Shown: positions 1 to 64,000 of the stretch, piece after piece
How the letters are laid out: every line of letters begins with the position of its first letter
Numbering within the stretch: position 1 is the stretch's first letter
Source: Patescibacteria group bacterium
GTDB taxonomy: Bacteria; Patescibacteriota; Minisyncoccia; Phycocordibacterales; UBA1006
Length of the DNA: 64,000 nt
Assembly: GCA_028286885.1 (NCBI GenBank)
Contig: JAQBQS010000003.1
Coordinates: 44,607-108,606 of the forward strand
Direction of reading: 5' to 3'
Position numbers and translations under genes: made by a program
The notes under the pieces: generated by a model
The model's database searches: none
Told to the model about the DNA's origin: nothing
The model's input: the letters and a program-made list of their open reading frames with translations, nothing else

Positions 1-20
1 TATACTTGTCGTAACCTTTT

Positions 21-1520
21 ATGCCAACTTCCGAAAGTCTTATCATCCTCCGGGACTTCATCTATCCGCTCCTTGTCGCCACGGCGGCTATTTGGGCTCC
101 GCTTTTGATCGGATCGGTCATCTTGCAGTGGTGGCTCGAATACGTCCGCAAGGAAACTGTTGCCAAGGCGAAGTGGACGATGCTCGAAATCAAGATCCCG
201 AAAGAAGTTATGAAAAGCCCGGCAGCGCTCGAGCTCGTACTGACGAGCATGCATGCCGAGACGAAGCCGCCTCTCTTTACGCCGAACGTTCCGACGAAGT
301 GGACGAAGCTCGCAAGCGAGTTTGGAAAATTTTACGCGGCGCTGTGGCTCGGGGCATGGCCACTATGGTGGTCGCTTGAGATCGCTTCGATTGAAGGGAA
401 TATCTATTTCTTCGCACGTGTAGAACCTAAAAATAGACTTGCTGTTGAGAACTTGTTCTACTCGCAGTTTCCTCAGGCGGAAATTACGGAAACAGATGAC
501 TACACAAAATATGTTCCTCCGTTCAAAGCCGGCAACGGCTGGGATTTGCGCGGATGCGAATACAAACTGAAAGAAACGTTCGATGGAGACAAGAAAGAAG
601 CCGGCGACAAGAAGCTCAAGATGCCCGTGGACGCGCTGCCGATCAAGACATATATCGAATACGGATTAAATGATGCGTTCAACTTAGAGGAAGAGCAAAA
701 GATTGATCCACTCGTGTCGCTTTTGCAAGTCATGGGAGCGCTTGGCCAAGGTGAGCAGGCGTGGGTTCAGATTGTAATCCAAGGCTCGTGGGCGAGGTTC
801 GAGAATCCGAATTTGGAAAAGCGAGGTGAAAAGCCGTTTGTTTTCTGGCAGGATGTTGGAAAATATTACATCGACGATGTCATCTTGAAACCGTGGAGAG
901 GATTCATCATCAAGCCAGTGCCGGCAAAAGCGGAGAAGAAAGATAAACTTTCTGGTGAAGTAACCCAAGAGGCCCAGGATGAAGTCAAAGGCGTCCAAGA
1001 CACCGGATTCAAAAACGTTCCCGAGCGCGAGAAAGGAAAGCTCGAATCGACCGAGCGCAACATGCAGAAGCCCGGATACGACACGGGTATTCGCATCGTG
1101 TATCTGGGATACGGAGCTTCGTTCAAAGTTGGACGATTGGGCGAACTCAAAGGCGCATTCAAGCAGTTCAACGCAGCGAACCTGAATTCATTTGAGGTAA
1201 CCAACGGAACCGACGACGGATTTGATTTTCCTTGGCAGGATTACAAAGATCTGCGCAAGCTCAATAATCGCGAAAAAATGTTCAAGCGATACGTTAAACG
1301 AGAATTCTTCTATCCGCCAGAAATGGGCGCGACGCTCGCTTTGAAAAAGGTCATTGACGCGCCGCTTGTCAAAGGAACCCTCAAGCCGCCTGAAATTTCA
1401 GTTTTGACAACCGAGGAGCTCGCGACCATTTTCCATTTCCCGGGAACCGTCGCAAGGACGTCGGGACTCACGCGTGTCGAGGCGCAAAAAGCCGAGCCGC
1501 CTTCAAATCTCCCTATTTAA
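21..1520 (+). CDS. hypothetical membrane-anchored protein (single N-terminal TM helix, large soluble domain)
   Basis: 499-aa ORF with an N-terminal hydrophobic helix (IYPLLVATAAIWAPLLIGSVILQWW). No family recognised by eye. Confidence 0.5.
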   Translation: MPTSESLIILRDFIYPLLVATAAIWAPLLIGSVILQWWLEYVRKETVAKAKWTMLEIKIPKEVMKSPAALELVLTSMHAETKPPLFTPNVPTKWTKLASEFGKFYAALWLGAWPLWWSLEIASIEGNIYFFARVEPKNRLAVENLFYSQFPQAEITETDDYTKYVPPFKAGNGWDLRGCEYKLKETFDGDKKEAGDKKLKMPVDALPIKTYIEYGLNDAFNLEEEQKIDPLVSLLQVMGALGQGEQAWVQIVIQGSWARFENPNLEKRGEKPFVFWQDVGKYYIDDVILKPWRGFIIKPVPAKAEKKDKLSGEVTQEAQDEVKGVQDTGFKNVPEREKGKLESTERNMQKPGYDTGIRIVYLGYGASFKVGRLGELKGAFKQFNAANLNSFEVTNGTDDGFDFPWQDYKDLRKLNNREKMFKRYVKREFFYPPEMGATLALKKVIDAPLVKGTLKPPEISVLTTEELATIFHFPGTVARTSGLTRVEAQKAEPPSNLPI

Positions 1521-1524
1521 TTTC

Positions 1525-2547
1525 ATGGAAGTTCCTGATATTACAAATTACGAAGGTTCGGCTCCTCCCCCTGCTAAGGGGGAGGCTGGGAGGGGGTTTG
1601 AAAATACAAACCCCCTCCTAACCCTCCCCTTAGCAGGTGAGGGAACAGGACAGCCGAAATCGCGCAAACGCAGGTTTGCGTTTTTTGGCTTAGTCGCGGG
1701 ACTTGCCGCCATTGTCGTTATTTCGTTCGGAATCGCCGGACGTCCTCCCTCTGACTTTGTTCCCGAAACGGTGGTTGTTATTCCCGGCAATGCATCTACA
1801 AAATCAGCCGGCGACATTCTCGTTAAAAATCACATCATCAGGTCGAGCAGCATCTTCCAGGCCATCATCCAAACGATCCTCGGCGATCGCCCCGTCATCG
1901 CCGGACAGTTCCAGTTTGACAAACCGGTCAGCGTCCTGAAAGCCGCGCAAATCGTTACGGGCGGATCATTCGGACGTACGCAGATCAAGCTTACAATTCC
2001 CGAAGGTTCAAGCAATGCCGACATTTCAAAAATCGTTCTCAAGCAGATTCCGGATTTCAATGAGAAAACATTTCTCAAGAATTCAGGACCATTCCAAGGA
2101 AACTTGTTCCCTGAGACGTATTTAGTTTTCAAAACCATTACTCCTGACGAATTGATTGCACGAATGCGGCAGGAATTCGACAAGAAAATTTCAGCGCTCA
2201 AGTCTGATATTTCGGCATCGAGACATGATCAAGAAGACCTCGTAAATATGGCTGCCATCTTGGAGAAAGAAGCCAAGAATTCAAGTGACGCTGCGCGCAT
2301 CGCGGGAATTCTGTGGCACCGCATTGCAATCGGAATGCCGCTTCAAGTAGATGCCGCGCCTGTAACATACAAGGAAAAAGGATTTCCGAAAGTGCCGATC
2401 GGCAATCCCGGCGTTGCGATGATCAATGCGGCGATTCATCCCGTTTCATCCGACTATTTGTATTATCTGTACGACAAGAAAGGCGTGATCCATTATGCCA
2501 AGACGTACGCGGGGCATCAGGCGAACATCGAAAAATATCTGAGGTAA
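1525..2547 (+). CDS. mltG: endolytic murein transglycosylase, MltG/YceG family
   Basis: N-terminal TM (FAFFGLVAGLAAIVVISFGIAG) plus the C-terminal YceG-like signature LQVDAAPVTY...PIGNPGVAMINAAIHP. ATG at 1525 chosen; the ORF opens at 1474 but that would overlap the upstream gene. Confidence 0.7.
   Translation: MEVPDITNYEGSAPPPAKGEAGRGFENTNPLLTLPLAGEGTGQPKSRKRRFAFFGLVAGLAAIVVISFGIAGRPPSDFVPETVVVIPGNASTKSAGDILVKNHIIRSSSIFQAIIQTILGDRPVIAGQFQFDKPVSVLKAAQIVTGGSFGRTQIKLTIPEGSSNADISKIVLKQIPDFNEKTFLKNSGPFQGNLFPETYLVFKTITPDELIARMRQEFDKKISALKSDISASRHDQEDLVNMAAILEKEAKNSSDAARIAGILWHRIAIGMPLQVDAAPVTYKEKGFPKVPIGNPGVAMINAAIHPVSSDYLYYLYDKKGVIHYAKTYAGHQANIEKYLR
1556..1641. repeat. GC-rich nested palindromic element (~86 bp) lying in-frame inside the mltG N-terminal coding region
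   Basis: CCTCCCCCTGCTAAGGGGGAGGCTGGGAGGGGGTTT-(loop)-AAACCCCCTCCTAACCCTCCCCTTAGCAGGTGAGGG. The arms are near-perfect reverse complements and far more GC-rich than the flanks. The terminal CCTCACC resembles the DUF559-element termini. Confidence 0.6.
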
Positions 2548-2594
2548 TCCTCGGATTTTTTGTTTTAAAAATTCCGTGCTACGATGTCATCCAT

Positions 2595-3134
2595 ATGAAG
2601 GAAAAGAAACTCGCGTTTATCGACCTCGAAACGACCGGATTTGATCCGTTGACGCAGGAAGTCATCGAGATCGGCTGCCTCTTCGCAAAATTAAACGAGA
2701 ATGGAATTTACGAGGAGCTCGACTCATTCGAGCTCAAGGTGAAGCCGGAACACATTGAAACAGCGGACCGCGAGGCGCTCCGCATCAACCGCTACAGCGA
2801 CGAGGACTGGTTGTTTGCTCACACCCAGAAGGAAGCCTTCACAATGCTCGCGCAGAAATGCGAAGGATGCGTTCTGGTTGCGCAAAACACGCCGTTTGAC
2901 TACGGATTTCTGCAGGCCGGATTCTCGCGAAACGGCCTAAAAGATCCGTTCTTCTTTGCAAAGCTCGATACCATCTCGCTCGCATATTTACGATTTAGGA
3001 AGGATCCCGAGATGAACAACTTTTCGCTCAAGGCGCTTTGCGAGAGATACGGAATCAAGAATGAGAAAGCGCACAGCGCGCTCGCTGACATCCGCGTTAC
3101 GTTTGAGGTGTTCAAGAAATTGATGGGGCAGTAA
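2595..3134 (+). CDS. DEDDh 3'-5' exonuclease (DnaQ / DNA polymerase III epsilon-like)
   Basis: Exo I motif FIDLETTG and Exo III motif HSALADIRVTFEVF. ATG at 2595; the upstream part of the 2313 ORF overlaps mltG. Confidence 0.75.
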   Translation: MKEKKLAFIDLETTGFDPLTQEVIEIGCLFAKLNENGIYEELDSFELKVKPEHIETADREALRINRYSDEDWLFAHTQKEAFTMLAQKCEGCVLVAQNTPFDYGFLQAGFSRNGLKDPFFFAKLDTISLAYLRFRKDPEMNNFSLKALCERYGIKNEKAHSALADIRVTFEVFKKLMGQ

Positions 3135-3178
3135 GGCTCCTTTTTTTCTTGCCAAAAGTATGATAGTGTTGCCGCATG
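3134..3178 (+). promoter_or_regulatory. terminator T-run + TTCTTGCCAAAA + TATGATAGT (-10-like) + 8 nt + ATG promoter-like motif
   Basis: ctttttttcttgccaaaagtatgatagtgttgccgcATG. One of at least 6 similar instances in the window. Confidence 0.45.
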
Positions 3179-4252
3179 TTTTCATGGTTTTTGAAGAAAA
3201 ATAAAATAGGAAAAGGAAAGAAAGCCTTCGTCGGAGTTTCCGGCGGCGTCGATTCGTCCGTGTCGGCGGCGCTCTTGATCGAGCAGGGATACGACGTTGT
3301 CGGTGTTTTCATCAGGACATGGCAGCCCGATTGGATCCCGTGCACTTGGAAGGACGAGCGGCGAGATGCAATGCGCGTATGCGCTCACTTGAACATTCCG
3401 TTTGTTGAACTTGATTTGGAACAAGAATACAAGAAAGGCGTTGCCGACTATATGATCGCTGAATATAAATCAGGCCGTACGCCGAATCCCGATGTCATGT
3501 GCAACCGTGAGGTAAAGTTCGGAGGATTTTTGAACTGGGCGCTCGAGCATGGAGCAGATCATGTCGCGACAGGTCACTATGCAAGAAACGATGGTCAATT
3601 GATGAAGGGAGTTGATCCGTCAAAAGACCAGTCCTATTTTTTGTGGATGCTCACAAAAGAGCAGCTTTCAAAAATTCTGTTTCCCATCGGCCATCTTGAA
3701 AAATCAGATGTGCGAAAACTTGCTGAAAAATTCAAGTTGCCCACAGCGACCAAAAAAGATTCACAAGGGATCTGCTTCATCGGTGAAATCGATATGAAGG
3801 AATTCTTGAGACATTATATTGACATAAATCCCGGAGATGTTTTGAATATCGACGGAGAAAAAATAGGAACGCACGATGGTTCATTGTTTTACACTCTCGG
3901 AGAAAGGCACGGTTTCGTCATTTCTAAAAAAACGACGCGCGACATGCCGTACTATGTCGTCGAAAAAAATATCGACAAGAATACGATTACCGTATCTCAG
4001 GACCCCGCAAGCTTTGAGAATTCGACTGATGTTATCTTGCGTGATTGCGTATGGCGAGAAAAAATAATTTCCGATAAAAAATACGATGCCCAAATCCGCT
4101 ATCACGGGCATTTAAAGCCAGGTATTCTTGTTCAAGGAGTACAAGGGGAATGGATCGTACATTTTGATGAGTCAGATTTCTCGCTTTCACCGGGACAATC
4201 GGTTGTCGTGTATGACGGCGATGTTTGCGTCGGCGGGGGAATCGTGAAATAA
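3176..4252 (+). CDS. mnmA: tRNA-specific 2-thiouridylase MnmA
   Basis: PP-loop SGGVDSS plus conserved MnmA blocks (IRTWQPDW..., NPDVMCN..., FLNWALEHGADHVATGHYAR). Confidence 0.85.
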   Translation: MFSWFLKKNKIGKGKKAFVGVSGGVDSSVSAALLIEQGYDVVGVFIRTWQPDWIPCTWKDERRDAMRVCAHLNIPFVELDLEQEYKKGVADYMIAEYKSGRTPNPDVMCNREVKFGGFLNWALEHGADHVATGHYARNDGQLMKGVDPSKDQSYFLWMLTKEQLSKILFPIGHLEKSDVRKLAEKFKLPTATKKDSQGICFIGEIDMKEFLRHYIDINPGDVLNIDGEKIGTHDGSLFYTLGERHGFVISKKTTRDMPYYVVEKNIDKNTITVSQDPASFENSTDVILRDCVWREKIISDKKYDAQIRYHGHLKPGILVQGVQGEWIVHFDESDFSLSPGQSVVVYDGDVCVGGGIVK

Positions 4253-4262
4253 TGCAAGAATC

Positions 4263-5333
4263 ATGCGGTTTTTTCGCGCCTTTGCAAAGACTTCTTTTGT
4301 CATTCTTGCTCTCATCGGGCTTGCCTTCGTAGGCGTGTTTGTCAGCATGCAATTCGGCTGGACGAACGTGCGCGGAACGATTGCCGAAAGGAATAATTCC
4401 TTCTTTAAGAATATTCCCAAAACTGCTTCGGCAAACAGCAATTCAAGCCAGGCAGTGATTTTGTGCAAGGTTCACGCGCTTGCGAACTTTGCCCCGCAGA
4501 CAGCGCAAAATATCGAGAATGCTTACCAGCAAACTAACGATGGCAGTCTCGCGTCTGCGATGTTTTCCGTCGCAGCGCTTCGTTTCGCGGGGACGTCGCT
4601 CCAATCAAATTTTGACATGTGCGCTACGGCAACCGTGCCGGATTTGACTCCTGTAACCCAGACGGCGTACGCATGGGCGGATTCTGCCGAGTGGGGAGTC
4701 ATGAAGTCCGCATTTGTCCGCGATCAGGATACGATCAATCGCGCGGCGCGCGATGCCGGCATCTCGCCGCGATTGCTTCTCGGAGGAATTATCGGCGAAC
4801 AGTTCCGTTTCTTCACGAGCGAGCGCGATTCGTTCAAGCAGTATTTCGAGCCGTTGAAAGTCCTCGCGTCTCTTTCGAAATTTTCATACGGAATTGCGGG
4901 ACTGAAGCCTGAAACGGCGCAGCTCATCGAAGACCACTTGCATGATTCGACCTCGGTATTTTATTTAGGGTCGGAAATGGAAAATGTCATTGCGTATCCG
5001 GACGGCTCTGATCATGACACGGTTCGATTCGACCGAATCACCGATACCAAGAATACCTACTATTCATATTTGTACGCAGGGCTTTTCATGCGCGAAGTTA
5101 CGAACCAATGGAAGGCGGCGGGGTACGATATTGCCGAGCGTCCCGATGCGCTCTCGACACTCTACAATCTCGGATTCAATCGCTCGATTCCGAAGCCCGA
5201 TCCGGCGGCGGGAGGAGCGCCGATTACGGTCAACGGACAACTTTATAATTTCGGCGACTTGGGGTACCAGTTCTATTATTCAGGGGAATTGATTCAAGAA
5301 TTTCCCTATGTTTCGAGTTCGCCTTCTCAATAA
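4263..5333 (+). CDS. hypothetical membrane-anchored/secreted protein
   Basis: 356-aa ORF with an N-terminal hydrophobic segment (FVILALIGLAFVGVFVSM). No recognisable family. Confidence 0.5.
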   Translation: MRFFRAFAKTSFVILALIGLAFVGVFVSMQFGWTNVRGTIAERNNSFFKNIPKTASANSNSSQAVILCKVHALANFAPQTAQNIENAYQQTNDGSLASAMFSVAALRFAGTSLQSNFDMCATATVPDLTPVTQTAYAWADSAEWGVMKSAFVRDQDTINRAARDAGISPRLLLGGIIGEQFRFFTSERDSFKQYFEPLKVLASLSKFSYGIAGLKPETAQLIEDHLHDSTSVFYLGSEMENVIAYPDGSDHDTVRFDRITDTKNTYYSYLYAGLFMREVTNQWKAAGYDIAERPDALSTLYNLGFNRSIPKPDPAAGGAPITVNGQLYNFGDLGYQFYYSGELIQEFPYVSSSPSQ

Positions 5334-5403
5334 AAAATAAAAAAGATTTTTGTTATCCACAAAAATCTTTTTTTGTTGCAACTTCGTGCTGTATACTTGT
5401 CGC

Positions 5404-5955
5404 ATGAATATCAGCTCTTTCGTTATGCAGACATTTGATGCACCATTTCTTCTTATCATGGCCAAGCTCGCAGTCGCGATGCTCTTGGGGCTTGTCCTCG
5501 GACTCGAGCGCGTCTATGCGCACAAGACGGCCGGAATGCGAACGTACGCGCTCGTCGCGCTCGCTTCCGCCGCGTTCATAACGGTGTCAGTATTTATCGG
5601 AGACCATTTCATGCAGTTTGCCGCGGGTTTCAATCCGGCATTTATCGCAGGCGAGATTGTTGTCGGTGTCGGATTCCTCGGAGCGGGACTTATCATCTTC
5701 AAAGACGGGCATATTGAAAACCTGACAACGGCAGGAGGACTTTGGATCTGTGCCGGCATCGGCATGATGTGCGGATTCGGCATGATCAGAGAGGCTATCT
5801 TTACCGGAGTTCTCACATTTTTCGTCATGGGAGTCCTGTCGGTTGTCGAGCGCAGAATCCGCCTTCATTATTTCCCGGATCCGGTATTTGAAGCCGCGCT
5901 CATCGCCGAGAAAAAGCCCCGCAAAAAGCGAGTTGTAAAAGTTCCTGTGCAATAG
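5404..5955 (+). CDS. MgtC/SapB-family membrane protein
   Basis: MAKLAVAMLLGLVLGLERVYAHKTAGMRTYALVALASAAF is the typical MgtC N-terminal block. A terminator hairpin and a TATACT box lie upstream. Confidence 0.7.
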   Translation: MNISSFVMQTFDAPFLLIMAKLAVAMLLGLVLGLERVYAHKTAGMRTYALVALASAAFITVSVFIGDHFMQFAAGFNPAFIAGEIVVGVGFLGAGLIIFKDGHIENLTTAGGLWICAGIGMMCGFGMIREAIFTGVLTFFVMGVLSVVERRIRLHYFPDPVFEAALIAEKKPRKKRVVKVPVQ

Positions 5956-5997
5956 TACACTTTATCCGTTAGCAATTAATAATTTTTCATAATACTC

Positions 5998-6420
5998 ATG
6001 TCTATTTTCCTTTTGACGCTCATCGCAGCCGTCGTTTCACAGATCCTTTCAGCAATCTGGTACATGTCGCTCTTCGGCAAGAAGTGGGGTATGGCTATCG
6101 GACACCCAATGCCTACTACAGAGGACAAGAAGATGGGAATAAAGCAGATGGCATGGCCTCTTGTTATCGGATTCGTAGGGCATCTCCTCGCGGCATTCGT
6201 AACGTTCCTGATCCTTGCCGGATTCGGAGCCAACACCATCGGGCAGGCCCTCATTACTGTCGCCGTTCTCTTTGTCGGATTCTCAATTCCTCAGGTTGCC
6301 GGCGCAGTCATGTGGAAGGGATTCACGACCAAGCAGCAGTGGATGCAGTTCGGCATCACGATCGGATTCCAGGCAATCAACTTTGTGGTCTGGGCGCTCA
6401 TCTTCGTTTGGCTCGTATAA
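5998..6420 (+). CDS. small polytopic membrane protein (DUF1761-like)
   Basis: 140 aa with 4 predicted TM helices. N-terminus SQILSAIWYMSLFGKKW resembles the DUF1761 family. Confidence 0.45.
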   Translation: MSIFLLTLIAAVVSQILSAIWYMSLFGKKWGMAIGHPMPTTEDKKMGIKQMAWPLVIGFVGHLLAAFVTFLILAGFGANTIGQALITVAVLFVGFSIPQVAGAVMWKGFTTKQQWMQFGITIGFQAINFVVWALIFVWLV

Positions 6421-6430
6421 TATTTCAAGA

Positions 6431-6455
6431 AAGCAGGCCGCAAGGCTTGCTTTTT
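6431..6455 (+). terminator. intrinsic terminator
   Basis: aagcaggccgcaaggcttgcttttt hairpin followed by a T-run. Confidence 0.6.
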
Positions 6456-6518
6456 GCATGTAAATAATGTTAAATCATGGCAAATAATTCCATAATAAAG
6501 CGATTAAAAATATAAAAC

Positions 6519-7055
6519 ATGAGCGAAGAAAAAGTTCCCATATTCTCTTGGGAAGAATTTCTCAAGAATGTCAGGTTGCAAGCCGAATCTTTAGCGATCG
6601 ACATACGGCACGATCCTCATTTGGCTCCGTACTATCTATTTGCAGAGTTTCATCGCAGGTATCCTCAGCAGATAGAATTTACGAAAAATCATTCCGTTGA
6701 TTGCGCCATGATTCATCTCTTTCCCGATTTGAATTATTCGATCGATGGCGTTCCTCAAGGTTGGCTCCGCGTCTCGCGCCATGGCGAGAAAAGCTCGACG
6801 TTGGAGTTTTTTTCGAGAGGGAGGCCCGGAGATGGCATTCAGGATTCTCTTTCAATCAGCTTGGTTGCAGGATTTTTCAAAGAAAACGCAATGACTCATA
6901 ATGAAAAGCCAGGAAAGCCGTCGCTTCGATTCCAAATTCATGACGAGGATGCGCCGCTTAATCTGGACGATGAAATGCTGCTCAAGCATGTTCGCATACC
7001 GTTTCGTCTGGTAAATGAAATGATGGATATTTTCGGAGGATTGTTTAAAAAGTGA
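6519..7055 (+). CDS. hypothetical protein
   Basis: 178-aa ORF with its own upstream terminator. No family recognised. Confidence 0.45.
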   Translation: MSEEKVPIFSWEEFLKNVRLQAESLAIDIRHDPHLAPYYLFAEFHRRYPQQIEFTKNHSVDCAMIHLFPDLNYSIDGVPQGWLRVSRHGEKSSTLEFFSRGRPGDGIQDSLSISLVAGFFKENAMTHNEKPGKPSLRFQIHDEDAPLNLDDEMLLKHVRIPFRLVNEMMDIFGGLFKK

Positions 7056-7061
7056 AACAAG

Positions 7062-7088
7062 TCAGGCGGGCGCAAGCCTGCTTTTTTT
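7062..7088 (+). terminator. intrinsic terminator
   Basis: aggcgggcgcaagcctgc plus TTTTTTT. Confidence 0.65.
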
Positions 7089-7118
7089 CTTGCCAAAAAC
7101 TGCTATAGTTTCCGCATG
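7080..7118 (+). promoter_or_regulatory. TTCTTGCCAAAA-TGCTATAGT-N6-ATG promoter-like motif (possible leaderless start)
   Basis: tttttttcttgccaaaaactgctatagtttccgcATG. An extended -10 TGcTATAGT ends 6 nt before the pepF ATG. Confidence 0.5.
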
Positions 7119-8891
7119 AAAACGACATGGAATCTGGAACTCTTATATAAATCTCCCGAAGATCCGCAGATTGAAAAGGACATCAAGCTGATTGTTTCGG
7201 CGTGCAAGAAATTCGAGAAGAAGTGGAAAGGGACGAATGCATATTTCAAAAGCGATAAAATTCTGGCGGAAGCGCTTAAAGATTACGCAAAGCTGTATGA
7301 AACGATCGGGCAGCAGAAGCCGAGTCAGTATTTTCACCTTTTAAACGATACTCAATTGAATCATCCGACCGCGAAGGCGCGCCTGATGCAGATCGAGCAG
7401 TCCATGACGGAAGCCTGGAACCGGATTATTTTCTTCGACCTGGAGCTTGCGAAAATTCCACCAAAGGACCAGAAGAAATTTTTAAGCAGCGCCATTTTAA
7501 AACAATACCGTTATCATCTTGAAAAAATATTCAAGTCTGCGAAGTATGAGCTTTCTGAATCCGAACAAAAGATTTTAAATCTCACTGAACAGACAAGTTA
7601 CGAAATATGGACAAGCGGTGTAAAAAAGATGCTGTCAGAGCAGAAAATTCTGTTTGGAGGCAAGGAAATGGGAATGAGCGAAGCGGCAGGAATCAGCCCT
7701 TCGCTTCCGCGAGAAGATCGTGAAAATATTTACAATCAAATCATTGAAGCTACAAAACGGGTTGCTCCGTTTGCGGAAAGCGAGATGAACGCCGTACTGA
7801 CAATCAAGAAAATAAAAGACGATCTCAAGGGGTATAAGCATCCTTACTCGTCATCAATTCTTTCAAAACAAAATGATGAAAAGGCGATCATTCGGTTTTC
7901 AAAAATCGTGACAAATCACTTTCCGATCGCTCATCGTTTTTACGCATTGAAGAAAAAAATGCTCGGCATGAAGGAACCGATGAGGATATTTGATGTCAGT
8001 GCCGACCCTGGAAAAGTAAGCAGAAAGTTTTCATTCGACGAGTCGGTGAAAATTGTCAGGGCGGCCTTCGCTTCGATAGATCCCCAATTCGTGGAGGTGT
8101 TTGATTCCTTCTTGCAAAACGGTCAGATCGACGCTTTTCCGAGGTTGAATAAAAGGGCTGGCGGGTACTGCGCGAGCAGCCACGGATTGCCGACATTTAT
8201 TCTATTGAACCATACTGAAAATTTTGATTCCGTAAGAACCTTGGCGCACGAAATGGGACACGCGTTCCATGCGGAATTTTCAAGAAGCCAGCCGGCATTC
8301 TACGAATCATGTACGCTTTCCACCGCTGAAGTCGCCAGCACTTTCTTCGAGAATGTGGCGTTCGACAAAATATTCGAAACTCTTTCGGAAGAAGAAAAAA
8401 TAATCGCTCTTCATGACAAGGTATCAAGCAGTCTCGCTTCGGTATTCTTGCAGATTGCCGGATTCAATTTTGAAGTCGAGCTGCATGAGACGCTGCGCAA
8501 AGAAGGATTTGTTTCAAAAGAAAAAATGTCCGAATTGATGCTCAAGCATCGCGCATCGTATTTCGGTTCCGCTGCAAAACTCGATCGGGACGACGGTCTA
8601 CTCTGGGTCAGATGGCAGCATATGCGCTATTATTTCTATGTCTACACCTACGCTTACGGCGAGCTCATCTCGAGCGCCATGTATGCCAAATACAAAGAGG
8701 ACAAGTCATTCGTCAAGAAACTGAAACAGTTCCTGTCCGCGGGAGGTTCCGATACGCCTGAAAACATTTTCAAGTCGATTGGTATCGATACTACGAAAGA
8801 TGAGTTCTGGATTGCTGGAATAAAGAATATTGAAGCAGATGTTATCAAACTTGAAAAACTGGTGAACAAGAATACAAAGAAAAATAAATAA
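7116..8891 (+). CDS. pepF: oligoendopeptidase F (M3B family)
   Basis: HEXXH zinc motif in TLAHEMGHAFH, plus length and conserved M3B blocks. Confidence 0.85.
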   Translation: MKTTWNLELLYKSPEDPQIEKDIKLIVSACKKFEKKWKGTNAYFKSDKILAEALKDYAKLYETIGQQKPSQYFHLLNDTQLNHPTAKARLMQIEQSMTEAWNRIIFFDLELAKIPPKDQKKFLSSAILKQYRYHLEKIFKSAKYELSESEQKILNLTEQTSYEIWTSGVKKMLSEQKILFGGKEMGMSEAAGISPSLPREDRENIYNQIIEATKRVAPFAESEMNAVLTIKKIKDDLKGYKHPYSSSILSKQNDEKAIIRFSKIVTNHFPIAHRFYALKKKMLGMKEPMRIFDVSADPGKVSRKFSFDESVKIVRAAFASIDPQFVEVFDSFLQNGQIDAFPRLNKRAGGYCASSHGLPTFILLNHTENFDSVRTLAHEMGHAFHAEFSRSQPAFYESCTLSTAEVASTFFENVAFDKIFETLSEEEKIIALHDKVSSSLASVFLQIAGFNFEVELHETLRKEGFVSKEKMSELMLKHRASYFGSAAKLDRDDGLLWVRWQHMRYYFYVYTYAYGELISSAMYAKYKEDKSFVKKLKQFLSAGGSDTPENIFKSIGIDTTKDEFWIAGIKNIEADVIKLEKLVNKNTKKNK

Positions 8892-8905
8892 GGTAATAAA
8901 ATAAA

Positions 8906-8934
8906 AAGCAACCTACTAGGTTGCTTTTTATTTT
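8906..8934 (+). terminator. intrinsic terminator
   Basis: aaagcaacctactaggttgcttttt. Confidence 0.6.
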
Positions 8935-8982
8935 ATTCGTGGTATTCTTGGCAAGAAGATTTTAAAACAAAAAAGTGCAGCG

Positions 8983-9255
8983 ATGATAGTAATAACAGTC
9001 AAATTTCCATTTCACAAAGGTTTCGATCCTTCTCTTTTTAAGGATGAATATTCAAAGATGATAGGAACTATTTTTAACCTTACATGCGAATATAGCACCG
9101 AAGGAAAGGGTGCCAAGAAAACCCAAGTTATCAAACTGAGGTGCAAGAAAGTTGTAAATGACAGAGCGCAAATCAAAAGCTCTTTTCAGACGCTCGTTAA
9201 AAGAGAAACGAAGCAGAAAAGTGTGGAGATCAACCTTTCGATGAAGGAGAGATAA
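8983..9255 (+). CDS. small hypothetical protein (90 aa)
   Basis: Bracketed by an upstream and a downstream intrinsic terminator. No homology recognised. Confidence 0.3.
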   Translation: MIVITVKFPFHKGFDPSLFKDEYSKMIGTIFNLTCEYSTEGKGAKKTQVIKLRCKKVVNDRAQIKSSFQTLVKRETKQKSVEINLSMKER

Positions 9256-9324
9256 GTTTTCTCAAAGGCAGGCCTTTAGGCTTGCTTTTTTACTTGGATA
9301 TGATATAAAAATTAAAACTAAAGC

Positions 9325-9585
9325 ATGGATAAAATTAAAGAAGCTGAAGATTTCCAAAAGAAAATAAAGGAAATTCTGAAAGCAAACAACGTATCAAACG
9401 GAATTCCTCTCATCGAGCAAGCTTTTGAGAAATTGAGTATATTTCCTTATTTCAATCGGTATAATTCTCCGGGTTATTATGGAGTTGATATTGCATTCTC
9501 AAACAGAAGCTATTCGTTTGCTTGCAAAGAAAAAAGTTTTTTAGGGTGGAGATGGTGGAGCGTGAAAATTGTCTATGAAAATTGA
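9325..9585 (+). CDS. small hypothetical protein (86 aa)
   Basis: Own terminator downstream (aagccggaatgccggcttttttt). No homology recognised. Confidence 0.3.
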   Translation: MDKIKEAEDFQKKIKEILKANNVSNGIPLIEQAFEKLSIFPYFNRYNSPGYYGVDIAFSNRSYSFACKEKSFLGWRWWSVKIVYEN

Positions 9586-9600
9586 AGCCGGAATGCCGGC

Positions 9601-9638
9601 TTTTTTTATGCGCCAAAATATGCTACATTTTCGCAATG
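9601..9638 (+). promoter_or_regulatory. GCGCCAAAA-TGCTACATT-N6-ATG promoter-like motif
   Basis: tttttttatgcgccaaaatatgctacattttcgcaATG immediately before alaS. Confidence 0.45.
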
Positions 9639-11456
9639 ACTACGCTATCCTCATCCGACATTCGCGCGCGATTTCTCGCTTTTTTCAAGGCGCGCGCGCA
9701 CGCCATTTTGCCGTCGGCAAGCCTGGTTCCCGAAAACGATCCTTCGGTGCTTTTTAATACGGCCGGAATGCAGCCGCTCGTTCCGTATCTCATGGGGCAG
9801 AAGCATCCGCTCGGAACGCGGCTTGCGTCATCGCAGAAATGCGTGCGAACAGGCGACATCGAGGAAGTCGGCAACCACAAGAACCTGACGTTTTTTGAGA
9901 TGCTCGGCAATTGGTCGCTCGGCGATTATTTCAAGGAAGACGCCATCAAGTGGAGCTATGAATTTTTGACATCAAAAGAGGAAGGTCTTGGACTTGATCC
10001 TGCGCGTTTGTACGTTACCGTCTTCGAAGGCGACGAGGATGCGCCGCGCGACCTGGAAGCCGTTGAGATTTGGAAGAATTATATTCCCGAGAATAGAATT
10101 TATTTCCTGCCCAAGAAGAACAACTGGTGGTCGCCGGGCGACAACGGTCCCTGCGGTCCTGATACGGAAATGTTCTACGATGTGACGCCAAACGGACTTG
10201 GCGACATGACGCATGACGAATACGTTGCGGCGGATGACGACGGCCGCGTCGTTGAAATCTGGAACGATGTTTTCATGGAGTATGAGAAAAAGGATGGATT
10301 GGTAATAGGAAAGCTTGCGCAGAAAAATGTGGACACGGGTTCAGGACTTGAACGTATAACAATGATCGTACAGGGTAAATCGAATGTTTACGATTCAGAT
10401 CTATTTGCCCCAGTAATGAATATAATCAAGGATACTGCAGGGGATCTCTATGATGAGAAGAGTGCCCGCATCATTGCAGATCATGTAAAGGCGTCCGCAA
10501 TGCTTATTGCGGACGGAGTTCGCCCGTCGAACAAAGATCAGGGCTACGTTCTTCGTCGCTTGATTCGACGCGCAGCAATTCGCGCGAAGAAATTAGGATT
10601 TTTTGAAAAGATGGAACCTCATGCTGAAGAATATGAATATAGCTATAATGTCTTCAGCGACCTGCTAAGCAAATTTTTTGAACTTTATGAGGATACTGAC
10701 TATCTTGGAAAGGTGTCTGGATCGCAAGTATCATCGGAGAAACATCTCCTCGTTCTTGACGAATTCAAGAAGGAAGTTGAGAAGTTCTCTAAAACCCTTG
10801 AACTTGGATTAAAGGAATTCGAAAAGAATACTGATCCGTTTGTGCTCGCCACGACTTACGGTTTTCCGATCGAGCTTACAGAAGAGCTTGCTGCCGAGAA
10901 AGGGGTTGCGATAGATCGTGCCGGTTTTGACGCGAAGATGAAGGCGCACCAGGACTTGTCTCGATCTGGATCGGCAGAAAAGTTTAAGGGAGGTCTTGCC
11001 AATACGAATGAGACGACGGTGAAATTGCATACGGCGCATCACCTGCTCCTTGCGGCATTGCAAGAAGTCCTCGGCAAGGAGGTGAAGCAGAAGGGAAGTA
11101 ATATTACCGAAGAACGATTGCGCATCGACTTCAACTTCGATCGCAAGGTAACACCGGAGGAACTCGCAAAAGTCGAGTCGCTCGTCAATGGTTGGATTGC
11201 CGAAAAGCTTCCCGTCATGCGCCGCGAAATGCCGCGAGAAGAAGCCGAGGCTCTCGGCGCCGAAATGGAATTCGGTGCCAAGTATCCGGACATTGTTTCC
11301 GTTTACACGGTCCAGAAACCTGATGATGCCTATGTGTCCAAGGAATTCTGTGGAGGTCCGCATGTAACGAACACGGGAGACATCGGAGTGTTTAAGATCC
11401 AGAAAGAAGAAGCCTCGAGCGCCGGCATCCGCCGCATCAAGGCGGTACTGTCATAG
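9636..11456 (+). CDS. alaS: alanine--tRNA ligase, short form (catalytic + tRNA-binding + editing domains, no C-Ala domain)
   Basis: FNTAGM, QKCVRTGDIEEVG, HKNLTFFEMLGNWSLGDYFK catalytic blocks. HTAHHLL editing-domain motif near the C-terminus. Only 606 aa. Confidence 0.85.
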   Translation: MTTLSSSDIRARFLAFFKARAHAILPSASLVPENDPSVLFNTAGMQPLVPYLMGQKHPLGTRLASSQKCVRTGDIEEVGNHKNLTFFEMLGNWSLGDYFKEDAIKWSYEFLTSKEEGLGLDPARLYVTVFEGDEDAPRDLEAVEIWKNYIPENRIYFLPKKNNWWSPGDNGPCGPDTEMFYDVTPNGLGDMTHDEYVAADDDGRVVEIWNDVFMEYEKKDGLVIGKLAQKNVDTGSGLERITMIVQGKSNVYDSDLFAPVMNIIKDTAGDLYDEKSARIIADHVKASAMLIADGVRPSNKDQGYVLRRLIRRAAIRAKKLGFFEKMEPHAEEYEYSYNVFSDLLSKFFELYEDTDYLGKVSGSQVSSEKHLLVLDEFKKEVEKFSKTLELGLKEFEKNTDPFVLATTYGFPIELTEELAAEKGVAIDRAGFDAKMKAHQDLSRSGSAEKFKGGLANTNETTVKLHTAHHLLLAALQEVLGKEVKQKGSNITEERLRIDFNFDRKVTPEELAKVESLVNGWIAEKLPVMRREMPREEAEALGAEMEFGAKYPDIVSVYTVQKPDDAYVSKEFCGGPHVTNTGDIGVFKIQKEEASSAGIRRIKAVLS

Positions 11457-11460
11457 AACT

Positions 11461-12273
11461 ATGAAGAAATTTTTCTTCATAGCAAAAAATCTTATCCTTT
11501 CGCTAAGATTAATATCAGTAGCCGTATCCGTTCTCATTTTGTTGGCAAGCTATTCGCTGATCCACATGTCTCCGCAAATAGGGATTTTATGCGGACTTAT
11601 TGCGACGACATGTTTTGTAATGTCATTCAACGATTGGTATGATCGCATCCACGATCATGAGAAAAAGAATAAGAGTTTTGCTTTTAAAGAATCTACCATC
11701 TTCAAGATTTGGATCTCATATCTTGCTTTGATAGCTTTTATTGCCAACTTCTATATTTTTTTAAATGTAAGTTGGTTAGCGGGAACGCTTTTGTTGCTTC
11801 TTGCGTCGTTAGGATTAGTCTATGGGGGATTCAGAAGGATTCCTTATTTGTCCGCCCTCACCGTTTCAATTTCGCAATCGCTCGTCGTTTTTCTTGCACG
11901 GCCACAAACAGGCTATGCCTTGTCGCAGATAGTTCTGGCTTTGACGGTTTTCGCAATTATTTTTGGAAGAGAGACGTTGAAAGATTTGCAGGACTCCGCA
12001 CATGATGTTTCTTGGAAAAAGACGCTGCCTGCCCTCAAAGGAAACGTGCGCGGGTCACAAGTTGTACTGTGTTCCCATATCCTTCTCTTGGTCGTCTTGG
12101 CTGTGCTGACGGTTTTTGTCGGAAATATTTTCATTCTCCTTAGTCTCGTTTCGACGGGAATCATTCTTCTGAGGATTTATAACGACCCAAGAAGCTTGCC
12201 GACCAACGTGAACAAAAGACTGCTTGATCTGGCGTGCATTCTTGCATTGGCAGGTGTTTATTTTGTGAGATAA
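11461..12273 (+). CDS. UbiA-family prenyltransferase (polytopic membrane)
   Basis: NDWYDRIHD (NDxxDxxxD) and a second Asp-rich motif KDLQDSAHD. 7-8 TM helices. Confidence 0.6.
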   Translation: MKKFFFIAKNLILSLRLISVAVSVLILLASYSLIHMSPQIGILCGLIATTCFVMSFNDWYDRIHDHEKKNKSFAFKESTIFKIWISYLALIAFIANFYIFLNVSWLAGTLLLLLASLGLVYGGFRRIPYLSALTVSISQSLVVFLARPQTGYALSQIVLALTVFAIIFGRETLKDLQDSAHDVSWKKTLPALKGNVRGSQVVLCSHILLLVVLAVLTVFVGNIFILLSLVSTGIILLRIYNDPRSLPTNVNKRLLDLACILALAGVYFVR

Positions 12274-12324
12274 GAAGGAAGCTCTCGTAGCTTCTTTTTT
12301 ATTTGCATACTATAATAGGCGCAT

Positions 12325-13464
12325 ATGTCACGAAGCCTTTTTGCAAAATCCAAGAAGCAAAAGCCGGTTTCGGTTGCGTGCGTTTGTACGGTCGACAGCC
12401 ATTCGGTCACGGCTGCAGCCGTAAAGGTATGGAGCGGACAAGGGGCGATCCATGCGCCCGTTGTGATTTTTTCTGCGCAGAAAAAAGTCCAAGGCGACAA
12501 GCTATCGGATGTTATTCATCCGCTCAGGGAAATCTTGGAAATGGTTCGTTCGCATGGAGGAAATCCGGATCTCATCAGCTGTGTTATCGGTGAGCCATGG
12601 ATTGCAACGATTCCTCGAACAATAAAAATTGAAAAAGCCGAATCGTTCAAGCTTACTCAAAAAACGGTCGACGATGCGCTTCTTCGCGACATGCGCGCAT
12701 CGGAAGCCGATATCCGGCGCGATGTTGCTGATCCGGACGCGATTGCCATCGTGGATGTTTCAGATCCCATTTGGAGCGTAAACGGATATCGCACTGACAA
12801 CGTAATCGGTTCGGTCATACCGTCGCTTGAACTGGATCGTTCCGTTTCAATCATGCCGGGCGATGTGCTCGACGAGATCGGACTTGCTATTTCCGAAGTT
12901 TTTCATCGCGAGGACATTATTTTTCATTCAGCGCATCACGCATTTGCAAACTATATTGCCAACGAAAAAGCATTAAGCCTTCGCGTAGGTGGCGTATCGT
13001 CCGAGTGGTCAGTCATCGACCGCGGCGTCATTTCGGCGGTCCAGCCGATCCCAGCAGGATTGGTCGAAATCGAAGAGGTCCTCAAGCACGAGTTTTCAAT
13101 TCCGAAAACGCTCATCGAATCAACAATGTCGTTTGCAACGGACGAGGGACTTGCCCTTCATGAGAAGGATGTTTACTATCGCCGAATTGAACGGGCTGCT
13201 TCAGGATGGCTGCACGCAGTCAGATCTTCGCTTGAGGAAATCCGGAAAAAAGCCGACCTGTTGCCGCGCACGCTTGTTTTGTCTTCGGACGCTCCTTGGA
13301 TTCTCGCGCTTGCGCCTGTCATTGCGCGCGAACTTGATATGGCTGTTGCGGTTTTGAGCTCTGATTATATCGGAAATGATGTCGTATTTTCGCATGACGC
13401 TCGTGCCAAGACAAATGCTCTCGGTATTGCGATCGAATATTCGATCAAGAGGATGAATTCATAA
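12325..13464 (+). CDS. hypothetical protein, possibly an actin-like ATPase fold (PilM/FtsA-like)
   Basis: Weak phosphate-1 (VCTVDSHSVTAA), phosphate-2 (IDRGVISAV) and adenosine-like (LSSDAPWILALAPVIARELD) segments at the positions expected for the fold. Low certainty. Confidence 0.35.
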   Translation: MSRSLFAKSKKQKPVSVACVCTVDSHSVTAAAVKVWSGQGAIHAPVVIFSAQKKVQGDKLSDVIHPLREILEMVRSHGGNPDLISCVIGEPWIATIPRTIKIEKAESFKLTQKTVDDALLRDMRASEADIRRDVADPDAIAIVDVSDPIWSVNGYRTDNVIGSVIPSLELDRSVSIMPGDVLDEIGLAISEVFHREDIIFHSAHHAFANYIANEKALSLRVGGVSSEWSVIDRGVISAVQPIPAGLVEIEEVLKHEFSIPKTLIESTMSFATDEGLALHEKDVYYRRIERAASGWLHAVRSSLEEIRKKADLLPRTLVLSSDAPWILALAPVIARELDMAVAVLSSDYIGNDVVFSHDARAKTNALGIAIEYSIKRMNS

Positions 13465-13466
13465 TT

Positions 13467-14867
13467 ATGGACAAGCCCAAGAAAAAAGTGATGTCCGACA
13501 TGGTCGCGCGTCCGAAATCCGGAGCGCGCAAGCCTGCGGAAGCTGTTTCAAAGCCTGTGCGCAAGGAACCCGTCAGGGAGCCTTTGCGGTCTGAAAAAAT
13601 TCCAGTAAGAAAAATTCCGGAGCCGATTCGGTATGAGGAACTTTCGGAAGAAGAGGAAATTTTTGACGAAGAAGAGAACGTTCCAGAGGATGATTATCAA
13701 GACGAGAAATCCCTTGACGAACTGATCCATCATTACGGCGACAAGCCGAAGTCCAAGTTCGGATGCGTCATCTGGTTTGTGGCCCTTCTTGCGATCGTAG
13801 CGCTCGTGGTTGCGATCGGCGGACAATTTACGCATGCGGATATTTCCATTACGCCCAAATCATATTCGGGAGCCGTCGACGCCACGCTTGCTCTTTCTCA
13901 GGCTAGGATTGCGAACGGGATACAAGTGGGCATCGCGACCAAGGACTTCCAATCGGAAACAGTCATTCCTGCAACCGGCAGATCGGAAAGCGATATCAAA
14001 GCTACAGCTGCTGTTCGTTTATATAATTCAACAACAACTTCGAAAACAGTTCCCGTAGGAACAATTCTGGTTTCTTCAAAATCGGTGCAGTATGAAACGG
14101 CAAAATCGGTTACAATTCCCAAGGCAAAATCCGCTAGTGTCTTCGGCCAAGCGGATGTCGCGATTACCGCAGTTGCAGCAGGGGAGTCAGGCAACGGCGA
14201 TCTTGACGACTTTACGTTTGCAAAAAGCTCAACATTATTTAAAGGCATAACGATCCATTCCGTGACGCCGGCAATTGGCGGAACAGTCGGCGACCAGGCT
14301 ACAGCTGATCCGACAACTCTTGCAGCTGCAAAGGATGTAGTAATGTCGAATCTGTCGGATCAGGCCTCTCTTGTTGCAAGGCTGTCGCAAGATCTTCCCG
14401 ATGATGCCATTGCTCTTCCTCTTGTTATTCCGCTTGCGGACGCAACGGTTGATGTTGATGGAACGAAACCGGACGGCGTGCATGTGGTTGCTCATCGTTC
14501 CGTTAGCACTCTGATTGTGAATCGATCGGCGCTTGCTCTAGCCTTGGGTAAAAACCTCTCCGTTCCTGACGGGATAAATCTGACGCTTCCGTCGTTTGAC
14601 GGGCTGACCGTTACCTCATCTGACGTTGCGCAGGGACAAGCCGTTCCAAGTATCGTTCATATTCGCATCACCGGAACAGTCACGATTGCCGGCAGCGTAA
14701 AAGCTTCCGACGTTGCGTCATCCATCCTCGGCAAGTCGCGCTCGCAGGCTCGCGCGACCTTGACCGCGCTCCCGGAAATAAAATCCTTCATCCTGCGCGT
14801 GACGCCTCCTTGGCGGCGACTGCTGCCGACGGATCCGTCTGAAATTTCAGTTTCAATTAAAAATTAA
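13467..14867 (+). CDS. hypothetical bitopic membrane protein (charged disordered N-terminus, one TM, large A/T/V/S-rich extracytoplasmic domain)
   Basis: TM FGCVIWFVALLAIVALVVAIGG after ~105 K/E/P-rich residues. Translationally coupled to the upstream ORF (4-nt gap). Confidence 0.45.
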   Translation: MDKPKKKVMSDMVARPKSGARKPAEAVSKPVRKEPVREPLRSEKIPVRKIPEPIRYEELSEEEEIFDEEENVPEDDYQDEKSLDELIHHYGDKPKSKFGCVIWFVALLAIVALVVAIGGQFTHADISITPKSYSGAVDATLALSQARIANGIQVGIATKDFQSETVIPATGRSESDIKATAAVRLYNSTTTSKTVPVGTILVSSKSVQYETAKSVTIPKAKSASVFGQADVAITAVAAGESGNGDLDDFTFAKSSTLFKGITIHSVTPAIGGTVGDQATADPTTLAAAKDVVMSNLSDQASLVARLSQDLPDDAIALPLVIPLADATVDVDGTKPDGVHVVAHRSVSTLIVNRSALALALGKNLSVPDGINLTLPSFDGLTVTSSDVAQGQAVPSIVHIRITGTVTIAGSVKASDVASSILGKSRSQARATLTALPEIKSFILRVTPPWRRLLPTDPSEISVSIKN

Positions 14868-14979
14868 TACCAAGAAAACCTCGGATATCCGAGGTTTTTG
14901 AATTATTGACTATAAAAAATATATGTGATATTATGATTTGGAAATAAAATTTAATTAAACCAAACCAAACCAACCAACA

Positions 14980-15876
14980 ATGAAAAGAAATATTCTTCTT
15001 TCGATTGCGGCTTTATTCTTAACCATTACCGCGTGTGCATCCGCACCTTTGCTGCTCACGTATCCGAACTCCGGTTCGTTCGCACAGGGCGCACATGTTC
15101 CAATCACATGGAGGAGCGCTGATACAAGCAAACCCATCTTTCTTGCATTGATATCGCAGGTGCCTTTCAAGACACAGCAAGTTATTGCCGTGAGCGTGCC
15201 TTACAACGGAGGGTCATATGCCAACTGGACCATTCCCTCAACGATGTCGCCAGGGAGCTACATGGTCTATGTTCAAAGTAACCGCGGCGTCGGTCCTGCA
15301 GTATGCAATTACGGAGGATTGATCACGGTCACACCGGCACCGGTCTGTACCTTTGGAGGTCTTTATCAGGTACTGGCAGTTCCGGATTCTACTAATTTTG
15401 GAAATTTGACGGTTCCTGCCGGGTCCCGCAATATTGAATGCTTTCATTTCAAGCTGAAGAGTAATTCAACCTGTGACATATCCGTCATTGAGTTCCCAGT
15501 AAGGTTCACAATGTTTTCGGCACCGAACGGCAACACGCTTACGTCATCTGCTGCTCAAGAATTGAGTGACAGTCTGAACGGCGCAATGGTTATAATGACC
15601 CAGTCCGGCACGGTTATTCAAAACGGCCAGTCCTGTCTGGGAGTTATTATTCCCGCAGGAACTGAAATGCAATTCATAATGAAGGCCAGTTTTCCAAATT
15701 CAGTTCCTTCTCAGAGTTCGCTCTCCGGTATTACTACGCGTGCATTTCTTAGCAGTTTGCATGCCGTAAATCTCGGGACAGGACAAGGAATAGGGCCTAA
15801 TGAATTTTCCATAACTGTCGTACCTAGTCAAAACGGCGGACTGCTCTTCGGTACAGGAATTATAACTATTCAGTAG
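14980..15876 (+). CDS. hypothetical secreted protein
   Basis: Signal peptide MKRNILLSIAALFLTITACASA. No homology recognised. Confidence 0.5.
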   Translation: MKRNILLSIAALFLTITACASAPLLLTYPNSGSFAQGAHVPITWRSADTSKPIFLALISQVPFKTQQVIAVSVPYNGGSYANWTIPSTMSPGSYMVYVQSNRGVGPAVCNYGGLITVTPAPVCTFGGLYQVLAVPDSTNFGNLTVPAGSRNIECFHFKLKSNSTCDISVIEFPVRFTMFSAPNGNTLTSSAAQELSDSLNGAMVIMTQSGTVIQNGQSCLGVIIPAGTEMQFIMKASFPNSVPSQSSLSGITTRAFLSSLHAVNLGTGQGIGPNEFSITVVPSQNGGLLFGTGIITIQ

Positions 15877-15901
15877 CGCTAATTGTTTTCTTAAACCGCC
15901 C

Positions 15902-15928
15902 CTCAAAAGACGGTTTTTTTCTTGGAAA
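15902..15928 (+). terminator. intrinsic terminator
   Basis: aaaccgcccctcaaaagacggttttttt. Confidence 0.65.
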
Positions 15929-16002
15929 GGTTCTTTGGTTGCCTTATCAGTACAGAAGAATATACTTGATTCTATTATTCGAATCATCGTCCGTTTATTT
16001 TC

Positions 16003-17616
16003 ATGAAGTCAAAATACATTCTTATCGGCCTCGTCATTGTCGCCATTGCAGTCGTCGGTTATCTTGCCGCTGCGGGAAAGCTGTCAGGATCCACTGCTGC
16101 GTCCGTCTATGGAATTTCCCGAGATTCGCAGGTGCAAAAGTCATCAGTATCGAATGCTTCATTGGCGAATGAAAAGGCGACAACAAATGATAGTTCTGCT
16201 TCATCGAATACTGTTGAGCCTTCGAAGCAATCTGCAGCAGCTAATCAAAATCCGGTTGCTGCTTCCTCTGTTTCTTCTAATACAACCCCAATACCTGCTC
16301 CTGCATCAGGGGGTTTACCGATTCTCGTAACGCCTCGTCCAAGACCTGCAGCTGTGGCTTCGTGTAGTGCGGCATCCTCCTCAGTTAACTTCAACATTCC
16401 TGTTGCGGGCTCAACGGTTCATGCAGGAGATGTTATGAATGTTGGCTGGACATGGACCAATCCGACACCTGCGGCAGTTACCTCGGTCTACGTGGTGCCG
16501 CAATTCGGTATTACAACACCTTTATTATTTTCACAGTATTCAACGGCGACTAATGTAACGACAGGGACTGGACACATGTGGGTCAGCACAATCAATGGGA
16601 ACGTGGGCGGAGGAACACTGTCGGCGTCGACACCTGTTGGTCAGTATCGTATGGAAGTTGTAAACGGATCCAATCAGCTTGTCGGGTGCTCGGGGACGTT
16701 CAATGTCGCAGCACCAGTTCCTGCTTGTGTACCGACGTTTGGATATTTGACAAAATGGGGCTCAACAGGGACAGGAAACGGTCAGTTCAATGCCCCTATG
16801 GGGGTCGCAGTTGATCTCTCTGGTAATGTATATGTTGCAGATTTCACCAACAGTCGAATTCAGAAATTTAACTCATCCGGAGTTTACATTTCTCAATGGG
16901 GTGCTTATGGAACAGGAAACGGTCAATTTATAGATCCAGACGGAATTGCAATCGACGCTTCAGGAAATGTATATGTTACTGATGCTGGTAATAATCGTAT
17001 TCAGAAATTTACATCTTCTGGAACATACTTGACCCAATGGGGATCATTAGGAATCGGTAACGGTCAGTTTCATGGTCCCACAGGTATCGTTGTTGATTCG
17101 GTAGGTAATGTCTACATAACAGATACTCTTGATAGGGTTCAAAAATTCTCAAATACTGGAACGTTTATTACCAAATGGGGAACACAAGGCAGTGGTAATG
17201 GGCAATTCAATCAGCCTTCTGGAATAGTTGCAGATTCATCGGGCAATGTTTATGTTTTGGATACAGCTCCGTTTGGCAACCACCGTATTCAGAAATTCAC
17301 ATCTTCGGGAACTTATGTTACGCAATGGGGAAGCAGCGGGTCAGGTCAGGGGCAATTTAGTGGAATTGCCCAAGGTCTTGCCATTGACTCGCATGATAAT
17401 TTATATGTAAGCGATACATTGAATTACCGAGTTAGTAAGTTTGATCATGCAGGTAATTTTATTACTCAGTGGGGAACACAGGGCAGTGGTAATGGACAAT
17501 TTGTAGGCGGTGAATACGGAATTGCCGTTGATTCGGCAGGTAATGTCTATGTCAGTGATGATAGTACTGTCAATCGTATTCAAAAGTTCGGACTCGTTCC
17601 TTGCATTCAAAGTTAA
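16003..17616 (+). CDS. NHL-repeat beta-propeller protein, membrane-anchored, with S/A-rich linker
   Basis: N-terminal TM, low-complexity S/A/N linker, then at least 6 tandem ~47-aa repeats of the type NxRIQKF..SG.Y...WG..G.GNGQF..P.GIA.D..GNVYV.D. Confidence 0.75.
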   Translation: MKSKYILIGLVIVAIAVVGYLAAAGKLSGSTAASVYGISRDSQVQKSSVSNASLANEKATTNDSSASSNTVEPSKQSAAANQNPVAASSVSSNTTPIPAPASGGLPILVTPRPRPAAVASCSAASSSVNFNIPVAGSTVHAGDVMNVGWTWTNPTPAAVTSVYVVPQFGITTPLLFSQYSTATNVTTGTGHMWVSTINGNVGGGTLSASTPVGQYRMEVVNGSNQLVGCSGTFNVAAPVPACVPTFGYLTKWGSTGTGNGQFNAPMGVAVDLSGNVYVADFTNSRIQKFNSSGVYISQWGAYGTGNGQFIDPDGIAIDASGNVYVTDAGNNRIQKFTSSGTYLTQWGSLGIGNGQFHGPTGIVVDSVGNVYITDTLDRVQKFSNTGTFITKWGTQGSGNGQFNQPSGIVADSSGNVYVLDTAPFGNHRIQKFTSSGTYVTQWGSSGSGQGQFSGIAQGLAIDSHDNLYVSDTLNYRVSKFDHAGNFITQWGTQGSGNGQFVGGEYGIAVDSAGNVYVSDDSTVNRIQKFGLVPCIQS

Positions 17617-17622
17617 TTAAAA

Positions 17623-17649
17623 AACCGCCTCTCAAAAGGCGGTTTTTTC
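17623..17649 (+). terminator. intrinsic terminator
   Basis: aaaaccgcctctcaaaaggcggtttttt. Confidence 0.65.
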
Positions 17650-17837
17650 TTTTAAAAAATAAGAAATTGGCATTTAAACCATATAAATGACTCGAAAAAC
17701 CTGTGAATTTCCCCCTTGACGGCGGTTGTCTTCTTGGCACTGTTTTAAAATCGTTGTAAATGTTGGGTTTCGGGTGGGGATAAGGTCTAGTGTGTTGACA
17801 TTGGTTTTTAATTTTGATAGGATGCTGTTTACTGCAC

Positions 17838-18056
17838 ATGGTACCAAACAAAGACGAAAAAAACATCGTCACAGCAGAAGTCCTCGAGGCGTTACCGAAC
17901 GCTATGTTTCGCGTACGTTTTCAAGATGGTACTGAGCAAGTCTCATACCTTTCCGGCAAGATGAAACTCCACCGCATCAAGGTCCTGATCGGTGATACGG
18001 TTCATGTGCTTCTCGAACCCTATGGGGGAAAAGGAAGAATCGTCAAGCGAGCGTAA
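17838..18056 (+). CDS. infA: translation initiation factor IF-1
   Basis: KDEKNIVTAEVLEALPNAMFRVRFQDGTEQVSYLSGKMKLHRIKVLIGD is the S1-like IF-1 sequence. Confidence 0.9.
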   Translation: MVPNKDEKNIVTAEVLEALPNAMFRVRFQDGTEQVSYLSGKMKLHRIKVLIGDTVHVLLEPYGGKGRIVKRA

Positions 18057-18124
18057 CATTTTACGCTTTCTTGTCATCTCGCCAGTTATTCTGAATTATT
18101 AACTTTAGATACAGATTTTAGATC

Positions 18125-18238
18125 ATGAAAATTCGATCATCAATCAAGAAAATCAGCCCTGACGATATTATCGTCCGTCGAGGAGGCCGTTTGTATCGCA
18201 TTAACAAGAAGAACCCGCGCCACAAGGCTCGCCAATAA
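18125..18238 (+). CDS. rpmJ: 50S ribosomal protein L36
   Basis: 37-aa [40 protein letters not shown], below the ORF-track size cutoff. Canonical position between infA and rpsM. Confidence 0.85.
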
Positions 18239-18244
18239 TTATTT

Positions 18245-18625
18245 ATGCGACTACTAGGAATCACACTCCCTGACAAGAAGAACGTGCAGTACGGTCTTAC
18301 ATCTATCTATGGAATCGGACCTGCACGAGCCCTCGCTATCTGCAAGGAATGCAAGATCGACCCAATGAGCAAGATCAAGGACCTTACGGCGGACAATGAA
18401 GCAGCCATCCGAAAGCTCGTCGAAGAGATGAAGCTCGAGGGAAATTTGAAGCGAGAAATCGGACAGAACGTCAAGCGACTCAAGGACATCGGTTCATACC
18501 GAGGTTCACGACATTCGCGTGGATTGCCGACAAAGGGTCAGCGAACCAAGACGAACTCCCGAACGGTTCGCGGAAACAAGCGAGTAACCATGGGATCGGG
18601 ACGAAAGACCGATTCGAAGACATAA
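18245..18625 (+). CDS. rpsM: 30S ribosomal protein S13
   Basis: MRLLGITLPDKKNVQYGLTSIYGIGPARA... is the S13 N-terminus, with a basic C-terminus. Confidence 0.9.
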   Translation: MRLLGITLPDKKNVQYGLTSIYGIGPARALAICKECKIDPMSKIKDLTADNEAAIRKLVEEMKLEGNLKREIGQNVKRLKDIGSYRGSRHSRGLPTKGQRTKTNSRTVRGNKRVTMGSGRKTDSKT

Positions 18626-18629
18626 TAGT

Positions 18630-19064
18630 ATGGGAAAGAAACGAATCGTAAAAACGGAAGGAAACCGCATGGACAAGTCTCTCAAGGACCGAGCTTTGTC
18701 GCGCGTTCCTAAGAAGAAGCTCGTCGTTGGAATTCTCCACGTTCAGGCAACATTCAACAACACGAAAGCCTTGCTGACTGACATGGATGGAAACGCCATC
18801 ATGTCTTCATCATCAGGAGCACTGGGCTTCAAGGGAGCTAAGAAAGGTACGCCTTTCGCGGCTGCCAAAATTGGAGAAGTTCTGGCTGAAAAAGCGGCAA
18901 TGATCGGCCTCAAGGAGGTGCACGTCGTCGTTCGAGGAGTCGGATCAGGTCGAGAATCAGCCATCAGGGCATTTTCAGGCAAGGGAATTGAGATCGCATC
19001 GATCAAGGACCGCACACCGGTTCCATTCAACGGTCCCCGCGCTAAAAAGCCTCGACGCGTATAA
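18630..19064 (+). CDS. rpsK: 30S ribosomal protein S11
   Basis: GILHVQATFNNT...VVVRGVGSGRESAIRA...G..I..I.D.TP.PFNG.R.KK.RRV. Confidence 0.9.
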   Translation: MGKKRIVKTEGNRMDKSLKDRALSRVPKKKLVVGILHVQATFNNTKALLTDMDGNAIMSSSSGALGFKGAKKGTPFAAAKIGEVLAEKAAMIGLKEVHVVVRGVGSGRESAIRAFSGKGIEIASIKDRTPVPFNGPRAKKPRRV

Positions 19065-19078
19065 TCTCTTAAAATTAT

Positions 19079-19684
19079 ATGACACAGAAAAAATACAAGT
19101 TGTGCCGACGACTCGGCACGCCAATCTTCGAGAAATGCCAGACCGCAAAATTTGCCCAGTCTGAACCAGCTACAAAGAAAGGAAAGAAAGGATTCGGACG
19201 ACGCTCTGACTACGGAAACCAGCTCATCGAAAAGCAGAAGGTGCGATTCATGTACGGCGTCCGCGAGAAGCAGTTCGGAAACTACGTCGAGCACGCAATG
19301 GAAACGGCCAAGAAGGGTACGACTCCTGCGACGCTCCTCTTCCGACAGCTCGAAGAGCGACTCGACAACGTCATCTACCGACTCGGATTCGCGGCAACGC
19401 GAGCCTTGGCCCGACAGATGGCGTCCCACGGACACTTCACCGTCAACGGCAAGAAGATGACGATTCCGTCATATTCAGTCAAGACGACAGATGTCATTGC
19501 TATCCGCGAGGGCAGCAAGACAAACGGACTCTTCACAGACGTTGCGACGAAGCTTAAAGCAGTCAAATCTCCAGAGTGGCTCAAATGGGATCCAGTCTCA
19601 ATGACAGCCAAAGTTATCAGCGACCCGAAGAATCCCGACGCGTTCCTGAATTTTCAGGCCGTTATCGAGTTCTACAGCCGATAG
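19079..19684 (+). CDS. rpsD: 30S ribosomal protein S4
   Basis: CRRLG...EK.Q...YG..L.EKQK.RFMYGV.EKQF and the S4 domain, consistent with the rpsM-rpsK-rpsD-rpoA order. Confidence 0.9.
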   Translation: MTQKKYKLCRRLGTPIFEKCQTAKFAQSEPATKKGKKGFGRRSDYGNQLIEKQKVRFMYGVREKQFGNYVEHAMETAKKGTTPATLLFRQLEERLDNVIYRLGFAATRALARQMASHGHFTVNGKKMTIPSYSVKTTDVIAIREGSKTNGLFTDVATKLKAVKSPEWLKWDPVSMTAKVISDPKNPDAFLNFQAVIEFYSR

Positions 19685-19745
19685 TCATTAGTTAGTTTCG
19701 AGACATTCCTTTATTTATCAATCTATCATCATCCCCCAATCAATT

Positions 19746-20723
19746 ATGATGAACCTTTCAATCGTCCTGCCTTCAAAACTCAAAATCGTTTCAAGCGACG
19801 ATCGGCGCGGAATTTTCGAAATAGAAGGGTTGTACCCGGGATACGGACATACGCTTGGAAACTCCTTGCGCCGTATTATCTATTCTTCGATTCCAGGAGC
19901 GGCGATCACGAGCGTAAAAATCAAGGGAGCCGATCATGAATTCTCAACGCTTGCGGGCGTTCGCGAAGACGTGATGACGATCATCTTGAACTTGAAAAAA
20001 GTAAGGTTCCAGATCGCAGGCGACGAACCACAGGCGGCAACGCTTTCGGTTAAAAGCGGCATCGTAACGGCTGGGGATTTCCAGGTACCGGGCGGACTCG
20101 TGGTGATGAACCCCGAGCAGCCTATTGCCGAGATTTCAGGCAAGGGAGATCTCTCAATCGACATTGTCGTTGAGAAAGGCCTCGGATTCGTTCCTCGAGA
20201 AATGCTTTCCAAGGAAAAAGTTGACGTTGGAACGATCATGACAGACGCGCGATTTTCTCCTGTCGTTGGCGCAAGCTACGACGTAGAAGACATGCGTGTC
20301 GGCGATCGAACGAACTACAACCGCCTTCGAATGACGATCGATACCGACGGTTCAGTATCTCCAAAAGAGGTGCTCGAGCTCTCGATGAAGATCATGCTCG
20401 ACCAGTTCCGCGCGATCCTCGATCTCAAGGAAATTGCCGAGACAAAGATGCCTGAGCCAATGCGCGACATTGCACCGATGTCTGAATCTTCTGAGCCAGA
20501 AATGGACAAGGAAGACTTGACGGAGATGTTGAAAACTCGTATTGATTCATTGCAGCTTTCAACGCGAACCCTCAACGCACTTTCAGATGCGGGAATCCGA
20601 ACAGTCGGAGGATTGCTCCAGAAGACGGAGGAAGGTTTGCTTGATCTCGACGGATTCGGCGAGAAGGGATTGAATGAAGTAAAGGATGTGCTTTCGAGCT
20701 ACGGACTCTCACTTAAGAAATAA
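19746..20723 (+). CDS. rpoA: DNA-directed RNA polymerase alpha subunit
   Basis: N-terminal domain LGNSLRRIIYSSIPGAAITSVKIKG and C-terminal domain (SLQLSTRTLNALSDAGIRTVGGLL). Confidence 0.9.
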   Translation: MMNLSIVLPSKLKIVSSDDRRGIFEIEGLYPGYGHTLGNSLRRIIYSSIPGAAITSVKIKGADHEFSTLAGVREDVMTIILNLKKVRFQIAGDEPQAATLSVKSGIVTAGDFQVPGGLVVMNPEQPIAEISGKGDLSIDIVVEKGLGFVPREMLSKEKVDVGTIMTDARFSPVVGASYDVEDMRVGDRTNYNRLRMTIDTDGSVSPKEVLELSMKIMLDQFRAILDLKEIAETKMPEPMRDIAPMSESSEPEMDKEDLTEMLKTRIDSLQLSTRTLNALSDAGIRTVGGLLQKTEEGLLDLDGFGEKGLNEVKDVLSSYGLSLKK

Positions 20724-20727
20724 ATTT

Positions 20728-21087
20728 ATGCGACATCATGATAACAACCGAAAATTCGGACGCGAGCGGAAAGTGCGCATTGCATTTCTTCGCGGTTTGA
20801 TTCGGGCACTTGTCATCAACGGGCGAATCCAGACCACGCTTCCGCGTGCCAAGGAGATCCGGCCGATGGTTGAGAAGATGGTTACTGTTGCCAAGAAAGG
20901 CAATGCTGACCTGTCGGCGATTCGAAATCTTGCCGCCGATATGGGCGGACAGATCGACGTCGCTCGCGAGCTCGTAAAGAACATTGCTCCGAAATATGCT
21001 GACCGAAAGGGAGGCTACATCCGAATCTTGAAATTGCCAAACCGACTCTCTGACGGGAGCGAGATGGCATTGATCGAGTTCGTATAA
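20728..21087 (+). CDS. rplQ: 50S ribosomal protein L17
   Basis: MRHHDNNRKFGRERKVRIAFLRGLIRALVINGRIQTTLPRAKEIRPMVEK. Confidence 0.9.
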   Translation: MRHHDNNRKFGRERKVRIAFLRGLIRALVINGRIQTTLPRAKEIRPMVEKMVTVAKKGNADLSAIRNLAADMGGQIDVARELVKNIAPKYADRKGGYIRILKLPNRLSDGSEMALIEFV

Positions 21088-21109
21088 TTACTAAATTAGA
21101 CCAAACACC

Positions 21110-21451
21110 ATGGAACATACTATTGATGCAACAGGGAAAAAGCTTGGCCGTGTCGCTTCACTTGCCGCCGCCTATTTGCGAGGCAAGTACGATACGGGAT
21201 TTGCACCCAATAAAGTTTCCAAGGTCAAAGTGACGATCACCAATGCATCGAAACTCGACCTTTCGGAAAAACGACTCGAGGAGGAATACCAGAGCTACTC
21301 AGGATACCCAGGAGGACTCAAGAAGGAGTCGCGAGGGCACCTGATCGGTCGACGAGGTATGAAGGAAGCCGTCATGCGAACAGTCCGAGGAATGCTTCCT
21401 CGAAACAAGCTTCGCACGCCGATGCTTAAGAATTTGATCATCAACGACTAA
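21110..21451 (+). CDS. rplM: 50S ribosomal protein L13 (short, 113 aa)
   Basis: IDATGKKLGRVASLAA.YLRGK... is the L13 N-terminal block, in the rplM-rpsI operon position. Confidence 0.8.
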   Translation: MEHTIDATGKKLGRVASLAAAYLRGKYDTGFAPNKVSKVKVTITNASKLDLSEKRLEEEYQSYSGYPGGLKKESRGHLIGRRGMKEAVMRTVRGMLPRNKLRTPMLKNLIIND

Positions 21452-21456
21452 TTATT

Positions 21457-21864
21457 ATGGCAACAGCAAAAACAGCAACCTACATCGCCGCTATCGGACG
21501 ACGCAAAACGTCAACCGCTCGCGTACGCCTCACCGAAGCATCTGCGGCTTCGTTCATCGTGAACGACAAGCCTCTTGAAAAATACTTTGCGACCAAGGAC
21601 CTCGTCCGCGTAGCGAAGGAATCTCTCGAGAAGCCGAAGGACGTCAAAGACTATGCCATCACCGTCGTCGTCAAGGGAGGAGGAGTTCACAGCCAGGCCG
21701 AGGCCATCCGCCACGGAATCGCTCGAGCACTTTCTACAACTGACGAGACGATGAAGTCAGAAGTCAAAAAGCTTGGATTCCTGAAACGAGACGCTCGATC
21801 AAAAGAGCGCCGCAAGTTCGGACTCAAGAAGGCTCGAAAGAGCTCACAGTGGTCGAAGCGATAA
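21457..21864 (+). CDS. rpsI: 30S ribosomal protein S9
   Basis: GRRKTSTARVRL..., ...GGGVHSQAEAIRHGIARAL and the C-terminal basic tail KERRKFGLKKARKSSQWSKR. Confidence 0.9.
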   Translation: MATAKTATYIAAIGRRKTSTARVRLTEASAASFIVNDKPLEKYFATKDLVRVAKESLEKPKDVKDYAITVVVKGGGVHSQAEAIRHGIARALSTTDETMKSEVKKLGFLKRDARSKERRKFGLKKARKSSQWSKR

Positions 21865-21923
21865 TTTCGCGAGACTCGAAAAACGTCCCGGAAGGGACTT
21901 TTTTCTTGGCAAAAAATCCTGGC

Positions 21924-21960
21924 AGTTTTGCCGAAAGAGGACTATACTAAAGCCATGTAG
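21924..21960 (+). promoter_or_regulatory. TTTTGCCGAAAG-TATACT-N6-ATG-TAG: promoter-like motif driving a start-stop mini-ORF
   Basis: ttttgccgaaagaggactatactaaagccATGTAG, followed by the hairpin tccccggattccgggag, in the 5' region of the Thr-rich protein gene. Confidence 0.35.
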
Positions 21961-22020
21961 TCCCCGGATTCCGGGAGCTGCTTATTACTTATTAATTATA
22001 ATTTCTCACCTAGAACTAGT

Positions 22021-22464
22021 ATGGAAAATAATATGAATGGAATGGGCAGCATGGACAAGAAGAGCTCAACGACAGGATGGATTATTGGAATCATCGCCCT
22101 GATCGTTGTCGTTGCCATTATCTGGATCGCAGTCGCGAGCAGCAAGAAATCAGCCGATACGGCGATGCCGGCTCCGGTTGATACGTCTGCAATGAACGGC
22201 ACGCCGGCAACTGGATCAACTTCAACAAAGAGTACAACAGGAGCGACGTCTGCGGCAGGCGCACCAACGACTGCGCCTAAGACAGGAACGGTTCCAACGA
22301 CGACGACGGGAACAACCTCTACCGGCACGACTCCGGCTTCAACTGGAACAACAAACACGACAGGAACATCAGGTCCGCAGAACGGAACGACGTCAGCACA
22401 GGGCAACGGCGGCGCTGGAAATATCACGACAACTTCGACAAGCACGACGACCAAGTCAAACTAA
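22021..22464 (+). CDS. Thr/Gly/Ser-rich low-complexity membrane-anchored protein
   Basis: TM TGWIIGIIALIVVVAIIWIAVA, then T/G/S/A/P low-complexity sequence. The opposite-strand ORF 21996..22454 is its P/V-rich shadow. Confidence 0.45.
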   Translation: MENNMNGMGSMDKKSSTTGWIIGIIALIVVVAIIWIAVASSKKSADTAMPAPVDTSAMNGTPATGSTSTKSTTGATSAAGAPTTAPKTGTVPTTTTGTTSTGTTPASTGTTNTTGTSGPQNGTTSAQGNGGAGNITTTSTSTTTKSN

Positions 22465-22486
22465 TTGCGTTTTGCAATGCCAAGAA

Positions 22487-22510
22487 GCCCGCACAGAGCG
22501 GGTTTTTTCT
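22487..22510 (+). terminator. intrinsic terminator
   Basis: gcccgcacagagcgggttttttc. Confidence 0.6.
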
Positions 22511-22547
22511 TTATCTATAATTTATTCTAAAAAGATACCATTAATAA

Positions 22548-23000
22548 ATGGATAAGTTGGTCGCACATAGATTTTTCAAGAAGCATGTAAAAGATACTGA
22601 ACGCCATGCGTACGTTGTTATAGAAGAAGTAATTCTATGTTCTTTAACCAAAGCAGTTTCGATTACTATTGGAATTTCGAGTTCAAAGGCATATCTTTCG
22701 AGTCGTGCCGTAAAGCATGTCTACGACAAGCGTCCGGCACAGGAATTTGACATGCTCATTCAAAATCTTCCATCGATTGTCAAATATCCTGATTGCATTT
22801 ATAAAAACAAAAATGCAAAACGCGGATCGTTTTGCTTCGTAAAAAATATAAGAGGAATTCTTTATTTGTGTTCGCTCGAACAAGCGGAGCTGGAAGGAGA
22901 ATCAGTGCTTCAAGTAGCAACATTTTTCAGAACGACTGAAGATTATCTAAAAAATTACGAACTCTTGTGGGAGTGGAAGGGTGGCACTCCTTCATCGTAA
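22548..23000 (+). CDS. hypothetical protein
   Basis: 150-aa ORF. No homology recognised. Confidence 0.4.
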   Translation: MDKLVAHRFFKKHVKDTERHAYVVIEEVILCSLTKAVSITIGISSSKAYLSSRAVKHVYDKRPAQEFDMLIQNLPSIVKYPDCIYKNKNAKRGSFCFVKNIRGILYLCSLEQAELEGESVLQVATFFRTTEDYLKNYELLWEWKGGTPSS

Positions 23001-23164
23001 CGCTTTTGATGCCGGTTGCCCGGTCTACTCGCGCCCCGCAGTAGAGCCTTTCTGCTTTTCGCTCCCGCAAGAAATCGTAATTGTATTTGAAGTATACAGG
23101 AAATTTTTGTCAAGTCAATCTTCTGGCGTAATAAATTTATAAAAACTTTATATTTAAGGGGATA

Positions 23165-23205
23165 TCTTTTTTCCTGGCGAAAATTTGCTATAATGCCGCC
23201 ATATG
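23165..23205 (+). promoter_or_regulatory. TTCCTGGCGAAAA-TGCTATAAT-N8-ATG promoter-like motif
   Basis: tcttttttcctggcgaaaatttgctataatgccgccatATG before grpE. Confidence 0.5.
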
Positions 23206-23835
23206 AATGACGAAAACAACATCACAAATGAAGAATTGGAAATCCGTCCCGAGGAACTCGAATCTGCGGACTTCGTCACGCCGGAGCCTTTGGCGGAGGC
23301 GGACGATGTCGAATTCGTCGATACTGATTCGATGGGCGATGAGCTCAAAGACAAGGCTAAATTGAAAAATCTTCGCGAGGAATTGAAGAAAGTTCAGATC
23401 GAATCACGCGATAACCTGACGGCTTTGCAGCGAAGCCGCGCTGATTACGTGAACCTGAAAAAAGAATTGGACGAGGTTCGCGAAACGACAAAGAAAAAAA
23501 TTACCGAGAAAGTCCTCGGCGATTTTCTGCCGGTACTCGACTCGTTTGATATGGCGATGGGGAATCAGACTGCGTGGGAAGCGGTAGATAAAAACTGGCG
23601 CATGGGTGTCGAGTACATCTACAGCCAGCTCAAGAATACGCTCGAGAATAACAGTGTCGAGGCGATCGACAAAGTCGGTGTGGACTTTGATCCGAACTTG
23701 CATGAGCCGATTGAAACTAAGGAAACAGATGACGCTTCTCTTGATCATAAGATCGAGAAGATTATCCAGAAGGGTTACAAGATGGGCGAGCGAATCATTC
23801 GTCCGGCACGCGTTGTTGTGTGGAAGGTACAATAA
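23203..23835 (+). CDS. grpE: nucleotide exchange factor GrpE
   Basis: Coiled-coil N-terminus, then LDSFDMAM and the C-terminal beta domain (GYKMGERIIRPARVVV). Confidence 0.8.
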   Translation: MNDENNITNEELEIRPEELESADFVTPEPLAEADDVEFVDTDSMGDELKDKAKLKNLREELKKVQIESRDNLTALQRSRADYVNLKKELDEVRETTKKKITEKVLGDFLPVLDSFDMAMGNQTAWEAVDKNWRMGVEYIYSQLKNTLENNSVEAIDKVGVDFDPNLHEPIETKETDDASLDHKIEKIIQKGYKMGERIIRPARVVVWKVQ

Positions 23836-23838
23836 AGT

Positions 23839-24396
23839 ATGAGAAATCTTATATTTCTCAGCGGAATTAATGGTTCAGGCAAATCAACGATTGCGAAGCG
23901 TCTTTCAGAAAAAACAGATATTCCATTTTTTGAAGGTTCCAAAATTTTGATGAAGCATTTTGGACTTGCTGCCGGCGATTACGATGCCTTGCGGGCAATA
24001 CCGCTTGAGGATCAGCTGAAGGGAAATGTGGCAGCGCTGAAACAAATAAGCCAGGAGCATGAAAAAGCAATCGCCATAGGTCACTTCATGCTTACCATCA
24101 AAGGCACAACGCAGCCCTTTCTTGGCGATTGGTTCAATGACTGCCTATGCTTGATCCATTTGTGGAATGATCCCGATGTTATTTTGAAACGCATTGAAGA
24201 CGATGAAAGAGATCGAAAACTTTTTTCGCAACTGAACGCATCGCTTGATGAGAAAATAAAATTCATCAAAGAAACGCAAGAAAAATCGATTGAATGCGCC
24301 AAGCAGATTTCGGAACAATACGGCATTCCTCTGATTATGATTAAAAATGATCTTATAGAAGATTCAGTGAATCAGATCATAGAAAACATTTTATAA
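23839..24396 (+). CDS. P-loop NTPase (putative nucleotide/nucleoside kinase-like ATP-binding protein)
   Basis: Walker A GINGSGKST near the N-terminus. 185 aa. Confidence 0.5.
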   Translation: MRNLIFLSGINGSGKSTIAKRLSEKTDIPFFEGSKILMKHFGLAAGDYDALRAIPLEDQLKGNVAALKQISQEHEKAIAIGHFMLTIKGTTQPFLGDWFNDCLCLIHLWNDPDVILKRIEDDERDRKLFSQLNASLDEKIKFIKETQEKSIECAKQISEQYGIPLIMIKNDLIEDSVNQIIENIL

Positions 24397-24420
24397 ATAA
24401 AAGACCCCCAAAGAGGTCTT

Positions 24421-24771
24421 TTATTTTTTCTTTAAATCTAGATTTGCAATCATCGCAATCACCGTCGCGCCGATGATGTCGCCAGCGGTGTCGTAGAAAT
24501 ACCGCATCTTGGTTCCGTAGATTGCCAAGACTGCCGCCCAGTTCGGCGTTTCGATAAAAATCTCGATTCCTTCCCATAGTATTGCAATGCCGAGTACGAT
24601 GAGCACCGTCTGCCAATAGGAAAAACGCGTGCGGATAATCTTGGCAAGGATTGCGCCGCCGATGATGTGCATCCAGATGCCTTCGTTCATGCCGAACGCG
24701 TAGGTGATAAATGAGGAGCTATGCATGAGTCCGACGAATGATGCCCACGCGTGCATGAGAAAATGTTGCAT
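24421..24771 (-). CDS. small polytopic membrane protein
   Basis: 3-4 TM helices. ATG at 24771 preferred; the ORF track opens at a TTG at 24807 that would overlap the upstream gene. Confidence 0.45.
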   Translation of the reverse strand: MQHFLMHAWASFVGLMHSSSFITYAFGMNEGIWMHIIGGAILAKIIRTRFSYWQTVLIVLGIAILWEGIEIFIETPNWAAVLAIYGTKMRYFYDTAGDIIGATVIAMIANLDLKKK

Positions 24772-24784
24772 AAGAGTATTATAC

Positions 24785-25375
24785 CTACCGTATGAATCTT
24801 CGCGCAATGGACTTGTGTGCGATGACGAACATCATGGCAATGCCAAGAAGCGTAAGGTAGATGCTGAATCCCGCAGTAGGAATCGTCCACACCGTGAGCG
24901 TTGCAAGCCCGATAACATTTCCAATTCCTCCAAGCACGTACATCATGAGCGATTCGGTTTTCGGAGCTTTCCATGTCTTGATGATTGTCGGCAATGCCGC
25001 GAAAATATCCGCGATGATGGCAACGATGGTTGCGAGTACGGGATCATGGGCAAAAATCCAAACAATGATGGCGATCAAGGAAAAAAGTCCGCTTGCGTAT
25101 TCAACCGTTCCGGTTTTCCAAGGCTTGTGTTTCGAGAAAAATGTAAGTCCTAAAATAAACAAGGGAGCAGCTCCCGCAAGCAAAAGAGGAATCGCAGAAA
25201 ACGGCGCGCCATTGGAAATCGCGATCGCAAATCCGATCAGCGGCGCGAGCGCCCACAAGATCAAGCTTACGCGATCAGGCTTGAGATTCCCCGACACCGT
25301 ACCGCGCGTCACGATGACGAGCGAAATTAGTTTCAAGGGAATCAAGAGGAGTAGTGCCGAAAAGGGAAGAATCAT
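24785..25375 (-). CDS. hypothetical polytopic membrane protein
   Basis: 196 aa with 5-6 hydrophobic helices. No family recognised. Confidence 0.5.
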   Translation of the reverse strand: MILPFSALLLLIPLKLISLVIVTRGTVSGNLKPDRVSLILWALAPLIGFAIAISNGAPFSAIPLLLAGAAPLFILGLTFFSKHKPWKTGTVEYASGLFSLIAIIVWIFAHDPVLATIVAIIADIFAALPTIIKTWKAPKTESLMMYVLGGIGNVIGLATLTVWTIPTAGFSIYLTLLGIAMMFVIAHKSIARRFIR

Positions 25376-25449
25376 TGGACAAGTATAGCAAGTTTTTTAT
25401 TTCTGAAATGAAAAATAAAAAACTGCCTCAGTAAGGCAGTTTTATGGAT

Positions 25450-25602
25450 TTAGATTGTTGATCTCACGGTCATTATTGCGCCGGCCGCAAAGATAATTAT
25501 TCCGGCAATAGGATTTGCAACTATTGCTATGAGGCCGCCAATGAGTGCGATCACGATACCGATTTTCCAAGGAGAAAGTTCTTTTTCTTGTTGATGTTCC
25601 AT
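25450..25602 (-). CDS. putative 50-aa small membrane protein
   Basis: MEHQQEKELSPWKIGIVIALIGGLIAIVANPIAGIIIFAAGAIMTVRSTI, below the ORF-track cutoff. A minus-strand hairpin plus T-run terminator (25409..25441) follows it. Confidence 0.3.
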   Translation of the reverse strand: MEHQQEKELSPWKIGIVIALIGGLIAIVANPIAGIIIFAAGAIMTVRSTI

Positions 25603-25656
25603 ACGTATAATGTTTGCGAGTTTTTAGAAATTTGGTTAAATATAATATAATTAATT

Positions 25657-26193
25657 CTACTTGTCAAACATTTGAACCAAACTTTTCTCCGTCTCCTCGT
25701 CAATCGAATCCGTCACGATTACCATCATCTCGGTTGTGAGCCCCAAATCCTTTTTGATATTCATGAACATATGCTCAAACGGAAACGGAGAAATCCAAGC
25801 TGAATTCTTGAGCATGACAAAGCCGGCTTTTTTCAAAAGATAGCGCAAAGATTCTCGTTCATTTTTTCGAGACTCCGGAAGGTCGAGCATGACGATCCGC
25901 CATTTGCCGTCCCAGTTGGGGACGAGGGAATCCGCGGCCTCCAATTTCTGGCTGACGGCCTTTCGGCGGCCGACAGTGGTTAGTCGGGCATAGTCGTTTT
26001 GGCCCGAGAAATGGCTCTCTACCAGTCCCGATTCGCGCAGGTTGCGAAGTGACCGAGCCAGGGCATAGCGCTCCTTGGGAGCCAGTTTTGAGCCTTCAGA
26101 ACCTATTTTGCCTTCGAGTTCAGGCACCGAAATAGCCTTGTTTTCGGCAAGGATTTTAAGGATCTTTTTTGAATAGTCGGGTTTGCTTGGCAT
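25657..26193 (-). CDS. PaaX-family winged-helix transcriptional regulator
   Basis: N-terminal wHTH plus C-terminal WDGKWRIVMLDLPESRKNERESLRYLLKKAGFVMLKNSAWISP, resembling the PaaX C-terminal domain. Confidence 0.55.
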   Translation of the reverse strand: MPSKPDYSKKILKILAENKAISVPELEGKIGSEGSKLAPKERYALARSLRNLRESGLVESHFSGQNDYARLTTVGRRKAVSQKLEAADSLVPNWDGKWRIVMLDLPESRKNERESLRYLLKKAGFVMLKNSAWISPFPFEHMFMNIKKDLGLTTEMMVIVTDSIDEETEKSLVQMFDK

Positions 26194-26426
26194 AATGAAA
26201 TTATCTTTATTTTACATCTATTTTATGATAGTATTCTCCTAATGCGAAATAATGCAGATTTGTTCTTTGGTCCTGAAAAATAGAACGATCCAATCTCATA
26301 AATAAAGGTTTTGTGATGGATCACAAGAAGGCGTAACCGGAAGGGCGTCTTTTTTATTTGACTTTGAAGCAAAAATGGAATATCTTTGGATTAGTCAAAG
26401 TGTGCTGTCCGGGTATCACTGGGCGA

Positions 26427-26700
26427 ATCGGCAATCCTACGGGTTGCTGATTTTTTTCTTGACATAGGAACTTGTTATGCTATAATTCAAATGTGTTTTT
26501 TCTACTTCCAGTATTCGGTAGGCGCGTACTGGCGGGGATCGGCGTTCGCAAGAATGCCGGTTTTTTTATTGACGAGAACCCCGATAACTGCTAAATTAGC
26601 TGTCCATAGTTCCAAGTTGCCTGCCCTGAAGGCGACAAGCGGTGTCCTGCAAAGGATGCCGCTTTTTTTCTTGACATAGAAAAACGATATCACTATAATG
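26427..26700 (+). promoter_or_regulatory. array of three tandem terminator-promoter units
   Basis: Hairpin/T-run terminators at 26430..26456, 26541..26567 and 26641..26669. Each is followed by a promoter: TTGACA-16-TATAAT (26458..26485), TTGACG-17-TAAATT (26569..26597) and TTGACA-17-TATAAT (26671..26699). Units 1 and 3 are near-identical. Confidence 0.5.
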
Positions 26701-26807
26701 GCCTTTGTACAAGGTTTTCGCGATCGCGGAAGACTTGTTGAAATCTTGAAAATTACTTTATTTTTAAATTATTTGGAATTTATTAACTTTTAATTGAACC
26801 TTAAAAA

Positions 26808-27359
26808 ATGGAACAAAAATCAGCATTGCTTGTCATGGATATGCAAATGGGAATCCTTGGTAATTATCTCGATGCTGATGAATTGTTGGATCGCGTATCG
26901 GTTGCCATTGAAAAAGCGCGGACGAAAGGCATTCCGGTCATGTACGTGCATTTGGGATTTCGTCCCGGCGGTCCGGAACTGAATCCGGAAAATAGATTCT
27001 TCCAGCGTTTCAAGCGGGAAGAATTTACTCCGGCATTCATGGAGCGGTTCATGCAGATCCATCCCAAGATCGCGCCAAAGGATGGCGACATCATAATTGA
27101 AAAACGCCGCGTGTCGGCATTCTCGGGAAGCGATTTGGAAGTCATCCTTCGAGCGCAGGGAATCAAGCATCTGATCCTTTCAGGAATTTCTACGTCCGGC
27201 GTCGTCCTCTCGACGACGCGCGAGGCGGCTGACAAGGATTACAAGATCACAATCTTGTCGGATTGCTGCGCCGATAGCGACAAGGAAGTTCATGAAGTTC
27301 TGTTAGAAAAAGTGTTGAACCGGCAGGCGGAAGTGGTGAGGGTAGAGGATTGGAAATAA
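26808..27359 (+). CDS. isochorismatase-family cysteine hydrolase
   Basis: N-terminal ALLVMDMQ block and a conserved C-terminal segment (HLILSGISTSGVVLSTTREAAD) typical of the isochorismatase fold. Confidence 0.7.
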   Translation: MEQKSALLVMDMQMGILGNYLDADELLDRVSVAIEKARTKGIPVMYVHLGFRPGGPELNPENRFFQRFKREEFTPAFMERFMQIHPKIAPKDGDIIIEKRRVSAFSGSDLEVILRAQGIKHLILSGISTSGVVLSTTREAADKDYKITILSDCCADSDKEVHEVLLEKVLNRQAEVVRVEDWK

Positions 27360-27363
27360 TCAT

Positions 27364-27819
27364 ATGTACTCTCCATTAGAACAAAAACCGAAAGTACTTG
27401 AACTAATTGGATTATTCATTGTACTTTTCAATGGAATTGATAGTAGGTTAGGAACAGAATTCTATTGGATACTAGATCAAACAGATCGAAAGAAAAGACC
27501 AATTTTAGATTTTCTAGAAACTCAGCAAACGTCTTCTAAAATTGAAATTTTGAAGGAAATTCTCGGTCCTGATCTCTATAAAGAATTAGGAGAATTAAAT
27601 AAATTTAGAAATCAACTGTGTCACGGAATGTATGGAGTGAATCTTGCTACAGGAGAAATTTCAAATACCAAAAGACTAAAGAAACCAGCAAAAAAGTCTA
27701 AAACTCCATATTTTAAAATAGAATCTATAAATGAAAAGATTCTTGAAAAATATATTGAAAGGGAAAGGTCTGTTTTGCAGGAATTTTATAAGCTGGCGCT
27801 GTCGAGATTACCAAAATAA
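27364..27819 (+). CDS. hypothetical protein with a possible HEPN-like Rx4H motif, in an AT-rich insert
   Basis: ~30% GC versus ~48% in the flanks. NKFRNQLCHG fits the HEPN Rx4-6H signature. Only 4 nt after the isochorismatase stop. Confidence 0.4.
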   Translation: MYSPLEQKPKVLELIGLFIVLFNGIDSRLGTEFYWILDQTDRKKRPILDFLETQQTSSKIEILKEILGPDLYKELGELNKFRNQLCHGMYGVNLATGEISNTKRLKKPAKKSKTPYFKIESINEKILEKYIERERSVLQEFYKLALSRLPK

Positions 27820-27831
27820 TTTTTTTAGTTT

Positions 27832-28251
27832 ATGCCTAATGAAAACTGGAAGTCCTTAGAGGATCAATTAGGAAATCTTAATAATCAAGTTGATGATATT
27901 AAAGATATTCTTAAATCTACAAAAAGTTCGAATGAAAGTGATTTGAAAGAAATCAATAAAAATTCTGAAAAAATAAGAGACATTAATTCTGAATTGTCTG
28001 AATTAAACAGAAATGTAGAAAAAATAAAAGACGAGATTGCATCTCAAAATAAATCAGGTGTTGATTACCAATTAGATGAGTTAGAAAGAATAAATAAAAA
28101 TGTTGAGAGTATTAAAGATATAGCAGAACATCAAATACTTTCTAAAATCAATCAGCATTTAGCCGCAACAAGGAAGATTGTTAATTTGTTGATACCAATT
28201 TTTATTGTACTAGTTGCAATTTTGGTAGAACTAATCAAACTTACAAATTAA
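27832..28251 (+). CDS. coiled-coil protein with C-terminal TM anchor, in the AT-rich insert
   Basis: Repetitive heptad-like sequence (NLNNQVDDIKDILK..., ELNRNVEKIKDEI..., INKNVESIKDIAE...) ending in the TM LLIPIFIVLVAILVELI. Confidence 0.4.
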   Translation: MPNENWKSLEDQLGNLNNQVDDIKDILKSTKSSNESDLKEINKNSEKIRDINSELSELNRNVEKIKDEIASQNKSGVDYQLDELERINKNVESIKDIAEHQILSKINQHLAATRKIVNLLIPIFIVLVAILVELIKLTN

Positions 28252-28264
28252 TTTTTAAAATCAT

Positions 28265-30148
28265 ATGTCAAAAATCATTGGTATCGATCTCGGTACAACA
28301 AACAGCGCTGTCGCCATCATCGAGGGCGGACAGCCGAAAATTATAGAAAACGTTGAGGGAGCGAGAACGACTCCAAGTATTGTCGCGCTTGCGAAAAATG
28401 GAGACCGATTGGTCGGAGCCTTGGCGAAGCGCCAGGCGGTGACGAATCCGGAAAACACGATCTTCGGAATCAAGCGCTACATGGGACACAAGTTCAATGA
28501 CGAGGTCGTGAAAAAAGACCTCGCTCATTCGCCGTTCAAAATTTCATCAGGCGCTGACAACGGCGTGTCCGTAAAATTCGGCGACAAGGAATATCGACCG
28601 GAAGAAATCTCGGCGATGATCCTTGCAAAAATCAAGGCTGATGTCGAGGCGAAACTCGGCGAAACGATCACAGAGGCTGTCATTACAGTCCCTGCGTATT
28701 TCGACGACTCACAGCGACAGGCAACGGTCAACGCAGGTAAAATTGCGGGACTTGATGTAAAGCGAATCATCAACGAGCCGACAGCGGCCGCACTTGCGTA
28801 CGGATTTAATTCCAAGAAAGAGCAGAAGATTGCAGTGTACGACTTCGGAGGAGGAACATTCGACATTTCAGTTTTGGAAGTCGGAGCTGATCTCGTAGAA
28901 GTTAAATCTACCGACGGAGATGCGCACATGGGTGGAGAAGACATCGATCGATCAATCATCGAATGGATTGCAACTGAATTCAAGAAAGAATCCGGAATTG
29001 ATGTCACCAAAGACGTCCTGGCTTTGCAGCGATTGAAAGAAGCAGCTGAAAAGACGAAACATGAATTGTCGACGTCAGTCGAGTCTGAAATCAACATTCC
29101 GTTCATCGCACAAAACGACGGAGTCCCGGCCCACTTGGTCATGAAAATGACGCGAGCGAAACTTGAGGAATTGGCTGCGCCGTTCATCGACAAGTCAATT
29201 GAAATTACAAAACGAGCGATCGAAGCATCACCGTTTAAGATCGGAGAAATCGACGAGATCATCATGGTCGGAGGACAGACGCGCATGCCGAAGATTGTCG
29301 AGGAAGTAAAGAAGCTTTTCGGAAAGGAACCTAACCGATCAATTAACCCGGACGAAGTCGTGGCACTTGGTGCTGCGGTTCAGGCTGGAGTTTTGCAGGG
29401 GGATGTCAAAGACGTACTCTTGCTCGATGTGATTCCATTGTCGCTTGGAATCGAAACGATGGGATCAGTTGCAACGAAACTGATCGAGCGAAACACGACG
29501 ATCCCAACATCAAAGTCGCAAGTATTCTCGACAGCGTCTGACAATCAGACATCGGTAGAAATCCATATCGTTCAGGGTGAGCGCCCAATGGCGGCTGATA
29601 ACAAATCACTCGGTCGGTTTACGCTTGGCGACATTGCGCCGGCTCCGCGAGGAATGCCACAAGTCGAAGTTACATTCGATATTGACGCAAACGGAATCTT
29701 GAAAGTGAAGGCACTTGATAAGGCGACGAATAAGGAGGCATCGATCACCGTCCAGTCAGGCGGGGGACTTTCAGATGCGGATGTGAAAAAGATGCAGGAA
29801 GACGCTGAAAAATACAAAGCCGAAGACGAGAAGAAAAAAGAGTTGATCGACAAGAAAAACACGGCCGACACGACAGTGTTTGGAGCGGAAAAATCGATGA
29901 AGGAATATTCTGACAAACTCGACGAGGCAACAAAGACTTCGATCAATGATGCCATTGCGAAGGTGAAGGAAGTAAAAGATGGGGAAGATGCAGATGCGAT
30001 TCATTCAGCGACAGAAAAGCTTTCCGAGGAGATGATGAAGATTTATGAGGTGATCCAGAAAGCGGGGCAGGCTGAACAGGCGGCTCCGAATGCGGAGGAA
30101 CCTTCAAACGAAGGAACAACTCCAGAAGGGGAAGGTGAGGCAAAATAA
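28265..30148 (+). CDS. dnaK: molecular chaperone DnaK (Hsp70)
   Basis: [18 protein letters not shown], and the complete ATPase, substrate-binding and lid domains. Confidence 0.95.
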
Positions 30149-30180
30149 AAAAGCCGCCTCGTATAAGGCAGCTTATAAAA

Positions 30181-30531
30181 TTAGATGTAAGCAGGATTGT
30201 GAAGTATTGAAGGCTCATTTCCTTCAAAATAAATAACAGGTGCGAGAATGTTCTTCATTCTTTTTACCAGGTTAGTTACTTTGTTGATAAGGATTTCTCC
30301 CAACACTCCTGAAAAGTTGTTCTTCTCCGTATCGGCGACAACAATGACCAGTTCGCAATCGAATCTGTTTTGTATGTTGCCTACCTTTACTGCGTCCTTG
30401 TTGCTTACTTCCTGAGATACTAAGTCATAGATTTCTGACATTTCTTCATTTGTGAATTTCATATATTTAGTTTTAATAGAGAAAATATAGCATATTGGCA
30501 TATATTTGTCAAGTTCACTCTTCTTTCCCAA
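30181..30531 (-). CDS. hypothetical protein
   Basis: 116-aa ORF convergent with dnaK. The start may be the internal MKFTNEEM. Confidence 0.35.
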   Translation of the reverse strand: MGKKSELDKYMPICYIFSIKTKYMKFTNEEMSEIYDLVSQEVSNKDAVKVGNIQNRFDCELVIVVADTEKNNFSGVLGEILINKVTNLVKRMKNILAPVIYFEGNEPSILHNPAYI

Positions 30532-30585
30532 GAAAACCGCTGTTTTCTTGGGTATAGAGGCCTGAATGCCTTATAATAAACCTTC

Positions 30586-31665
30586 ATGTCAAAAGACTTT
30601 TACAAAATTTTAGGAGTGGAAAAAAACGCCAGCGAGGCGGATATTAAGGCTGCGTTCAGAAAGTTGGCGCATCAGCATCATCCCGACAAGAATGGAGGTG
30701 ATGATAAGAAGTTCAAAGAGGTGAACGAGGCATACCAGACTCTTTCTGATAAAACGAAACGTTCACAGTACGACCAGTTCGGGTCAAACGGTCCGCAGTT
30801 CGGCGGACAGGGCGGAGGCAATCCGTTTGATGGCGGAGCCGGAGGTTTTGACTTCGGAGGGTTCGATTTCTCACAGTTCCAAGGAGGCGCTGGCGGATTC
30901 GAATTCGACTTGGGAGATTTGTTCGGAGGCGGCGGACGATCTCGTGCCAAACGCGGAAATGATATCGAAACGCAGATTAGGATTACCTTCAAGGAATCCG
31001 TCTTTGGCGTCGAGAAAACCATTGCAATGAACAAGGTTTCAACTTGCAAGACATGCCATGGAACTGGGGGAAAGCCAGGAACGAAAATGAACGAGTGCAA
31101 GAATTGCCACGGCCAAGGGCGCATCCAAAAGATGCAGCGCACTATTTTAGGTAACATGCAGACAGTGGTGGAGTGCGACGTATGCCATGGATCAGGAAAG
31201 GTTCCCGAAGTTAAATGCGAGACATGCCGCGGCGCGGGAGTCGTTCGCGACCGAGAGGAAATTCTCGTGAAGATTCCTGCAGGACTCAATACGGGCGATA
31301 CGCTCCGTATGGACGGTGCGGGCGAAGCCACGGCGCACGGGCAGTCCGGAGATTTGTTTATTCAGGTTGCAATCGAACCGCATCCGGTTTTCAAGCGGCT
31401 CGGGAATGATTTGATGATGCCGTATGAAATCAATCTTGCCGATGCGCTTCTCGGAAAAGAAATTGAAATTGAGACATTGGACGGGAGCGAAAAACTTCAC
31501 ATCCCCGAGGGAACGAACAATGGCGATCAGCTGAAGATTAAAGGGAGGGGAGTTGTTCACGGACGAAATCGCGGTGATCTTATTGTTGGCATGAAAGTAA
31601 AGATGCCAAAAAAACTCTCGCGCAAGGCACGAGAGCTGGTTGAAGAGTTAAGAAATGAGTTATAA
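30586..31665 (+). CDS. dnaJ: molecular chaperone DnaJ (Hsp40)
   Basis: J-domain with HPDKN, a G/F-rich linker, and four CxxCxGxG zinc-finger repeats ([32 protein letters not shown]). Confidence 0.9.
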
Positions 31666-31731
31666 AATTGTCAAGTAGCAAAAACCTTTCATTGCAAAGG
31701 CTTTTTGCGTATACTCTTTAAAATGCACATT

Positions 31732-31833
31732 ATGATAGCAACAATATTTTGGTTAATGTTTCTGGCTTTATTTATCATTGCGGGCGTAGGTGCGGGTTTT
31801 GTAAAACCTATCTCTGAATCCGAAATGAAATAA
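31732..31833 (+). CDS. putative 33-aa small membrane protein
   Basis: MIATIFWLMFLALFIIAGVGAGFVKPISESEMK. Upstream hairpin plus TATACT, and a downstream bidirectional terminator at 31854..31882. Confidence 0.3.
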   Translation: MIATIFWLMFLALFIIAGVGAGFVKPISESEMK

Positions 31834-31853
31834 AGAATACTTCCGTCAGTCGA

Positions 31854-31882
31854 AATGCAGACCCCGAGGTCTGCATTTTTTA
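31854..31882. terminator. bidirectional intrinsic terminator
   Basis: aaatgcagaccccgaggtctgcatttttt between convergent genes. Confidence 0.6.
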
Positions 31883-31887
31883 ATACA

Positions 31888-33312
31888 CTAAATCTTGGAA
31901 AGTTTTTGCCCCCCGTCCGTGTCCTTTACATCAAACCCATGCGTTTTTATTTCATTCCTGATTTCATCTGACTTGTTCCAATCCTTTGCGCTGCGCGCGG
32001 CCTCCCGGGCATCGAGCAACGTTTGGATTTCAGTTGAAATGACCATTTCAACTTCCTCTGCATTCTTGTCCAAGTCGAGGCCGAGAACGTTGTCAAAATC
32101 GAGAATCGTTGCTTTCTTGTCGGCATCAGATACATCGGCATTTTTCAAAAGTTCCCACACGACCGCGAGTCCGCCGGCGAGATTGAAATCATCATTCACC
32201 ATTTCGTTGAAAAGAATTTTGTAGGATTCTGAAACCGTTCCATCATCCGGCATCTTGGCAACGGTTGCTTTCAGTTTTTTCATCGCTGTTTCAGACGCTT
32301 CCAGATTGTCCCATGTGAAGTTCTGTTTTGAACGGTAGTTCGACTGCAGGAAGAAGTAACGAAGCGCGAGCGGCGAGAATCCTTTAGCGATGATGTCCTT
32401 CATCACGTACGCGTTGCCTTCGGACTTGCCCATCTTTTTTCCATCAACAAGGAGATGTTCGTTGTGCAGCCAGTAGTTGACGAAGTGCGCGCCGTTGGCA
32501 CATTCGGATTGCGCGATTTCGTTGGTGTGGTGGATGGGGATATGCTCGACGCCGCCCATGTGAACGTCAAACGTTGCGCCAAGGTGGTGGCGGCTCATGG
32601 CAGAACATTCGATGTGCCAGCCGGGGAATCCTCGGCCATTTTCAACGAGCGGGGACGCAAACGGCGACTCCCATGTCTGGAGTGCATTGGCGTGAACGCC
32701 TGCTTTGAAAAACCAAAGGGCGAAATCGTGAGGGTCTTTCTTGTCGGAATCGGTAACGGTTCCATGTCCCTCGCCGGATTCCAAGTGATCAAGTTTCTGA
32801 CCTGAGAGTTTCGTGTAATCGGGAAACTTGCAGACGTCGAAATAAACGGCGTGCGGCGTCGAGTATGCGAATCCCTTGTCGAGAAGTTCCTGCACCATCT
32901 GGATCATGTCGTCGATGTAGTGCGTGGCGCGGGTCGCGTGCGTAGGCGGGATGACATTGAGGGACGCGATGTCCTCGTTGAATGCCTTGATGTATTTGTC
33001 CGCGATCGCATCCGGAGACGTGTTTTCGCGCTTGGCGGCTTTCTCCATGCGGTCTTCGCCTGAGTCGGCGTCTCCAATATTGTCGCCAGTCAAATGTCCG
33101 ACGTCAGTATAATTCCGAACGAAATTTGTTTCGTATCCGTTGTACATGAAGACGCGTCGGATCAGGTCCGACATCACCATCGCGCGCATGTTTCCAATCT
33201 GCTGGTCCCAGTATACTGTCGGCCCGCAGTGGTACATGCCGACCTTGCCCGTCGCGATAGGCGAGAAGACCTCTTTTTTCTTGGACAACGTATTGGTGAG
33301 ATGGATATTCAT
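31888..33312 (-). CDS. cysS: cysteine--tRNA ligase
   Basis: HCGPTVY (HIGH-like), GWHIECSAM, KMGKSEGN (KMSKS). Confidence 0.9.
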   Translation of the reverse strand: MNIHLTNTLSKKKEVFSPIATGKVGMYHCGPTVYWDQQIGNMRAMVMSDLIRRVFMYNGYETNFVRNYTDVGHLTGDNIGDADSGEDRMEKAAKRENTSPDAIADKYIKAFNEDIASLNVIPPTHATRATHYIDDMIQMVQELLDKGFAYSTPHAVYFDVCKFPDYTKLSGQKLDHLESGEGHGTVTDSDKKDPHDFALWFFKAGVHANALQTWESPFASPLVENGRGFPGWHIECSAMSRHHLGATFDVHMGGVEHIPIHHTNEIAQSECANGAHFVNYWLHNEHLLVDGKKMGKSEGNAYVMKDIIAKGFSPLALRYFFLQSNYRSKQNFTWDNLEASETAMKKLKATVAKMPDDGTVSESYKILFNEMVNDDFNLAGGLAVVWELLKNADVSDADKKATILDFDNVLGLDLDKNAEEVEMVISTEIQTLLDAREAARSAKDWNKSDEIRNEIKTHGFDVKDTDGGQKLSKI

Positions 33313-33415
33313 GGGGAAATAGTACCAAGAATAAGGGGTTTTGTTGACTTGACAAGTAAATTATAAAGTGCTAATATCGTTCGGTAAAAGATCTTTAACC
33401 AAAATTTTATAAACT

Positions 33416-33736
33416 ATGCGGAAACAAGTTGCAGTCCAAGTGATGACAAAACCGATGACGCTCAAGGAACTTCTTGAGCACATGTATGAACTCGCGCTCG
33501 GAGGGTTCGCCGATTCACAGGCCTTCTATGATACGTTCAAGGAATACGACAAGCGATTCAGCACTCGGGGAATCGACGGTATCGAGAGGCAGGCGGCATA
33601 CGATTATCTCAATGGCAAAGAGGTCAGACTTCACGGGATAGGAGATCTCAATATCCAAAACGTGATCAGCATGTATGAGACGCCGCAGCTCGCGGTTTAT
33701 CCTTCGGAAGCGGAACTCGCAGAAAGCTCAGATTAA
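33416..33736 (+). CDS. hypothetical protein
   Basis: 106 aa. No homology recognised. Confidence 0.4.
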   Translation: MRKQVAVQVMTKPMTLKELLEHMYELALGGFADSQAFYDTFKEYDKRFSTRGIDGIERQAAYDYLNGKEVRLHGIGDLNIQNVISMYETPQLAVYPSEAELAESSD

Positions 33737-33744
33737 AAAACCAA

Positions 33745-33768
33745 AAGCGCCTCGTAAGGCGCTTTTTT
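33745..33768. terminator. bidirectional intrinsic terminator
   Basis: aaaagcgcctcgtaaggcgctttttt between convergent genes. Confidence 0.6.
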
Positions 33769-34657
33769 ATATCCACTTTTTATATGCGAAATAAATCTGC
33801 ATGATAACCAAGAGCACCACGAGGACGACGACGGTAATCCAGAATCCGTGTTCTCCTTGGAACAGGCGCGGCGCGTTATGCGCGACGAGGACCGTTGCCA
33901 CGAGCGTCAGAGGGAACGTTACGAACGCCATGAGCGTGAGTTTTTTTGTTACCTCGTTATTTTTCGCTGTTAGCAGCGAATCGTTCGTCTCTCGCAATTC
34001 CGACAAGACTTCGCGGCAATTCTCAAGCGCGCCTTCCACGCGCGAGAAATCCTTGTACACGCTGTCGCGGTCGACGGACTTCTTCCATAGTTTCTCGGCG
34101 TTGAGTTCGAACGATTTCAAAATGATGTGGTGCGAACGGATCGCCTGTTTGAAATCCAGAAGCCGGCGCGTCAGGTGCGAAATTTCCTCGACCATGCGGA
34201 ATTCGTGTCCGCCGAAGATGCCGCCTTCCACGCCCTTGATTTCCTTGCGGAACGATTCGAGCTCTTCGCGCAATCCCCGGTACAATTCATTGTTGATTTC
34301 GAGGAACAGTCCAGGGGTTGAGATTGCCGCCGCCATGCCGATTTCGAATTTCTTGGCGACTTCCATGATCGCGTCGATCGGCTCGTAATGCGCCGTAATG
34401 AGCAAATCTTTGGTTACGATGTAGTCGATCTCGATATCGCGCGTTTCATGCCGCATGGACGGGTGGTCGGGGTAGTGGAGCGCCGCGTAGAATCCGAGTT
34501 CGTTCGTTTCGGTTTTGGCGCGTGCAGTGGGCTGCGATAATTCCTCGGCCCAGCCGGGAAGGATTTCAAACTCGGCGACGATTTTCGAAATGTCTTCCGG
34601 AGTCGGGCTTTCAATGTCGATCCAAGTGAGGTTCTTATTCTTGATGAGAGTGATCAT
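33767..34657 (-). CDS. CorA-like divalent cation transporter with a degenerate GMN motif
   Basis: ~300 aa with a cytoplasmic N-domain and two C-terminal TM helices (KKLTLMAFVTFPLTLVATVLVAHNAP...WITVVVLVVLLVIMQIYF). The usual GMN signature position reads AHN. Confidence 0.5.
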   Translation of the reverse strand: MITLIKNKNLTWIDIESPTPEDISKIVAEFEILPGWAEELSQPTARAKTETNELGFYAALHYPDHPSMRHETRDIEIDYIVTKDLLITAHYEPIDAIMEVAKKFEIGMAAAISTPGLFLEINNELYRGLREELESFRKEIKGVEGGIFGGHEFRMVEEISHLTRRLLDFKQAIRSHHIILKSFELNAEKLWKKSVDRDSVYKDFSRVEGALENCREVLSELRETNDSLLTAKNNEVTKKLTLMAFVTFPLTLVATVLVAHNAPRLFQGEHGFWITVVVLVVLLVIMQIYFAYKKWI

Positions 34658-34713
34658 GGGATAATTTTAGCAATATTTCGTGCCGTTCGAATACTTGACT
34701 AAAATTAATTGAA

Positions 34714-35184
34714 ATGCTATTATGCAAAAAACTTAAAAATATGAATCAAGTATTTCAAGCAAGAAAGTACAACTCCGGGCGATTGTTTTCGGGATTCAAG
34801 GCGTCATATATGATTCTCAGACAACATAAATTTCCATGGGAGTATCCTCAAAAAGAAGAGGCATACCTCTGCAGATATGATAGTGATCGTGTATTTCGCC
34901 AAGAAAACGAACGTGCAAAAGCCTGTGCTGTCAAATATGTAGGCAAGGATTACCGCAACGAATACGACCTGGTCGCGTGGATCCAAAAGGCAAGGCATGA
35001 GAAAGTGATATCCTTCATCCAGGAATTTATCGAAGCAGACTCTGCCAAGCAGTGGACCGGTTACAGGATCATGCTTACAATGGAACAAGGCTGGCCGATA
35101 CTTACCCTGGAGATGTACGCTCAAACGAAAGAAAGCAATACTAAGGTTTACAGCAGGCGCATCGCACCGAATGTCGAAGCCTAG
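34714..35184 (+). CDS. hypothetical protein
   Basis: 156 aa. No homology recognised. Confidence 0.4.
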   Translation: MLLCKKLKNMNQVFQARKYNSGRLFSGFKASYMILRQHKFPWEYPQKEEAYLCRYDSDRVFRQENERAKACAVKYVGKDYRNEYDLVAWIQKARHEKVISFIQEFIEADSAKQWTGYRIMLTMEQGWPILTLEMYAQTKESNTKVYSRRIAPNVEA

Positions 35185-35282
35185 CTAAAATTATCAAGAT
35201 CTGTCCGCACATGTGCACGGCAGGTCTTTTTTACTGCATGGGGCTTGCAAATTCTGCGACCTCGTGCTACGATGATCCCACT

Positions 35283-35681
35283 ATGGCAACAGCTAAAAAG
35301 ACGACCAAAACGGTCGCAGTCAAAAAAACAGCGGCTAAGAAGGCGGCCCCAAAGGCTCCTAAATCTGGTCCGTTCGCAGTCATTGCAACCGGCGGCAAGC
35401 AGTACCTCGTTCGTCCGAACGATGTCATTACCGTCGAGATCCTTGACGGAGAGTTCAAGGCGGGGGATTCAATCTCATTTGACCAGGTTCTCCTGATCGA
35501 TGACGGATCAACGACAAAGATCGGCGCTCCCTACGTAGCCGGCGCATCAGTGAAAGCTGCATTCGTCGAAGCCGGACGAGCTGCAAAGATCGACGTGATC
35601 AAATACCAGCCGAAATCTCGATACTACAAGAAGCGCGGTCACCGACAGCCTTTCATGAAGTTCAAGATCGTTGGGTTCTAA
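35283..35681 (+). CDS. rplU: 50S ribosomal protein L21 with Lys/Ala-rich N-terminal extension
   Basis: FAVIATGGKQYLVRPNDVITVEIL... is the L21 core. It is preceded by MATAKKTTKTVAVKKTAAKKAAPKAPKSG. Confidence 0.85.
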   Translation: MATAKKTTKTVAVKKTAAKKAAPKAPKSGPFAVIATGGKQYLVRPNDVITVEILDGEFKAGDSISFDQVLLIDDGSTTKIGAPYVAGASVKAAFVEAGRAAKIDVIKYQPKSRYYKKRGHRQPFMKFKIVGF

Positions 35682-35693
35682 CTTGATTTGAAA

Positions 35694-35718
35694 AAGCAGG
35701 CGGAAGCCTGTTTTTTTG
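35694..35718 (+). terminator. intrinsic terminator
   Basis: aagcaggcggaagcctgttttttt after rplU. This argues against the 35688 ORF start. Confidence 0.6.
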
Positions 35719-35744
35719 TTGGACTTTTTTCGATCATTGCCAAA

Positions 35745-38207
35745 ATGTGGGAAAACACCTATGATTGGGCCTATATGGCTTTCGGATTTGAACTATTTAA
35801 GAAACAAAACAAAAAAGAAGAAAAGATTGAGACCTCTCCTTCGCGTCAGGTTGAAAGCATTGAAAGTCGTGAGGCTGAACTTCACGTCATTGGCAATATT
35901 CGAAAATATGGATCCAAGTCGATTCGCAACCTATTCATCGCGATCGCTCTTGTCATGGGCGGAGCCGAATCTACGAGTTCGTTCTTCGAACCCGCTCGAA
36001 AAAATAAACAATATGCTTACGAGGCGGAGTCGCGTCAGGAATTCGAATTCCATAAGCAGGAATTCTCGAGTATCCTCAGTCGCGACGAATACAAAAAGTT
36101 CGTTTCTCTTATGGATAATCATATTATTTCGACTCACGACTTGGTCACCAACGGCGACTACCGTGAGGAGGTTATTTCTCTGGGGAATGAATTCAGTATG
36201 ACGGCGATGGATCTCTACTATCTGAGTGATCCGGAGATTGAGCGGAATGTTATGAGTATGTCGATTGATCCCGAAATAAAACGTTCGATCCATTCGATTG
36301 CAACATCCAGCCGAGGCAAATATAAGCTCGACTTCGGTGCTCTTTCTGTTTCGAAACCCGAGCTTATGAAAAATCCTAAGCATGTCCAAGCCCTCGAACG
36401 CGCTGCAAGCCTCGGTCTTAAAAATGTTCCCGGGTCGCTTGATAGTCTCGAACGGATTAATGACGATGCATTTTACAGTTCCCTCAAGCAAATCGCTGAT
36501 GCGCACGACGTCTCGTTCGATGCAGACGTTGTTTACGCTGAGACGAAAAAGATTTCCACACTCAATGACTTTCCAAATGTCATGGCAAACATTGACGGGT
36601 CGACGATTGATTTTGCGTTAATAGACTTTGCGGCGAGCGGCAACAGCCAATTTTCCGCGTGGGACGGTGCACTAGCCAGTCCGCAAAACCTTGAGACATT
36701 CAAGGAATTTCAGAAGAGGGGATATTCCGTGATATCTCTCCTGAACTCGAGCTTTTATTTCGCTAACACTGACGAGTTTTTCCGTTCGGAGAATACTAGA
36801 CATCTGTATTCCATTATTGCGGACTATGTGGATCGCAAAGATCTAGCAAATACTGAAATCTCGTCCATTGTGGGAACAATTATGCGTTTTTATCGGGAAA
36901 AGAACAGCAAGGATTATCATGATGTTAACCTTGCTTCTGCTGAGATGGATCTGAAGAGGCTCGTTCCTAATGAAATTGTCTCCGCGGACGAGCTTGAGCA
37001 CAGGCTAAAGAAGGATGGTATTTATGAAAATATCTTTCTTCCGCTCGTGGCTGAGACCGACTCGACTGATCGCCTCGAAAATAACTTCATGGGCGATCCT
37101 GCACTGAAGTATGTCCGGGATCTCGGCTATCACAAACATTCTCCAACGTCCCTTGCCGGGATGTCTGCCCGCGAGCGTGCCTCCTGGATCATGCAGACAT
37201 GCCGGGCCATGGAGGTGGCAAATGCCAAGTGTACTCCTGAGAACTTCGACAGTACGCTCTGCTCGATTATGGAAACCAGGAGCAATCCGGAGATGCAGAA
37301 AATGCTTCTTTTCAAGGGCAGGAACGTAGCTTATATGGCAAATAACGAGAAGATGGTAGTTCCCGTCGACAGCGCACATGATGGAAACAGGTTCGGCAAG
37401 AAAAAGACACTCGAGTCGCTTAAAGCGCAGCATCCTGCATCAATGCAGCTTTTCCGTGCCGATTTCGCATTAACGAATGTCGAAAGTCAGAAGAAGGCGT
37501 TCTTCGACTTCGTATCAACCCAGAAAAACGTGACGATTCTCGTTGATGCACACGGCTCGCCCGACGGCATTTATTTTTCCGAAGGGGTACCAGACGCAAA
37601 GGGAAATGCACAGGCAATCGAAGGAGCCAACAAGATCGGCAACTACGACATTGCCCAGGCTCTCATCGAGCGCTATACCAAGCACGGGATCCGCGACAGG
37701 GCAGTCCTGGTGGAGAATGCCTGTATGAACTTCCAGTTCATTCAAGGGCTTTATGACAGGATCCAACAGTACAATAAGGAATTCAAGACCGACGTACCTC
37801 TCCCATATGCCGTAGGTGTTTCTGAATACGGCCAGTATGGCTTCTCGACATTTGAAAACGACTACGGTAATGCCTTGTTCGGTGACATGTTCTCAAATGG
37901 CAGACCTGTCACCATGCAGGATATTATCGATATAGAACACGACGGCAAGGGAATGCTCTCGAACATTTCGATTTTTGCTCCTCACAAGTCCGAGTTATAC
38001 GAGAGTGTGTTCAAGGAAGTTATCGATGCCAAGCCGGCAGCTACGTCTCCTTCCCGCGCCACATCGCACAATCCGCAGGAGCAGTCGCATTCCAAGTCCA
38101 AGATTAAGACTTACCACTCAGTACAGGAAAAGGTCGTTCGCGAGATTCCTTACCAAATCGCTGACGCGTCCAATCTCGAAAGGGACACCGACCAAAACAA
38201 TGCATAA
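35745..38207 (+). CDS. large hypothetical protein (820 aa) with a possible C-terminal caspase-like His/Cys peptidase domain
   Basis: VTILVDAHGSPDG (hydrophobic strand plus HG) followed ~58 aa later by AVLVENACMNF (hydrophobic strand plus Cys), the spacing seen in clan CD peptidases. ATG at 35745 (ttgccaaaATG) lies after the rplU terminator. Confidence 0.5.
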   Translation: MWENTYDWAYMAFGFELFKKQNKKEEKIETSPSRQVESIESREAELHVIGNIRKYGSKSIRNLFIAIALVMGGAESTSSFFEPARKNKQYAYEAESRQEFEFHKQEFSSILSRDEYKKFVSLMDNHIISTHDLVTNGDYREEVISLGNEFSMTAMDLYYLSDPEIERNVMSMSIDPEIKRSIHSIATSSRGKYKLDFGALSVSKPELMKNPKHVQALERAASLGLKNVPGSLDSLERINDDAFYSSLKQIADAHDVSFDADVVYAETKKISTLNDFPNVMANIDGSTIDFALIDFAASGNSQFSAWDGALASPQNLETFKEFQKRGYSVISLLNSSFYFANTDEFFRSENTRHLYSIIADYVDRKDLANTEISSIVGTIMRFYREKNSKDYHDVNLASAEMDLKRLVPNEIVSADELEHRLKKDGIYENIFLPLVAETDSTDRLENNFMGDPALKYVRDLGYHKHSPTSLAGMSARERASWIMQTCRAMEVANAKCTPENFDSTLCSIMETRSNPEMQKMLLFKGRNVAYMANNEKMVVPVDSAHDGNRFGKKKTLESLKAQHPASMQLFRADFALTNVESQKKAFFDFVSTQKNVTILVDAHGSPDGIYFSEGVPDAKGNAQAIEGANKIGNYDIAQALIERYTKHGIRDRAVLVENACMNFQFIQGLYDRIQQYNKEFKTDVPLPYAVGVSEYGQYGFSTFENDYGNALFGDMFSNGRPVTMQDIIDIEHDGKGMLSNISIFAPHKSELYESVFKEVIDAKPAATSPSRATSHNPQEQSHSKSKIKTYHSVQEKVVREIPYQIADASNLERDTDQNNA

Positions 38208-38223
38208 GTATGTCAAGAAGACC

Positions 38224-38246
38224 GCAAGCCCTCGCTTGCTTTTTTC
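38224..38246 (+). terminator. intrinsic terminator
   Basis: gcaagccctcgcttgctttttt. Confidence 0.55.
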
Positions 38247-38289
38247 TTGAAAATGTTATATAAAGTTCTAAATCAAAAACAGAATAAAC

Positions 38290-38859
38290 ATGAAAAAATT
38301 AAGCATTATTCTTTTCTTACTTGTTACCGCTACGTTTTTTACGGGCTGCAAGAAGAACAGCAGCTGGAACGTCATCGTCGACAGAGACTATCGCATGATA
38401 ATCTCCAAAAGCAATGACCAGTCGGTCGATATCCTGCGCAGCATGTTCGGCGGGGAGACAAGCCAGGCCGTATTTCGCCTCAACAGCGACAAGACAGGCA
38501 CTCTCTCATTTGGGAGTCAGTCGTCCGGTTCAACGAATGTAACGATTGTCACCAATGTTTATTTCAGCAATGGAAGCTACTACTGCGAAACAAAGGGCGG
38601 AACGAGCTACCAAATCGGAACTTCGGGATTCACGCCGGTTTATACGTTTTCGTGGTCGAGGCCGACGGACGAAACACTCAGATTTACATTCGATGTTGAT
38701 CCGGCGACGTACAACCAGGATTTCGGGCAGATGCTTCTCAATCTCTCAGCAACCACGTATGACGTTTATCGGACGAACGGATGCGTGATCTGCAGTAACG
38801 AGGCTGTTACGATCAGAAATAAGTATGCTTATTTTGATCTGGTGATTATGCCGCTCTAG
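38290..38859 (+). CDS. hypothetical lipoprotein
   Basis: Signal peptide with lipobox (LLVTATFFTGC). Confidence 0.5.
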   Translation: MKKLSIILFLLVTATFFTGCKKNSSWNVIVDRDYRMIISKSNDQSVDILRSMFGGETSQAVFRLNSDKTGTLSFGSQSSGSTNVTIVTNVYFSNGSYYCETKGGTSYQIGTSGFTPVYTFSWSRPTDETLRFTFDVDPATYNQDFGQMLLNLSATTYDVYRTNGCVICSNEAVTIRNKYAYFDLVIMPL

Positions 38860-38939
38860 AAATAGAAAAAGTAAAAGCAAGTGAAAACTTGCTTTTTTAT
38901 TTAAACATGATATAAAATAACAAATCAAAAACTAAATAC

Positions 38940-39194
38940 ATGAAAAAACCTTTTGTTATTCTCGCTGCTATCTTGGTTGTAGCAAGTTCCGGCTGCAGCC
39001 ATAGGAAGGCTGAAGATCCGAAGAAGTATTCGGATTACGATATCAGATTCGCCAAATCACAAGCTTATTTTACCGCTGCGCTTATTGCTAATGGACGCGC
39101 ATCAAATGCCGGGTCGCATGAAGAAGTCGACAGATTTTACAGCCTGTATGAGCAATTCAGAGACAGCGCTAATGTTTATCGCGAACCAAACTAA
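38940..39194 (+). CDS. small hypothetical lipoprotein
   Basis: MKKPFVILAAILVVASSGC lipobox. 84 aa. Confidence 0.4.
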   Translation: MKKPFVILAAILVVASSGCSHRKAEDPKKYSDYDIRFAKSQAYFTAALIANGRASNAGSHEEVDRFYSLYEQFRDSANVYREPN

Positions 39195-39241
39195 CCGTCA
39201 GAATTATTTAGAGCAGGTCGAGAGACTTGCTTTTTTATTAC

Positions 39242-39734
39242 CTCACCCGTCTCGCTTCGCGAGCCACCCTCTCCTCTGCGAGGAGAGGGACGAACTTTAG
39301 ATTTTCTTTAAATATGGTTGTTAAAATTCCATTCATGGGAATTATCAATGGAATTCAAAATAAAGAAAAAAGAAGATTTCTTCGCAAAAACCAAACACTT
39401 GAGGAAGAATTTGTTTGGAGAAACCTACGAGGGAACAAAATGGGAATGAAATGGCGACGGCAAGTAAGTATTGGTCAGTATGTCGCAGATTTTTACTGCA
39501 CGGCAAGAAAGCTTGTTTTAGAGATCGATGGCGACCAACATCTTGCTGAGAGTGCTAGAGGATATGATGAAATTAGGACTCATTTTTTCGAAATAAATGG
39601 AATTAAAGTAATTCGGATTTCTAATAAAGAACTTAATAGCGACCCTCAGATTCTTTATCAGAAGATAAAAGATTTCGAACGCTGACCCTCTCCTCGCAGA
39701 GGAGAGGGTGGTTTGCGCAGCAAACCGGGTGAGG
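39242..39734. mobile_element. MITE-like element: DUF559 endonuclease gene flanked by ~55-bp GC-rich nested-palindrome terminal inverted repeats
   Basis: Left IR 39242..39296 CCTCACCCGTCTCGCTTCGCGAGCCACCCTCTCCTCTGCGAGGAGAGGGACGAAC. Right IR 39677..39734 GAACGCTGACCCTCTCCTCGCAGAGGAGAGGGTGGTTTGCGCAGCAAACCGGGTGAGG. The arms are reverse complements, and each contains the internal palindrome CCCTCTCCTCTGCGAGGAGAGGG. Host terminators flank both ends. Confidence 0.6.
39314..39685 (+). CDS. DUF559 (Vsr-like endonuclease fold) domain protein
   Basis: FVWRNLRGNKMGMKWRRQVSIGQYVADFYCTARKLVLEIDGDQH...IKVIRISNKEL matches the DUF559 core. The stop codon lies inside the right IR. Confidence 0.65.
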   Translation: MVVKIPFMGIINGIQNKEKRRFLRKNQTLEEEFVWRNLRGNKMGMKWRRQVSIGQYVADFYCTARKLVLEIDGDQHLAESARGYDEIRTHFFEINGIKVIRISNKELNSDPQILYQKIKDFER

Positions 39735-39742
39735 TTTGTAAA

Positions 39743-39766
39743 AGGCGACTAACATCGCCTTTTTTC
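39743..39766 (+). terminator. intrinsic terminator
   Basis: aaggcgactaacatcgcctttttt, followed by cttgccaaaaa. Confidence 0.6.
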
Positions 39767-39950
39767 TTGCCAAAAATTATTTTCATGTCGTTTTAACGAA
39801 TATAAGCAAGTTATGCACAAGAATCTTCAAATGGAACATTGTGGAACTTGGTGGGATGGCGTACGATATAAGTGGGATGAAGTGGCATACACTTGTGAAC
39901 GCCGATAAATCCTGGATCCCGGATCAAGTCCGGGATGACGAACAATTATT

Positions 39951-40385
39951 ATGTTAATCGGAGAATACCGGCACACGCTGGACGAAAAGAATCGATTGTC
40001 GCTCCCGGCGAAATTTCGCAAGGAGCTCGGCAAAAAAATTATCATGACGCGAGGTCTCGATCGCTGTCTTTTCGTATATCCGGTTGCCGAGTGGAAGAAA
40101 TTTTCCGAACAGCTCGCATCGCTCTCGATCGGTTCGGCCGAGGGGCGAGGTTTCTCGCGAGCGATGCTCGGAGGCGCCATGGAGGTTGATGTGGACGGCA
40201 GCGGCCGCGTGCTCGTGCCCGACCATTTGAAATCCTACGGATCGCTCTCGGCGAAAGTCGTCGTGGCAGGAATCCATAATCGCGTCGAGCTTTGGAACGA
40301 GGAGGCTTGGAACTCGTACACCACAGGCGTCGAGAAGGAAGCGAATTCATTGGCTCAGAAATTAGCAGATATCGGAATGATCTAG
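39951..40385 (+). CDS. mraZ: transcriptional regulator MraZ
   Basis: MLIGEYRHTLDEKNRLSLPAKFRKEL and a second repeat, GRVLVPDHLKSY. It heads the dcw cluster. Confidence 0.85.
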   Translation: MLIGEYRHTLDEKNRLSLPAKFRKELGKKIIMTRGLDRCLFVYPVAEWKKFSEQLASLSIGSAEGRGFSRAMLGGAMEVDVDGSGRVLVPDHLKSYGSLSAKVVVAGIHNRVELWNEEAWNSYTTGVEKEANSLAQKLADIGMI

Positions 40386-40389
40386 TTGT

Positions 40390-41304
40390 ATGCACATTCC
40401 CGTACTGTTTAATGAATCAATAGAAGCTCTTTCAATAAAAAAAGACGGGACATACGTTGACGGGACGCTCGGAGGGGCAGGGCATGCCTGTGAAATTGCC
40501 AGGCATTTGGGGCCAGATGGAACGTTGATTGGTTTCGATCTGGATTCGAATGCAATAGCTCGCGCCAAGGAAAAACTTACCCCCTCCGCGATACGCTCCG
40601 GCGGGTCAGGGCAGATGTGCAAAGTCATTCTTGTTCAAGAAAACTTCAGGAATCTCGATAAAGTTCTTGAAGAACATGATATCCAAGAAGTTGAGGGAAT
40701 ATTTCTTGATTTGGGATGGTCGTCATTTCAGATTGCCGACGCGAGCAGGGGGCTATCTTTCCAAGAAGACGGGCCTCTGAAAATGACATTGAAGGACAAT
40801 CCGGGCGAGGACGATGTGACGGCTTATGACATCGTGAACTCATGGGACGAGAAAACGATCGCGGATACGATCTACACCTACGGCGACGAGCGCGCATCGC
40901 GCAGAATTGCCAAGGCAATCGTGGATTGGCGCCGCAAAAAGCCGATTATCACGACGTTCGACTTAGTTTCCGTCATCGAATCGGTAATGCCAAGAAAGCC
41001 TTGGATGAAAACCAATCCGGCAACGAAAACGTTTCAGGCCCTTCGCATCGCAACGAATGATGAATACGGGGCGCTCGGCGAAACGCTTGAGAAAGGATTC
41101 GAAAGGCTCAAGCAAAGCGGGCGATTCGCGATCATTTCATTCCACTCGGGCGAGGATCGCATTGTCAAAAATTTCTTCCGCGACAAGGCGCATGCCGATC
41201 TTGCAACCTTGATTACGAAAAAACCAATCACGCCAAGCGAAGCGGAACTCGCAGTCAATCCGCGTGCCCGAAGTTCGAAGCTGCGCATCTTAGAAAAAAT
41301 ATGA
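40390..41304 (+). CDS. rsmH: 16S rRNA (cytosine1402-N4)-methyltransferase RsmH
   Basis: HIPVLFNESIEAL...YVDGTLGGAGHA...GFDLD is the RsmH/MraW signature. Confidence 0.9.
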   Translation: MHIPVLFNESIEALSIKKDGTYVDGTLGGAGHACEIARHLGPDGTLIGFDLDSNAIARAKEKLTPSAIRSGGSGQMCKVILVQENFRNLDKVLEEHDIQEVEGIFLDLGWSSFQIADASRGLSFQEDGPLKMTLKDNPGEDDVTAYDIVNSWDEKTIADTIYTYGDERASRRIAKAIVDWRRKKPIITTFDLVSVIESVMPRKPWMKTNPATKTFQALRIATNDEYGALGETLEKGFERLKQSGRFAIISFHSGEDRIVKNFFRDKAHADLATLITKKPITPSEAELAVNPRARSSKLRILEKI

Positions 41305-41609
41305 TTCCTTTTACAAAAAAAATCTTTTCCGGAACTTTGAACACGACACTCCTTATGGTCATCGTGGGCTTGTTCGGTGCGTACTCGTTTTTCATCGGGC
41401 ACAGCGTTGTTGCTATTAACCAGCGCAAGGCTCTTTTGTCGCAAGTACGTACCACCCAATCAGCAGTGTCAGATTCAGAAATTAAATATTTCAACCTTGC
41501 CTCCGCAATCGACATGAATACGGCGGCGAAATACGGCTTCGTTGATTCCAAAACACCCGACTTTGCCTACACGGCACCGAATGGCGAGAATACAGTGGCT
41601 GTAAGATAA
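41301..41609 (+). CDS. FtsL-like small bitopic cell-division protein
   Basis: 102 aa with a single TM (LLMVIVGLFGAYSFFIGHSVVAI), positioned between rsmH and ftsI. Confidence 0.5.
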   Translation: MIPFTKKIFSGTLNTTLLMVIVGLFGAYSFFIGHSVVAINQRKALLSQVRTTQSAVSDSEIKYFNLASAIDMNTAAKYGFVDSKTPDFAYTAPNGENTVAVR

Positions 41610-41617
41610 ATATTTCA

Positions 41618-41775
41618 TACCCCCTCGCCTCGCAGAGCCTCGGCATTCCCCCTAGAAGGGGGAGACAGTTCTGCTGGATTATTTTTTAAAATCTTTTTTT
41701 CAGCTAAATCACAACTTCCAGTTATGCGAAGCTGTCCTCCCCTTATAGGGGAGGTGCCCGTAGGGCGGAGGGGTA
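41618..41775. repeat. cargo-less GC-rich nested-palindrome element (related to the DUF559 element)
   Basis: Left TACCCCCTCGCCTCGCAGAGCCTCGGCATTCCCCCTAGAAGGGGGAGACAG. Right CTGTCCTCCCCTTATAGGGGAGGTGCCCGTAGGGCGGAGGGGTA. The arms are inverted repeats separated by a 63-bp AT-rich spacer, filling the ftsL-ftsI intergenic region. Confidence 0.55.
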
Positions 41776-41798
41776 TTGGTATGTTAAAATAACACCCA

Positions 41799-43514
41799 AT
41801 GGATGCAATTATTTTTAAAAAGCGAATATGGATCGTGATCTTGGGAGTCGTTCTCGTGGTCCTTTTGATCATCGGAAAATTATTTTATCTGCAGATCATC
41901 CACGGCTCGACGTACGAACTCTTGGCGGACCGGCAATACGTAACGCAGCTCTCAACGCTCTTTGACCGCGGATCGATTTATTTCTCTGACAAGGACGGCA
42001 ATCTCGTTTCCGCCGCGACGCTCAAATCAGGATTCAAGGTAGCGATTAATCCGGGACAGATCACCGATCCGGAAACTGTTTTTAAGGCGATCGGTCCGAC
42101 GCTCGGACTCGACCATGACACGTTCGTTATGCGCGCGTCCAAGAAGAACGATAGCTATGAGGAAATTGCAACGAATATTGACGAGGAAGCGGCGTCTCAC
42201 GTTTCAGCTCTTAAGATTCCAGGCCTTTCCATCTACCGAATGAACTGGCGGTTTTATCCGGGAGCATTCTTGGCGTCGAATGTCATCGGATTTATGGCGT
42301 ACAAGGGAAACGATTTCACGGGCCGTTACGGCATCGAACGCGCCTACAACGACATTCTCTCGCGGGCGAGCCAGGACTTGTACGTGAACTTTTTCGCGGA
42401 AATCTTCTCGGACGTGGGCAACCTTGTCGACAAGAAGACCGAGACCGAGGGCGATATTGTTACGACGATCGAGCCGTCAGTGCAGCAAAACTTGGAGTCG
42501 ATGCTCAAGGGAGTCCAGACAGAGTGGAATTCGGATCGCGTCGGCGGCATTGTCATGGATCCCAAAACCGGAGCGGTCTTGGCCATGGGGCTCTCCGACG
42601 GATTCGATTTGAATCAGAGCCGAAACGTTACCGACGTTTCGCAGTTCAATAATCCTCTTGTGGAAAGCGATTTTGAAATGGGCTCGATCATGAAGCCGGT
42701 CATCATGTCGATTGCGATCGATCAGGGCGCGGTTACGCCAACAACGACTTATAATGACAAAGGATTCGTGCAGGTTGCAAACCGCACGATCTACAATTTC
42801 GACAAGAAAGGGCGCGGTGCAAACATCACGATGCAACAAGTTCTTAATCAATCCCTTAACACGGGAATGGTCTTCGTCATGCAGCACATGGACAAGGCGG
42901 CGTTTCGCGACCAGTGGAAATCATTCGGATTCGGCGAAAAAACGGGAATCGATCTGCCGGCCGAGGGAACGGGACTCATTTCGAACGTGAACACGAACTA
43001 TGATGTGAACTTTGCGAACATCTCGTTCGGCCAAGGCGTTGCGGTCACGCCGATCGAGATGATCCGCGCGCTTGCTGTTTTGGCAAACGGCGGGCATTTG
43101 GTCACGCCGCATGTCGCTTCGCGAGTCGAGTATCCGAGCGGACTTTCAAAGACGTTGGACTGGCCGGTAACAGGGCAATTGATCAAGCCTGAGACTGACG
43201 CGACAATTACAAAGATGCTCACAACCGTGTTTGATAATTACAACGGCGGAACGATCAAGCTCGATCATTATTCCATCGCGGCGAAAACGGGTACGGCGCA
43301 GATTCCTGATTCGTCCACCGGAGGCTACTATCCTGATCGCAACCTTCACACGTTCATGGCGTACTTCCCGGCGCAGGATCCAAAGTTCATCGTCTTCTTC
43401 TACAACTACTATCCGAAAAACGGCGCCAAATATTCGTCAGATACGCTCCTTCCGCCGTTCGTAAATTTTGCGAAATTCCTGATAAATTATTACGATGTTC
43501 CGCCGGACCGGTAA
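41799..43514 (+). CDS. ftsI: penicillin-binding protein / peptidoglycan D,D-transpeptidase FtsI
   Basis: N-terminal TM and dimerisation domain. Transpeptidase motifs SIMK (SxxK), SLN (SxN) and KTGTA. Confidence 0.85.
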   Translation: MDAIIFKKRIWIVILGVVLVVLLIIGKLFYLQIIHGSTYELLADRQYVTQLSTLFDRGSIYFSDKDGNLVSAATLKSGFKVAINPGQITDPETVFKAIGPTLGLDHDTFVMRASKKNDSYEEIATNIDEEAASHVSALKIPGLSIYRMNWRFYPGAFLASNVIGFMAYKGNDFTGRYGIERAYNDILSRASQDLYVNFFAEIFSDVGNLVDKKTETEGDIVTTIEPSVQQNLESMLKGVQTEWNSDRVGGIVMDPKTGAVLAMGLSDGFDLNQSRNVTDVSQFNNPLVESDFEMGSIMKPVIMSIAIDQGAVTPTTTYNDKGFVQVANRTIYNFDKKGRGANITMQQVLNQSLNTGMVFVMQHMDKAAFRDQWKSFGFGEKTGIDLPAEGTGLISNVNTNYDVNFANISFGQGVAVTPIEMIRALAVLANGGHLVTPHVASRVEYPSGLSKTLDWPVTGQLIKPETDATITKMLTTVFDNYNGGTIKLDHYSIAAKTGTAQIPDSSTGGYYPDRNLHTFMAYFPAQDPKFIVFFYNYYPKNGAKYSSDTLLPPFVNFAKFLINYYDVPPDR

Positions 43515-43526
43515 GACTTTGTTTCA

Positions 43527-43853
43527 ATGCTGCAATCTGCTAGAATGTGGAAAATTCAAACAATGAAACAGAAACAAGGAATCGAACTTTTACAGCAATG
43601 GGAAAATACCAAGAAGGCAGTTCTTATGATCATCATGGAAAATCCGGACGGAATATCGCATACGGCGCTTGTGCAAAAAATAAACAAGGCTGATCAGTCC
43701 TCCTATGACAAAAATGGCGAAAGTATTCTTGATTATTGTAACGATCGTGGTCCGCATTATTTTATTAACGAGCTTATGGACGCGAACAAGATAGAGAATT
43801 TCTATCTGCCTGCAAATATCTGCAGCGAATGCCTCTATCGCGTTGCGGCTTAA
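43527..43853 (+). CDS. hypothetical protein
   Basis: 108 aa. No homology recognised. Confidence 0.35.
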   Translation: MLQSARMWKIQTMKQKQGIELLQQWENTKKAVLMIIMENPDGISHTALVQKINKADQSSYDKNGESILDYCNDRGPHYFINELMDANKIENFYLPANICSECLYRVAA

Positions 43854-43860
43854 CATAAAA

Positions 43861-43887
43861 CCGCCCTTAATCAAGGCGGTTTTTTCT
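43861..43887. terminator. bidirectional intrinsic terminator
   Basis: aaaccgcccttaatcaaggcggtttttt between convergent genes. Confidence 0.6.
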
Positions 43888-44502
43888 TGCAAGAAGTATT
43901 CCGTTATCCATATCCAAAATTTCAAACGTCCATCCTTTTTCTTTTAAGAGTTCAAAAAACGGCTGCATACGCGAACCCATATTGCCCGCGTTATCCGCAA
44001 TGATTGTTGCATTCTCGGCAAGGTGAGGTTCGAGGAGGGGGAAGTATTCATGGTAATGTCCGCGGTCGGCGTCCATGAAAACGAAGTCGAATTTCAAATT
44101 TTGTTTCAGCAAGTCTGAATTATTCAACACATCCATGATAGTGCCTAAATAAGGCGTTACATATTTCTCAAATCCTGTATTCTTAATATTTTCTTTTGCG
44201 AGTTCGAACTTGTTTTCCATGTGTTCGATGGTGAAAACGTGCGCGCCAATTTCTGCTGCTGCATGCGAGAGCCAAACGGTCGAATAGCCGAGGGATGTTC
44301 CGAGTTCGAGAATGCTTTTTGGTTTCAATATTAAAACCTGTTCATGCAAAAATTCTCCCGTAGCGCGGGGAATGGCCCAGGCGCGCTGGCCTTTGGTCGG
44401 ATCGTTTATGAGGTCTTCGCCTCGCGCGATCTGGCTCGGCGACCACCAAACAAATTGTTCCGCCTGCTTCTCGATATTGGAAAGGGATTCCTCGAATGTC
44501 AT
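43867..44502 (-). CDS. class I SAM-dependent O-methyltransferase (family 3-like)
   Basis: ILELGTSLGYSTVWLS...VFTIEH...FDFVFMDAD are typical O-MT family 3 / YrrM-like blocks. Confidence 0.7.
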   Translation of the reverse strand: MTFEESLSNIEKQAEQFVWWSPSQIARGEDLINDPTKGQRAWAIPRATGEFLHEQVLILKPKSILELGTSLGYSTVWLSHAAAEIGAHVFTIEHMENKFELAKENIKNTGFEKYVTPYLGTIMDVLNNSDLLKQNLKFDFVFMDADRGHYHEYFPLLEPHLAENATIIADNAGNMGSRMQPFFELLKEKGWTFEILDMDNGILLARKNRLD

Positions 44503-44533
44503 GGGGGAAGTATAGCAAAATAAAAACCGAGTC

Positions 44534-45052
44534 CTAGGACTCGGCGTATTCTAATAGAATTTCTAGCTGCTTCTCAAAGATTCGTATATAGCGATCGTAT
44601 CTTGCAACGAGCCTTTCGACACCTTCGATATCGTAACCGATACCGAGTATCATCCTGCCTTTCTCGAAAGTAAATACATTCGAACTAAGTAAGTCACGGA
44701 ATGTAGTAAGATAGCGAATTCGGACTTTTGTTTTGTCGATAAGCGCATAGATACTGGGAATGTTAGTATTCTTTTTTACGGATTTTGTTATCGTAGTGAT
44801 ACGTTTTGTAAGTTCGCGCGCATCCCGATCCTCGAGAGGTTTTGTTTTCAAATCGTTAAGCTGCGTGACGATATCTTCGTTGTTTGAAGCCATGAAGGCA
44901 TAGTTCTTTCTGATTCTGCGGAGCGACCTCCAAAAGATCCACAATAGGAATCTTCCTGCAATAATATCCGATTTGTCGACATAGACGACGCGAGTGAGGA
45001 AAATGACTGTTCCGACTAAAAAGATGATAAGCGGGATGTAGTAAATATTCAT
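44534..45052 (-). CDS. hypothetical membrane-anchored protein
   Basis: N-terminal TM IYYIPLIIFLVGTVIFL. 172 aa. Confidence 0.45.
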   Translation of the reverse strand: MNIYYIPLIIFLVGTVIFLTRVVYVDKSDIIAGRFLLWIFWRSLRRIRKNYAFMASNNEDIVTQLNDLKTKPLEDRDARELTKRITTITKSVKKNTNIPSIYALIDKTKVRIRYLTTFRDLLSSNVFTFEKGRMILGIGYDIEGVERLVARYDRYIRIFEKQLEILLEYAES

Positions 45053-45149
45053 ATTATATTGTTATATTTCCTTTACTATAGCACAAATTATACTTTTTTC
45101 AAGAGCGCTTCACGATTCCAAAAAACCGCGCAATGCGGTTTTTTGGAAT

Positions 45150-45950
45150 TTAATAATTTGTTGTTGTATTCAACTGATAGGTTCCGACGACATTTCCACT
45201 CTGGTCATAAACCGTCACCGTTCCTCGGTAATTGGTGTTACTTGAAAGATTATTCAAGTAAATAGTATTCGACATTCCGTAGAGATTTCCGGAGTTCGCA
45301 GTCAACGTATTTCCATTAGGACCATAATAGCTGACAGTTGCTCGTACGGGCATGTTTGCGCCGATGTTGAGCGTTGCCGCGTTGTTCGTCACATTAGAAA
45401 CTGAGAATGTCGGATTATATGACATGCTCGTGCCCGCAGGGAATGCCTGGATCGTTGAAGATCCAAAAGCTCCTCCTGAAGAATTTCCTCCTACTGAGAA
45501 CGTGTGGCCCGCGCCCGTATTGATTCCGCTTAGCGTTATGTTGTGGTTCGTGCTGTATCCTTGTGAAGGATTTGCATATCCTGACAACACATTTGGCGTC
45601 GTAGGATTAGCTGTGTACCAAAGAAGGGTCGTTGTAGGCTGATCGGTTGTCCATGAAATCATAGCGCCAGTTGATGTCAGATTAGTCACCATGATATTGC
45701 TTATGACCGGTGAACCTGTTGTTATGACAGTTCCACCTGTGTTGTATCGGCAAAACGACATCTGGGCAGCGATCGCATCAGGCAACGACTGGCATACGAC
45801 AGCAGCCTGCGTGACGCTCAGAAGCGTAAAGCCGCTGACCTGGGGCGAGACGGTATAGTTGGATGCGAGTGAAAGAGCAGGGAATGCGAAGAGTGCTGCA
45901 AGTCCGGCGATAGTTGAAACCAGATACGTCTTCGTTGAATATTTTTTCAT
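45150..45950 (-). CDS. secreted Thr/Ser/Asn-rich protein (beta-sandwich repeat-like)
   Basis: Signal peptide MKKYSTKTYLVSTIAGLAALFAFPALSLA. T/S/N/G-rich. Confidence 0.5.
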   Translation of the reverse strand: MKKYSTKTYLVSTIAGLAALFAFPALSLASNYTVSPQVSGFTLLSVTQAAVVCQSLPDAIAAQMSFCRYNTGGTVITTGSPVISNIMVTNLTSTGAMISWTTDQPTTTLLWYTANPTTPNVLSGYANPSQGYSTNHNITLSGINTGAGHTFSVGGNSSGGAFGSSTIQAFPAGTSMSYNPTFSVSNVTNNAATLNIGANMPVRATVSYYGPNGNTLTANSGNLYGMSNTIYLNNLSSNTNYRGTVTVYDQSGNVVGTYQLNTTTNY

Positions 45951-46157
45951 ACGTCGTGGCGATTACTTCATATTAACTCGTTAATATTCGGTAATCGTAA
46001 AATTAGCGAATAAACTCCGTTGCTATTAATAATGACTCTCGACACCTTCAGTATACTCCTCTAAAAATAAGAGGAGTACATATTGACAGTGGATAAGATT
46101 TGTATCTTATTTTTCAATGAAAAATCCCCTTGGTTTGCAAGGGGATTAGATAAATTC

Positions 46158-46709
46158 TTAATCAAGAACTGTTTCTTTAGTTCCGATAGAAATAATTTCG
46201 AGACCTGTCACGTCCAGATTCCCTTTGTAGAGAACATGGGGAACTTTGTAATTTACGAGGAAGTTCAATCCGTTGCCAAGCCTTTCCTCGAAGTACGTTA
46301 TCGTTTCCTTAGGCAGCATGGAGTGGCGGCGGACGGATTCCGGAGAAAATTCCTCGAGATGTTCAGGTGCGATGCTATGCCATTCCTTTTTTGGAGGATG
46401 AACATAGATTCTCGTCAGTTCATGATCGAGCATCTCGACAGGAATCTTGTAGAATCGGGTGCCAAAGGGCGTGTAGTTAAACCGGTCGTAGACTTCCTGA
46501 TACTGGTTCGGATGGACCGGCGACATGAAGATCACGTCGTTCCACATGCAATCCAGAGTTGGAATCCGGATATCAAGTACCTTTTCTCGGCCTTCGTATT
46601 TGTTGACGTGCAGATCGTATGCCTCGGGATTTACCAACCGCAATGCATTGAGCGTGTAAAGGATCGGTCCCTCCATATTGGGAGGAATCCGGTGATAGAC
46701 ATATTCCAT
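46158..46709 (-). CDS. hypothetical protein
   Basis: 183 aa with balanced composition. The fully overlapping + strand ORF 46083..46751 is judged a shadow. Confidence 0.45.
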   Translation of the reverse strand: MEYVYHRIPPNMEGPILYTLNALRLVNPEAYDLHVNKYEGREKVLDIRIPTLDCMWNDVIFMSPVHPNQYQEVYDRFNYTPFGTRFYKIPVEMLDHELTRIYVHPPKKEWHSIAPEHLEEFSPESVRRHSMLPKETITYFEERLGNGLNFLVNYKVPHVLYKGNLDVTGLEIISIGTKETVLD

Positions 46710-46835
46710 GATTATATATTTTTTGTTGGGAAATATTTAAATATATCATAGCATTATCTTTATAAAAGTCAAATTTTATTCTTTTACAAGAATTCCGCTG
46801 AAAATACTTGAAAGTATTGAAGAATGAGCGTATAG

Positions 46836-47381
46836 TTGAGTAAAACATGTAATATGAGCCTTAAAAAGAAAATATGCTACACGACTCAGCCGTTTGATCT
46901 CTTGCAAAAAATGGATTGCACAGGAATGCTTGAAAAGGCAAAAATATTCTTTTCGGATACGGACCATTCGAAAGAAATCTCATCCGGCGAACTGGATGAG
47001 ATATTGAGAATCCTGATTGAGATAAAGCTTCTGGGCATTCAGTTTGAAGTTCAATTTTCTGCGGATAATTCCCAGGAACTGATTGCTGGCTGGAACGAAG
47101 TTTTTCCAAAAACGAATCCAGGGTCGAGAATGTCATCGCTCGCGTATCTGACAGGGGGAGAAGAAAAAGACATTCTTCTTTTGCTGAAAACGCTCGACAA
47201 GGATCCTGATCTTTCGAAACGCTTCGATGACCTTGTTCAATTTGAGGCGAGCGTCGCTCCTTACAGGATTAATCAGCCAAAGGCATTACAATCTGCCGCA
47301 GAAGCTTTGCTTTTGCCAGGTCGAAAAACTGACTACATAACAGCATTCGGTCCGCCGGAAAAAGATTTCATCAGACTATAA
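46836..47381 (+). CDS. hypothetical protein
   Basis: 181 aa. No homology recognised. Confidence 0.4.
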   Translation: MSKTCNMSLKKKICYTTQPFDLLQKMDCTGMLEKAKIFFSDTDHSKEISSGELDEILRILIEIKLLGIQFEVQFSADNSQELIAGWNEVFPKTNPGSRMSSLAYLTGGEEKDILLLLKTLDKDPDLSKRFDDLVQFEASVAPYRINQPKALQSAAEALLLPGRKTDYITAFGPPEKDFIRL

Positions 47382-47406
47382 AAACCCTCGCGGGTTTTTT
47401 TATTTA

Positions 47407-47868
47407 TTACACGTGATGATATTTTCCTCCTGAAATCAAATTTGTCACCCGATACAGCTGTTCGGCAATGACAAGCCGCGCCAGTTCGTGCGGCATGGTC
47501 ATGGCTCCGAGCTTTATAATCTGATTTGCTTGCGACTTGAAATTCTCATCAAGTCCGTACGCGCCGCCGATGACAAAGACCATTCGCTTGAATGATTCGT
47601 TCAGCTTCGATTCGATCAGTTTCGAGAATTCCGCTGTCGAGTATTCGCGTCCGCGTTCGTCGAGTGCTACGACAAAATCACCCTTCTTTATTTTTGAAAG
47701 AAGTTTTTCTGATTCTTTGATTCTGCATTGTTCGGTGTTATCGATGCCAAGAGGTTCCAAGATTTCCAGTTCCAAGGAAAACGGAGCGACAATGCGCTTT
47801 TTGTATTCTTGGATCATTGGATCGTATTCTGATTTTTTCTTGCCGATGGCGAGGATGGTGAGGGTCAT
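47407..47868 (-). CDS. rlmH: 23S rRNA (pseudouridine1915-N3)-methyltransferase RlmH
   Basis: SPOUT YbeA-type: LTILAIGKKKSEYDPMIQEYKKRI...VFVIGGAYGLDE...MTMPHELARLVIAEQLYR. Confidence 0.85.
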   Translation of the reverse strand: MTLTILAIGKKKSEYDPMIQEYKKRIVAPFSLELEILEPLGIDNTEQCRIKESEKLLSKIKKGDFVVALDERGREYSTAEFSKLIESKLNESFKRMVFVIGGAYGLDENFKSQANQIIKLGAMTMPHELARLVIAEQLYRVTNLISGGKYHHV

Positions 47869-47879
47869 AACAATAGGAG

Positions 47880-48425
47880 TTACTTAACGTAAACAGAACC
47901 TTCCTCGCACAGTTCGCACATGTATGAAATTCTGGATTTCTTGCCGGTCTTGTTTTTGTCGGGCGCGTAGACGGCGCATGCCTTGTCGCAGCGGAATCGC
48001 AGATATTGGTCGAGTGTTTTACCGGACTCTGTGCCGAGCATTGATTGGTAGTGCGATAGGTCTATTTCAAAATCAACAGGAACCATATTTTTGGCGACGA
48101 TGGAATATTTGCTTCCGACAAGGAGAACTTCTTCTGGAAGCAGAGACCATTCTTCGTCATTGATTGAATAATGCAAAAGTCTTTCAATGGGGGAATTAAA
48201 GTTAGAGGGTGTTTTGGTAAATAATACGGTAACTTTTTCGCCTTCGGACTTGGCGAGTTTTACAAATTCGGAAACGCGTCTCGGATGGCAGAATACGCCG
48301 CTGTAGCCGAGGAAAAACTTTCCGATCGCGGCCTGTTCCTTGGTTTTAATATCGATTATTTCCTCCAAGCTAAAACCGCAGAAAGGGCCGATTTTCATAA
48401 TGAGAATATACTTGGGCAAATTCAT
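47880..48425 (-). CDS. hypothetical protein with C-terminal Cys4 zinc-ribbon-like cluster
   Basis: RCDKAC...CELCEEG near the C-terminus. 181 aa. Confidence 0.45.
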   Translation of the reverse strand: MNLPKYILIMKIGPFCGFSLEEIIDIKTKEQAAIGKFFLGYSGVFCHPRRVSEFVKLAKSEGEKVTVLFTKTPSNFNSPIERLLHYSINDEEWSLLPEEVLLVGSKYSIVAKNMVPVDFEIDLSHYQSMLGTESGKTLDQYLRFRCDKACAVYAPDKNKTGKKSRISYMCELCEEGSVYVK

Positions 48426-48520
48426 GACTTCGGGAGCATATCATATTGTTCTTATGAAATACATTCTTGAGAAATCGCCGCATTAAAAAAGCGCTCAAGC
48501 GCTTTTTTAATGAAGGAATT

Positions 48521-49630
48521 TTATTTTGTTCGGAATGACATGGAATCTCCCAATGTCGTGCCGACGCTGTTTTGAGCGACAAGGCGGAAATAGTAGGTCG
48601 TGCGGCTGTTGAGCCCTGATACTGTTGATTGGATCGAATCGGAGCTCGTGCCTGACCCTGCGGACTGCTGTGCCGAATTGGTCACGCCTGTTGCGAACGA
48701 CGGATCGATCGTGTATTCGAACCAGTAGCTCGTGCCTGCGCCGTCAGGATTGACGGTACCTCGAAGCGTTGCGGCGGTTGCCGTAATTCCGGTCGCGCTT
48801 CGCGTAGTGACCGAAGGTGCAGTCGGAGCAGCAGGCCCGGAAGTCTTGAAATTCTGTATCGTTCCGCTCACGGTGCCAAACTGGTTTTGCGCGTCGATGC
48901 GGAAGTAATACGTTGTCAGGGGGTTCAGGTTGTAAACGGGGATGGATGCCGCAATGGCGCTGGTGCCGCTGCCCGCTGATACCAGCGAAGTTGTATTGTT
49001 AAGGCTTGTCGTCGTTCCATATTCGAACCAATAATTGGTCTGAACGCCGTTAGGAATAACGGAACCGTTCAAACTCGCTGAATTTCTTGCGATGTCGTTT
49101 GCGGCCCGCGTGCTAACGGCAGGAATCGTTCCGGCAGGCGCAGGAGTGCCCATGGTTGTCTGGAATGAGTACGTTGTGCCGTTCGTCCGGCCATACTGGT
49201 TTTCAGCGACAAGGCGAAAATAATATTTCGTGCTCTTGGCAAGTCCGGTGATGTATCCGGGCGCCGAAGTCGTTGCATATCCGGAGCCTACGCTTTGGTT
49301 AGGCGTCTTGCTTCCCAGATTTGAAGAGGTTCCATATTCGAACCAGTAGCTGGTAAACGCTCCGTTAGGACTGATCGTTCCCGCAACGATTGCGGCCGTG
49401 TCGCTCGGAGTTGAGCTCGATCCGGTTATGACGGAAGGCGCGCTCGGCTGTGCAGATGGTTTGGAAGGAGTGCTTCCGTTTGTTCCCGTGTCCGTACTCG
49501 CCGGCGTCCCTAGAGGAGTCACGATGACATTGGTGGGTGCCGGATTTCCCGTCTTAACGATTGCCAATACAATTGCCGCGATGGCAACCAATCCGATAAT
49601 TCCCACGACGATTGCTGTGTTTCTGTTCAT
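48521..49630 (-). CDS. membrane-anchored protein with three tandem Fn3-like repeats
   Basis: N-terminal TM. Three ~90-aa repeats each contain YWFEYG...S...Y(Y)FR(L/I)VAQN..G, separated by S/T/P-rich linkers. Confidence 0.55.
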   Translation of the reverse strand: MNRNTAIVVGIIGLVAIAAIVLAIVKTGNPAPTNVIVTPLGTPASTDTGTNGSTPSKPSAQPSAPSVITGSSSTPSDTAAIVAGTISPNGAFTSYWFEYGTSSNLGSKTPNQSVGSGYATTSAPGYITGLAKSTKYYFRLVAENQYGRTNGTTYSFQTTMGTPAPAGTIPAVSTRAANDIARNSASLNGSVIPNGVQTNYWFEYGTTTSLNNTTSLVSAGSGTSAIAASIPVYNLNPLTTYYFRIDAQNQFGTVSGTIQNFKTSGPAAPTAPSVTTRSATGITATAATLRGTVNPDGAGTSYWFEYTIDPSFATGVTNSAQQSAGSGTSSDSIQSTVSGLNSRTTYYFRLVAQNSVGTTLGDSMSFRTK

Positions 49631-49773
49631 ACGCTTCTTTCATGGTGATTATGACTAATCGTGCAGCGACCTCAACTGGGGTGGATGCACATAACCAGTA
49701 TACTCCTTATATTTTTACAAATGGGGTAAGCAGAGATTTGATCTTGTCGGGCCGGTGTTCTATACTTCAATTT

Positions 49774-50274
49774 ATGATCCAGAAATCAAAACCAGCCTAT
49801 TTTTTCAAGACCATAAAGTCGCCTGTAGGAATATTGAAATTGATTGCAAGCGATAAAGCACTTGTGGGAATTTTGTGGGAAAACGACAATCCCAACCGCA
49901 TTCAGATCCGCGAATATGCCAAGAATGCAAACCACCCAGTCTTGCTGAAAGCGGAAAAGGAGCTCGGCGAATATTTTGCCGGCAAGCGCAAGAAGTTTTC
50001 GGTGAAGATGGATTTTGCGGGAACTGAATTTCAGAAATCGGTATGGGCGACGCTTTTGACGATTCCGTTTGGCGAAACGCGCAGCTATGCCGACATCGCC
50101 AAGCAGATCAAGAATCCCAAAGCCGTCAGAGCGGCAGGTTCCGCCATCGGCAAGAATCCGATTTCGATCATCGCGCCATGCCATCGCGTGGTTGCAACGT
50201 CGGGCAAGCTTGCGGGATTTGCGGGCGGACTTGCGAACAAGAAGAAGCTTTTGGATTTGGAGTGCAAAAAATAA
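49774..50274 (+). CDS. ogt: methylated-DNA--protein-cysteine methyltransferase
   Basis: Active-site PCHRV motif (IAPCHRVVATSGKLAGF) and a helix-turn-helix segment (SYADIAKQIKNPKAVRAAGSAIGKNP). ATG at 49774 preceded by TATACT. Confidence 0.8.
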   Translation: MIQKSKPAYFFKTIKSPVGILKLIASDKALVGILWENDNPNRIQIREYAKNANHPVLLKAEKELGEYFAGKRKKFSVKMDFAGTEFQKSVWATLLTIPFGETRSYADIAKQIKNPKAVRAAGSAIGKNPISIIAPCHRVVATSGKLAGFAGGLANKKKLLDLECKK

Positions 50275-50300
50275 AATCTTTTTTAAATAAAAAAAGCGCT

Positions 50301-50771
50301 CTAAGTTGAGCGCTTTTTGCGGTATTTAGAAAATGCGACCAGCATTCCTATTACAAAGTAAGCGATAACTACGATGCAGCTGCCGAAGAAGAAACCTTTC
50401 ATAAAATGAAAATCTTTCGAAATGAATGCAAAAACATATAACCATATTATTCCTGCTCCGAAAGCGTGAAGAAAAATACCGGTGTAGAGAAATGTTATCA
50501 TCGTTGCGAAGACGGGTCTCTTGTTTCCTCCGAGGAGTCGATAAAGAGGTTTGGTCGTTTCTTCCGTGACAACGGGATTCCAGCTTGACCAGAACATTTC
50601 AATTGCAGCGAGAATCTTTTTCTGTTTCATTAATTTCCAAACTCTCTTGTATCCTTTTGATCGGAACAAAGATTCTGAAAAAGAATGTTCAGGCCCCATC
50701 CATCGGTTCTTAAAATAAAACAGCGGAGGAAAGAGGGCCTGGGCGAGGGTGTAAGCGATGAGTCTAAGCAT
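50301..50771 (-). CDS. hypothetical polytopic membrane protein
   Basis: 156 aa with 3-4 TM helices. Confidence 0.45.
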   Translation of the reverse strand: MLRLIAYTLAQALFPPLFYFKNRWMGPEHSFSESLFRSKGYKRVWKLMKQKKILAAIEMFWSSWNPVVTEETTKPLYRLLGGNKRPVFATMITFLYTGIFLHAFGAGIIWLYVFAFISKDFHFMKGFFFGSCIVVIAYFVIGMLVAFSKYRKKRST

Positions 50772-50955
50772 TTTTATTTTTTTCTTGAAGAAATAGTTTT
50801 TTGTCCAATTGGCAGTAACGCTATTATTTAGTATAAATTAGCATATAAAACATCTTTTGTCAAAAAATGCTTGGTAAAGTAAAAAATGGATAATTTATTT
50901 TGAATTTATTGGATCATTTCCTCGGAAGCGAAATTCGTGATAAGGTTTCAATAGT

Positions 50956-52428
50956 ATGGAAAGCGTAATAATTTCGGGACAATCGAAAAAATCCGGCAAA
51001 AGCGAGTTTGAAAAAACGAAGCTTTACGAGTCGGAAAAGGAAATACCGGGCTCAGTAAAAGGTTCGCATCTTGAAAAGATGGAAGAATATAGATTGAAAG
51101 TCAGGTCATATGACTCATCCAATCCGGACGAGTATATCCGTTTTTCTCTCGGAGAGGGGGCAGGCAAGGATTATATCAGCGCCACGCTTGTAAATTATTA
51201 CGATAGCAAGAAAACGCTAGCCCACCTAGGAATGAAAGGAGGCTATCCGGAGTACGTTATTTCCGGAGTTGATGAAAATGCGAAACGTTCCGATTCTTAC
51301 AGAAACTGTACTTGCGTTATAGCGGCCGGAGAGGATGTTCGAACTGGCAAGCAGATATCCTTCATGACGCATCAGAATCCAAGCTTTGCTTTTTCGACCG
51401 CAAGCGAGGATTTTAAGCGTGATCTTGGCGATACGATCAGAGAGTTTTTATCAAGGATCAAAGAAGGAACGGAGGACGTTGTCATTTTGGGCGGAAATTA
51501 TTATGAAAGCGTAAACAATGAGAACAAAAACGTTGAGCGAGTTTTTACGAACGCCGAGCAATATGCCGAATCGCTTCCAAGGCTTGCCGAGCTTATAACC
51601 TCGGAGTTCCGTCGTTCGGGGGTGGAGATACCGCCGGTGGTTCTTGTCGGACCGGATCTTTCAGATCCCTCTTCAAAATTTAAAGAAATGGACGTCGTGA
51701 TTGACACCCAAGCCCGCCTTGTTGTTACCGCGCGCAGCAAGCAATTTTATCAAATATCCGACGAGGTGCACGATTCTTCCGATACTCCGGCGGTTCTCGG
51801 CATCTTGGAAGAAAACAAAATTCGCGTCGGCAAGCCTTTCCGAAAGCATCGCTCGGACGAGCTTCTTGAGCTTGCGAATGAAAAAGCGTCGCGTCACGTG
51901 AAAGGCGAAGAAAAGGATTTTGTTCCTCGAACGGAAAGAGAAACGTACGAACTTTTAAAATCGCTGAAACTCCCGGTGTTTGAAAAGTTCGAGAGGGGAA
52001 ACGAGGCCGATGTCGGCGAGATAAACATCGGCTCCAAAAGCGAGCATGACAATATGGATCTTATTTACGGAGACGTAGCGTCCGAACTTTTGAAAAAGAA
52101 GATTGTCGACATATCCAACATTCAGGAATTTTTAGACAGCGCGATAGCGGATATGGTTCTCATGTCCGAGCAGTCAATGGAAATTTTAAGCCCGCAAAAC
52201 TCGTTTCTTTATTATTACGGCAAAACCACGGGTGATATCTCGTACCTGATAGGGGGAATCGGAGGATATATGCATATCGAAAAAAATACTGAAAACAGGG
52301 AAGATGCGCTGGTTCGAAATGTCGCGAATTTCATGAAGAGTTTTCATACGTTTATCGATTCCTTTGCAAAGCCGGAACATATTTCCAAGTACATGGAAAT
52401 TTTCCAAGTACATGGAAATGCTCAGTAG
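50956..52428 (+). CDS. hypothetical protein (490 aa); 3' end disrupted by a 19-bp tandem duplication
   Basis: No family recognised. A 19-bp direct repeat at 52384..52421 shifts the frame and creates the present stop. Confidence 0.5.
   Translation: MESVIISGQSKKSGKSEFEKTKLYESEKEIPGSVKGSHLEKMEEYRLKVRSYDSSNPDEYIRFSLGEGAGKDYISATLVNYYDSKKTLAHLGMKGGYPEYVISGVDENAKRSDSYRNCTCVIAAGEDVRTGKQISFMTHQNPSFAFSTASEDFKRDLGDTIREFLSRIKEGTEDVVILGGNYYESVNNENKNVERVFTNAEQYAESLPRLAELITSEFRRSGVEIPPVVLVGPDLSDPSSKFKEMDVVIDTQARLVVTARSKQFYQISDEVHDSSDTPAVLGILEENKIRVGKPFRKHRSDELLELANEKASRHVKGEEKDFVPRTERETYELLKSLKLPVFEKFERGNEADVGEINIGSKSEHDNMDLIYGDVASELLKKKIVDISNIQEFLDSAIADMVLMSEQSMEILSPQNSFLYYYGKTTGDISYLIGGIGGYMHIEKNTENREDALVRNVANFMKSFHTFIDSFAKPEHISKYMEIFQVHGNAQ
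52384..52421. repeat. perfect-ish 19-bp tandem duplication (ttccaagtacatggaaatt / ttccaagtacatggaaatg)
   Basis: Seen directly. Removing one unit extends the ORF 34 codons, to a TAA at 52514..52516. Confidence 0.8.
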
Positions 52429-52525
52429 TAAGCATCAAGGATGCATTGAGAGAAAATCTCGATCCGAAAAGATATCGTTCGCTCATCGAGACATTTTAAA
52501 AGAGAGATTGTCATAATAAATTCAC

Positions 52526-53077
52526 ATGGAATCAAACCTACCAACAAAAGAACAAGCGAAAGAATTGCTTTACAAGCACGTCACGGACGAGTATCAGCGC
52601 CTTCACGCCCTCATGGTCGGCACCGCACTTGAAGGGTACGCGCGCTTGTTCGGCGAGGATGAACATTTGTGGTTTATAACCGGGTATTTGCACGATCTCG
52701 ATTTCCAAGAATACCCGACGATCCATCCCGGCGAATCGATGAAATGGTTTGCCGAGTGGCAGTATCCGCAGGAATTAATTCATGCCGTCCATGCGCATGC
52801 GCTCGGATACAACGGATATACGCAAGAACCCGAGACGAAACTCGCCTCGGCTCTGATTGCGTGCGACGAAATCTGCGGAATCTTTTACGCGTATCGGAAA
52901 TTGAATCCGGTTCCCTACAATCAGATCAAGCAGAGCTCGATCTTGAAAAGACTGAAAGAAAAAGCGTTTGCTCCGGGAATCAAGAGGGAAGACATTCAGT
53001 ACGGATGCCAAAAATTAGGCGTGACGATAGAAGACCACGTCAAAAACCTGATTGATTTTTTGGGTGAGATCGCCTAG
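52526..53077 (+). CDS. HD-domain metal-dependent phosphohydrolase
   Basis: H...HD signature (RLHALMVGTALEGY...ITGYLHDLDF) and downstream His residues (HAVHAHALGY). Confidence 0.7.
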   Translation: MESNLPTKEQAKELLYKHVTDEYQRLHALMVGTALEGYARLFGEDEHLWFITGYLHDLDFQEYPTIHPGESMKWFAEWQYPQELIHAVHAHALGYNGYTQEPETKLASALIACDEICGIFYAYRKLNPVPYNQIKQSSILKRLKEKAFAPGIKREDIQYGCQKLGVTIEDHVKNLIDFLGEIA

Positions 53078-53085
53078 AACGTAAT

Positions 53086-53754
53086 TTACTTTCTCACCTC
53101 ATTTGAAACGTTTGATTCGTGGACAATTTCTATCCACATGGGTTTCGATGATGGCAGCAAGACTACTTCTTCGCCCGATTCGAAAATTTTTGAATGATTG
53201 TATTGAAGAATGCATCCATCTTTAGGGGCGATCATTGATAGGAAGTGATTATTTTTTGCATTAAATTCGTGCGTAATATCCGTTCTTAGGTCCAATTGCT
53301 GGCCTTTTTCCAAGCTCACGATGCACCTACGGAGATTGTCTTCCGCATAGGTCTGAACTGCTTCCATGTACTGATTGTCGAACATATCATCGTTATCGAT
53401 TCTCGAAGTGATGAACCATTCGTTTTTATAACCACTGTCATCTATAAACTTCTCAAAACGAAAAGGCTCGTCGTCCCCGAAATACAGATCTATAAAATCA
53501 TACTGTTTTTTGAGTCCTTGTATTTTTTCCTTGAAAGCTGCCGGGGTTTCCTTGTGAAAAAGAATAATCCACTTGAAATTTTGAGATGTCTGGTTCTTAA
53601 TGGAAGGGAACGTATAAGTTTCAAACAAGCGGAATCTGTTTTCCAAGTAGGCCGAATCCAGAATCAAGTTCATCGGATTATTGTTCGGATCTCTTAACTT
53701 GGCATAGGTTGCCCTTATATTGAATCTTGTTATTAAAAAATGTTGGTAGCTCAT
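53086..53754 (-). CDS. putative glycosyltransferase (rhamnosyltransferase-like family)
   Basis: N-terminus HFLITRFNIRATY and a DxD-like SRIDNDD, resembling the putative rhamnosyl transferase family. Confidence 0.45.
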   Translation of the reverse strand: MSYQHFLITRFNIRATYAKLRDPNNNPMNLILDSAYLENRFRLFETYTFPSIKNQTSQNFKWIILFHKETPAAFKEKIQGLKKQYDFIDLYFGDDEPFRFEKFIDDSGYKNEWFITSRIDNDDMFDNQYMEAVQTYAEDNLRRCIVSLEKGQQLDLRTDITHEFNAKNNHFLSMIAPKDGCILQYNHSKIFESGEEVVLLPSSKPMWIEIVHESNVSNEVRK

Positions 53755-53800
53755 AAAGTTTTATTATGTTCAGTAATAGCAAAAACTACTTGCAATGGAA

Positions 53801-54346
53801 CTATTTTAGCTCCTCAGCCAGCCCCACAAGAATTCCCTCGGGACCTCGGATATAACAGAGCCGATACGAGTTCTCATATTGAACCACTTCGCCAACTATT
53901 TTTGCGCCGTGTTTTTCAAGTCGTTCAAGCGTCTCATCGATGTCGCTTACCGTGAACATTGCACGGAGATAACCCAATGCGTTCACAGGATCATTGCGGT
54001 GATCAGCGACTATGGCCGGAGCAATAAATCGCGAGAGTTCAATTCGGCTGTGGCCGTCGGGAGTGATCATCATTGCGATCTCAACTTCTTGGTTCCCGAG
54101 TCCTGTAACGCGACCGGCCCATTCTCCCTCGACCATAGCTCGCCCTTCAAGTTTGAGTCCAAGTTCGGTGAAAAAAGAAATAACCTCGTCGAGCGATTCC
54201 ACGACGATGCCGATGTTGTCCATTCGGAGGAGGGTGGATTTTTTAGAGATCATATTTGTGAACATACAGCCCCTAGAGTGGACCACCTTTGAAACAGAGA
54301 TTCTGCGCTGGAAAAGCACTGTCTCAGTATACGGGCGTTTATTCAA
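53801..54346 (-). CDS. VOC-family (glyoxalase/bleomycin-resistance fold) protein
   Basis: MDNIGIVVESLDEVISFFTELGLKLEGRAMVE..., and a second beta-alpha-beta-beta-beta module ending YIRGPEGILVGLAEEL. Confidence 0.7.
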   Translation of the reverse strand: MNKRPYTETVLFQRRISVSKVVHSRGCMFTNMISKKSTLLRMDNIGIVVESLDEVISFFTELGLKLEGRAMVEGEWAGRVTGLGNQEVEIAMMITPDGHSRIELSRFIAPAIVADHRNDPVNALGYLRAMFTVSDIDETLERLEKHGAKIVGEVVQYENSYRLCYIRGPEGILVGLAEELK

Positions 54347-54423
54347 GGAATCTGAGGAGCTTAATTTAAGCGTTAGTTTTTAATCAAAGTATCTGAGAAT
54401 TATTACCTTAAGGGTAATAGAAC

Positions 54424-56487
54424 TTACAAAGATAGAACATTTGTAAAAATGTCATCGAGGTCGGCTTTGTGGTCTGTGTGCATTGTAGAAAGGTTGTCAT
54501 TGCTACAGTAATCTACAACCTCTTGCAGTCCCTTACTAGGAAATTGTAGATAGGTTTCAATTGCTCCGTATGAGAGGACAAAAACCCTTATTGCTCTTAA
54601 GTTAATTATTTTTTCTTTGATTTTTAAAATCACTGCAGGATTTAAAGTAAGGACAGAGATTATTTTTGAGAAAGGTATTCGCTTTTTATATAGGAAATAC
54701 CAAATATCTTTTATTTGATTTATTTCATCCTGGCTTATAGCAGATACATCCTTATCTTTTATTTCCTGCATTGCATTGAATAAATCAGCTGTAATCTTAG
54801 TTCCTGATTGTGAGAGGGTGCTTTTGACGCGCGTTATTGTGTCGGCATCTAATCCTGACAATAAAATCTCCTCTTTGGCAGTCTCTATCCCTAAGTCAGA
54901 AAATTGCTCAAGAAAGTCAAAATCAGTTATAAATGCTGACTTTATTTTTAACTTATCTAGAAAATCAAACCATTTCTTATATTCATGCTTACCGTTTATG
55001 GAAAGAAATTCAAAATCTTCATCTGATTTACCTGCTTTATTTAGAAAATATGAATAAAAATAGTTATCAGTTTCGCCTTCAACCAAAATAACCTTATTTG
55101 TGAAGAAAATCTTTGCTGAATTTGTATAATTTAAAAATTTTATCAAATCTTCTTCAGAAGAAGTGACCACATTTCCTTGAACAATGTTTGTTGCAGAATT
55201 TTCAACATAAAACCGATAGGTGTTTTTTATTGTTTTCTCATCGATGAAAACAGGGGAATGTGTTATCAGAATTGACTGCAGGCCATAATCATTAGAAAAG
55301 CGCTTTAATAGATTGAAATATTTTTTCTGCAATTTTGGATGTAAGTGTATCTCAGGTTCATCTATAACAAGGAGTCCATTTTTTATCTCTAATCCCATTA
55401 CAAGGAAAATAAGCGAAAATATACTTTTTTGGCCACTGCTAAGTTGATTGAAATCCATAACTCGACCATTTTTAGTTGTGTATATTTCTATAACTATTGC
55501 CTTAATACTTGGCGGGGGTATTTCTCTATATCTAACTTTAAGTCCTAGATATTCATCAAGCATGTTGTTTATGTCATGCAATAAAGAGCCTGTGGCTGTA
55601 AATTGTTTGGTTATAGAATCAGGTACGCTTAAAGAGCCGTAGCTATCTTTTGCGATTTTATTTCCGACCTTAGTAAAGGGAATGTTAAAAATATGCCCTG
55701 AATCAGAACTATTTTTTATATTGACACCTTTTTGCCCATCCTCTAGATTGCCAACTTGATTCTCTTGTCCGGTATTGAAATTAATCTGTGGAGGAAAACT
55801 ACTTATGAATCTTTGAGCTCCTAAGAATTCAAACGATATTACTAGCTCGTCCCAGTTTTTTGATTCTCGCTCCGTACCGATAATGATAAGTTTCTTGAAC
55901 AAGTCGAAGTTTTTCAGATAAAAATTGACAATTTTTTGCTCATCTGTACCATCGGGTTCAAGAGAAAAGACTAACCTTGGTTGGCCATTATCAAGTTTAA
56001 ATTTGAAACTAACATTCGAGATTGTCGAAATATTTGTGGTTTCAATTGGGAACGCAGAAACATTAAGCAGCCCTTGTGCGTATTTCCTTGAGATTTCATT
56101 TATTATTGCAAAATTTGCCTTAATAAATTCTAGGTTTTTTCTATCAGATTCATTCAATTCAATTTTTAATTCAAGGTAAGAATTTTTAGTACTTGAAAGG
56201 TTGTGCTTATCAAGCCTCAAGCCATTACGAGTATTCTCCTTTTTCTTCAAATACCGAGGATTTTTGGAGCGGTCTGTGTCGTATGCGGGCTCATAATCAT
56301 ATGGCTCAACAAAGTAAATTTGGAAAAGCGTAAATAAGATTTCAACAAAATTGCTTTTCCCCGAACCGTTTGCGCCAACAATAATATTTAAAGCGTCACC
56401 GAATATAATATCTGAGGGAGAGGTATTAAAATCAGCTTTTTCTGCAAAACTTAATATATTTGAAATTTTGACCTCTTTGATTTTCAT
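54424..56487 (-). CDS. OLD-family ATP-dependent endonuclease (ABC-type ATPase + TOPRIM)
   Basis: Walker A GANGSGKSN. Walker B/D-loop LLVIDEPEIHLHPKLQ. C-terminal TOPRIM KVILVEGETDNYFY. The gene is ~30% GC, far below the genome background. Confidence 0.75.
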   Translation of the reverse strand: MKIKEVKISNILSFAEKADFNTSPSDIIFGDALNIIVGANGSGKSNFVEILFTLFQIYFVEPYDYEPAYDTDRSKNPRYLKKKENTRNGLRLDKHNLSSTKNSYLELKIELNESDRKNLEFIKANFAIINEISRKYAQGLLNVSAFPIETTNISTISNVSFKFKLDNGQPRLVFSLEPDGTDEQKIVNFYLKNFDLFKKLIIIGTERESKNWDELVISFEFLGAQRFISSFPPQINFNTGQENQVGNLEDGQKGVNIKNSSDSGHIFNIPFTKVGNKIAKDSYGSLSVPDSITKQFTATGSLLHDINNMLDEYLGLKVRYREIPPPSIKAIVIEIYTTKNGRVMDFNQLSSGQKSIFSLIFLVMGLEIKNGLLVIDEPEIHLHPKLQKKYFNLLKRFSNDYGLQSILITHSPVFIDEKTIKNTYRFYVENSATNIVQGNVVTSSEEDLIKFLNYTNSAKIFFTNKVILVEGETDNYFYSYFLNKAGKSDEDFEFLSINGKHEYKKWFDFLDKLKIKSAFITDFDFLEQFSDLGIETAKEEILLSGLDADTITRVKSTLSQSGTKITADLFNAMQEIKDKDVSAISQDEINQIKDIWYFLYKKRIPFSKIISVLTLNPAVILKIKEKIINLRAIRVFVLSYGAIETYLQFPSKGLQEVVDYCSNDNLSTMHTDHKADLDDIFTNVLSL

Positions 56488-56628
56488 ATTATTATCTATT
56501 CTACAATGTTCTTACTTTATTTAATAGGCATTTAAAATACCCCTATTCGGAAATAGTGAGTGGAATACCAAAACAGACCTTAGTGTTTAAGCTTAATAAG
56601 GAGAATATAGATGAAAAATCTCTGTCTG

Positions 56629-56700
56629 TGACCTTACGGGGAATCGAACCCCGCTTCCAGGAATGAGAATCCTGTGTCCTAGCCGATAGACGATAAGGCC
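56629..56700 (-). tRNA. tRNA-Glu (anticodon CTC)
   Basis: Minus-strand sequence GGCCTTATCGTCTATCGGCTAGGACACAGGATTCTCATTCCTGGAAGCGGGGTTCGATTCCCCGTAAGGTCA folds as a cloverleaf: acceptor GGCCTTA/TAAGGTC, anticodon stem CAGGA/TCCTG, loop TTCTCAT, T-arm CGGGG-TTCGATT-CCCCG. Architecture parallels E. coli tRNA-Glu. CCA is not encoded. Confidence 0.75.
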
Positions 56701-56764
56701 GGCTGTCTTCTTGGCAAAGACTTGCCAAGCGGGAAATAGTATACCTATTTTGGGATTTTTTTCA

Positions 56765-56795
56765 AGTAAAAAAGCCGTCAATCATTTGACGGCTC
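56765..56795 (-). terminator. intrinsic terminator (minus strand)
   Basis: Minus strand reads agccgtcaaatgattgacggcttttttac, downstream of gene 56812..57465. Confidence 0.55.
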
Positions 56796-56811
56796 TGTTC
56801 TAATAGAGAAG

Positions 56812-57465
56812 TTATTTCGGCTCAAGGCTTTTAAAAAAGTAGTCGCGGATCTCTTTTGGAAAACCTCTTAGTTTTCTCCGAGTAGGCATGGGTCCTGATT
56901 CAGCATATCTGTCATACAGATATCTGAGACGCGCGATAGCTTTCTCTCTTTGATCTAGCCGGTAACCCTTTGGAGAGTCGACGATCTTCTTGATCTTTTC
57001 AAAGACGACTTCGTCAAGGTTTTTTATGGCTTGGCTTCTTGCCTTCGCGAGTCTTTTTAATCTCGAGTCGAAGCTTTTTGCAGGATCTAAAGAGCGGGTC
57101 ATGATAGACAAGACGCAGGAGAGGTTACTTTCTAGTGAATTAAATTTTTCTGATGAAAGATTTTTCTCCAAGATTTTGTTGAGGATCATCTCCTCGAGAT
57201 CGACAATAGCGGTTACGAATTCAGACCTAAAATTGTCTCTTTTGCCGCGAGGAAAATTAAAATTCAAATTATCGGTATTGAAGGCATACATTTCTTTGAG
57301 GAGTTCTGTATTTTTCTCGACCGAATTTTTCTGATGATCGTGAAGCGTTACTTTTTGAAGGAGTAGCACCAACTTGATGAGGTGTGGGTAGGTAGGACCG
57401 GTGTTTTTCATGATATTTTGTTTTTTAAATAGTACCATGAATATTAAAATAAGGCAAATTATCAA
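56812..57465 (-). CDS. hypothetical protein
   Basis: 217-aa ORF; the start may be the internal MKNTG. No homology recognised. Confidence 0.4.
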   Translation of the reverse strand: MIICLILIFMVLFKKQNIMKNTGPTYPHLIKLVLLLQKVTLHDHQKNSVEKNTELLKEMYAFNTDNLNFNFPRGKRDNFRSEFVTAIVDLEEMILNKILEKNLSSEKFNSLESNLSCVLSIMTRSLDPAKSFDSRLKRLAKARSQAIKNLDEVVFEKIKKIVDSPKGYRLDQREKAIARLRYLYDRYAESGPMPTRRKLRGFPKEIRDYFFKSLEPK

Positions 57466-57520
57466 ACTTCTCTAAGTTATTCCTTGCGATAAAAGTCGTT
57501 ACCTTGGTATAATAGTTTCC

Positions 57521-58216
57521 ATGATTCGTTTTGAACACGTAACCAAACACTACACAGATGACGACCGATCGGTTGAGGATATCAACCTTTCCGTGCACGC
57601 AGGGGAATTCGTCTCCATCGTGGGACATTCCGGCGCAGGGAAGACGACGCTGATTCGATTATTATTAGGAGAGATCAAGCCGACGGCCGGAAACATCTGG
57701 TTTGATGACTTTGACGTTGATGCCTTGAAACGATCGCAGCTGCCTATGTATCGAAGGCGTATCGGAGTTGTCTTTCAGGATTTTAGATTATTGAATAATC
57801 GAACGGCATTTGAAAACGTCGCATTCGCGATGGAGGCGGCAGGACGAAGTGATGACGAGATCGTAGCGGACGTTCCGCATGCGCTCGAACTCGTGGGGCT
57901 GACACACAAGGCGCGAAGCTTCCCGCAGGAAATGTCGGGAGGAGAGCGGCAGAGACTTGCCATTGCGCGCGCGATCATCAATCAGCCGGAGGTCATCTTG
58001 GCGGACGAACCTACTGGAAACCTTGATCCTGATTCCACGAGGGAAGTCATTGAAATTTTGAAAAAGATCAACGATCTCGGTACGACAGTCATCTTGACGA
58101 CGCATAACAAGTCTGTCGTCGACGGACTCGGCAAGCGCGTTGTCACCTTGTCCAAGGGAAGGCTGGTCAAGGACGCGGCCGTCGGACGCTATCATCACCA
58201 CGAAACCGAAGAATAA
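57521..58216 (+). CDS. ftsE: cell-division ATP-binding protein FtsE
   Basis: ABC ATPase: Walker A GHSGAGKTT, signature LSGGERQR, Walker B ILADEPTGNLD. Immediately upstream of ftsX. Confidence 0.85.
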   Translation: MIRFEHVTKHYTDDDRSVEDINLSVHAGEFVSIVGHSGAGKTTLIRLLLGEIKPTAGNIWFDDFDVDALKRSQLPMYRRRIGVVFQDFRLLNNRTAFENVAFAMEAAGRSDDEIVADVPHALELVGLTHKARSFPQEMSGGERQRLAIARAIINQPEVILADEPTGNLDPDSTREVIEILKKINDLGTTVILTTHNKSVVDGLGKRVVTLSKGRLVKDAAVGRYHHHETEE

Positions 58217-58219
58217 CCT

Positions 58220-59149
58220 ATGTCAATCCAAACAGATTCAAAACGAATATTGCGATGGGGGCTCATCAACTTTTACCGAAATACGGTTGTTTCGATCGCG
58301 TCGGTCCTCATGATGACGGTAACGTTAACCGTTATCGGTATTGTTATCTTTTTAAATGCAGTATTAGGATTCTCGCTCGCGCAGATCGGAAGCAAGGTGG
58401 ACGTGAACGTGTATTTTTATCCGAGCGTTTCGGAAGCCCAAGTGTTGCAAGTGCAGCAGAATTTGCAGCAGCTGCCCGAGGTGGCAAGCGTCGAATACAT
58501 TTCCGAAGATCAGGCATTGTCCGACTTCCGAACGCGACACGCATCCGATTATCTGACGCTTCAGGCGCTCGACGAGCTAGGCGCGAATCCGCTTGGAGCG
58601 ACGCTCAACATTCGCGCCAAGGAATCCGGCCAGTACGAGTCTATCGCCAATACGCTCGACCAGAACACAAGCCTTTCAAACGGCTCAACGCCGATCATTG
58701 AGAAGGTGAACTACGCGCAGAACAAGGCGATTATCGAACGCTTGACCTCCATCATGCGATCGGTCCAGACGCTCGGCCTTGCGATCACGGCATTCTTCAT
58801 CGTCATCTCGATCCTGATCACGTTCAACACGATTCGCCTTGCGATCTACATGTCACGCGAGGAAATCGCGACGATGCGCATGGTCGGCGCCGAGAATAAG
58901 TACATTCAAGGGCCGTTTATGACCGAGGGAATCGTCTACGGAATCGTGTCTGCGATCCTGACGCTCGTCCTGTTCGTTCCGATCACGTACTGGCTCACGG
59001 GGCACACGCAGGCGTTCTTCGGAGGGCTCAGCTTGTTTAGATACTATGGAGACAACTTCTTCCAGTTCCTGGCCATCCTCCTTGTCGCGGGAATCCTCCT
59101 CGGCATGATCTCGGCATGGTTCGCGATTCGGAAGTACTTAAGGAAATAG
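58220..59149 (+). CDS. ftsX: cell-division permease-like protein FtsX
   Basis: N-terminal TM, periplasmic domain, and three C-terminal TM helices, in the FtsX topology. Coupled to ftsE. Confidence 0.85.
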   Translation: MSIQTDSKRILRWGLINFYRNTVVSIASVLMMTVTLTVIGIVIFLNAVLGFSLAQIGSKVDVNVYFYPSVSEAQVLQVQQNLQQLPEVASVEYISEDQALSDFRTRHASDYLTLQALDELGANPLGATLNIRAKESGQYESIANTLDQNTSLSNGSTPIIEKVNYAQNKAIIERLTSIMRSVQTLGLAITAFFIVISILITFNTIRLAIYMSREEIATMRMVGAENKYIQGPFMTEGIVYGIVSAILTLVLFVPITYWLTGHTQAFFGGLSLFRYYGDNFFQFLAILLVAGILLGMISAWFAIRKYLRK

Positions 59150-59183
59150 ATAAAACAAAAAATCCCGTGGGGGATTTTTTGTT

Positions 59184-59921
59184 TTATCTCGGATGAAACG
59201 TTTCTGTTCCAATTTCGATTTCTTTCTTGAAAACGCTCGCATTTGCCTTGTTATACCTTCTCATGATTTCCCACGGATTCGGAGCATTGTTAAACCTTCT
59301 TGCCGATGTTTTTATTTCAAACGAGCCTGAGTAACGAATTGTTCCCTCATTGAGAAGTCTGCTCGTCGTGTCATGTTCTTCGCCGTAGAATTCCGAACCG
59401 TTTCGGTAGCCTCCTATTTTTTCAAGGGCGCTGGCGCGCATGAAAATATTCGCTCCCCAGCAGATGTTTCTTTTCTTGAATCTGTTCAAGAAATAATTGA
59501 ACGTACCGAGAAACATTCCGGAAATTTTCGTTCCGACGCGCAATCTCCATTCGCCGTCATAGTAATCGATCGTTCCGGCTACCGCTGCGATGGTTGGGGA
59601 ATCGAAAAGCGCCGTTGCGTTCCTCATCCAGTTTTTAGGAACGATGCAGTCGGCGTCGAGCTGCGCGATGATTTGGCCTTTGGATGCGCGCCGTCCGGCT
59701 TCGCGGGCAAATGAAACGCCTTTGTTCGGTTCGGAGACGGTTTTTATTTTTCCAGGATACTCGGATTCAAGGCTTGAAATGATCTCGGAAGTCTTGTCAG
59801 TGGAAGCATTATTTACCAAGATAACTTCAAAATCCTGATAATCCTGTTTCAAAACGCTCTCGACGGTTTCCTTGATCCATTTTTCCTCGTTGTAGCAGGG
59901 GATGACGACAGATACGTACAT
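59184..59921 (-). CDS. family 2 glycosyltransferase
   Basis: VVIPCYNEEKWIKETVESVLKQDY..FEVILVNNASTD...QLDAD are GT2 blocks. Confidence 0.8.
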   Translation of the reverse strand: MYVSVVIPCYNEEKWIKETVESVLKQDYQDFEVILVNNASTDKTSEIISSLESEYPGKIKTVSEPNKGVSFAREAGRRASKGQIIAQLDADCIVPKNWMRNATALFDSPTIAAVAGTIDYYDGEWRLRVGTKISGMFLGTFNYFLNRFKKRNICWGANIFMRASALEKIGGYRNGSEFYGEEHDTTSRLLNEGTIRYSGSFEIKTSARRFNNAPNPWEIMRRYNKANASVFKKEIEIGTETFHPR

Positions 59922-59990
59922 ATCAGTTAACTATCTCATATTTTTAATATTATCGCAAAAATATCCGCATGACCTGCGGATATTTTTTGC

Positions 59991-60611
59991 CTAAGCGCCG
60001 GCTTTTTTCGACCGGTGTTTTTTTATTTTCTTGATCAGATACTGGGTCAGGATGATCGCGAAAAACGAAAGGATGATGAGCAAAAAGATATGCTCGACTC
60101 CTCCGACTTTCTTGGCCACCTTGTTCCAGTAGGGCCCCGAAACATATCCCAAGATGACAAATCCGAAATTCCAAACGATGTCCGAGACGATGACGGCGGT
60201 TGCGAATTTCCAAGGCTTCACCTTCATGAGTCCGGCAGCGACGCAGATGTATCCCCGGCCGAACGGCACGACGCGCCCGATCATGACGGCGACGATTGAT
60301 CTCTTGGAGATCTTCTCGGAAAGGTTTTTTACGAGAGAGCGAGGGAAGGGGATCCTAGGATGGTGCATGACCCATTCTCCGATGAAGTAGAATGCTCCGT
60401 ACAGTATCCATGCGCCGATCATGCTTGCGACCGTCGCAGCTGCAGCGGCGAGCACCAGATTGAATGTCGAGAGATATGCCAGATATCCGAAGAACATCAG
60501 GAGAAGTTCGTTCGGCGCGGGAACGGGAATTCCCAATTCCTGCACGACAATGAGGCCGATGATGGCCACGTAACCGTACTGGGTGAGAAAATGAATGATC
60601 GAAGGTGACAT
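59991..60611 (-). CDS. DedA/TVP38-family membrane protein
   Basis: YGYVAIIGLIVVQELGIPVPAPNELLLMFFGYL and the conserved GR..PFGRGYI segment. Confidence 0.75.
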   Translation of the reverse strand: MSPSIIHFLTQYGYVAIIGLIVVQELGIPVPAPNELLLMFFGYLAYLSTFNLVLAAAAATVASMIGAWILYGAFYFIGEWVMHHPRIPFPRSLVKNLSEKISKRSIVAVMIGRVVPFGRGYICVAAGLMKVKPWKFATAVIVSDIVWNFGFVILGYVSGPYWNKVAKKVGGVEHIFLLIILSFFAIILTQYLIKKIKKHRSKKAGA

Positions 60612-60627
60612 GGTGTGCCAGGTGTTG

Positions 60628-60698
60628 TTGCCAGACTAGGACTCGAACCTAGATAGTCGGTACCAGAAACCGAAGTCCTACCATTAGACGATCTGGCA
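60628..60698 (-). tRNA. tRNA-Gln (anticodon CTG)
   Basis: Minus-strand sequence TGCCAGATCGTCTAATGGTAGGACTTCGGTTTCTGGTACCGACTATCTAGGTTCGAGTCCTAGTCTGGCAA. Perfect 7-bp acceptor with U1:A72, anticodon stem TCGGT/ACCGA, loop TTCTGGT, T-arm CTAGG-TTCGAGT-CCTAG. Confidence 0.75.
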
Positions 60699-60743
60699 AT
60701 GTTTTGAAATAGTAGCAAATTTTCCCGCAGGAATCAACCGGAG

Positions 60744-60771
60744 CATAAAAAAATCCCGCCGTGAAGCGGGA
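60744..60771 (-). terminator. intrinsic terminator (minus strand)
   Basis: Minus strand reads atcccgcttcacggcgggattttttt, downstream of gene 60791..61570. Confidence 0.55.
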
Positions 60772-60790
60772 TTGATAAGGGGTTTGTATT

Positions 60791-61570
60791 TTACAAAAAT
60801 GACTTGATCACTTCCACATACTCGCTGTTCAATCCGCCGAGCCTGAAAAGGGTGACGGTCTTGAATCCTGCGTTGGTCGCGTATTGCAGATCCTGGCTGA
60901 GCATCTGTGGCGTCAGGATCTGCTCGTTGCCGAAGACTCCCGTAGCGATAACGCCGAGCGAAAGCTCGAGGTTCCGGTTTTGCGACCGCTGTTTGGTCAG
61001 ATGCTTGTGCATCATTGGCTTGAGAAAGTCCGCAATCATGCTCGAGTAGTACATCGGCGATGATCGGTGTCCGAGTACTGGATCATAGGAATTGCCCAGG
61101 AATCTGTACACACTTTCCGCTAGTCCGAATGGTGCAGGATATTGTGCGGTTACGGGTGTGATGCCATGACGAGATGCCTTCCTCAAGAAATTTCTGATCA
61201 TCTTCTTGTTGTTTGAAAATGAGAAGAGATTCTTGAAAAACAGATGACGCCTGCCTGCAAGAATGGGCAGCTCCAAATCGACGAGTACGGTGAGCGGTTC
61301 GCCTGCCGAGAGCACGTCGTTGATCATTCCCTCGAGATCTAGAGAATAAGAGAATGCCGACACCCAGTAGCTCCGGTTAATGATGGGCCAATATGCCGCT
61401 TCCAATTTTGGATTGATAGCAAGCAGCTTCTCGCGAAATTTCTTGAATTCCGAAACGGAGTGCGCGGCGATGTAAATCATGGACGGGAAGTCGATAAGGC
61501 GTGCCTTTTCAAGATTCTCCGGGTTGTCGGGATACTCTTCGTAAAAGTTAATTCTTTCTATTTTTTCCAT
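60791..61570 (-). CDS. hypothetical protein
   Basis: 259 aa. No homology recognised. Confidence 0.45.
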   Translation of the reverse strand: MEKIERINFYEEYPDNPENLEKARLIDFPSMIYIAAHSVSEFKKFREKLLAINPKLEAAYWPIINRSYWVSAFSYSLDLEGMINDVLSAGEPLTVLVDLELPILAGRRHLFFKNLFSFSNNKKMIRNFLRKASRHGITPVTAQYPAPFGLAESVYRFLGNSYDPVLGHRSSPMYYSSMIADFLKPMMHKHLTKQRSQNRNLELSLGVIATGVFGNEQILTPQMLSQDLQYATNAGFKTVTLFRLGGLNSEYVEVIKSFL

Positions 61571-61689
61571 TGTAATGTATTTGTGTGCATATTAGCATAT
61601 TTATTAAATCGTGTCAAATAAAAAGCGGCCTTCATTCTTATACATGAAAGCCCTTGATTTTTTTGAATATTCGTGCTATTTTAATTTAT

Positions 61690-62445
61690 ATGTCAAAAGA
61701 CTTCTATATTTACGGGAAGAAGCCAATCGAAGAAGTCCTCGCTCGCAATCCGGGTTCAATTCGACGTGTCTACATCAAGGACGGCGTCAAGCAGGGATCG
61801 TTCGAAAAAATCCGAAGCCTCGCCAACGCCGGGCATGTTCCAATCAACGGCATTGATGATCGCCAGATTACGCGCGCGCTCGAAGATGAAGTGAATCACC
61901 AGGGCGTAATCGCGCTTTCGAAGCCGTTCGAATATGCGACGCTCGACGCGTGGATCCACTCGCTCAGCATGGACAAGAAGCCGACTGTTTTGATCCTTGA
62001 TCACATTCAGGATGTTTCGAACCTCGGGGCGATCATCCGTTCTGCAACAGCAGCCGGAGTTGCGGGAATCATCGTTGCTGAACTCAATCAGGCGCCGGTT
62101 ACATCTGCCGTTTACAAAACGTCAGCAGGAACGGTTGGAAAAATTCCCTTGATCCAAGTCGGAAACATCAACCAGACTCTTGAGAAATTGAAGAAGGCAG
62201 GATTCTGGATCGCCGGACTCGGAATTGTCGATGACAAGAATAAGTCGACGGATCTCTGGAAATATGATTTCACCGAACCAACAGCGGTTGTTATCGGAAA
62301 CGAGGGAGACGGCTTGCGCGAGAAGACCGCCGAGCACTGCGATACGATCGTCTCGATCGTCATGCAGAACGAGGTTGAGTCGTTGAACGCTTCAGTCTCG
62401 GCAGCATTGGTCTGTTATGAGATTCTGCGACAGCGAAAGGCTTAA
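61690..62445 (+). CDS. rlmB: 23S rRNA (guanosine-2'-O)-methyltransferase RlmB (SpoU/TrmH family)
   Basis: N-terminal substrate-binding domain plus SPOUT motifs (LILDHIQDVSNLGAIIRSATAAGV, VIGNEGDGLRE, LNASVSAALVCYEI). Confidence 0.8.
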   Translation: MSKDFYIYGKKPIEEVLARNPGSIRRVYIKDGVKQGSFEKIRSLANAGHVPINGIDDRQITRALEDEVNHQGVIALSKPFEYATLDAWIHSLSMDKKPTVLILDHIQDVSNLGAIIRSATAAGVAGIIVAELNQAPVTSAVYKTSAGTVGKIPLIQVGNINQTLEKLKKAGFWIAGLGIVDDKNKSTDLWKYDFTEPTAVVIGNEGDGLREKTAEHCDTIVSIVMQNEVESLNASVSAALVCYEILRQRKA

Positions 62446-62460
62446 ATGAATTTAGCAAAA

Positions 62461-62488
62461 AGGCGGACACCGCAGGTGTCCGCCTTTT
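62461..62488 (+). terminator. intrinsic terminator
   Basis: ggcggacaccgcaggtgtccgccttttt. Confidence 0.65.
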
Positions 62489-62506
62489 TGCTGCCCAATG
62501 GATATT

Positions 62507-62535
62507 TCGCAAAATTCTGCTATAGTATCCGCATG
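62507..62535 (+). promoter_or_regulatory. TTCGCAAAA-TGCTATAGT-N6-ATG promoter-like motif with a 17-codon leader ORF upstream of trpS
   Basis: atttcgcaaaattctgctatagtatccgcATG, then MLSFTVFSRISISWRRS* (62533..62586), then a T-run, then trpS. Confidence 0.4.
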
Positions 62536-62622
62536 TTATCGTTTACCGTCTTTTCTCGAATCAGCATCTCGTGGCGAAGGTCATAATTTTTTTATTATGA
62601 TTCTTAACGTTATCTAAATTAT

Positions 62623-63567
62623 ATGGCAAAAAAAATATTACTCTCCGGAATACAGCCGACAGGCGCTCCGCATGTCGGAAACTATTTCGGCATGATGAAG
62701 CAGGTGATCGACTTGCAGAATGAATATGAAACATATGGAATGATCGTGAACTATCACGCACTTACGACTATTTCAAATAAAACTGAATTAGAGGAAAATA
62801 CGAAAAACGTTGTTCTTGATTTTCTTGCAATCGGAGCCGATCCAGAAAAAATGATTTTGTTCAAACAGTCAGATGTTCCCGAGCATGTGGAACTCACCTG
62901 GATCTTCAACTGTCTTGTAACGATGCCGTGGCTATCGCGCGCGCATGCGTTCAAAGACAAAACTGACAAAGGGATCGAAGCATCCGTCGGATTGTTCGAC
63001 TACCCAGTTTTGATGGCAGCCGATATCTTGTTATACGATACGGAAGTCGTTCCTGTCGGCGAAGATCAGCGCCAACATGTCGAGATGGCTCGCGAGATCG
63101 CGCGTAAGTTCAACGCGAATTACGGCGATACGTTTGCCGAACCGAAGGAAATGATCAAAGCTGAAGTCGCGATTGTTCCCGGAACTGACGGGCAGAAAAT
63201 GTCCAAGTCATATGGCAATACGATTCCGCTCTTTGGAACGGATGAGGAGATTCAGAAAGCCGTGATGTCGATCGTTACCGATTCAGGAACTGACATTCCT
63301 GCTAACGTTTATGCGATTCATAAACTGTTCAAGACGGAAGCCGACCTTGCTCCGATTTATGAGGAAAACAAAGGCAAGTACAAGGCTCTCAAAGATGCGC
63401 TCTTGGCTGACATTTTGGCATTCGTAACTCCAATGCGAGAACGTCGAGAATATTATGTAAATAATCCTGACCTCGTCGCAGAGATTTTGCGAAAGGGAAG
63501 TGAAAAGGCAAACGCGAAAGCTTCGGCGAAAATGCAAGACGTGAGAAAGAAAGTGGGACTCGACTAA
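62623..63567 (+). CDS. trpS: tryptophan--tRNA ligase
   Basis: SGIQPTGAPHVGNYFG (HIGH region), KMSKSYGN (KMSKS), and class Ic TrpRS blocks. Confidence 0.9.
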   Translation: MAKKILLSGIQPTGAPHVGNYFGMMKQVIDLQNEYETYGMIVNYHALTTISNKTELEENTKNVVLDFLAIGADPEKMILFKQSDVPEHVELTWIFNCLVTMPWLSRAHAFKDKTDKGIEASVGLFDYPVLMAADILLYDTEVVPVGEDQRQHVEMAREIARKFNANYGDTFAEPKEMIKAEVAIVPGTDGQKMSKSYGNTIPLFGTDEEIQKAVMSIVTDSGTDIPANVYAIHKLFKTEADLAPIYEENKGKYKALKDALLADILAFVTPMRERREYYVNNPDLVAEILRKGSEKANAKASAKMQDVRKKVGLD

Positions 63568-63621
63568 TCGAGAAACAAAAGCATTCCAACGGGAATGCTT
63601 TTGTTGTATAATCATAAAATT

Positions 63622-64000
63622 ATGGCAAAGCTTCCGAACATCATTGAGAAGGATAGATCGCTCTGGAAGGTACTTGTGTTTGCAATTAGAGAGTCCATAA
63701 AGGGATCGCCCGGATATTCTGTCGCACGTTATATTTTCGCTACGATAAATGCTACGTTGATCTTCGTACAGTTCGGAGGCTTGGCAATTATCGTAAACGA
63801 GTTCACGCGTGCGGGAATTCAAAATGCTCATCTGAATGTGATCGTGGGAGCCTTTGCGTTAATTGTTACGGGAACCTTAGTTCCTTCGATTGTCGCATCG
63901 CTGAGCAATTTTGTTTTTAGCGTGCAATTCAACGACATGCAAAAACATATTCAGAAAATTATCTTTTCCAAGATGGACAGCATTGATATTGCCACGGTCG
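63622..64000 (+). CDS. ABC exporter (transmembrane domain, N-terminal part; truncated by window end)
   Basis: ATG at 63622 preceded by TATAAT. TM helices (VLVFAIRESI..., ATLIFVQFGGLAIIV, VIVGAFALIVTGTLVP) typical of type I ABC exporter TMDs. No stop before the window end. Confidence 0.5.
   Translation, partial: MAKLPNIIEKDRSLWKVLVFAIRESIKGSPGYSVARYIFATINATLIFVQFGGLAIIVNEFTRAGIQNAHLNVIVGAFALIVTGTLVPSIVASLSNFVFSVQFNDMQKHIQKIIFSKMDSIDIATV

Follow-up and report, generated by a model that had tools for sequence, protein, structure and literature searches.

A probable inverted pair of BoxC/PIT-type triplex-motif units between ftsL and ftsI in a Patescibacteria genome

BoxC/PIT repeats are a kind of repeat that has been known since the 1990s, and they are reportedly the subject of studies by Bergler in 1992, Bachellier in 1999, and Hoyne and Maher in 2000. 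To our knowledge, the origin and spread of these repeats have so far not been explained. Another well-known kind of short repeat, REP or REPIN, is associated with the RAYT protein, an IS200/IS605-like Y1 HUH transposase whose gene is flanked by the repeats. Work on this association is said to include that of Nunvar in 2010, Bertels and Rainey in 2011, and Ton-Hoang in 2012.

The BoxC repeat of E. coli is described by Holder et al. (2015) as a class II triplex motif that was rediscovered as PIT (Hoyne and Maher) and has been renamed TMECO (PMC4666352). There are 23 copies in E. coli MG1655, and they are always intergenic, show no strand bias and form tandem inverted pairs at five loci (PMC4666352). 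Triplex formation by TMECO was seen in vitro by CD and NMR, and TMECO loci are more rearranged between strains than are control loci (PMC4666352). No mobility genes were found near the E. coli copies, and earlier tests found neither promoter nor terminator activity for the PIT elements of this species (PMC4666352). TMECO is reported to be missing in Salmonella (PMC4666352). Published searches for triplex motifs limited the two loops to 1-6 and 0-10 nucleotides (PMC4666352).

The element considered here is found at positions 41619-41774 of a 64-kb stretch of Patescibacteria DNA, which was analysed as a whole and is called the window below. There are two GC-rich units in this element, each of 39-45 nucleotides, and they are located in inverted orientation between ftsL and ftsI with their G-rich end blocks facing outward. 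We consider it probable (roughly 0.7) that the element is a tandem inverted pair of BoxC/PIT or 'triplex motif' units, a DNA-level repeat and not a gene or a regulatory RNA. The features of the locus are as follows.

41301-41609, plus strand: ORF of 102 amino acids at the ftsL position, with a hydrophobic N-terminal stretch judged by eye; left flank of the element.
41619-41663, minus strand: left repeat unit, assigned as a class II intrastrand triplex motif by the triplex-motif scan, the inverted repeats and the sequence.
41664-41735, no strand: AT-rich spacer of 72 nucleotides between the units (63 if the arms are drawn longer), delimited by sequence and local alignments.
41736-41774, plus strand: right repeat unit, assigned as a class II triplex motif by the sequence and by the grammar and triplex-motif scans.
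41782-41790, plus strand: extended -10-like box TGTTAAAAT, read directly from the sequence, 8 nucleotides before the ftsI ATG (41799); it bounds the repeat and lies outside it.
41799-43514, plus strand: ftsI-type penicillin-binding protein transpeptidase (Pfam PF00905 and PF03717); right flank of the element.

The gene order mraZ-rsmH-(ftsL)-ftsI is backed by Pfam matches, with mraZ at 39951-40385 and rsmH at 40390-41304. The ORF at 41301-41609 has no Pfam match, and thus its name rests on its position and on conservation in relatives.

The first-pass annotation placed two GC-rich arms in this region, each with a GC hairpin, on either side of an AT-rich spacer, and this description holds. The inner inverted repeat (41642-41668 and 41732-41758) is 27 nucleotides long and 78% complementary, with 63 nucleotides between its halves, and the outer one (41617-41629 and 41764-41776) is 13 nucleotides long and 85% complementary. 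The C-run/G-run hairpins are TCCCCCT-AGA-AGGGGGA at 41647-41663 in the left arm and CCTCCCCT-TAT-AGGGGAGG at 41736-41754 in the right arm. The only two matches to the pattern CCCCTNNNAGGGG in the window lie in this element, and 100 shuffles gave none.

In the right unit, a Y block CCTCCCCT (41736-41743), a TAT loop and an R block AGGGGAGG (41747-41754) are followed by a second loop composed of a T and the hairpin GCCC-GTA-GGGC (41755-41766), and then by an end block of the reverse-Hoogsteen type, GGAGGGGT (41767-41774). The left unit, read on the minus strand, has the Y block TCCCCCT, the loop TCT and the R block AGGGGGA, which form the hairpin at 41647-41663. Its second loop of 21 nucleotides (41626-41646) contains merely a degenerate hairpin, and its end block AGGGGGT (41619-41625) reads ACCCCCT on the plus strand. 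Both units belong to a subtype, here called B, that is characterized by a Y block TCCCCCT/CCTCCCCT and an end block GAGGGGGT/GGAGGGGT.

A unit of this family carries, on one strand, a C-rich Y block, a complementary purine R block that forms a hairpin with it, and a G-rich end block that mirrors the R block. These three blocks on one strand are what defines a class II intrastrand triplex motif, and a triplex is predicted for the hairpin-loop variant found here. In single-stranded DNA, the third block could fold back into the major groove of the hairpin, and the folded strand would then form G*G:C and A/T*A:T triplets.

Members of the family were collected with a strict grammar that demands a C-rich hairpin, a GC hairpin and a G-rich end. 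There are 135 such units in 0.97 Mb compared with 0-1 in shuffled sequences, and 51 of them have other hairpin sequences. The end block changes together with the purine block, as seen in the mirror pairs GGGGAGG with GGAGGGG, GAGGGAG with GAGGGA, and GAGGGGG with GGGGGAG. In a test that counts related copies as independent, the mean mirror score is 5.62, whereas permuted pairings give 4.84 +/- 0.10 (maximum 5.14 of 1000) and a direct-repeat reading gives 3.73. Likewise, the A or T of the end block can be located from where the non-G base stands in the purine block (on the diagonal in 9/14, 78/81 and 6/8 cases).

Second loops are bimodal in length, with one class at 3 nucleotides and another at 12-22 nucleotides. 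Among the 90 distinct long loops, which are those that the search pattern does not fix, 73% have a perfect stem of 4 base pairs or more, compared with 18% when shuffled. The first hairpin is also supported by sequence that was absent from the query: the right-unit core is preceded by CCTCCCC and a short loop in 87 of the 123 arms among the matches listed, and this completes the hairpin. We considered that the first hairpin loop might hold a large cargo, but in the ATTTGGGGGAGG subclass the partner block is located some 50-57 nucleotides upstream (with one exception), which leaves no room for a gene. RNAalifold gave no pairs from a MAFFT alignment of 52 units that is not structure-aware, and for this reason the structure was tested by our own scans and shuffles and not by a covariance model.

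The 189-nucleotide ftsL-ftsI spacer is predicted to fold very stably, both as RNA (-70.7 kcal/mol, z = -4.3) and as DNA (-33.1 kcal/mol, z = -3.8), and none of 200 shuffles is as stable in either case. Such a fold would suit a cis-acting role in the dcw operon, in which a structured RNA (an attenuator, stabilizer or processing site) or a DNA structure at the ftsI promoter is kept for tuning ftsI expression. The first-pass annotation had offered a structured RNA or attenuator acting on ftsI as an alternative to a mobile repeat. The location is also suggestive, because the right unit ends only 7 nucleotides (6 in the related genome L004) before the extended -10 box. However, there is no Rfam match at the element, whether at gathering thresholds (the window and 12 loci) or at E <= 10 (the local region), and there is no terminator-like T-run.

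A TG-n-TAnAAT-like sequence is located a few bases 5' of the ftsI start in all seven genomes compared (the window and six relatives), and the elements, where present, are upstream of it. A sigma-70 scan found no -35/-10 pair at ftsI, which is expected for an extended -10 promoter without a -35 element. A promoter that needs no -35 element would explain why an insertion is tolerated at this site, and the unit pair would then sit passively between the ftsL stop codon and the promoter box.

The seven genomes, whose FtsI sequences were drawn from genome and metagenome collections, show four different states of the ftsL-ftsI spacer. In the FtsI tree, L128 is sister to the window and L002 joins these two, followed by L004 and after it by L003 and L005, while L006 branches off outermost. 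The closest relative, L128 (FtsI 92% identical), has only the left unit, which is identical to that of the window at 49/51 positions. In L002 (78% identical) the spacer is 16 nucleotides long and the element is absent. L004 (69% identical) carries the right unit with 41/46 positions identical, together with a left arm that is different and longer, and the element is absent from the spacers of L003, L005 and L006. The two arms thus behave as independent units in this comparison. An element that is missing from four of seven homologous spacers does not show the pattern of a conserved attenuator.

This absence, taken together with the lack of an Rfam match, of a T-run and of strand bias, argues against the attenuator, as does the conserved extended -10 box downstream. 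Units of the family occur in co-directional, convergent and divergent gaps alike and inside genes, and where the flanking genes are co-directional (contigs of at most 55% GC) nine units share their orientation and eight oppose it. In addition, the E. coli PIT elements lack promoter and terminator activity, as noted above (PMC4666352). The units present at the site are nevertheless far better conserved than neutral positions. Identity at four-fold sites is 49% between the window and L128 and 36% between the window and L004, while the units at the site match at 96% and 89% of positions, respectively. This is not explained by a purely passive repeat, and it could reflect either a local function under selection or repeated re-copying of the units. 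However, the same conservation is observed throughout the family and is not peculiar to the ftsL-ftsI site. We therefore regard a cis-acting role in ftsI expression as very improbable.

The reading as a repeat, in contrast to a unique sequence, is supported by the existence of similar copies. There are six units in the window, and the right-unit core GGGGAGGTGCCCGNAGGGCGG is present in at least 120 metagenome contigs, whose GC content ranges from 31 to 72% among the matches listed. A plasmid collection gave a single match to this core, on a plasmid of Deinococcus aquaticus, where it lies between ureC and ureB. A lead to small noncoding repeats of Deinococcus provided no sequence for comparison. 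Judged by the composition of the contigs, the family probably extends from Patescibacteria to many other phyla. Unit sites are intergenic in 27 cases and lie inside ORF calls in 10 cases. Units are found alone or in inverted pairs of either arrangement. The remaining units of the window belong to two further family members.

1547-1660, plus strand: family member of 114 nucleotides in frame in the N-terminal coding region of an MltG/YceG gene, with a unit at 1564-1597 (plus) and an imperfect inverted partner at about 1607-1645.
39229-39746, plus strand: gene-bearing family member, with a subtype A unit at 39239-39289 (minus), a DUF559 ORF at 39335-39685 and a subtype A unit at 39686-39736 (plus).

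Every hairpin of the C-run/G-run kind in the window belongs to one of the three elements. A scan for Y, R and mirror blocks recovers five of the six units (1564-1597, 39239-39289, 39686-39736, 41619-41663 and 41736-41774) and nothing in shuffled windows. The same scan also returned two overlapping AT-rich matches at 46037-46096, which were taken as spurious. A relaxed hairpin scan gave 14 matches in the window and 4-10 in shuffles, and this background is too high. There is no near-identical pair among the six units, and such dissimilar copies lend no support to recent activity in this genome.

In MltG, five homologues share one unit, which is translated as PLPNPPLQGEGAA. The homologues have the second unit only, and the window copy of the gene has an extra inverted unit of 69 nucleotides beside the shared one. 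The MltG units may remain similar for a few bases beyond their ends, in the native flank, and this is a hint of a local inverted duplication.

Further changes are evident in L128 and L139. The closest relatives of the genes in the window are found on these two contigs, which come from a single metagenome sample. In them, MnmA contains two in-frame units and UvrA a single one, a further unit follows ftsI, and another is located between mltG and the RNase T gene; none of these has a counterpart in the window. Over the Y-loop-R core and the upstream block, there is no difference between the UvrA and MltG copies. The exact insertion boundaries in MnmA are not definable because the unit and the native codons overlap. 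These extra units are read, from sequence comparison, as the likely result of recent turnover. Perhaps it is the folded single strand that is acted on when units are gained, duplicated or lost, for example by template switching at the fold during replication, or by nicking or cleavage by a cognate DUF559 nuclease that is followed by repair copying.

The gene-bearing family member provides the other half of the comparison. Its arms (39229-39289 and 39686-39746) are 61 nucleotides long and 82% complementary, and the ORF between them matches Pfam PF04480 (DUF559; E = 5.7e-26), with 3HRL as the nearest solved structure. Its units are of subtype A (CCCTCTCCTC ... GGGTGAGG). The resemblance of the ftsL-ftsI element to the termini of this element, on which the first-pass annotation had built, is real at the level of architecture: both belong to the same repeat family and have the same outward-facing inverted arrangement. 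To that extent, the earlier family assignment is right in outline.

It does not follow that one element gave rise to the other. The first-pass annotation went on to propose a MITE derived from the DUF559 element, and in its full form this would be a 158-bp non-autonomous deletion derivative that moved as one piece via its terminal inverted repeats. Terminal inverted repeats are present, the interior is AT-rich, and the units face outward as they do around DUF559 genes. Moreover, units without a gene far outnumber those with one, and in L003 and L004 a gene-less pair is located right beside a DUF559 gene upstream of dnaJ. However, the 72-nucleotide spacer resembles the interiors of DUF559 elements no better than shuffles do in 18 local-alignment comparisons with one marginal exception, in which the minus strand of the spacer matches the upstream segment (51 nucleotides) of the DUF559 element in the window (z = 2.5; p = 0.03 before correction, which it does not survive). 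By the same measure, the spacer was rejected as a relic of a DUF559 gene.

No target-site duplication is evident: the T that follows the end block belongs to the motif, and the base after it differs among the 123 arms in the matches listed. A TA duplication was considered and rejected; the TA at both ends is itself palindromic. A clean empty site was likewise not definable. Neither the spacer nor the flanks thus give evidence of a deletion-derived MITE. Single units are also common, as exemplified by the lone left unit of L128, and in L004 the right unit is the same while the left one differs. Finally, the units between ftsL and ftsI are of another subtype than those of the window's DUF559 element, which is therefore not their likely source. 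Thus the shared family and arrangement stand, while the subtype, the single units and the dissimilar spacer speak against the proposed derivation, which we consider quite unlikely. A BoxC/PIT-type pair remains the reading that we prefer.

DUF559 is not among the transposase families known to us, and we know of no function for it. A search for DUF559 genes that was made independently of the repeat yielded 12 genes, from CPR relatives, two Bacteroidota-type loci, an Aminicenantes MAG, two other contigs and E. coli (ycjD), and 11 of these have a unit within 300 nucleotides. The twelfth gene, ycjD, has TMECO no. 9 of MG1655 (published table) about 165 nucleotides from its 3' end. Usually there is one unit on each side, with the end blocks facing outward. 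Close to these genes there are 2.54 units per kb, compared with 0.092 per kb elsewhere in the same loci, which is an approximately 28-fold difference (binomial P ~1.6e-11). In 760 kb of metagenome loci that were selected for their units, there are seven DUF559 genes, and six are found within 120 nucleotides of a unit.

The DUF559 clades also track the unit subtypes. L004 has two paralogues, each with its own subtype, and the pair of paralogues located upstream of dnaJ (L003 and L004a) share 63% identity between them and 41-45% with the copy in the window. Subtype B, to which the ftsL-ftsI units belong, goes in these relatives with the upstream-of-dnaJ paralogues and not with the one present in the window.

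These associations cause us to propose, tentatively and at somewhat less than even odds, that BoxC/PIT-type units are cis-acting partners of DUF559 (Vsr-like PD-(D/E)XK) endonucleases across bacteria. The nuclease and the unit would form a candidate enzyme-substrate pair, and their relation would resemble the dependence of REP/REPIN on RAYT. If this is true, there exists, besides REP-RAYT and unrelated to it, a second system, where large families of gene-less units are seeded by a small nuclease gene that lies between structured repeats, and pairs such as the ftsL-ftsI element are non-autonomous offspring or homing sites of the DUF559 system. A nuclease that recognizes the folded hairpin or triplex would explain the mirror and hairpin covariation as well as the conservation above neutral expectation. 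A literature search found no paper that combines DUF559 or ycjD with BoxC or triplex, and nothing relevant on DUF559 with inverted repeats, on Vsr-like proteins with REP, or on the arm sequence. Neither 'ycjD' nor 'endonuclease' occurs in the article on TMECO (PMC4666352).

The dependence might also run in the reverse direction. Perhaps the unit pairs are pre-existing host repeats and the DUF559 genes are free-standing genes resembling those for homing endonucleases, which recognize these pairs and insert between the units or next to them. In that case the ftsL-ftsI pair would be an unoccupied homing site and would not derive from a DUF559 element. Vsr-fold homing endonucleases such as I-Bth0305I do exist, and the correspondence between DUF559 clades and unit subtypes is what a recognition site would produce. 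Gene-less pairs and gene-bearing elements share one arrangement, the spacer is unrelated to the gene, and the DUF559 gene is found on either side of the units in different loci. In E. coli, 5409 genomes carry units and 3377 have the ycjD locus, such that most genomes without this locus retain units. The fabI-sapF region of E. coli was considered as a clean empty site where ycjD is missing, and was set aside because one strain has unrelated efflux genes there. However, no orthologous sites were found at which one and the same pair of units encloses a DUF559 gene in one genome and lacks it in another, and homing leaves the multiplication of units, their in-frame insertion into genes and their conservation across phyla unexplained. 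For these reasons we judge this arrangement to be unlikely.

In our preferred reading, the ftsL-ftsI element is an ordinary copy of a known kind of repeat. There is no sign that it regulates the cell-division genes, and thus an annotation as riboswitch or attenuator would be inappropriate. The findings go beyond the published picture in several respects: the family is found in Patescibacteria and probably in a wider range of bacteria, it includes a form whose second loop contains a hairpin, it has units in frame inside essential genes (MltG, MnmA and UvrA), and its units cluster strongly near genes for DUF559 endonucleases, ycjD of E. coli among them. This clustering is a possible clue to how BoxC/PIT-type repeats spread. 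The candidate pair of DUF559 and unit makes both the origin of the repeats and the function of DUF559 testable at the bench in E. coli.

Four known systems are useful for comparison. Like the Rickettsia palindromic elements (RPE), the present family has in-frame copies in genes for conserved proteins (MltG in the window; MnmA and UvrA in related contigs). However, the RPE sequence is unrelated, and the units described here are shorter and are not confined to one genus.

Bacterial MITEs, which include the Correia elements and IS630/Tc1-type elements with a TA duplication, resemble the ftsL-ftsI element in their size of about 160 bp and in having terminal inverted repeats around an AT-rich middle. 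They are also intergenic and can lie between co-transcribed genes. In contrast to MITEs, the arms described here occur alone, have their own internal structure and are conserved across phyla, and there is neither a demonstrable target duplication nor a related transposase.

The REP/REPIN-RAYT system shares with the present family its short structured units that occur singly or as inverted pairs, and a single small gene bracketed by inverted units. In both systems, gene-less copies far outnumber gene-bearing ones and the protein clade goes with the repeat subtype. However, the gene flanked by units encodes a Vsr-like PD-(D/E)XK nuclease (DUF559, PF04480) and not an HUH Y1 transposase. In addition, units of the window family have no conserved tetranucleotide of the GTAG type, they are triplex motifs and not plain palindromes, and their sequence is common to several phyla whereas REPs are species-specific.

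The closest match is to BoxC/PIT/TMECO. These elements and the units described here have the same three-block class II design and are GC-rich, 35-50 nucleotides long, mostly intergenic and without strand bias. Tandem inverted pairs are frequent in both, and the loci are highly variable between close relatives. A BoxC query sequence is found in 5409 of the 5426 complete E. coli genomes, with a median of 17 matching places per genome. In the window there is no match to the TMECO pattern as published, CCCTCNCCC N3-6 GGGNGAGGG N3 GGGNGAGGG, and the sole match to this pattern among 144 loci is in E. coli, beside ycjD. The window units therefore belong to a broader class and are not TMECO itself. 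They differ from TMECO in their host, a Patescibacteria (CPR) genome, in their sequence, and in that some copies of the family are in frame inside genes whereas TMECO copies are always intergenic. Their second loop of 12-22 nucleotides usually forms a covarying GC hairpin, compared with a loop of 3 nucleotides in TMECO, and it exceeds the published loop limits, such that published triplex searches would have missed this form. Their stems have 7-8 nucleotides instead of 9, and these shorter stems, together with the second-loop hairpin, identify the window units as a probable variant of the BoxC/PIT kind.

There is an extended -10 box of the type TG-n-TA(n)AAT approximately 8 to 12 nt upstream of the ftsI ATG in all seven homologues read (the window and six further loci), and it is kept even where the gap between ftsL and ftsI is only 16 nt. 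The position of this box so near to the start codon in every homologue read suggests that ftsI in this CPR clade is transcribed from a promoter of its own, as an mRNA with no leader or almost none.

Extended -10 box regions of ftsI
window 41782-41799
L002 1168-1186
L003 9990-10003
L004 8348-8368
L005 5032-5058
L006 9983-10003
L128 4236-4256

The GC-rich BoxC/PIT-type units are also found within and between other genes of the window and of L139 and L128, two contigs of a single metagenome sample on which the nearest relatives of the window genes lie.

Units inside or beside genes
window 1547-1660, in-frame repeat pair in the N-terminal tail of the protein (MltG/YceG gene 1525-2547)
L139, MnmA gene 11643-12803, two units in frame
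L139 about 2957, unit in frame in UvrA
L139 10966-10988, unit between mltG and the RNase T gene
L128 6002-6022, unit directly after ftsI

One of the MltG units is kept as the peptide PLPNPPLQGEGAA in five homologues, down to 61% identity. The window gene carries an additional 69-nt inverted unit, whose similarity to its partner may run a few bases into the native flank (TTCGGCT). The window lacks all the L139 and L128 units listed. The core motif is identical between the UvrA and MltG copies of L139.

Near-identical copies within each of two other loci, the metagenome contig L019 and L057, point to recent multiplication of the unit in some genomes. The three L019 units are spaced by approximately 1.0 to 1.1 kb; two are identical and the third differs by one base. 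There are likewise three near-identical copies in L057, together with a shorter related one.

Near-identical units in L019
3529-3565
4544-4580
5635-5671

A triplex-motif scan also caught, on both strands, a hairpin at window positions 46037-46096 (CTCCTCT...AGAGGAG). It is AT-rich, does not look like a member of the repeat family, and may be a terminator.

The DUF559 elements located upstream of mraZ in the window (39229-39746) and in L004 (5340-5920) hold orthologous genes that are 66% identical. Both genes are enclosed by inverted arms of one kind, and they are on opposite strands. Either recombination between the two arms has turned the cargo around, or the cargo entered separately in the opposite orientation. 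The left hairpin of the L004 element is interrupted by a nested insert. The public record names the window protein P0001 (39314-39685) a 'cytosine methyltransferase', which looks wrong because Pfam matches it to DUF559 and, weakly, to REase_MTES_1575, and to nothing else.

Among 5426 complete E. coli genomes, 3377 have the locus of the DUF559 gene ycjD; in one strain that lacks it, efflux transporter genes adjoin sapF instead. In MG1655 (L141, genome positions 1349400-1352400), a partial duplication of the ycjD 3' end lies beside BoxC/PIT repeat TMECO no. 9, with gaatattctccagcaccgtctcc occurring twice (L141 1803-2065), and a degenerate second motif near this repeat overlaps the ycjD stop region.

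Between ftsL and ftsI, the left unit (41619-41663) is identical to the orthologous L128 site at 49 of 51 positions, and its second loop is non-consensus yet fully conserved. The right unit (41736-41774) matches the orthologous L004 site at 41 of 46 positions. Four-fold degenerate sites of the adjoining ftsI are only 49% identical to L128 and 36% to L004. The high conservation of the units could be due to selection, or the units could have been copied again from a common source.

At the position of the right unit, L128 (4147-4240) carries CTGGTGAGGT directly upstream of the -10 box. This sequence looks like an end block (GGTGAGG) and base-pairs with CCACCAG on the left side of the left unit, and it may be the remnant of an internal deletion that kept a hairpin. 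Internal deletions preserving a hairpin have been described for E. coli unit pairs (Holder et al. 2015, PMC4666352), and the L128 sequence is possibly such a case.

Follow-up and report, generated by a model that had tools for sequence, protein, structure and literature searches.

A solitary OLD-family ATPase-nuclease gene downstream of tRNA-Glu(CTC) in a Patescibacteria genome: a likely one-gene acquisition with an inferred role in defence

Introduction

Among the solitary nucleases of the OLD family, P2 Old, Vc OLD and YbjD have documented defence activity (PMC12445682, PMC12392090, PMC13261556). Such solitary (Class 1) enzymes are rare, being reported in about 0.45% of bacterial genomes (PMC12392090), and few of them have been characterised, namely P2 Old, TsOLD (PDB 6P74), Vc OLD and YbjD (OldB) of E. 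coli. Each is a single polypeptide encoded by a solitary gene, in which an N-terminal ABC ATPase with an inserted domain is followed by a C-terminal OLD-type Toprim domain; the ABC signatures of Class 1 have been described as degenerate, and the Walker B motif of TsOLD has the pair E-E (PMC7049728). GajA of Gabija (Class 2), which has the same ATPase-Toprim fold, is accompanied by the UvrD-like helicase GajB, the OLD protein of retron-Eco8 (Class 3, retron type I-B) by a reverse transcriptase and a retron ncRNA, and in PARIS (AriA/AriB, Class 4) the ATPase and the Toprim domain reside on separate proteins. Not all members of the family are defensive: an archaeal clade, Cran1, is not a defence protein (PMC12796447).

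Here we describe an OLD-like gene in a stretch of 64,000 nucleotides (the window) of a Patescibacteria genome. Patescibacteria have small genomes, are probably episymbiotic and are usually described as having few defence systems. We consider it likely that the gene encodes a solitary OLD ATPase-nuclease of an AT-rich clade, that it was acquired as a one-gene insertion 3' of tRNA-Glu(CTC), and that it serves in defence. The known OLD family thereby gains one member and not a new type of system, and standard profile searches suffice for the assignment. The gene is part of a divergent, longer OLD subfamily with an intact ABC signature motif, and its host phylum distinguishes it from the characterised Class 1 enzymes.

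Assignment to the OLD family

The initial annotation of this DNA had proposed, from the letters and translations, that the 687-aa protein combines an ATPase with a TOPRIM domain in the manner of OLD nucleases, and Pfam, PADLOC, structure-profile and Foldseek matches agree in bearing this out. In Pfam the N-terminal part (residues 1-416) matches AAA_21 (2.1e-23) and AAA_15 (3.3e-21), and residues 461-524 match OLD-like_TOPRIM (PF20469, E 6.6e-13). The top PADLOC model is Old (E 7.4e-32), behind which come AriA, AriAB and GajA, several of the GajA models scoring at 1e-19 to 1e-24. In a phage collection P2 Old is the top match. Among solved structures, the family profile scores TsOLD best (E 1.2e-23), the score to GajA (1e-12) being much weaker than that to TsOLD (1e-23). 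The AlphaFold model, when compared with Foldseek, finds as its leading predicted matches GajA, TsOLD and retron-Eco8 OLD, with GajA 8x5i at the top (3e-14). The NCBIfam model of the Eco8 effector gives 55 bits, against a cutoff of 250.

The three motifs quoted in the initial annotation were all found again: GANGSGKSN at residues 38-46, LLVIDEPEIHLHP at 372-384 and ILVEGETDNYFY at 467-478. The ABC ATPase comprises residues 1 to about 440 and is interrupted at about 60-340 by an insertion, which the AF2 monomer predicts to be mixed alpha/beta and which, with its roughly 280 residues, separates Walker A from the signature motif. The OLD-type Toprim domain follows at about 461-650, within which a helical insert of about 105 residues (about 525-632) separates the DxD motif from the last Toprim strand, and it ends in a short C-terminal helical tail; 43 residues follow E644. 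The coordinates of the motifs are listed in Table 1.

In an alignment of 50 homologues (A1), N40, G43, K44 and S45 of Walker A, G352 of the signature motif, D376, E377, P378, E379 and H383 of the Walker B and D-loop region, E470, D474, D522 and D524 of the Toprim core, and E644 of the last Toprim motif are invariant, and H410 is nearly so. In the alignment of the close clade (A2) K652, eight residues after E644, is also invariant. D376, E377 and H383 align with E276, E277 and H283 of TsOLD, to which they would correspond, and E470, D474, D522 and D524 align with E377, D381, D431 and D433 in the TsOLD motifs LVEGYGD and HDED (for the roles of the TsOLD residues in ATPase and Toprim see PMC7049728). 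E470 and the DxD motif (D522, D524) would belong to metal A, with D474 as the acidic residue at E+4. From order and spacing only, we infer that E644 may be the metal-B glutamate and K652 the transition-state lysine, equivalent to TsOLD E480 and R487, the latter also comparable to K562 of BpOLD. The residue two positions before E644 is an A, where the metal-B motif S/T-x-E has S or T. Judged by alignment, every catalytic motif that can be mapped in this way appears to be conserved.

With the Class 1 enzymes the protein has in common, besides the fusion on one polypeptide and the order of the domains, the OLD-type D-loop histidine (H383). It may also share with them the lack of a helical domain of its own behind the final Toprim strand: the short stretch of 43 residues after E644 is Class 1-like, but ahead of that strand stands the helical insert of about 105 residues. 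Compared with the characterised Class 1 enzymes it is only 13-26% identical and 100-160 aa longer, so that their properties may not transfer. Its ABC signature is the canonical LSSGQ, and its Walker B carries a D-E pair in place of the E-E of TsOLD. Owing to the helical insert, DxD and the last glutamate motif are about 120 residues apart, as against 47 in TsOLD. A helical insertion in the Toprim region is likewise present in GajA. (In P2 Old the length after DxD is comparable to that in the 687-aa protein.) GajA chains have 575-598 aa, TsOLD 528 aa and P2 Old 586 aa; Class 1 proteins tend to be about 50 aa shorter than those of Class 2, which is an average and no strict rule, and the 687-aa protein goes against this tendency. 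By its context the protein is supported as a Class 1 (solitary) OLD, though an unusually long one.

The locus and its neighbours

Table 1. Features of the locus (positions in the window)
Feature	Position	Strand	Remarks
old-like gene	54424..56487	(-)	687 aa, ATG start; ABC ATPase fused to OLD-type Toprim
Walker A/P-loop codons	56347..56376	(-)	GANGSGKSNF, residues 38-47, K44
ABC signature, Walker B and OLD-type D-loop	55333..55440	(-)	LSSGQ (349-353); LLVIDE (D376, E377); H383
Toprim core	54916..55080	(-)	VEGETD (E470, D474); TDFD (D522, D524)
Last Toprim motif	54532..54567	(-)	G641-x-x-E644 ... K652; putative roles of E644 and K652
AT-rich spacer	56488..56627	(-)	140 bp, GC 0.29, between tRNA-Glu and ATG
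AT-rich 3' flank	54347..54423	(-)	77 bp, GC 0.31; 7-bp hairpin TATTACC-CTTAA-GGTAATA directly after the stop
tRNA-Glu(CTC)	56628..56700	(-)	ARAGORN; Rfam 53 bits
Terminator-like hairpin of upstream ORF (56796-56771), then promoter-like TTGAAA-16-TATACT (56765-56738) before tRNA-Glu	56738..56796	(-)	consensus pattern matches only
Glyoxalase/VOC gene	53801-54346		Pfam E 4e-11; GC 0.49
Rhamno_transf gene	53086-53754		Pfam E 3e-26; GC 0.38 (z = -1.4)

The gene lies on the same strand as tRNA-Glu(CTC), and from the 3' end of the tRNA to the ATG there are exactly 140 bp, as had been estimated. Its GC content is 0.330 (GC3 0.298), as compared with a mean of 0.465 (sd 0.058; GC3 0.521) for the ORFs of the window, which corresponds to z = -2.3 for GC and -2.2 for GC3; among 70 ORFs only two are lower in GC, and none of the other low-GC ORFs comes near it in length. 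In a profile of 100-bp steps the AT-rich stretch extends from about 54,300 to the 3' end of the tRNA at 56,627. The AT-richness noted in the initial annotation is thus real, but its figures of about 30% against roughly 48% were slightly too strong, the measured values being 33% for the ORF and 46% for the rest of the window. Of the two genes immediately downstream, which had been said to return to normal GC, the VOC gene does so and the rhamnosyltransferase-like gene does not fully.

The neighbouring genes encode a VOC protein, a rhamnosyltransferase, an HD protein, Ogt and hypothetical proteins. No UvrD/PcrA/Rep-like helicase is among the genes directly downstream, and Pfam and PADLOC searches of the neighbours confirm that neither a GajB-like helicase nor an integrase adjoins the gene. 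Within about 6 kb there is no helicase, reverse transcriptase, retron RNA, separate Toprim protein, integrase, other defence gene or further PADLOC hit, a context in keeping with the stand-alone Class 1 enzyme initially suggested. The neighbours contain no reverse transcriptase domain, and Rfam models find across the 64 kb two tRNAs only. GajB is missing beside this relative of GajA, the ATPase and the Toprim domain, separate in PARIS, are here fused in one ORF, and neither the reverse transcriptase nor the ncRNA of a retron is present in the window. (No other defence gene being near the OLD-like gene, there is no association with a "defence island" here.)

The locus resembles tRNA-linked genomic islands in its position directly downstream of a tRNA gene, its atypical composition, its absence from relatives and its place at the edge of a variable region. 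It is unlike them in having neither an integrase nor a duplicated tRNA 3' end or att repeat, and in that only one gene, about 2.3 kb in extent, is foreign in composition. The genes from 47.8 to 57.5 kb encode neither an integrase nor a recombinase domain, there is no transposase and no direct repeat at the flanks, and a tRNA-derived repeat of at least 11 nt is missing downstream; att-like repeats of the tRNA 3' end are also missing at the three other tRNA-adjacent loci described below. Because integrase and att-like repeats are both lacking, this is not a classic integrase-borne island.

Comparison with relatives

The arrangement of tRNA-Glu(CTC) beside ftsEX is kept in nine relatives, whose FtsX proteins are 59-81% identical. 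The tRNA belongs to the resident genes of the host; a variable region begins at it, and it lies outside the acquired DNA. The OLD gene was not found in the recovered sequence of any of these nine, nor in any other relative retrieved, so that it is not universally syntenic. In each of the four relatives with several kb of sequence downstream of the tRNA this DNA is different. In one of the relatives (L016) collinearity stops at window position 47,868 and resumes at the tRNA, giving a non-syntenic region of about 8.8 kb (47,880-56,627). The proposal of an acquired islet at the tRNA therefore holds in that the gene was not found in the recovered loci of nine relatives, but the stretch without synteny is considerably longer than this one gene.

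Co-transfer of the neighbours was considered and rejected, as no protein encoded between 47,880 and 57,465 of the window has a homologue in any locus of the clade described below. An attempt to obtain the exact break point by aligning the tRNA-Glu flanks of the relatives failed: the best relatives are separate species, and at such divergence only the tRNA itself still aligns. None of the relatives compared provides a nucleotide-level empty site for the genome of the window. From its atypical composition and its absence from syntenic relatives the gene is a horizontally acquired accessory gene; some of its AT-richness could stem from a constraint that acts on the gene and not from a recent transfer.

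The clade of close homologues

Since a look-up of the exact protein in the assembly index was empty, the genomic context was drawn from homologues. The close clade consists of homologues 46-58% identical to the protein at ten distinct loci, and the whole of it forms one 50%-identity cluster among 1.84 billion representatives. At all ten loci the gene is solitary and its neighbours differ, so that no partner is conserved; GajB adjoins it at none of them. The clade genes have GC contents of 0.31-0.37 in hosts of 0.37-0.54 and are therefore AT-rich whatever the GC of the host. The two hosts that could be placed, that of the window and that of locus L002 (the latter through its UvrC), are both Patescibacteria, of different lineages. 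Elsewhere, the genes next to clade members include those of a type III R-M methylase, a KAP NTPase, a RelB/ParE pair and a serine recombinase, an association that speaks for a role in defence. Purifying selection acts on the clade gene (dN/dS 0.11, from the one usable pair, dS being saturated in all others).

A same-strand tRNA gene lies within 1 kb upstream of the gene at four of the ten loci, as compared with 7% of background ORFs (binomial P about 0.001-0.004); the four tRNAs represent three amino acids, namely Glu (two genes), Ala and Asn. One clade member comes with its empty site: locus L155 is 80-86% identical in nucleotide sequence to L002 in the flanks, but between them its 69 bp stand in place of the 2,152 bp of L002, in which the OLD ORF is the sole ORF. 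This difference of 2.15 kb and one ORF begins at the 3' end of tRNA-Ala. Such clean presence or absence of a single gene, together with the recurring tRNA flanks, makes the clade a convenient natural case for studying how a defence gene can travel singly when no recognisable mobility gene accompanies it. A three-part module of small ORF, tRNA and OLD gene was also considered and rejected, because the ORFs upstream of the tRNA in the window (217 aa) and in L002 (237 aa) are unrelated and both tRNAs are resident host genes.

A scan of viral contigs and tblastn searches of phages and plasmids yielded no relative that matches most of the protein at more than about 28% identity, and nothing in these collections indicates that phages or plasmids carry the clade. 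In a scan of metagenome contigs with the clade alignment, which picks up generic ATPase patterns, none of the matches listed exceeds 34% identity.

Proposed mode of action

By analogy with the characterised solitary relatives the gene is probably an anti-phage defence gene. A Patescibacteria (Saccharibacteria-like) genome would have taken it up horizontally by a one-gene insertion directly downstream of its own tRNA-Glu(CTC), on the border of a variable region. The product joins an ABC-type ATPase to a Toprim nuclease that would use two metals and, like characterised relatives, may dimerise via the domain inserted in the ATPase. Binding and hydrolysis of ATP (K44, LSSGQ, D376/E377, H383, H410) would gate the Toprim site (E470, D474, D522, D524, E644, K652). 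Upon phage infection or entry of foreign DNA, the presumed trigger, the nuclease would nick or cut double-stranded nucleic acid, which could be DNA (as with Vc OLD and TsOLD) or tRNA stems (as with P2 Old). Cleavage of either target would keep the phage from replicating, perhaps with the loss of the cell itself. The clade also suits the question whether OLD enzymes outside the Proteobacteria have DNA or tRNA as their target.

Alternative explanations

That the protein works in the DNA or RNA metabolism of its host (in repair, replication restart, cell-cycle control or RNA processing) and not in defence is unlikely, although Cran1 demonstrates that OLD-family proteins need not be defensive (PMC12796447) and the Toprim domain of YbjD is dispensable for its phage phenotype (PMC13261556). 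The genes around it in the window do serve ordinary metabolism and repair (Ogt, HD, VOC) and include none for defence, and uvrC, fpg, uvrA, recR and dnaB are near it in L002 and L008. A housekeeping gene, however, is expected to be vertically conserved and compositionally adapted, and this one has a sporadic distribution and a foreign GC, belongs to a clade that forms a single 50%-identity cluster, was found in none of the nine syntenic or other retrieved relatives, and is missing from the near-identical site in L155. The initial annotation had left room for a remnant, now read as what a decayed integrative element, or a system akin to Gabija, retrons or PARIS, has left behind in inactive or orphaned form. 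No mobility gene is left, a subclade (L004, L010 and L153) has a linked small HTH gene that is decaying in L004, and the homologue in L152 is closely preceded by the gene of a large SNF2/ResIII helicase. The full-length ORF, its invariant catalytic residues and the dN/dS within the clade do not support decay, and the missing partner at all ten loci, the difference of exactly one ORF between L002 and L155, and a sequence profile nearer to TsOLD (Class 1) than to GajA or Eco8 OLD make this origin quite improbable.

The gene might instead be a selfish one-gene element, a homing-like or addiction-type nuclease cassette that targets tRNA 3' flanks and defends only secondarily. Its traits recall free-standing homing endonuclease genes: one ORF and under about 150 bp of flanking DNA make up the transferable unit, tRNA 3' flanks recur, there is no integrase, and the gene is AT-rich regardless of host. 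Against this, only four of the ten loci are tRNA-adjacent, no target sequence or flank is conserved across the clade, no ABC-Toprim protein is known to drive its own mobility, and at other loci a recombinase or a small HTH gene accompanies the gene, which points to ordinary carriage by mobile elements; we hold such an element to be very improbable. To the same low degree one may entertain that the AT-rich clade is a self-contained one-ORF cassette landing at tRNA 3' ends without an integrase, perhaps in a homing-like manner by means of its own Toprim domain and maybe with tRNA-coupled transcription. As P2 Old and AriB cleave tRNAs, a toxin directed at tRNAs could through such coupling become linked to the expression of a tRNA. 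That an AT-rich segment was chimerically joined into the contig during assembly or binning is extremely improbable. The source is a metagenome-assembled genome and the jump in composition is sharp, but the segment lies inside a contig of about 124 kb, where syntenic host genes flank it to the left and right, the junction to the intact tRNA is seamless, and like arrangements occur in independent assemblies from different samples (L002/L003, L006/L007, L008/L009). We thus retain a horizontally acquired solitary OLD nuclease with a probable role in defence.

Transcription signals

Transcription of the gene would plausibly result from read-through from the tRNA promoter together with a -10-like box of its own, since in the spacer a TAGAAT box ends 10 nt before the ATG. 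A consensus scan of the spacer revealed no terminator-like hairpin, and its RNA fold is no more stable than that of shuffled sequences (z = +1.3); the same is true of the fold of the 3' flank. Genes of the host share the leaderless-type layout of the OLD-like gene. In L151 a hairpin comparable to that in the 3' flank follows the homologue.

Position and base composition of the OLD gene

The initial annotation had placed an ORF for an OLD-family nuclease about 140 bp past tRNA-Glu and on the same strand; the distance from the 3′ end of the tRNA gene, which both ARAGORN and Rfam recognize, to the ATG of the OLD gene was found to be exactly 140 bp. The ORF has a GC content of 0.330 and a GC3 of 0.298, as compared with means of 0.465 (sd 0.058) and 0.521 (sd 0.101) for the 70 non-overlapping ORFs in the window. 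It lies 2.2–2.3 sd below the window mean and is by far the longest of the low-GC ORFs. Its foreign composition is not only an effect of amino acid composition, since the GC3 shift is as strong as that of total GC. Thus the AT-richness initially reported was borne out, the figures given for it (30% against 48%) being slightly too strong. In a 100-bp GC profile the AT-rich stretch extends from about 54,300 to the 3′ end of tRNA-Glu and takes in the 140-bp spacer (GC 0.29) and 77 bp past the OLD stop codon (GC 0.31). The two neighbours were said to return to normal GC, which holds for the VOC gene (0.49, host-like) but not fully for the rhamnosyltransferase-like gene (0.38, rather AT-rich). Protein MDB4984007.1 from a MAG recorded as "Patescibacteria group bacterium", encoded on a 123.6-kb contig, is identical to the window OLD protein.

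There is apparently a second AT-rich islet in the window, consisting of two adjoining small ORFs (151 and 139 aa) whose GC (0.305 and 0.262) is the lowest in the window and whose GC3 is about 0.2; neither had a Pfam match at the curated cut-off or a PHROG family.

Coordinates of the features discussed in the text
Locus	Feature	Position	Strand	Remarks
Window	OLD ORF	54424..56487	−	687 aa, ATG start
Window	tRNA-Glu(CTC)	56628..56700	−	strand of OLD ORF; 140 bp upstream of OLD; ARAGORN; Rfam 53 bits
Window	rlmH-like SPOUT methyltransferase gene	47407-47868		borders non-syntenic interval opposite tRNA-Glu
Window	217-aa ORF	56812-57465	−	between tRNA-Glu and ftsE
Window	151-aa ORF	27364-27819	+	second AT-rich islet (apparent)
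Window	139-aa ORF	27832-28251	+	second AT-rich islet (apparent)
L002	OLD-bearing segment	7951-10102		L155 counterpart 9756-9824
L002	tRNA-Ala(TGC)			50 bp upstream of OLD
L004	tRNA-Asn			326 bp upstream of OLD
L008	tRNA-Glu(CTC)			808 bp upstream of OLD
L153	HTH_28-like gene	3687-4076	−	divergent from OLD
L010	HTH_28-like gene	1618-1914	−	divergent from OLD
L004	HTH_28-like gene	7783-7908	−	divergent from OLD; cut to 41 aa

Family membership and catalytic residues

That the protein belongs to the OLD family (ATPase plus TOPRIM), as was initially proposed, is virtually certain, Pfam, PADLOC and profile searches being in agreement. Pfam finds AAA_21/AAA_15 on residues 1–416 and OLD-like_TOPRIM (PF20469) on residues 461–524 (E = 6.6e-13); the top PADLOC model is Old (7.4e-32, residues 369–665), with AriA, AriAB and numerous GajA models behind it. 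With the single sequence, PDB entries were matched only near Walker B. A profile built from 50 homologues (alignment A1) had as its top match TsOLD, the Class 1 enzyme of Thermus scotoductus (1.2e-23), in an alignment that spans the signature region, LVEG..D and DxD; then came AriA and PtuA (both over the ATPase only), GajA (1e-12) and Eco8 OLD (4.6e-12). In a phage collection P2 Old was the top match (26% identity across residues 370–591; hhalign probability 99.1). All NCBIfam equivalogs fell far short of their cutoffs; the model for the retron-Eco8 effector reached 55 bits, its cutoff being 250.

Catalytic roles were taken from the TsOLD paper (PMC7049728) and positions from A1 and from an alignment of the close clade (A2). 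There is no variation at Walker A K44, the signature LSSGQ (G352) or Walker B D376-E377 and almost none at H-loop H410, and H383, the OLD-type D-loop histidine, aligns to TsOLD H283. In the Toprim domain the TsOLD counterparts are E377 for E470, D381 for D474, D431 for D522 and D433 for D524. E644 is also invariant, as is K652 (E+8) within the clade; judged by order and spacing only, they probably match E480 and R487 of TsOLD. Whereas the TsOLD paper reports that Class 1 signatures are degenerate (PMC7049728), the window protein has a canonical ABC signature and a Walker B D-E pair, and its DxD is separated from E644 by about 120 residues rather than the 47 in TsOLD. In the structure model residues 525–632 form a helical insert. 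Only 43 residues follow E644, and the protein therefore probably lacks a C-terminal helical domain of the Class 2 type.

Gene neighbourhood and class

The OLD gene is followed on the same strand by a VOC/glyoxalase gene and a Rhamno_transf gene, and farther downstream are encoded an HD protein, an Ogt methyltransferase, an FN3-repeat protein, a 181-aa protein without assignment and proteins of 490 and 156 aa without family match. Beyond tRNA-Glu lie the 217-aa ORF and then, on the opposite strand, ftsE and ftsX. PADLOC had no match among these neighbour proteins on either side, the neighbourhood contains no helicase, RT, integrase or recombinase, and Rfam found in the whole 64 kb two tRNAs and no other match. 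By the definition of the OLD classes, which is based on gene context (PMC10568477), the gene is a Class 1 OLD, as its initial description as stand-alone, with no helicase or integrase adjacent, had implied. Class 1 OLD is an established though rare defence type, and the window protein is a divergent newcomer to this known kind, unusual in its length, its Toprim insert and its canonical signature. OLD-family genes are already known in Patescibacteria from Candidatus Sungbacteria (bioRxiv 10.64898/2026.08.18.745644).

The tRNA-Glu locus in related genomes

A search of genome contigs with FtsX yielded 17 loci (FtsX identity 43–88%), mostly from records of Candidatus Saccharibacteria. In nine of them (FtsX identity 59–81%) a divergent tRNA-Glu(CTC) adjoins ftsE as in the window. 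In the sequence recovered, all 17 lack genes for the OLD protein, the VOC protein and the rhamnosyltransferase as well as the 217-aa ORF. Positions 1225–6216 of L016, a contig of 274 kb, are collinear with window positions 39,951–47,868, and collinearity resumes from the tRNA and ftsEX; the non-syntenic interval between (about 47,868–56,628) measures 8.8 kb in the window versus 2.9 kb, with small unrelated genes, in L016. Besides the OLD gene, window positions 47880–56627 harbor the Ogt, FN3-repeat and HD protein genes and genes of host-like GC without assignment. Among the four relatives with several kb downstream of tRNA-Glu (L016, L019, L023 and L024) the DNA 3′ of the tRNA differs and is mostly without family matches.

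The initial annotation had named the same gene at the same GC, universally syntenic in related genomes, as a finding that would speak against it; since the OLD gene is missing from the sequence recovered for the 17 relatives and the downstream DNA differs, such synteny is not what was observed. In this lineage the region 3′ of tRNA-Glu is variable, and the OLD gene is its tRNA-proximal and sole strongly AT-rich member. The exact junction is not definable because only the tRNA aligns at the DNA level between the window and its relatives. Horizontal acquisition of the OLD gene is very probable.

The 217-aa ORF, which is without family match, fills an 820-bp gap between tRNA-Glu and ftsE. This gap is 65–345 bp in most relatives, where no homologue of the ORF was found; the other flank of the tRNA thus also holds lineage-specific DNA. 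A hairpin-forming GCTAGTTCGAGCACTCGACAAGGGTCG of about 28 nt is found directly 3′ of tRNA-Glu in L019, L014 and L023 and is absent from the window and L016. Window positions 59150–61650, between ftsX and the gene at 61654, also vary among the relatives: in the window they encode a GT2 glycosyltransferase, a VTT/DedA protein, tRNA-Gln and a 259-aa ORF; the interval is 6.3 kb in L016 and much shorter in L013 and L014, with tRNA-Gln about 35–55 bp past ftsX.

Relatives of the OLD gene in other genomes

The closest homologues are 689–705 aa long and share 58% (P0002) or 46–51% (P0003–P0012) identity with the window protein. Among 1.84 billion 50%-identity representatives, of which 270 clusters scored at E ≤ 1e-30, the clade has a single representative, and the next relatives are at most 38% identical. 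Nine further distinct loci (L001, L002, L004, L006, L008, L010, L151, L152 and L153) were compared with the window. At all nine the OLD homologue is solitary, with different neighbours each time and no homologue of the window neighbours. Some of the neighbours have links to defence or mobility, among them a type III R-M methylase (L153), RelB/ParE (L004), and a large SNF2/ResIII helicase, an S24 peptidase and an HTH protein (L152). At L006 (4869–12437) the homologue is flanked by a 588-aa serine recombinase and a 773-aa KAP/AAA_16 NTPase, with tRNA-Val 4 kb upstream, an arrangement suggestive of a small mobile defence island. The clade genes have a GC of 0.31–0.37 in host contigs of 0.37 and 0.54 alike.

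A tRNA gene lies on the same strand within 1 kb upstream of the OLD gene in four of the ten loci, against a background of 6–7% for 247 other ORFs (≥150 aa) from the same contigs (binomial P about 0.001–0.004). A downstream repeat of the tRNA 3′ end was present at none of the four. L004, L010 and L153 form a subclade that has both OLD flanks in common: a small HTH_28-like gene (79% identical), followed in L004, where it is truncated, by CCCAATATC-type short repeats, and a 3′ flank including the terminator.

L002, whose OLD is 47% identical to that of the window, comes from a Patescibacterium of another lineage (UvrC 54–59% identical to Patescibacteria and Taylorbacteria entries). Its relative L155, from an independent sample, is 80–86% nucleotide-identical over yceG...ddl-uvrC, and the two share tRNA-Ala(TGC) (98% identical including 26 nt upstream). 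In L155 a spacer of 69 bp, which includes a terminator hairpin, separates the tRNA from the 3′ end of ddl. L002 has in place of the spacer 2,152 bp made up of 50 bp, the OLD ORF and about 22 bp, with no other gene, the difference beginning with the first base past the tRNA. The comparison shows that the tRNA is resident, that the unit present or absent is one ORF and that no integrase or repeat is involved. The L155 spacer matches 19 of 25 nt near the OLD end (the final 20 nt of the ORF in L002). The match may be the scar of a deletion or mere coincidence, so that the event could have been either a gain or a loss of the gene. By analogy the one-ORF difference would support, short of proof, the same reading for the window gene.

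Function and alternative explanations

By analogy with characterized relatives the gene probably has a function in defence. A housekeeping role has an OLD-family precedent in Cran1 (PMC12796447); the sporadic distribution of the gene and its foreign composition speak against it. Also disfavoured is that the gene is what is left of a multi-gene system, an option the initial annotation had kept as "remnant": its motifs are intact, no conserved partner occurs at any of the ten loci, and a dN/dS of 0.11 between L004 and L153, the sole unsaturated pair, indicates purifying selection.

The notable genomic behaviour of these genes, a one-ORF, AT-rich presence/absence polymorphism often flanking a tRNA, might suggest a selfish homing-like cassette, which we consider improbable given that at six of the ten loci the upstream 1 kb contains no tRNA and that a recombinase or a small HTH gene accompanies some members. 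An assembly artefact is an unlikely source of the AT-rich segment, which lies in a long contig between syntenic host genes and has equivalents in independent assemblies.

As a defence enzyme the protein would form a dimer via its ATPase insert, as does TsOLD (PMC7049728), and its nuclease would be gated by ATP, as P2 Old and Vc OLD require both ATPase and Toprim residues in vivo (PMC7049728, PMC12392090). The outcome could be DNA nicking that blocks phage replication, as with Vc OLD (PMC12392090), or, as with P2 Old, abortive infection with cleavage of tRNAs in the anticodon stem (PMC12445682). The best PADLOC and phage-collection matches are both P2 Old, which favours a P2-like enzyme slightly at best.

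Expression signals

A Shine-Dalgarno-like motif precedes only five of 44 genes in the window, and in many a TATAAT-like box ends 7–10 nt 5′ of the ATG (e.g., at the gene starts 57521, 52526, 30586 and 23203), which suggests that leaderless or very short-leader mRNAs are widespread in the source genome. The OLD gene has a TAGAAT ending 10 nt before its ATG, and its start therefore resembles the leaderless-type starts of the host. Read-through from tRNA-Glu is a possible source of transcripts: pattern matching finds a promoter-like TTGAAA-16-TATACT ahead of the tRNA, and the interval from the tRNA to the OLD ATG contains no terminator and, in the 140-bp spacer, no stable RNA fold. The upstream 217-aa ORF ends in a terminator-like hairpin. 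Past the OLD stop codon a hairpin-like TTCTATTAC..TAAGGTAA is found at 54395–54417 in the window and at about 2505–2530 in L151, the locus of a 51%-identical homologue, and may be a conserved 3′ element.
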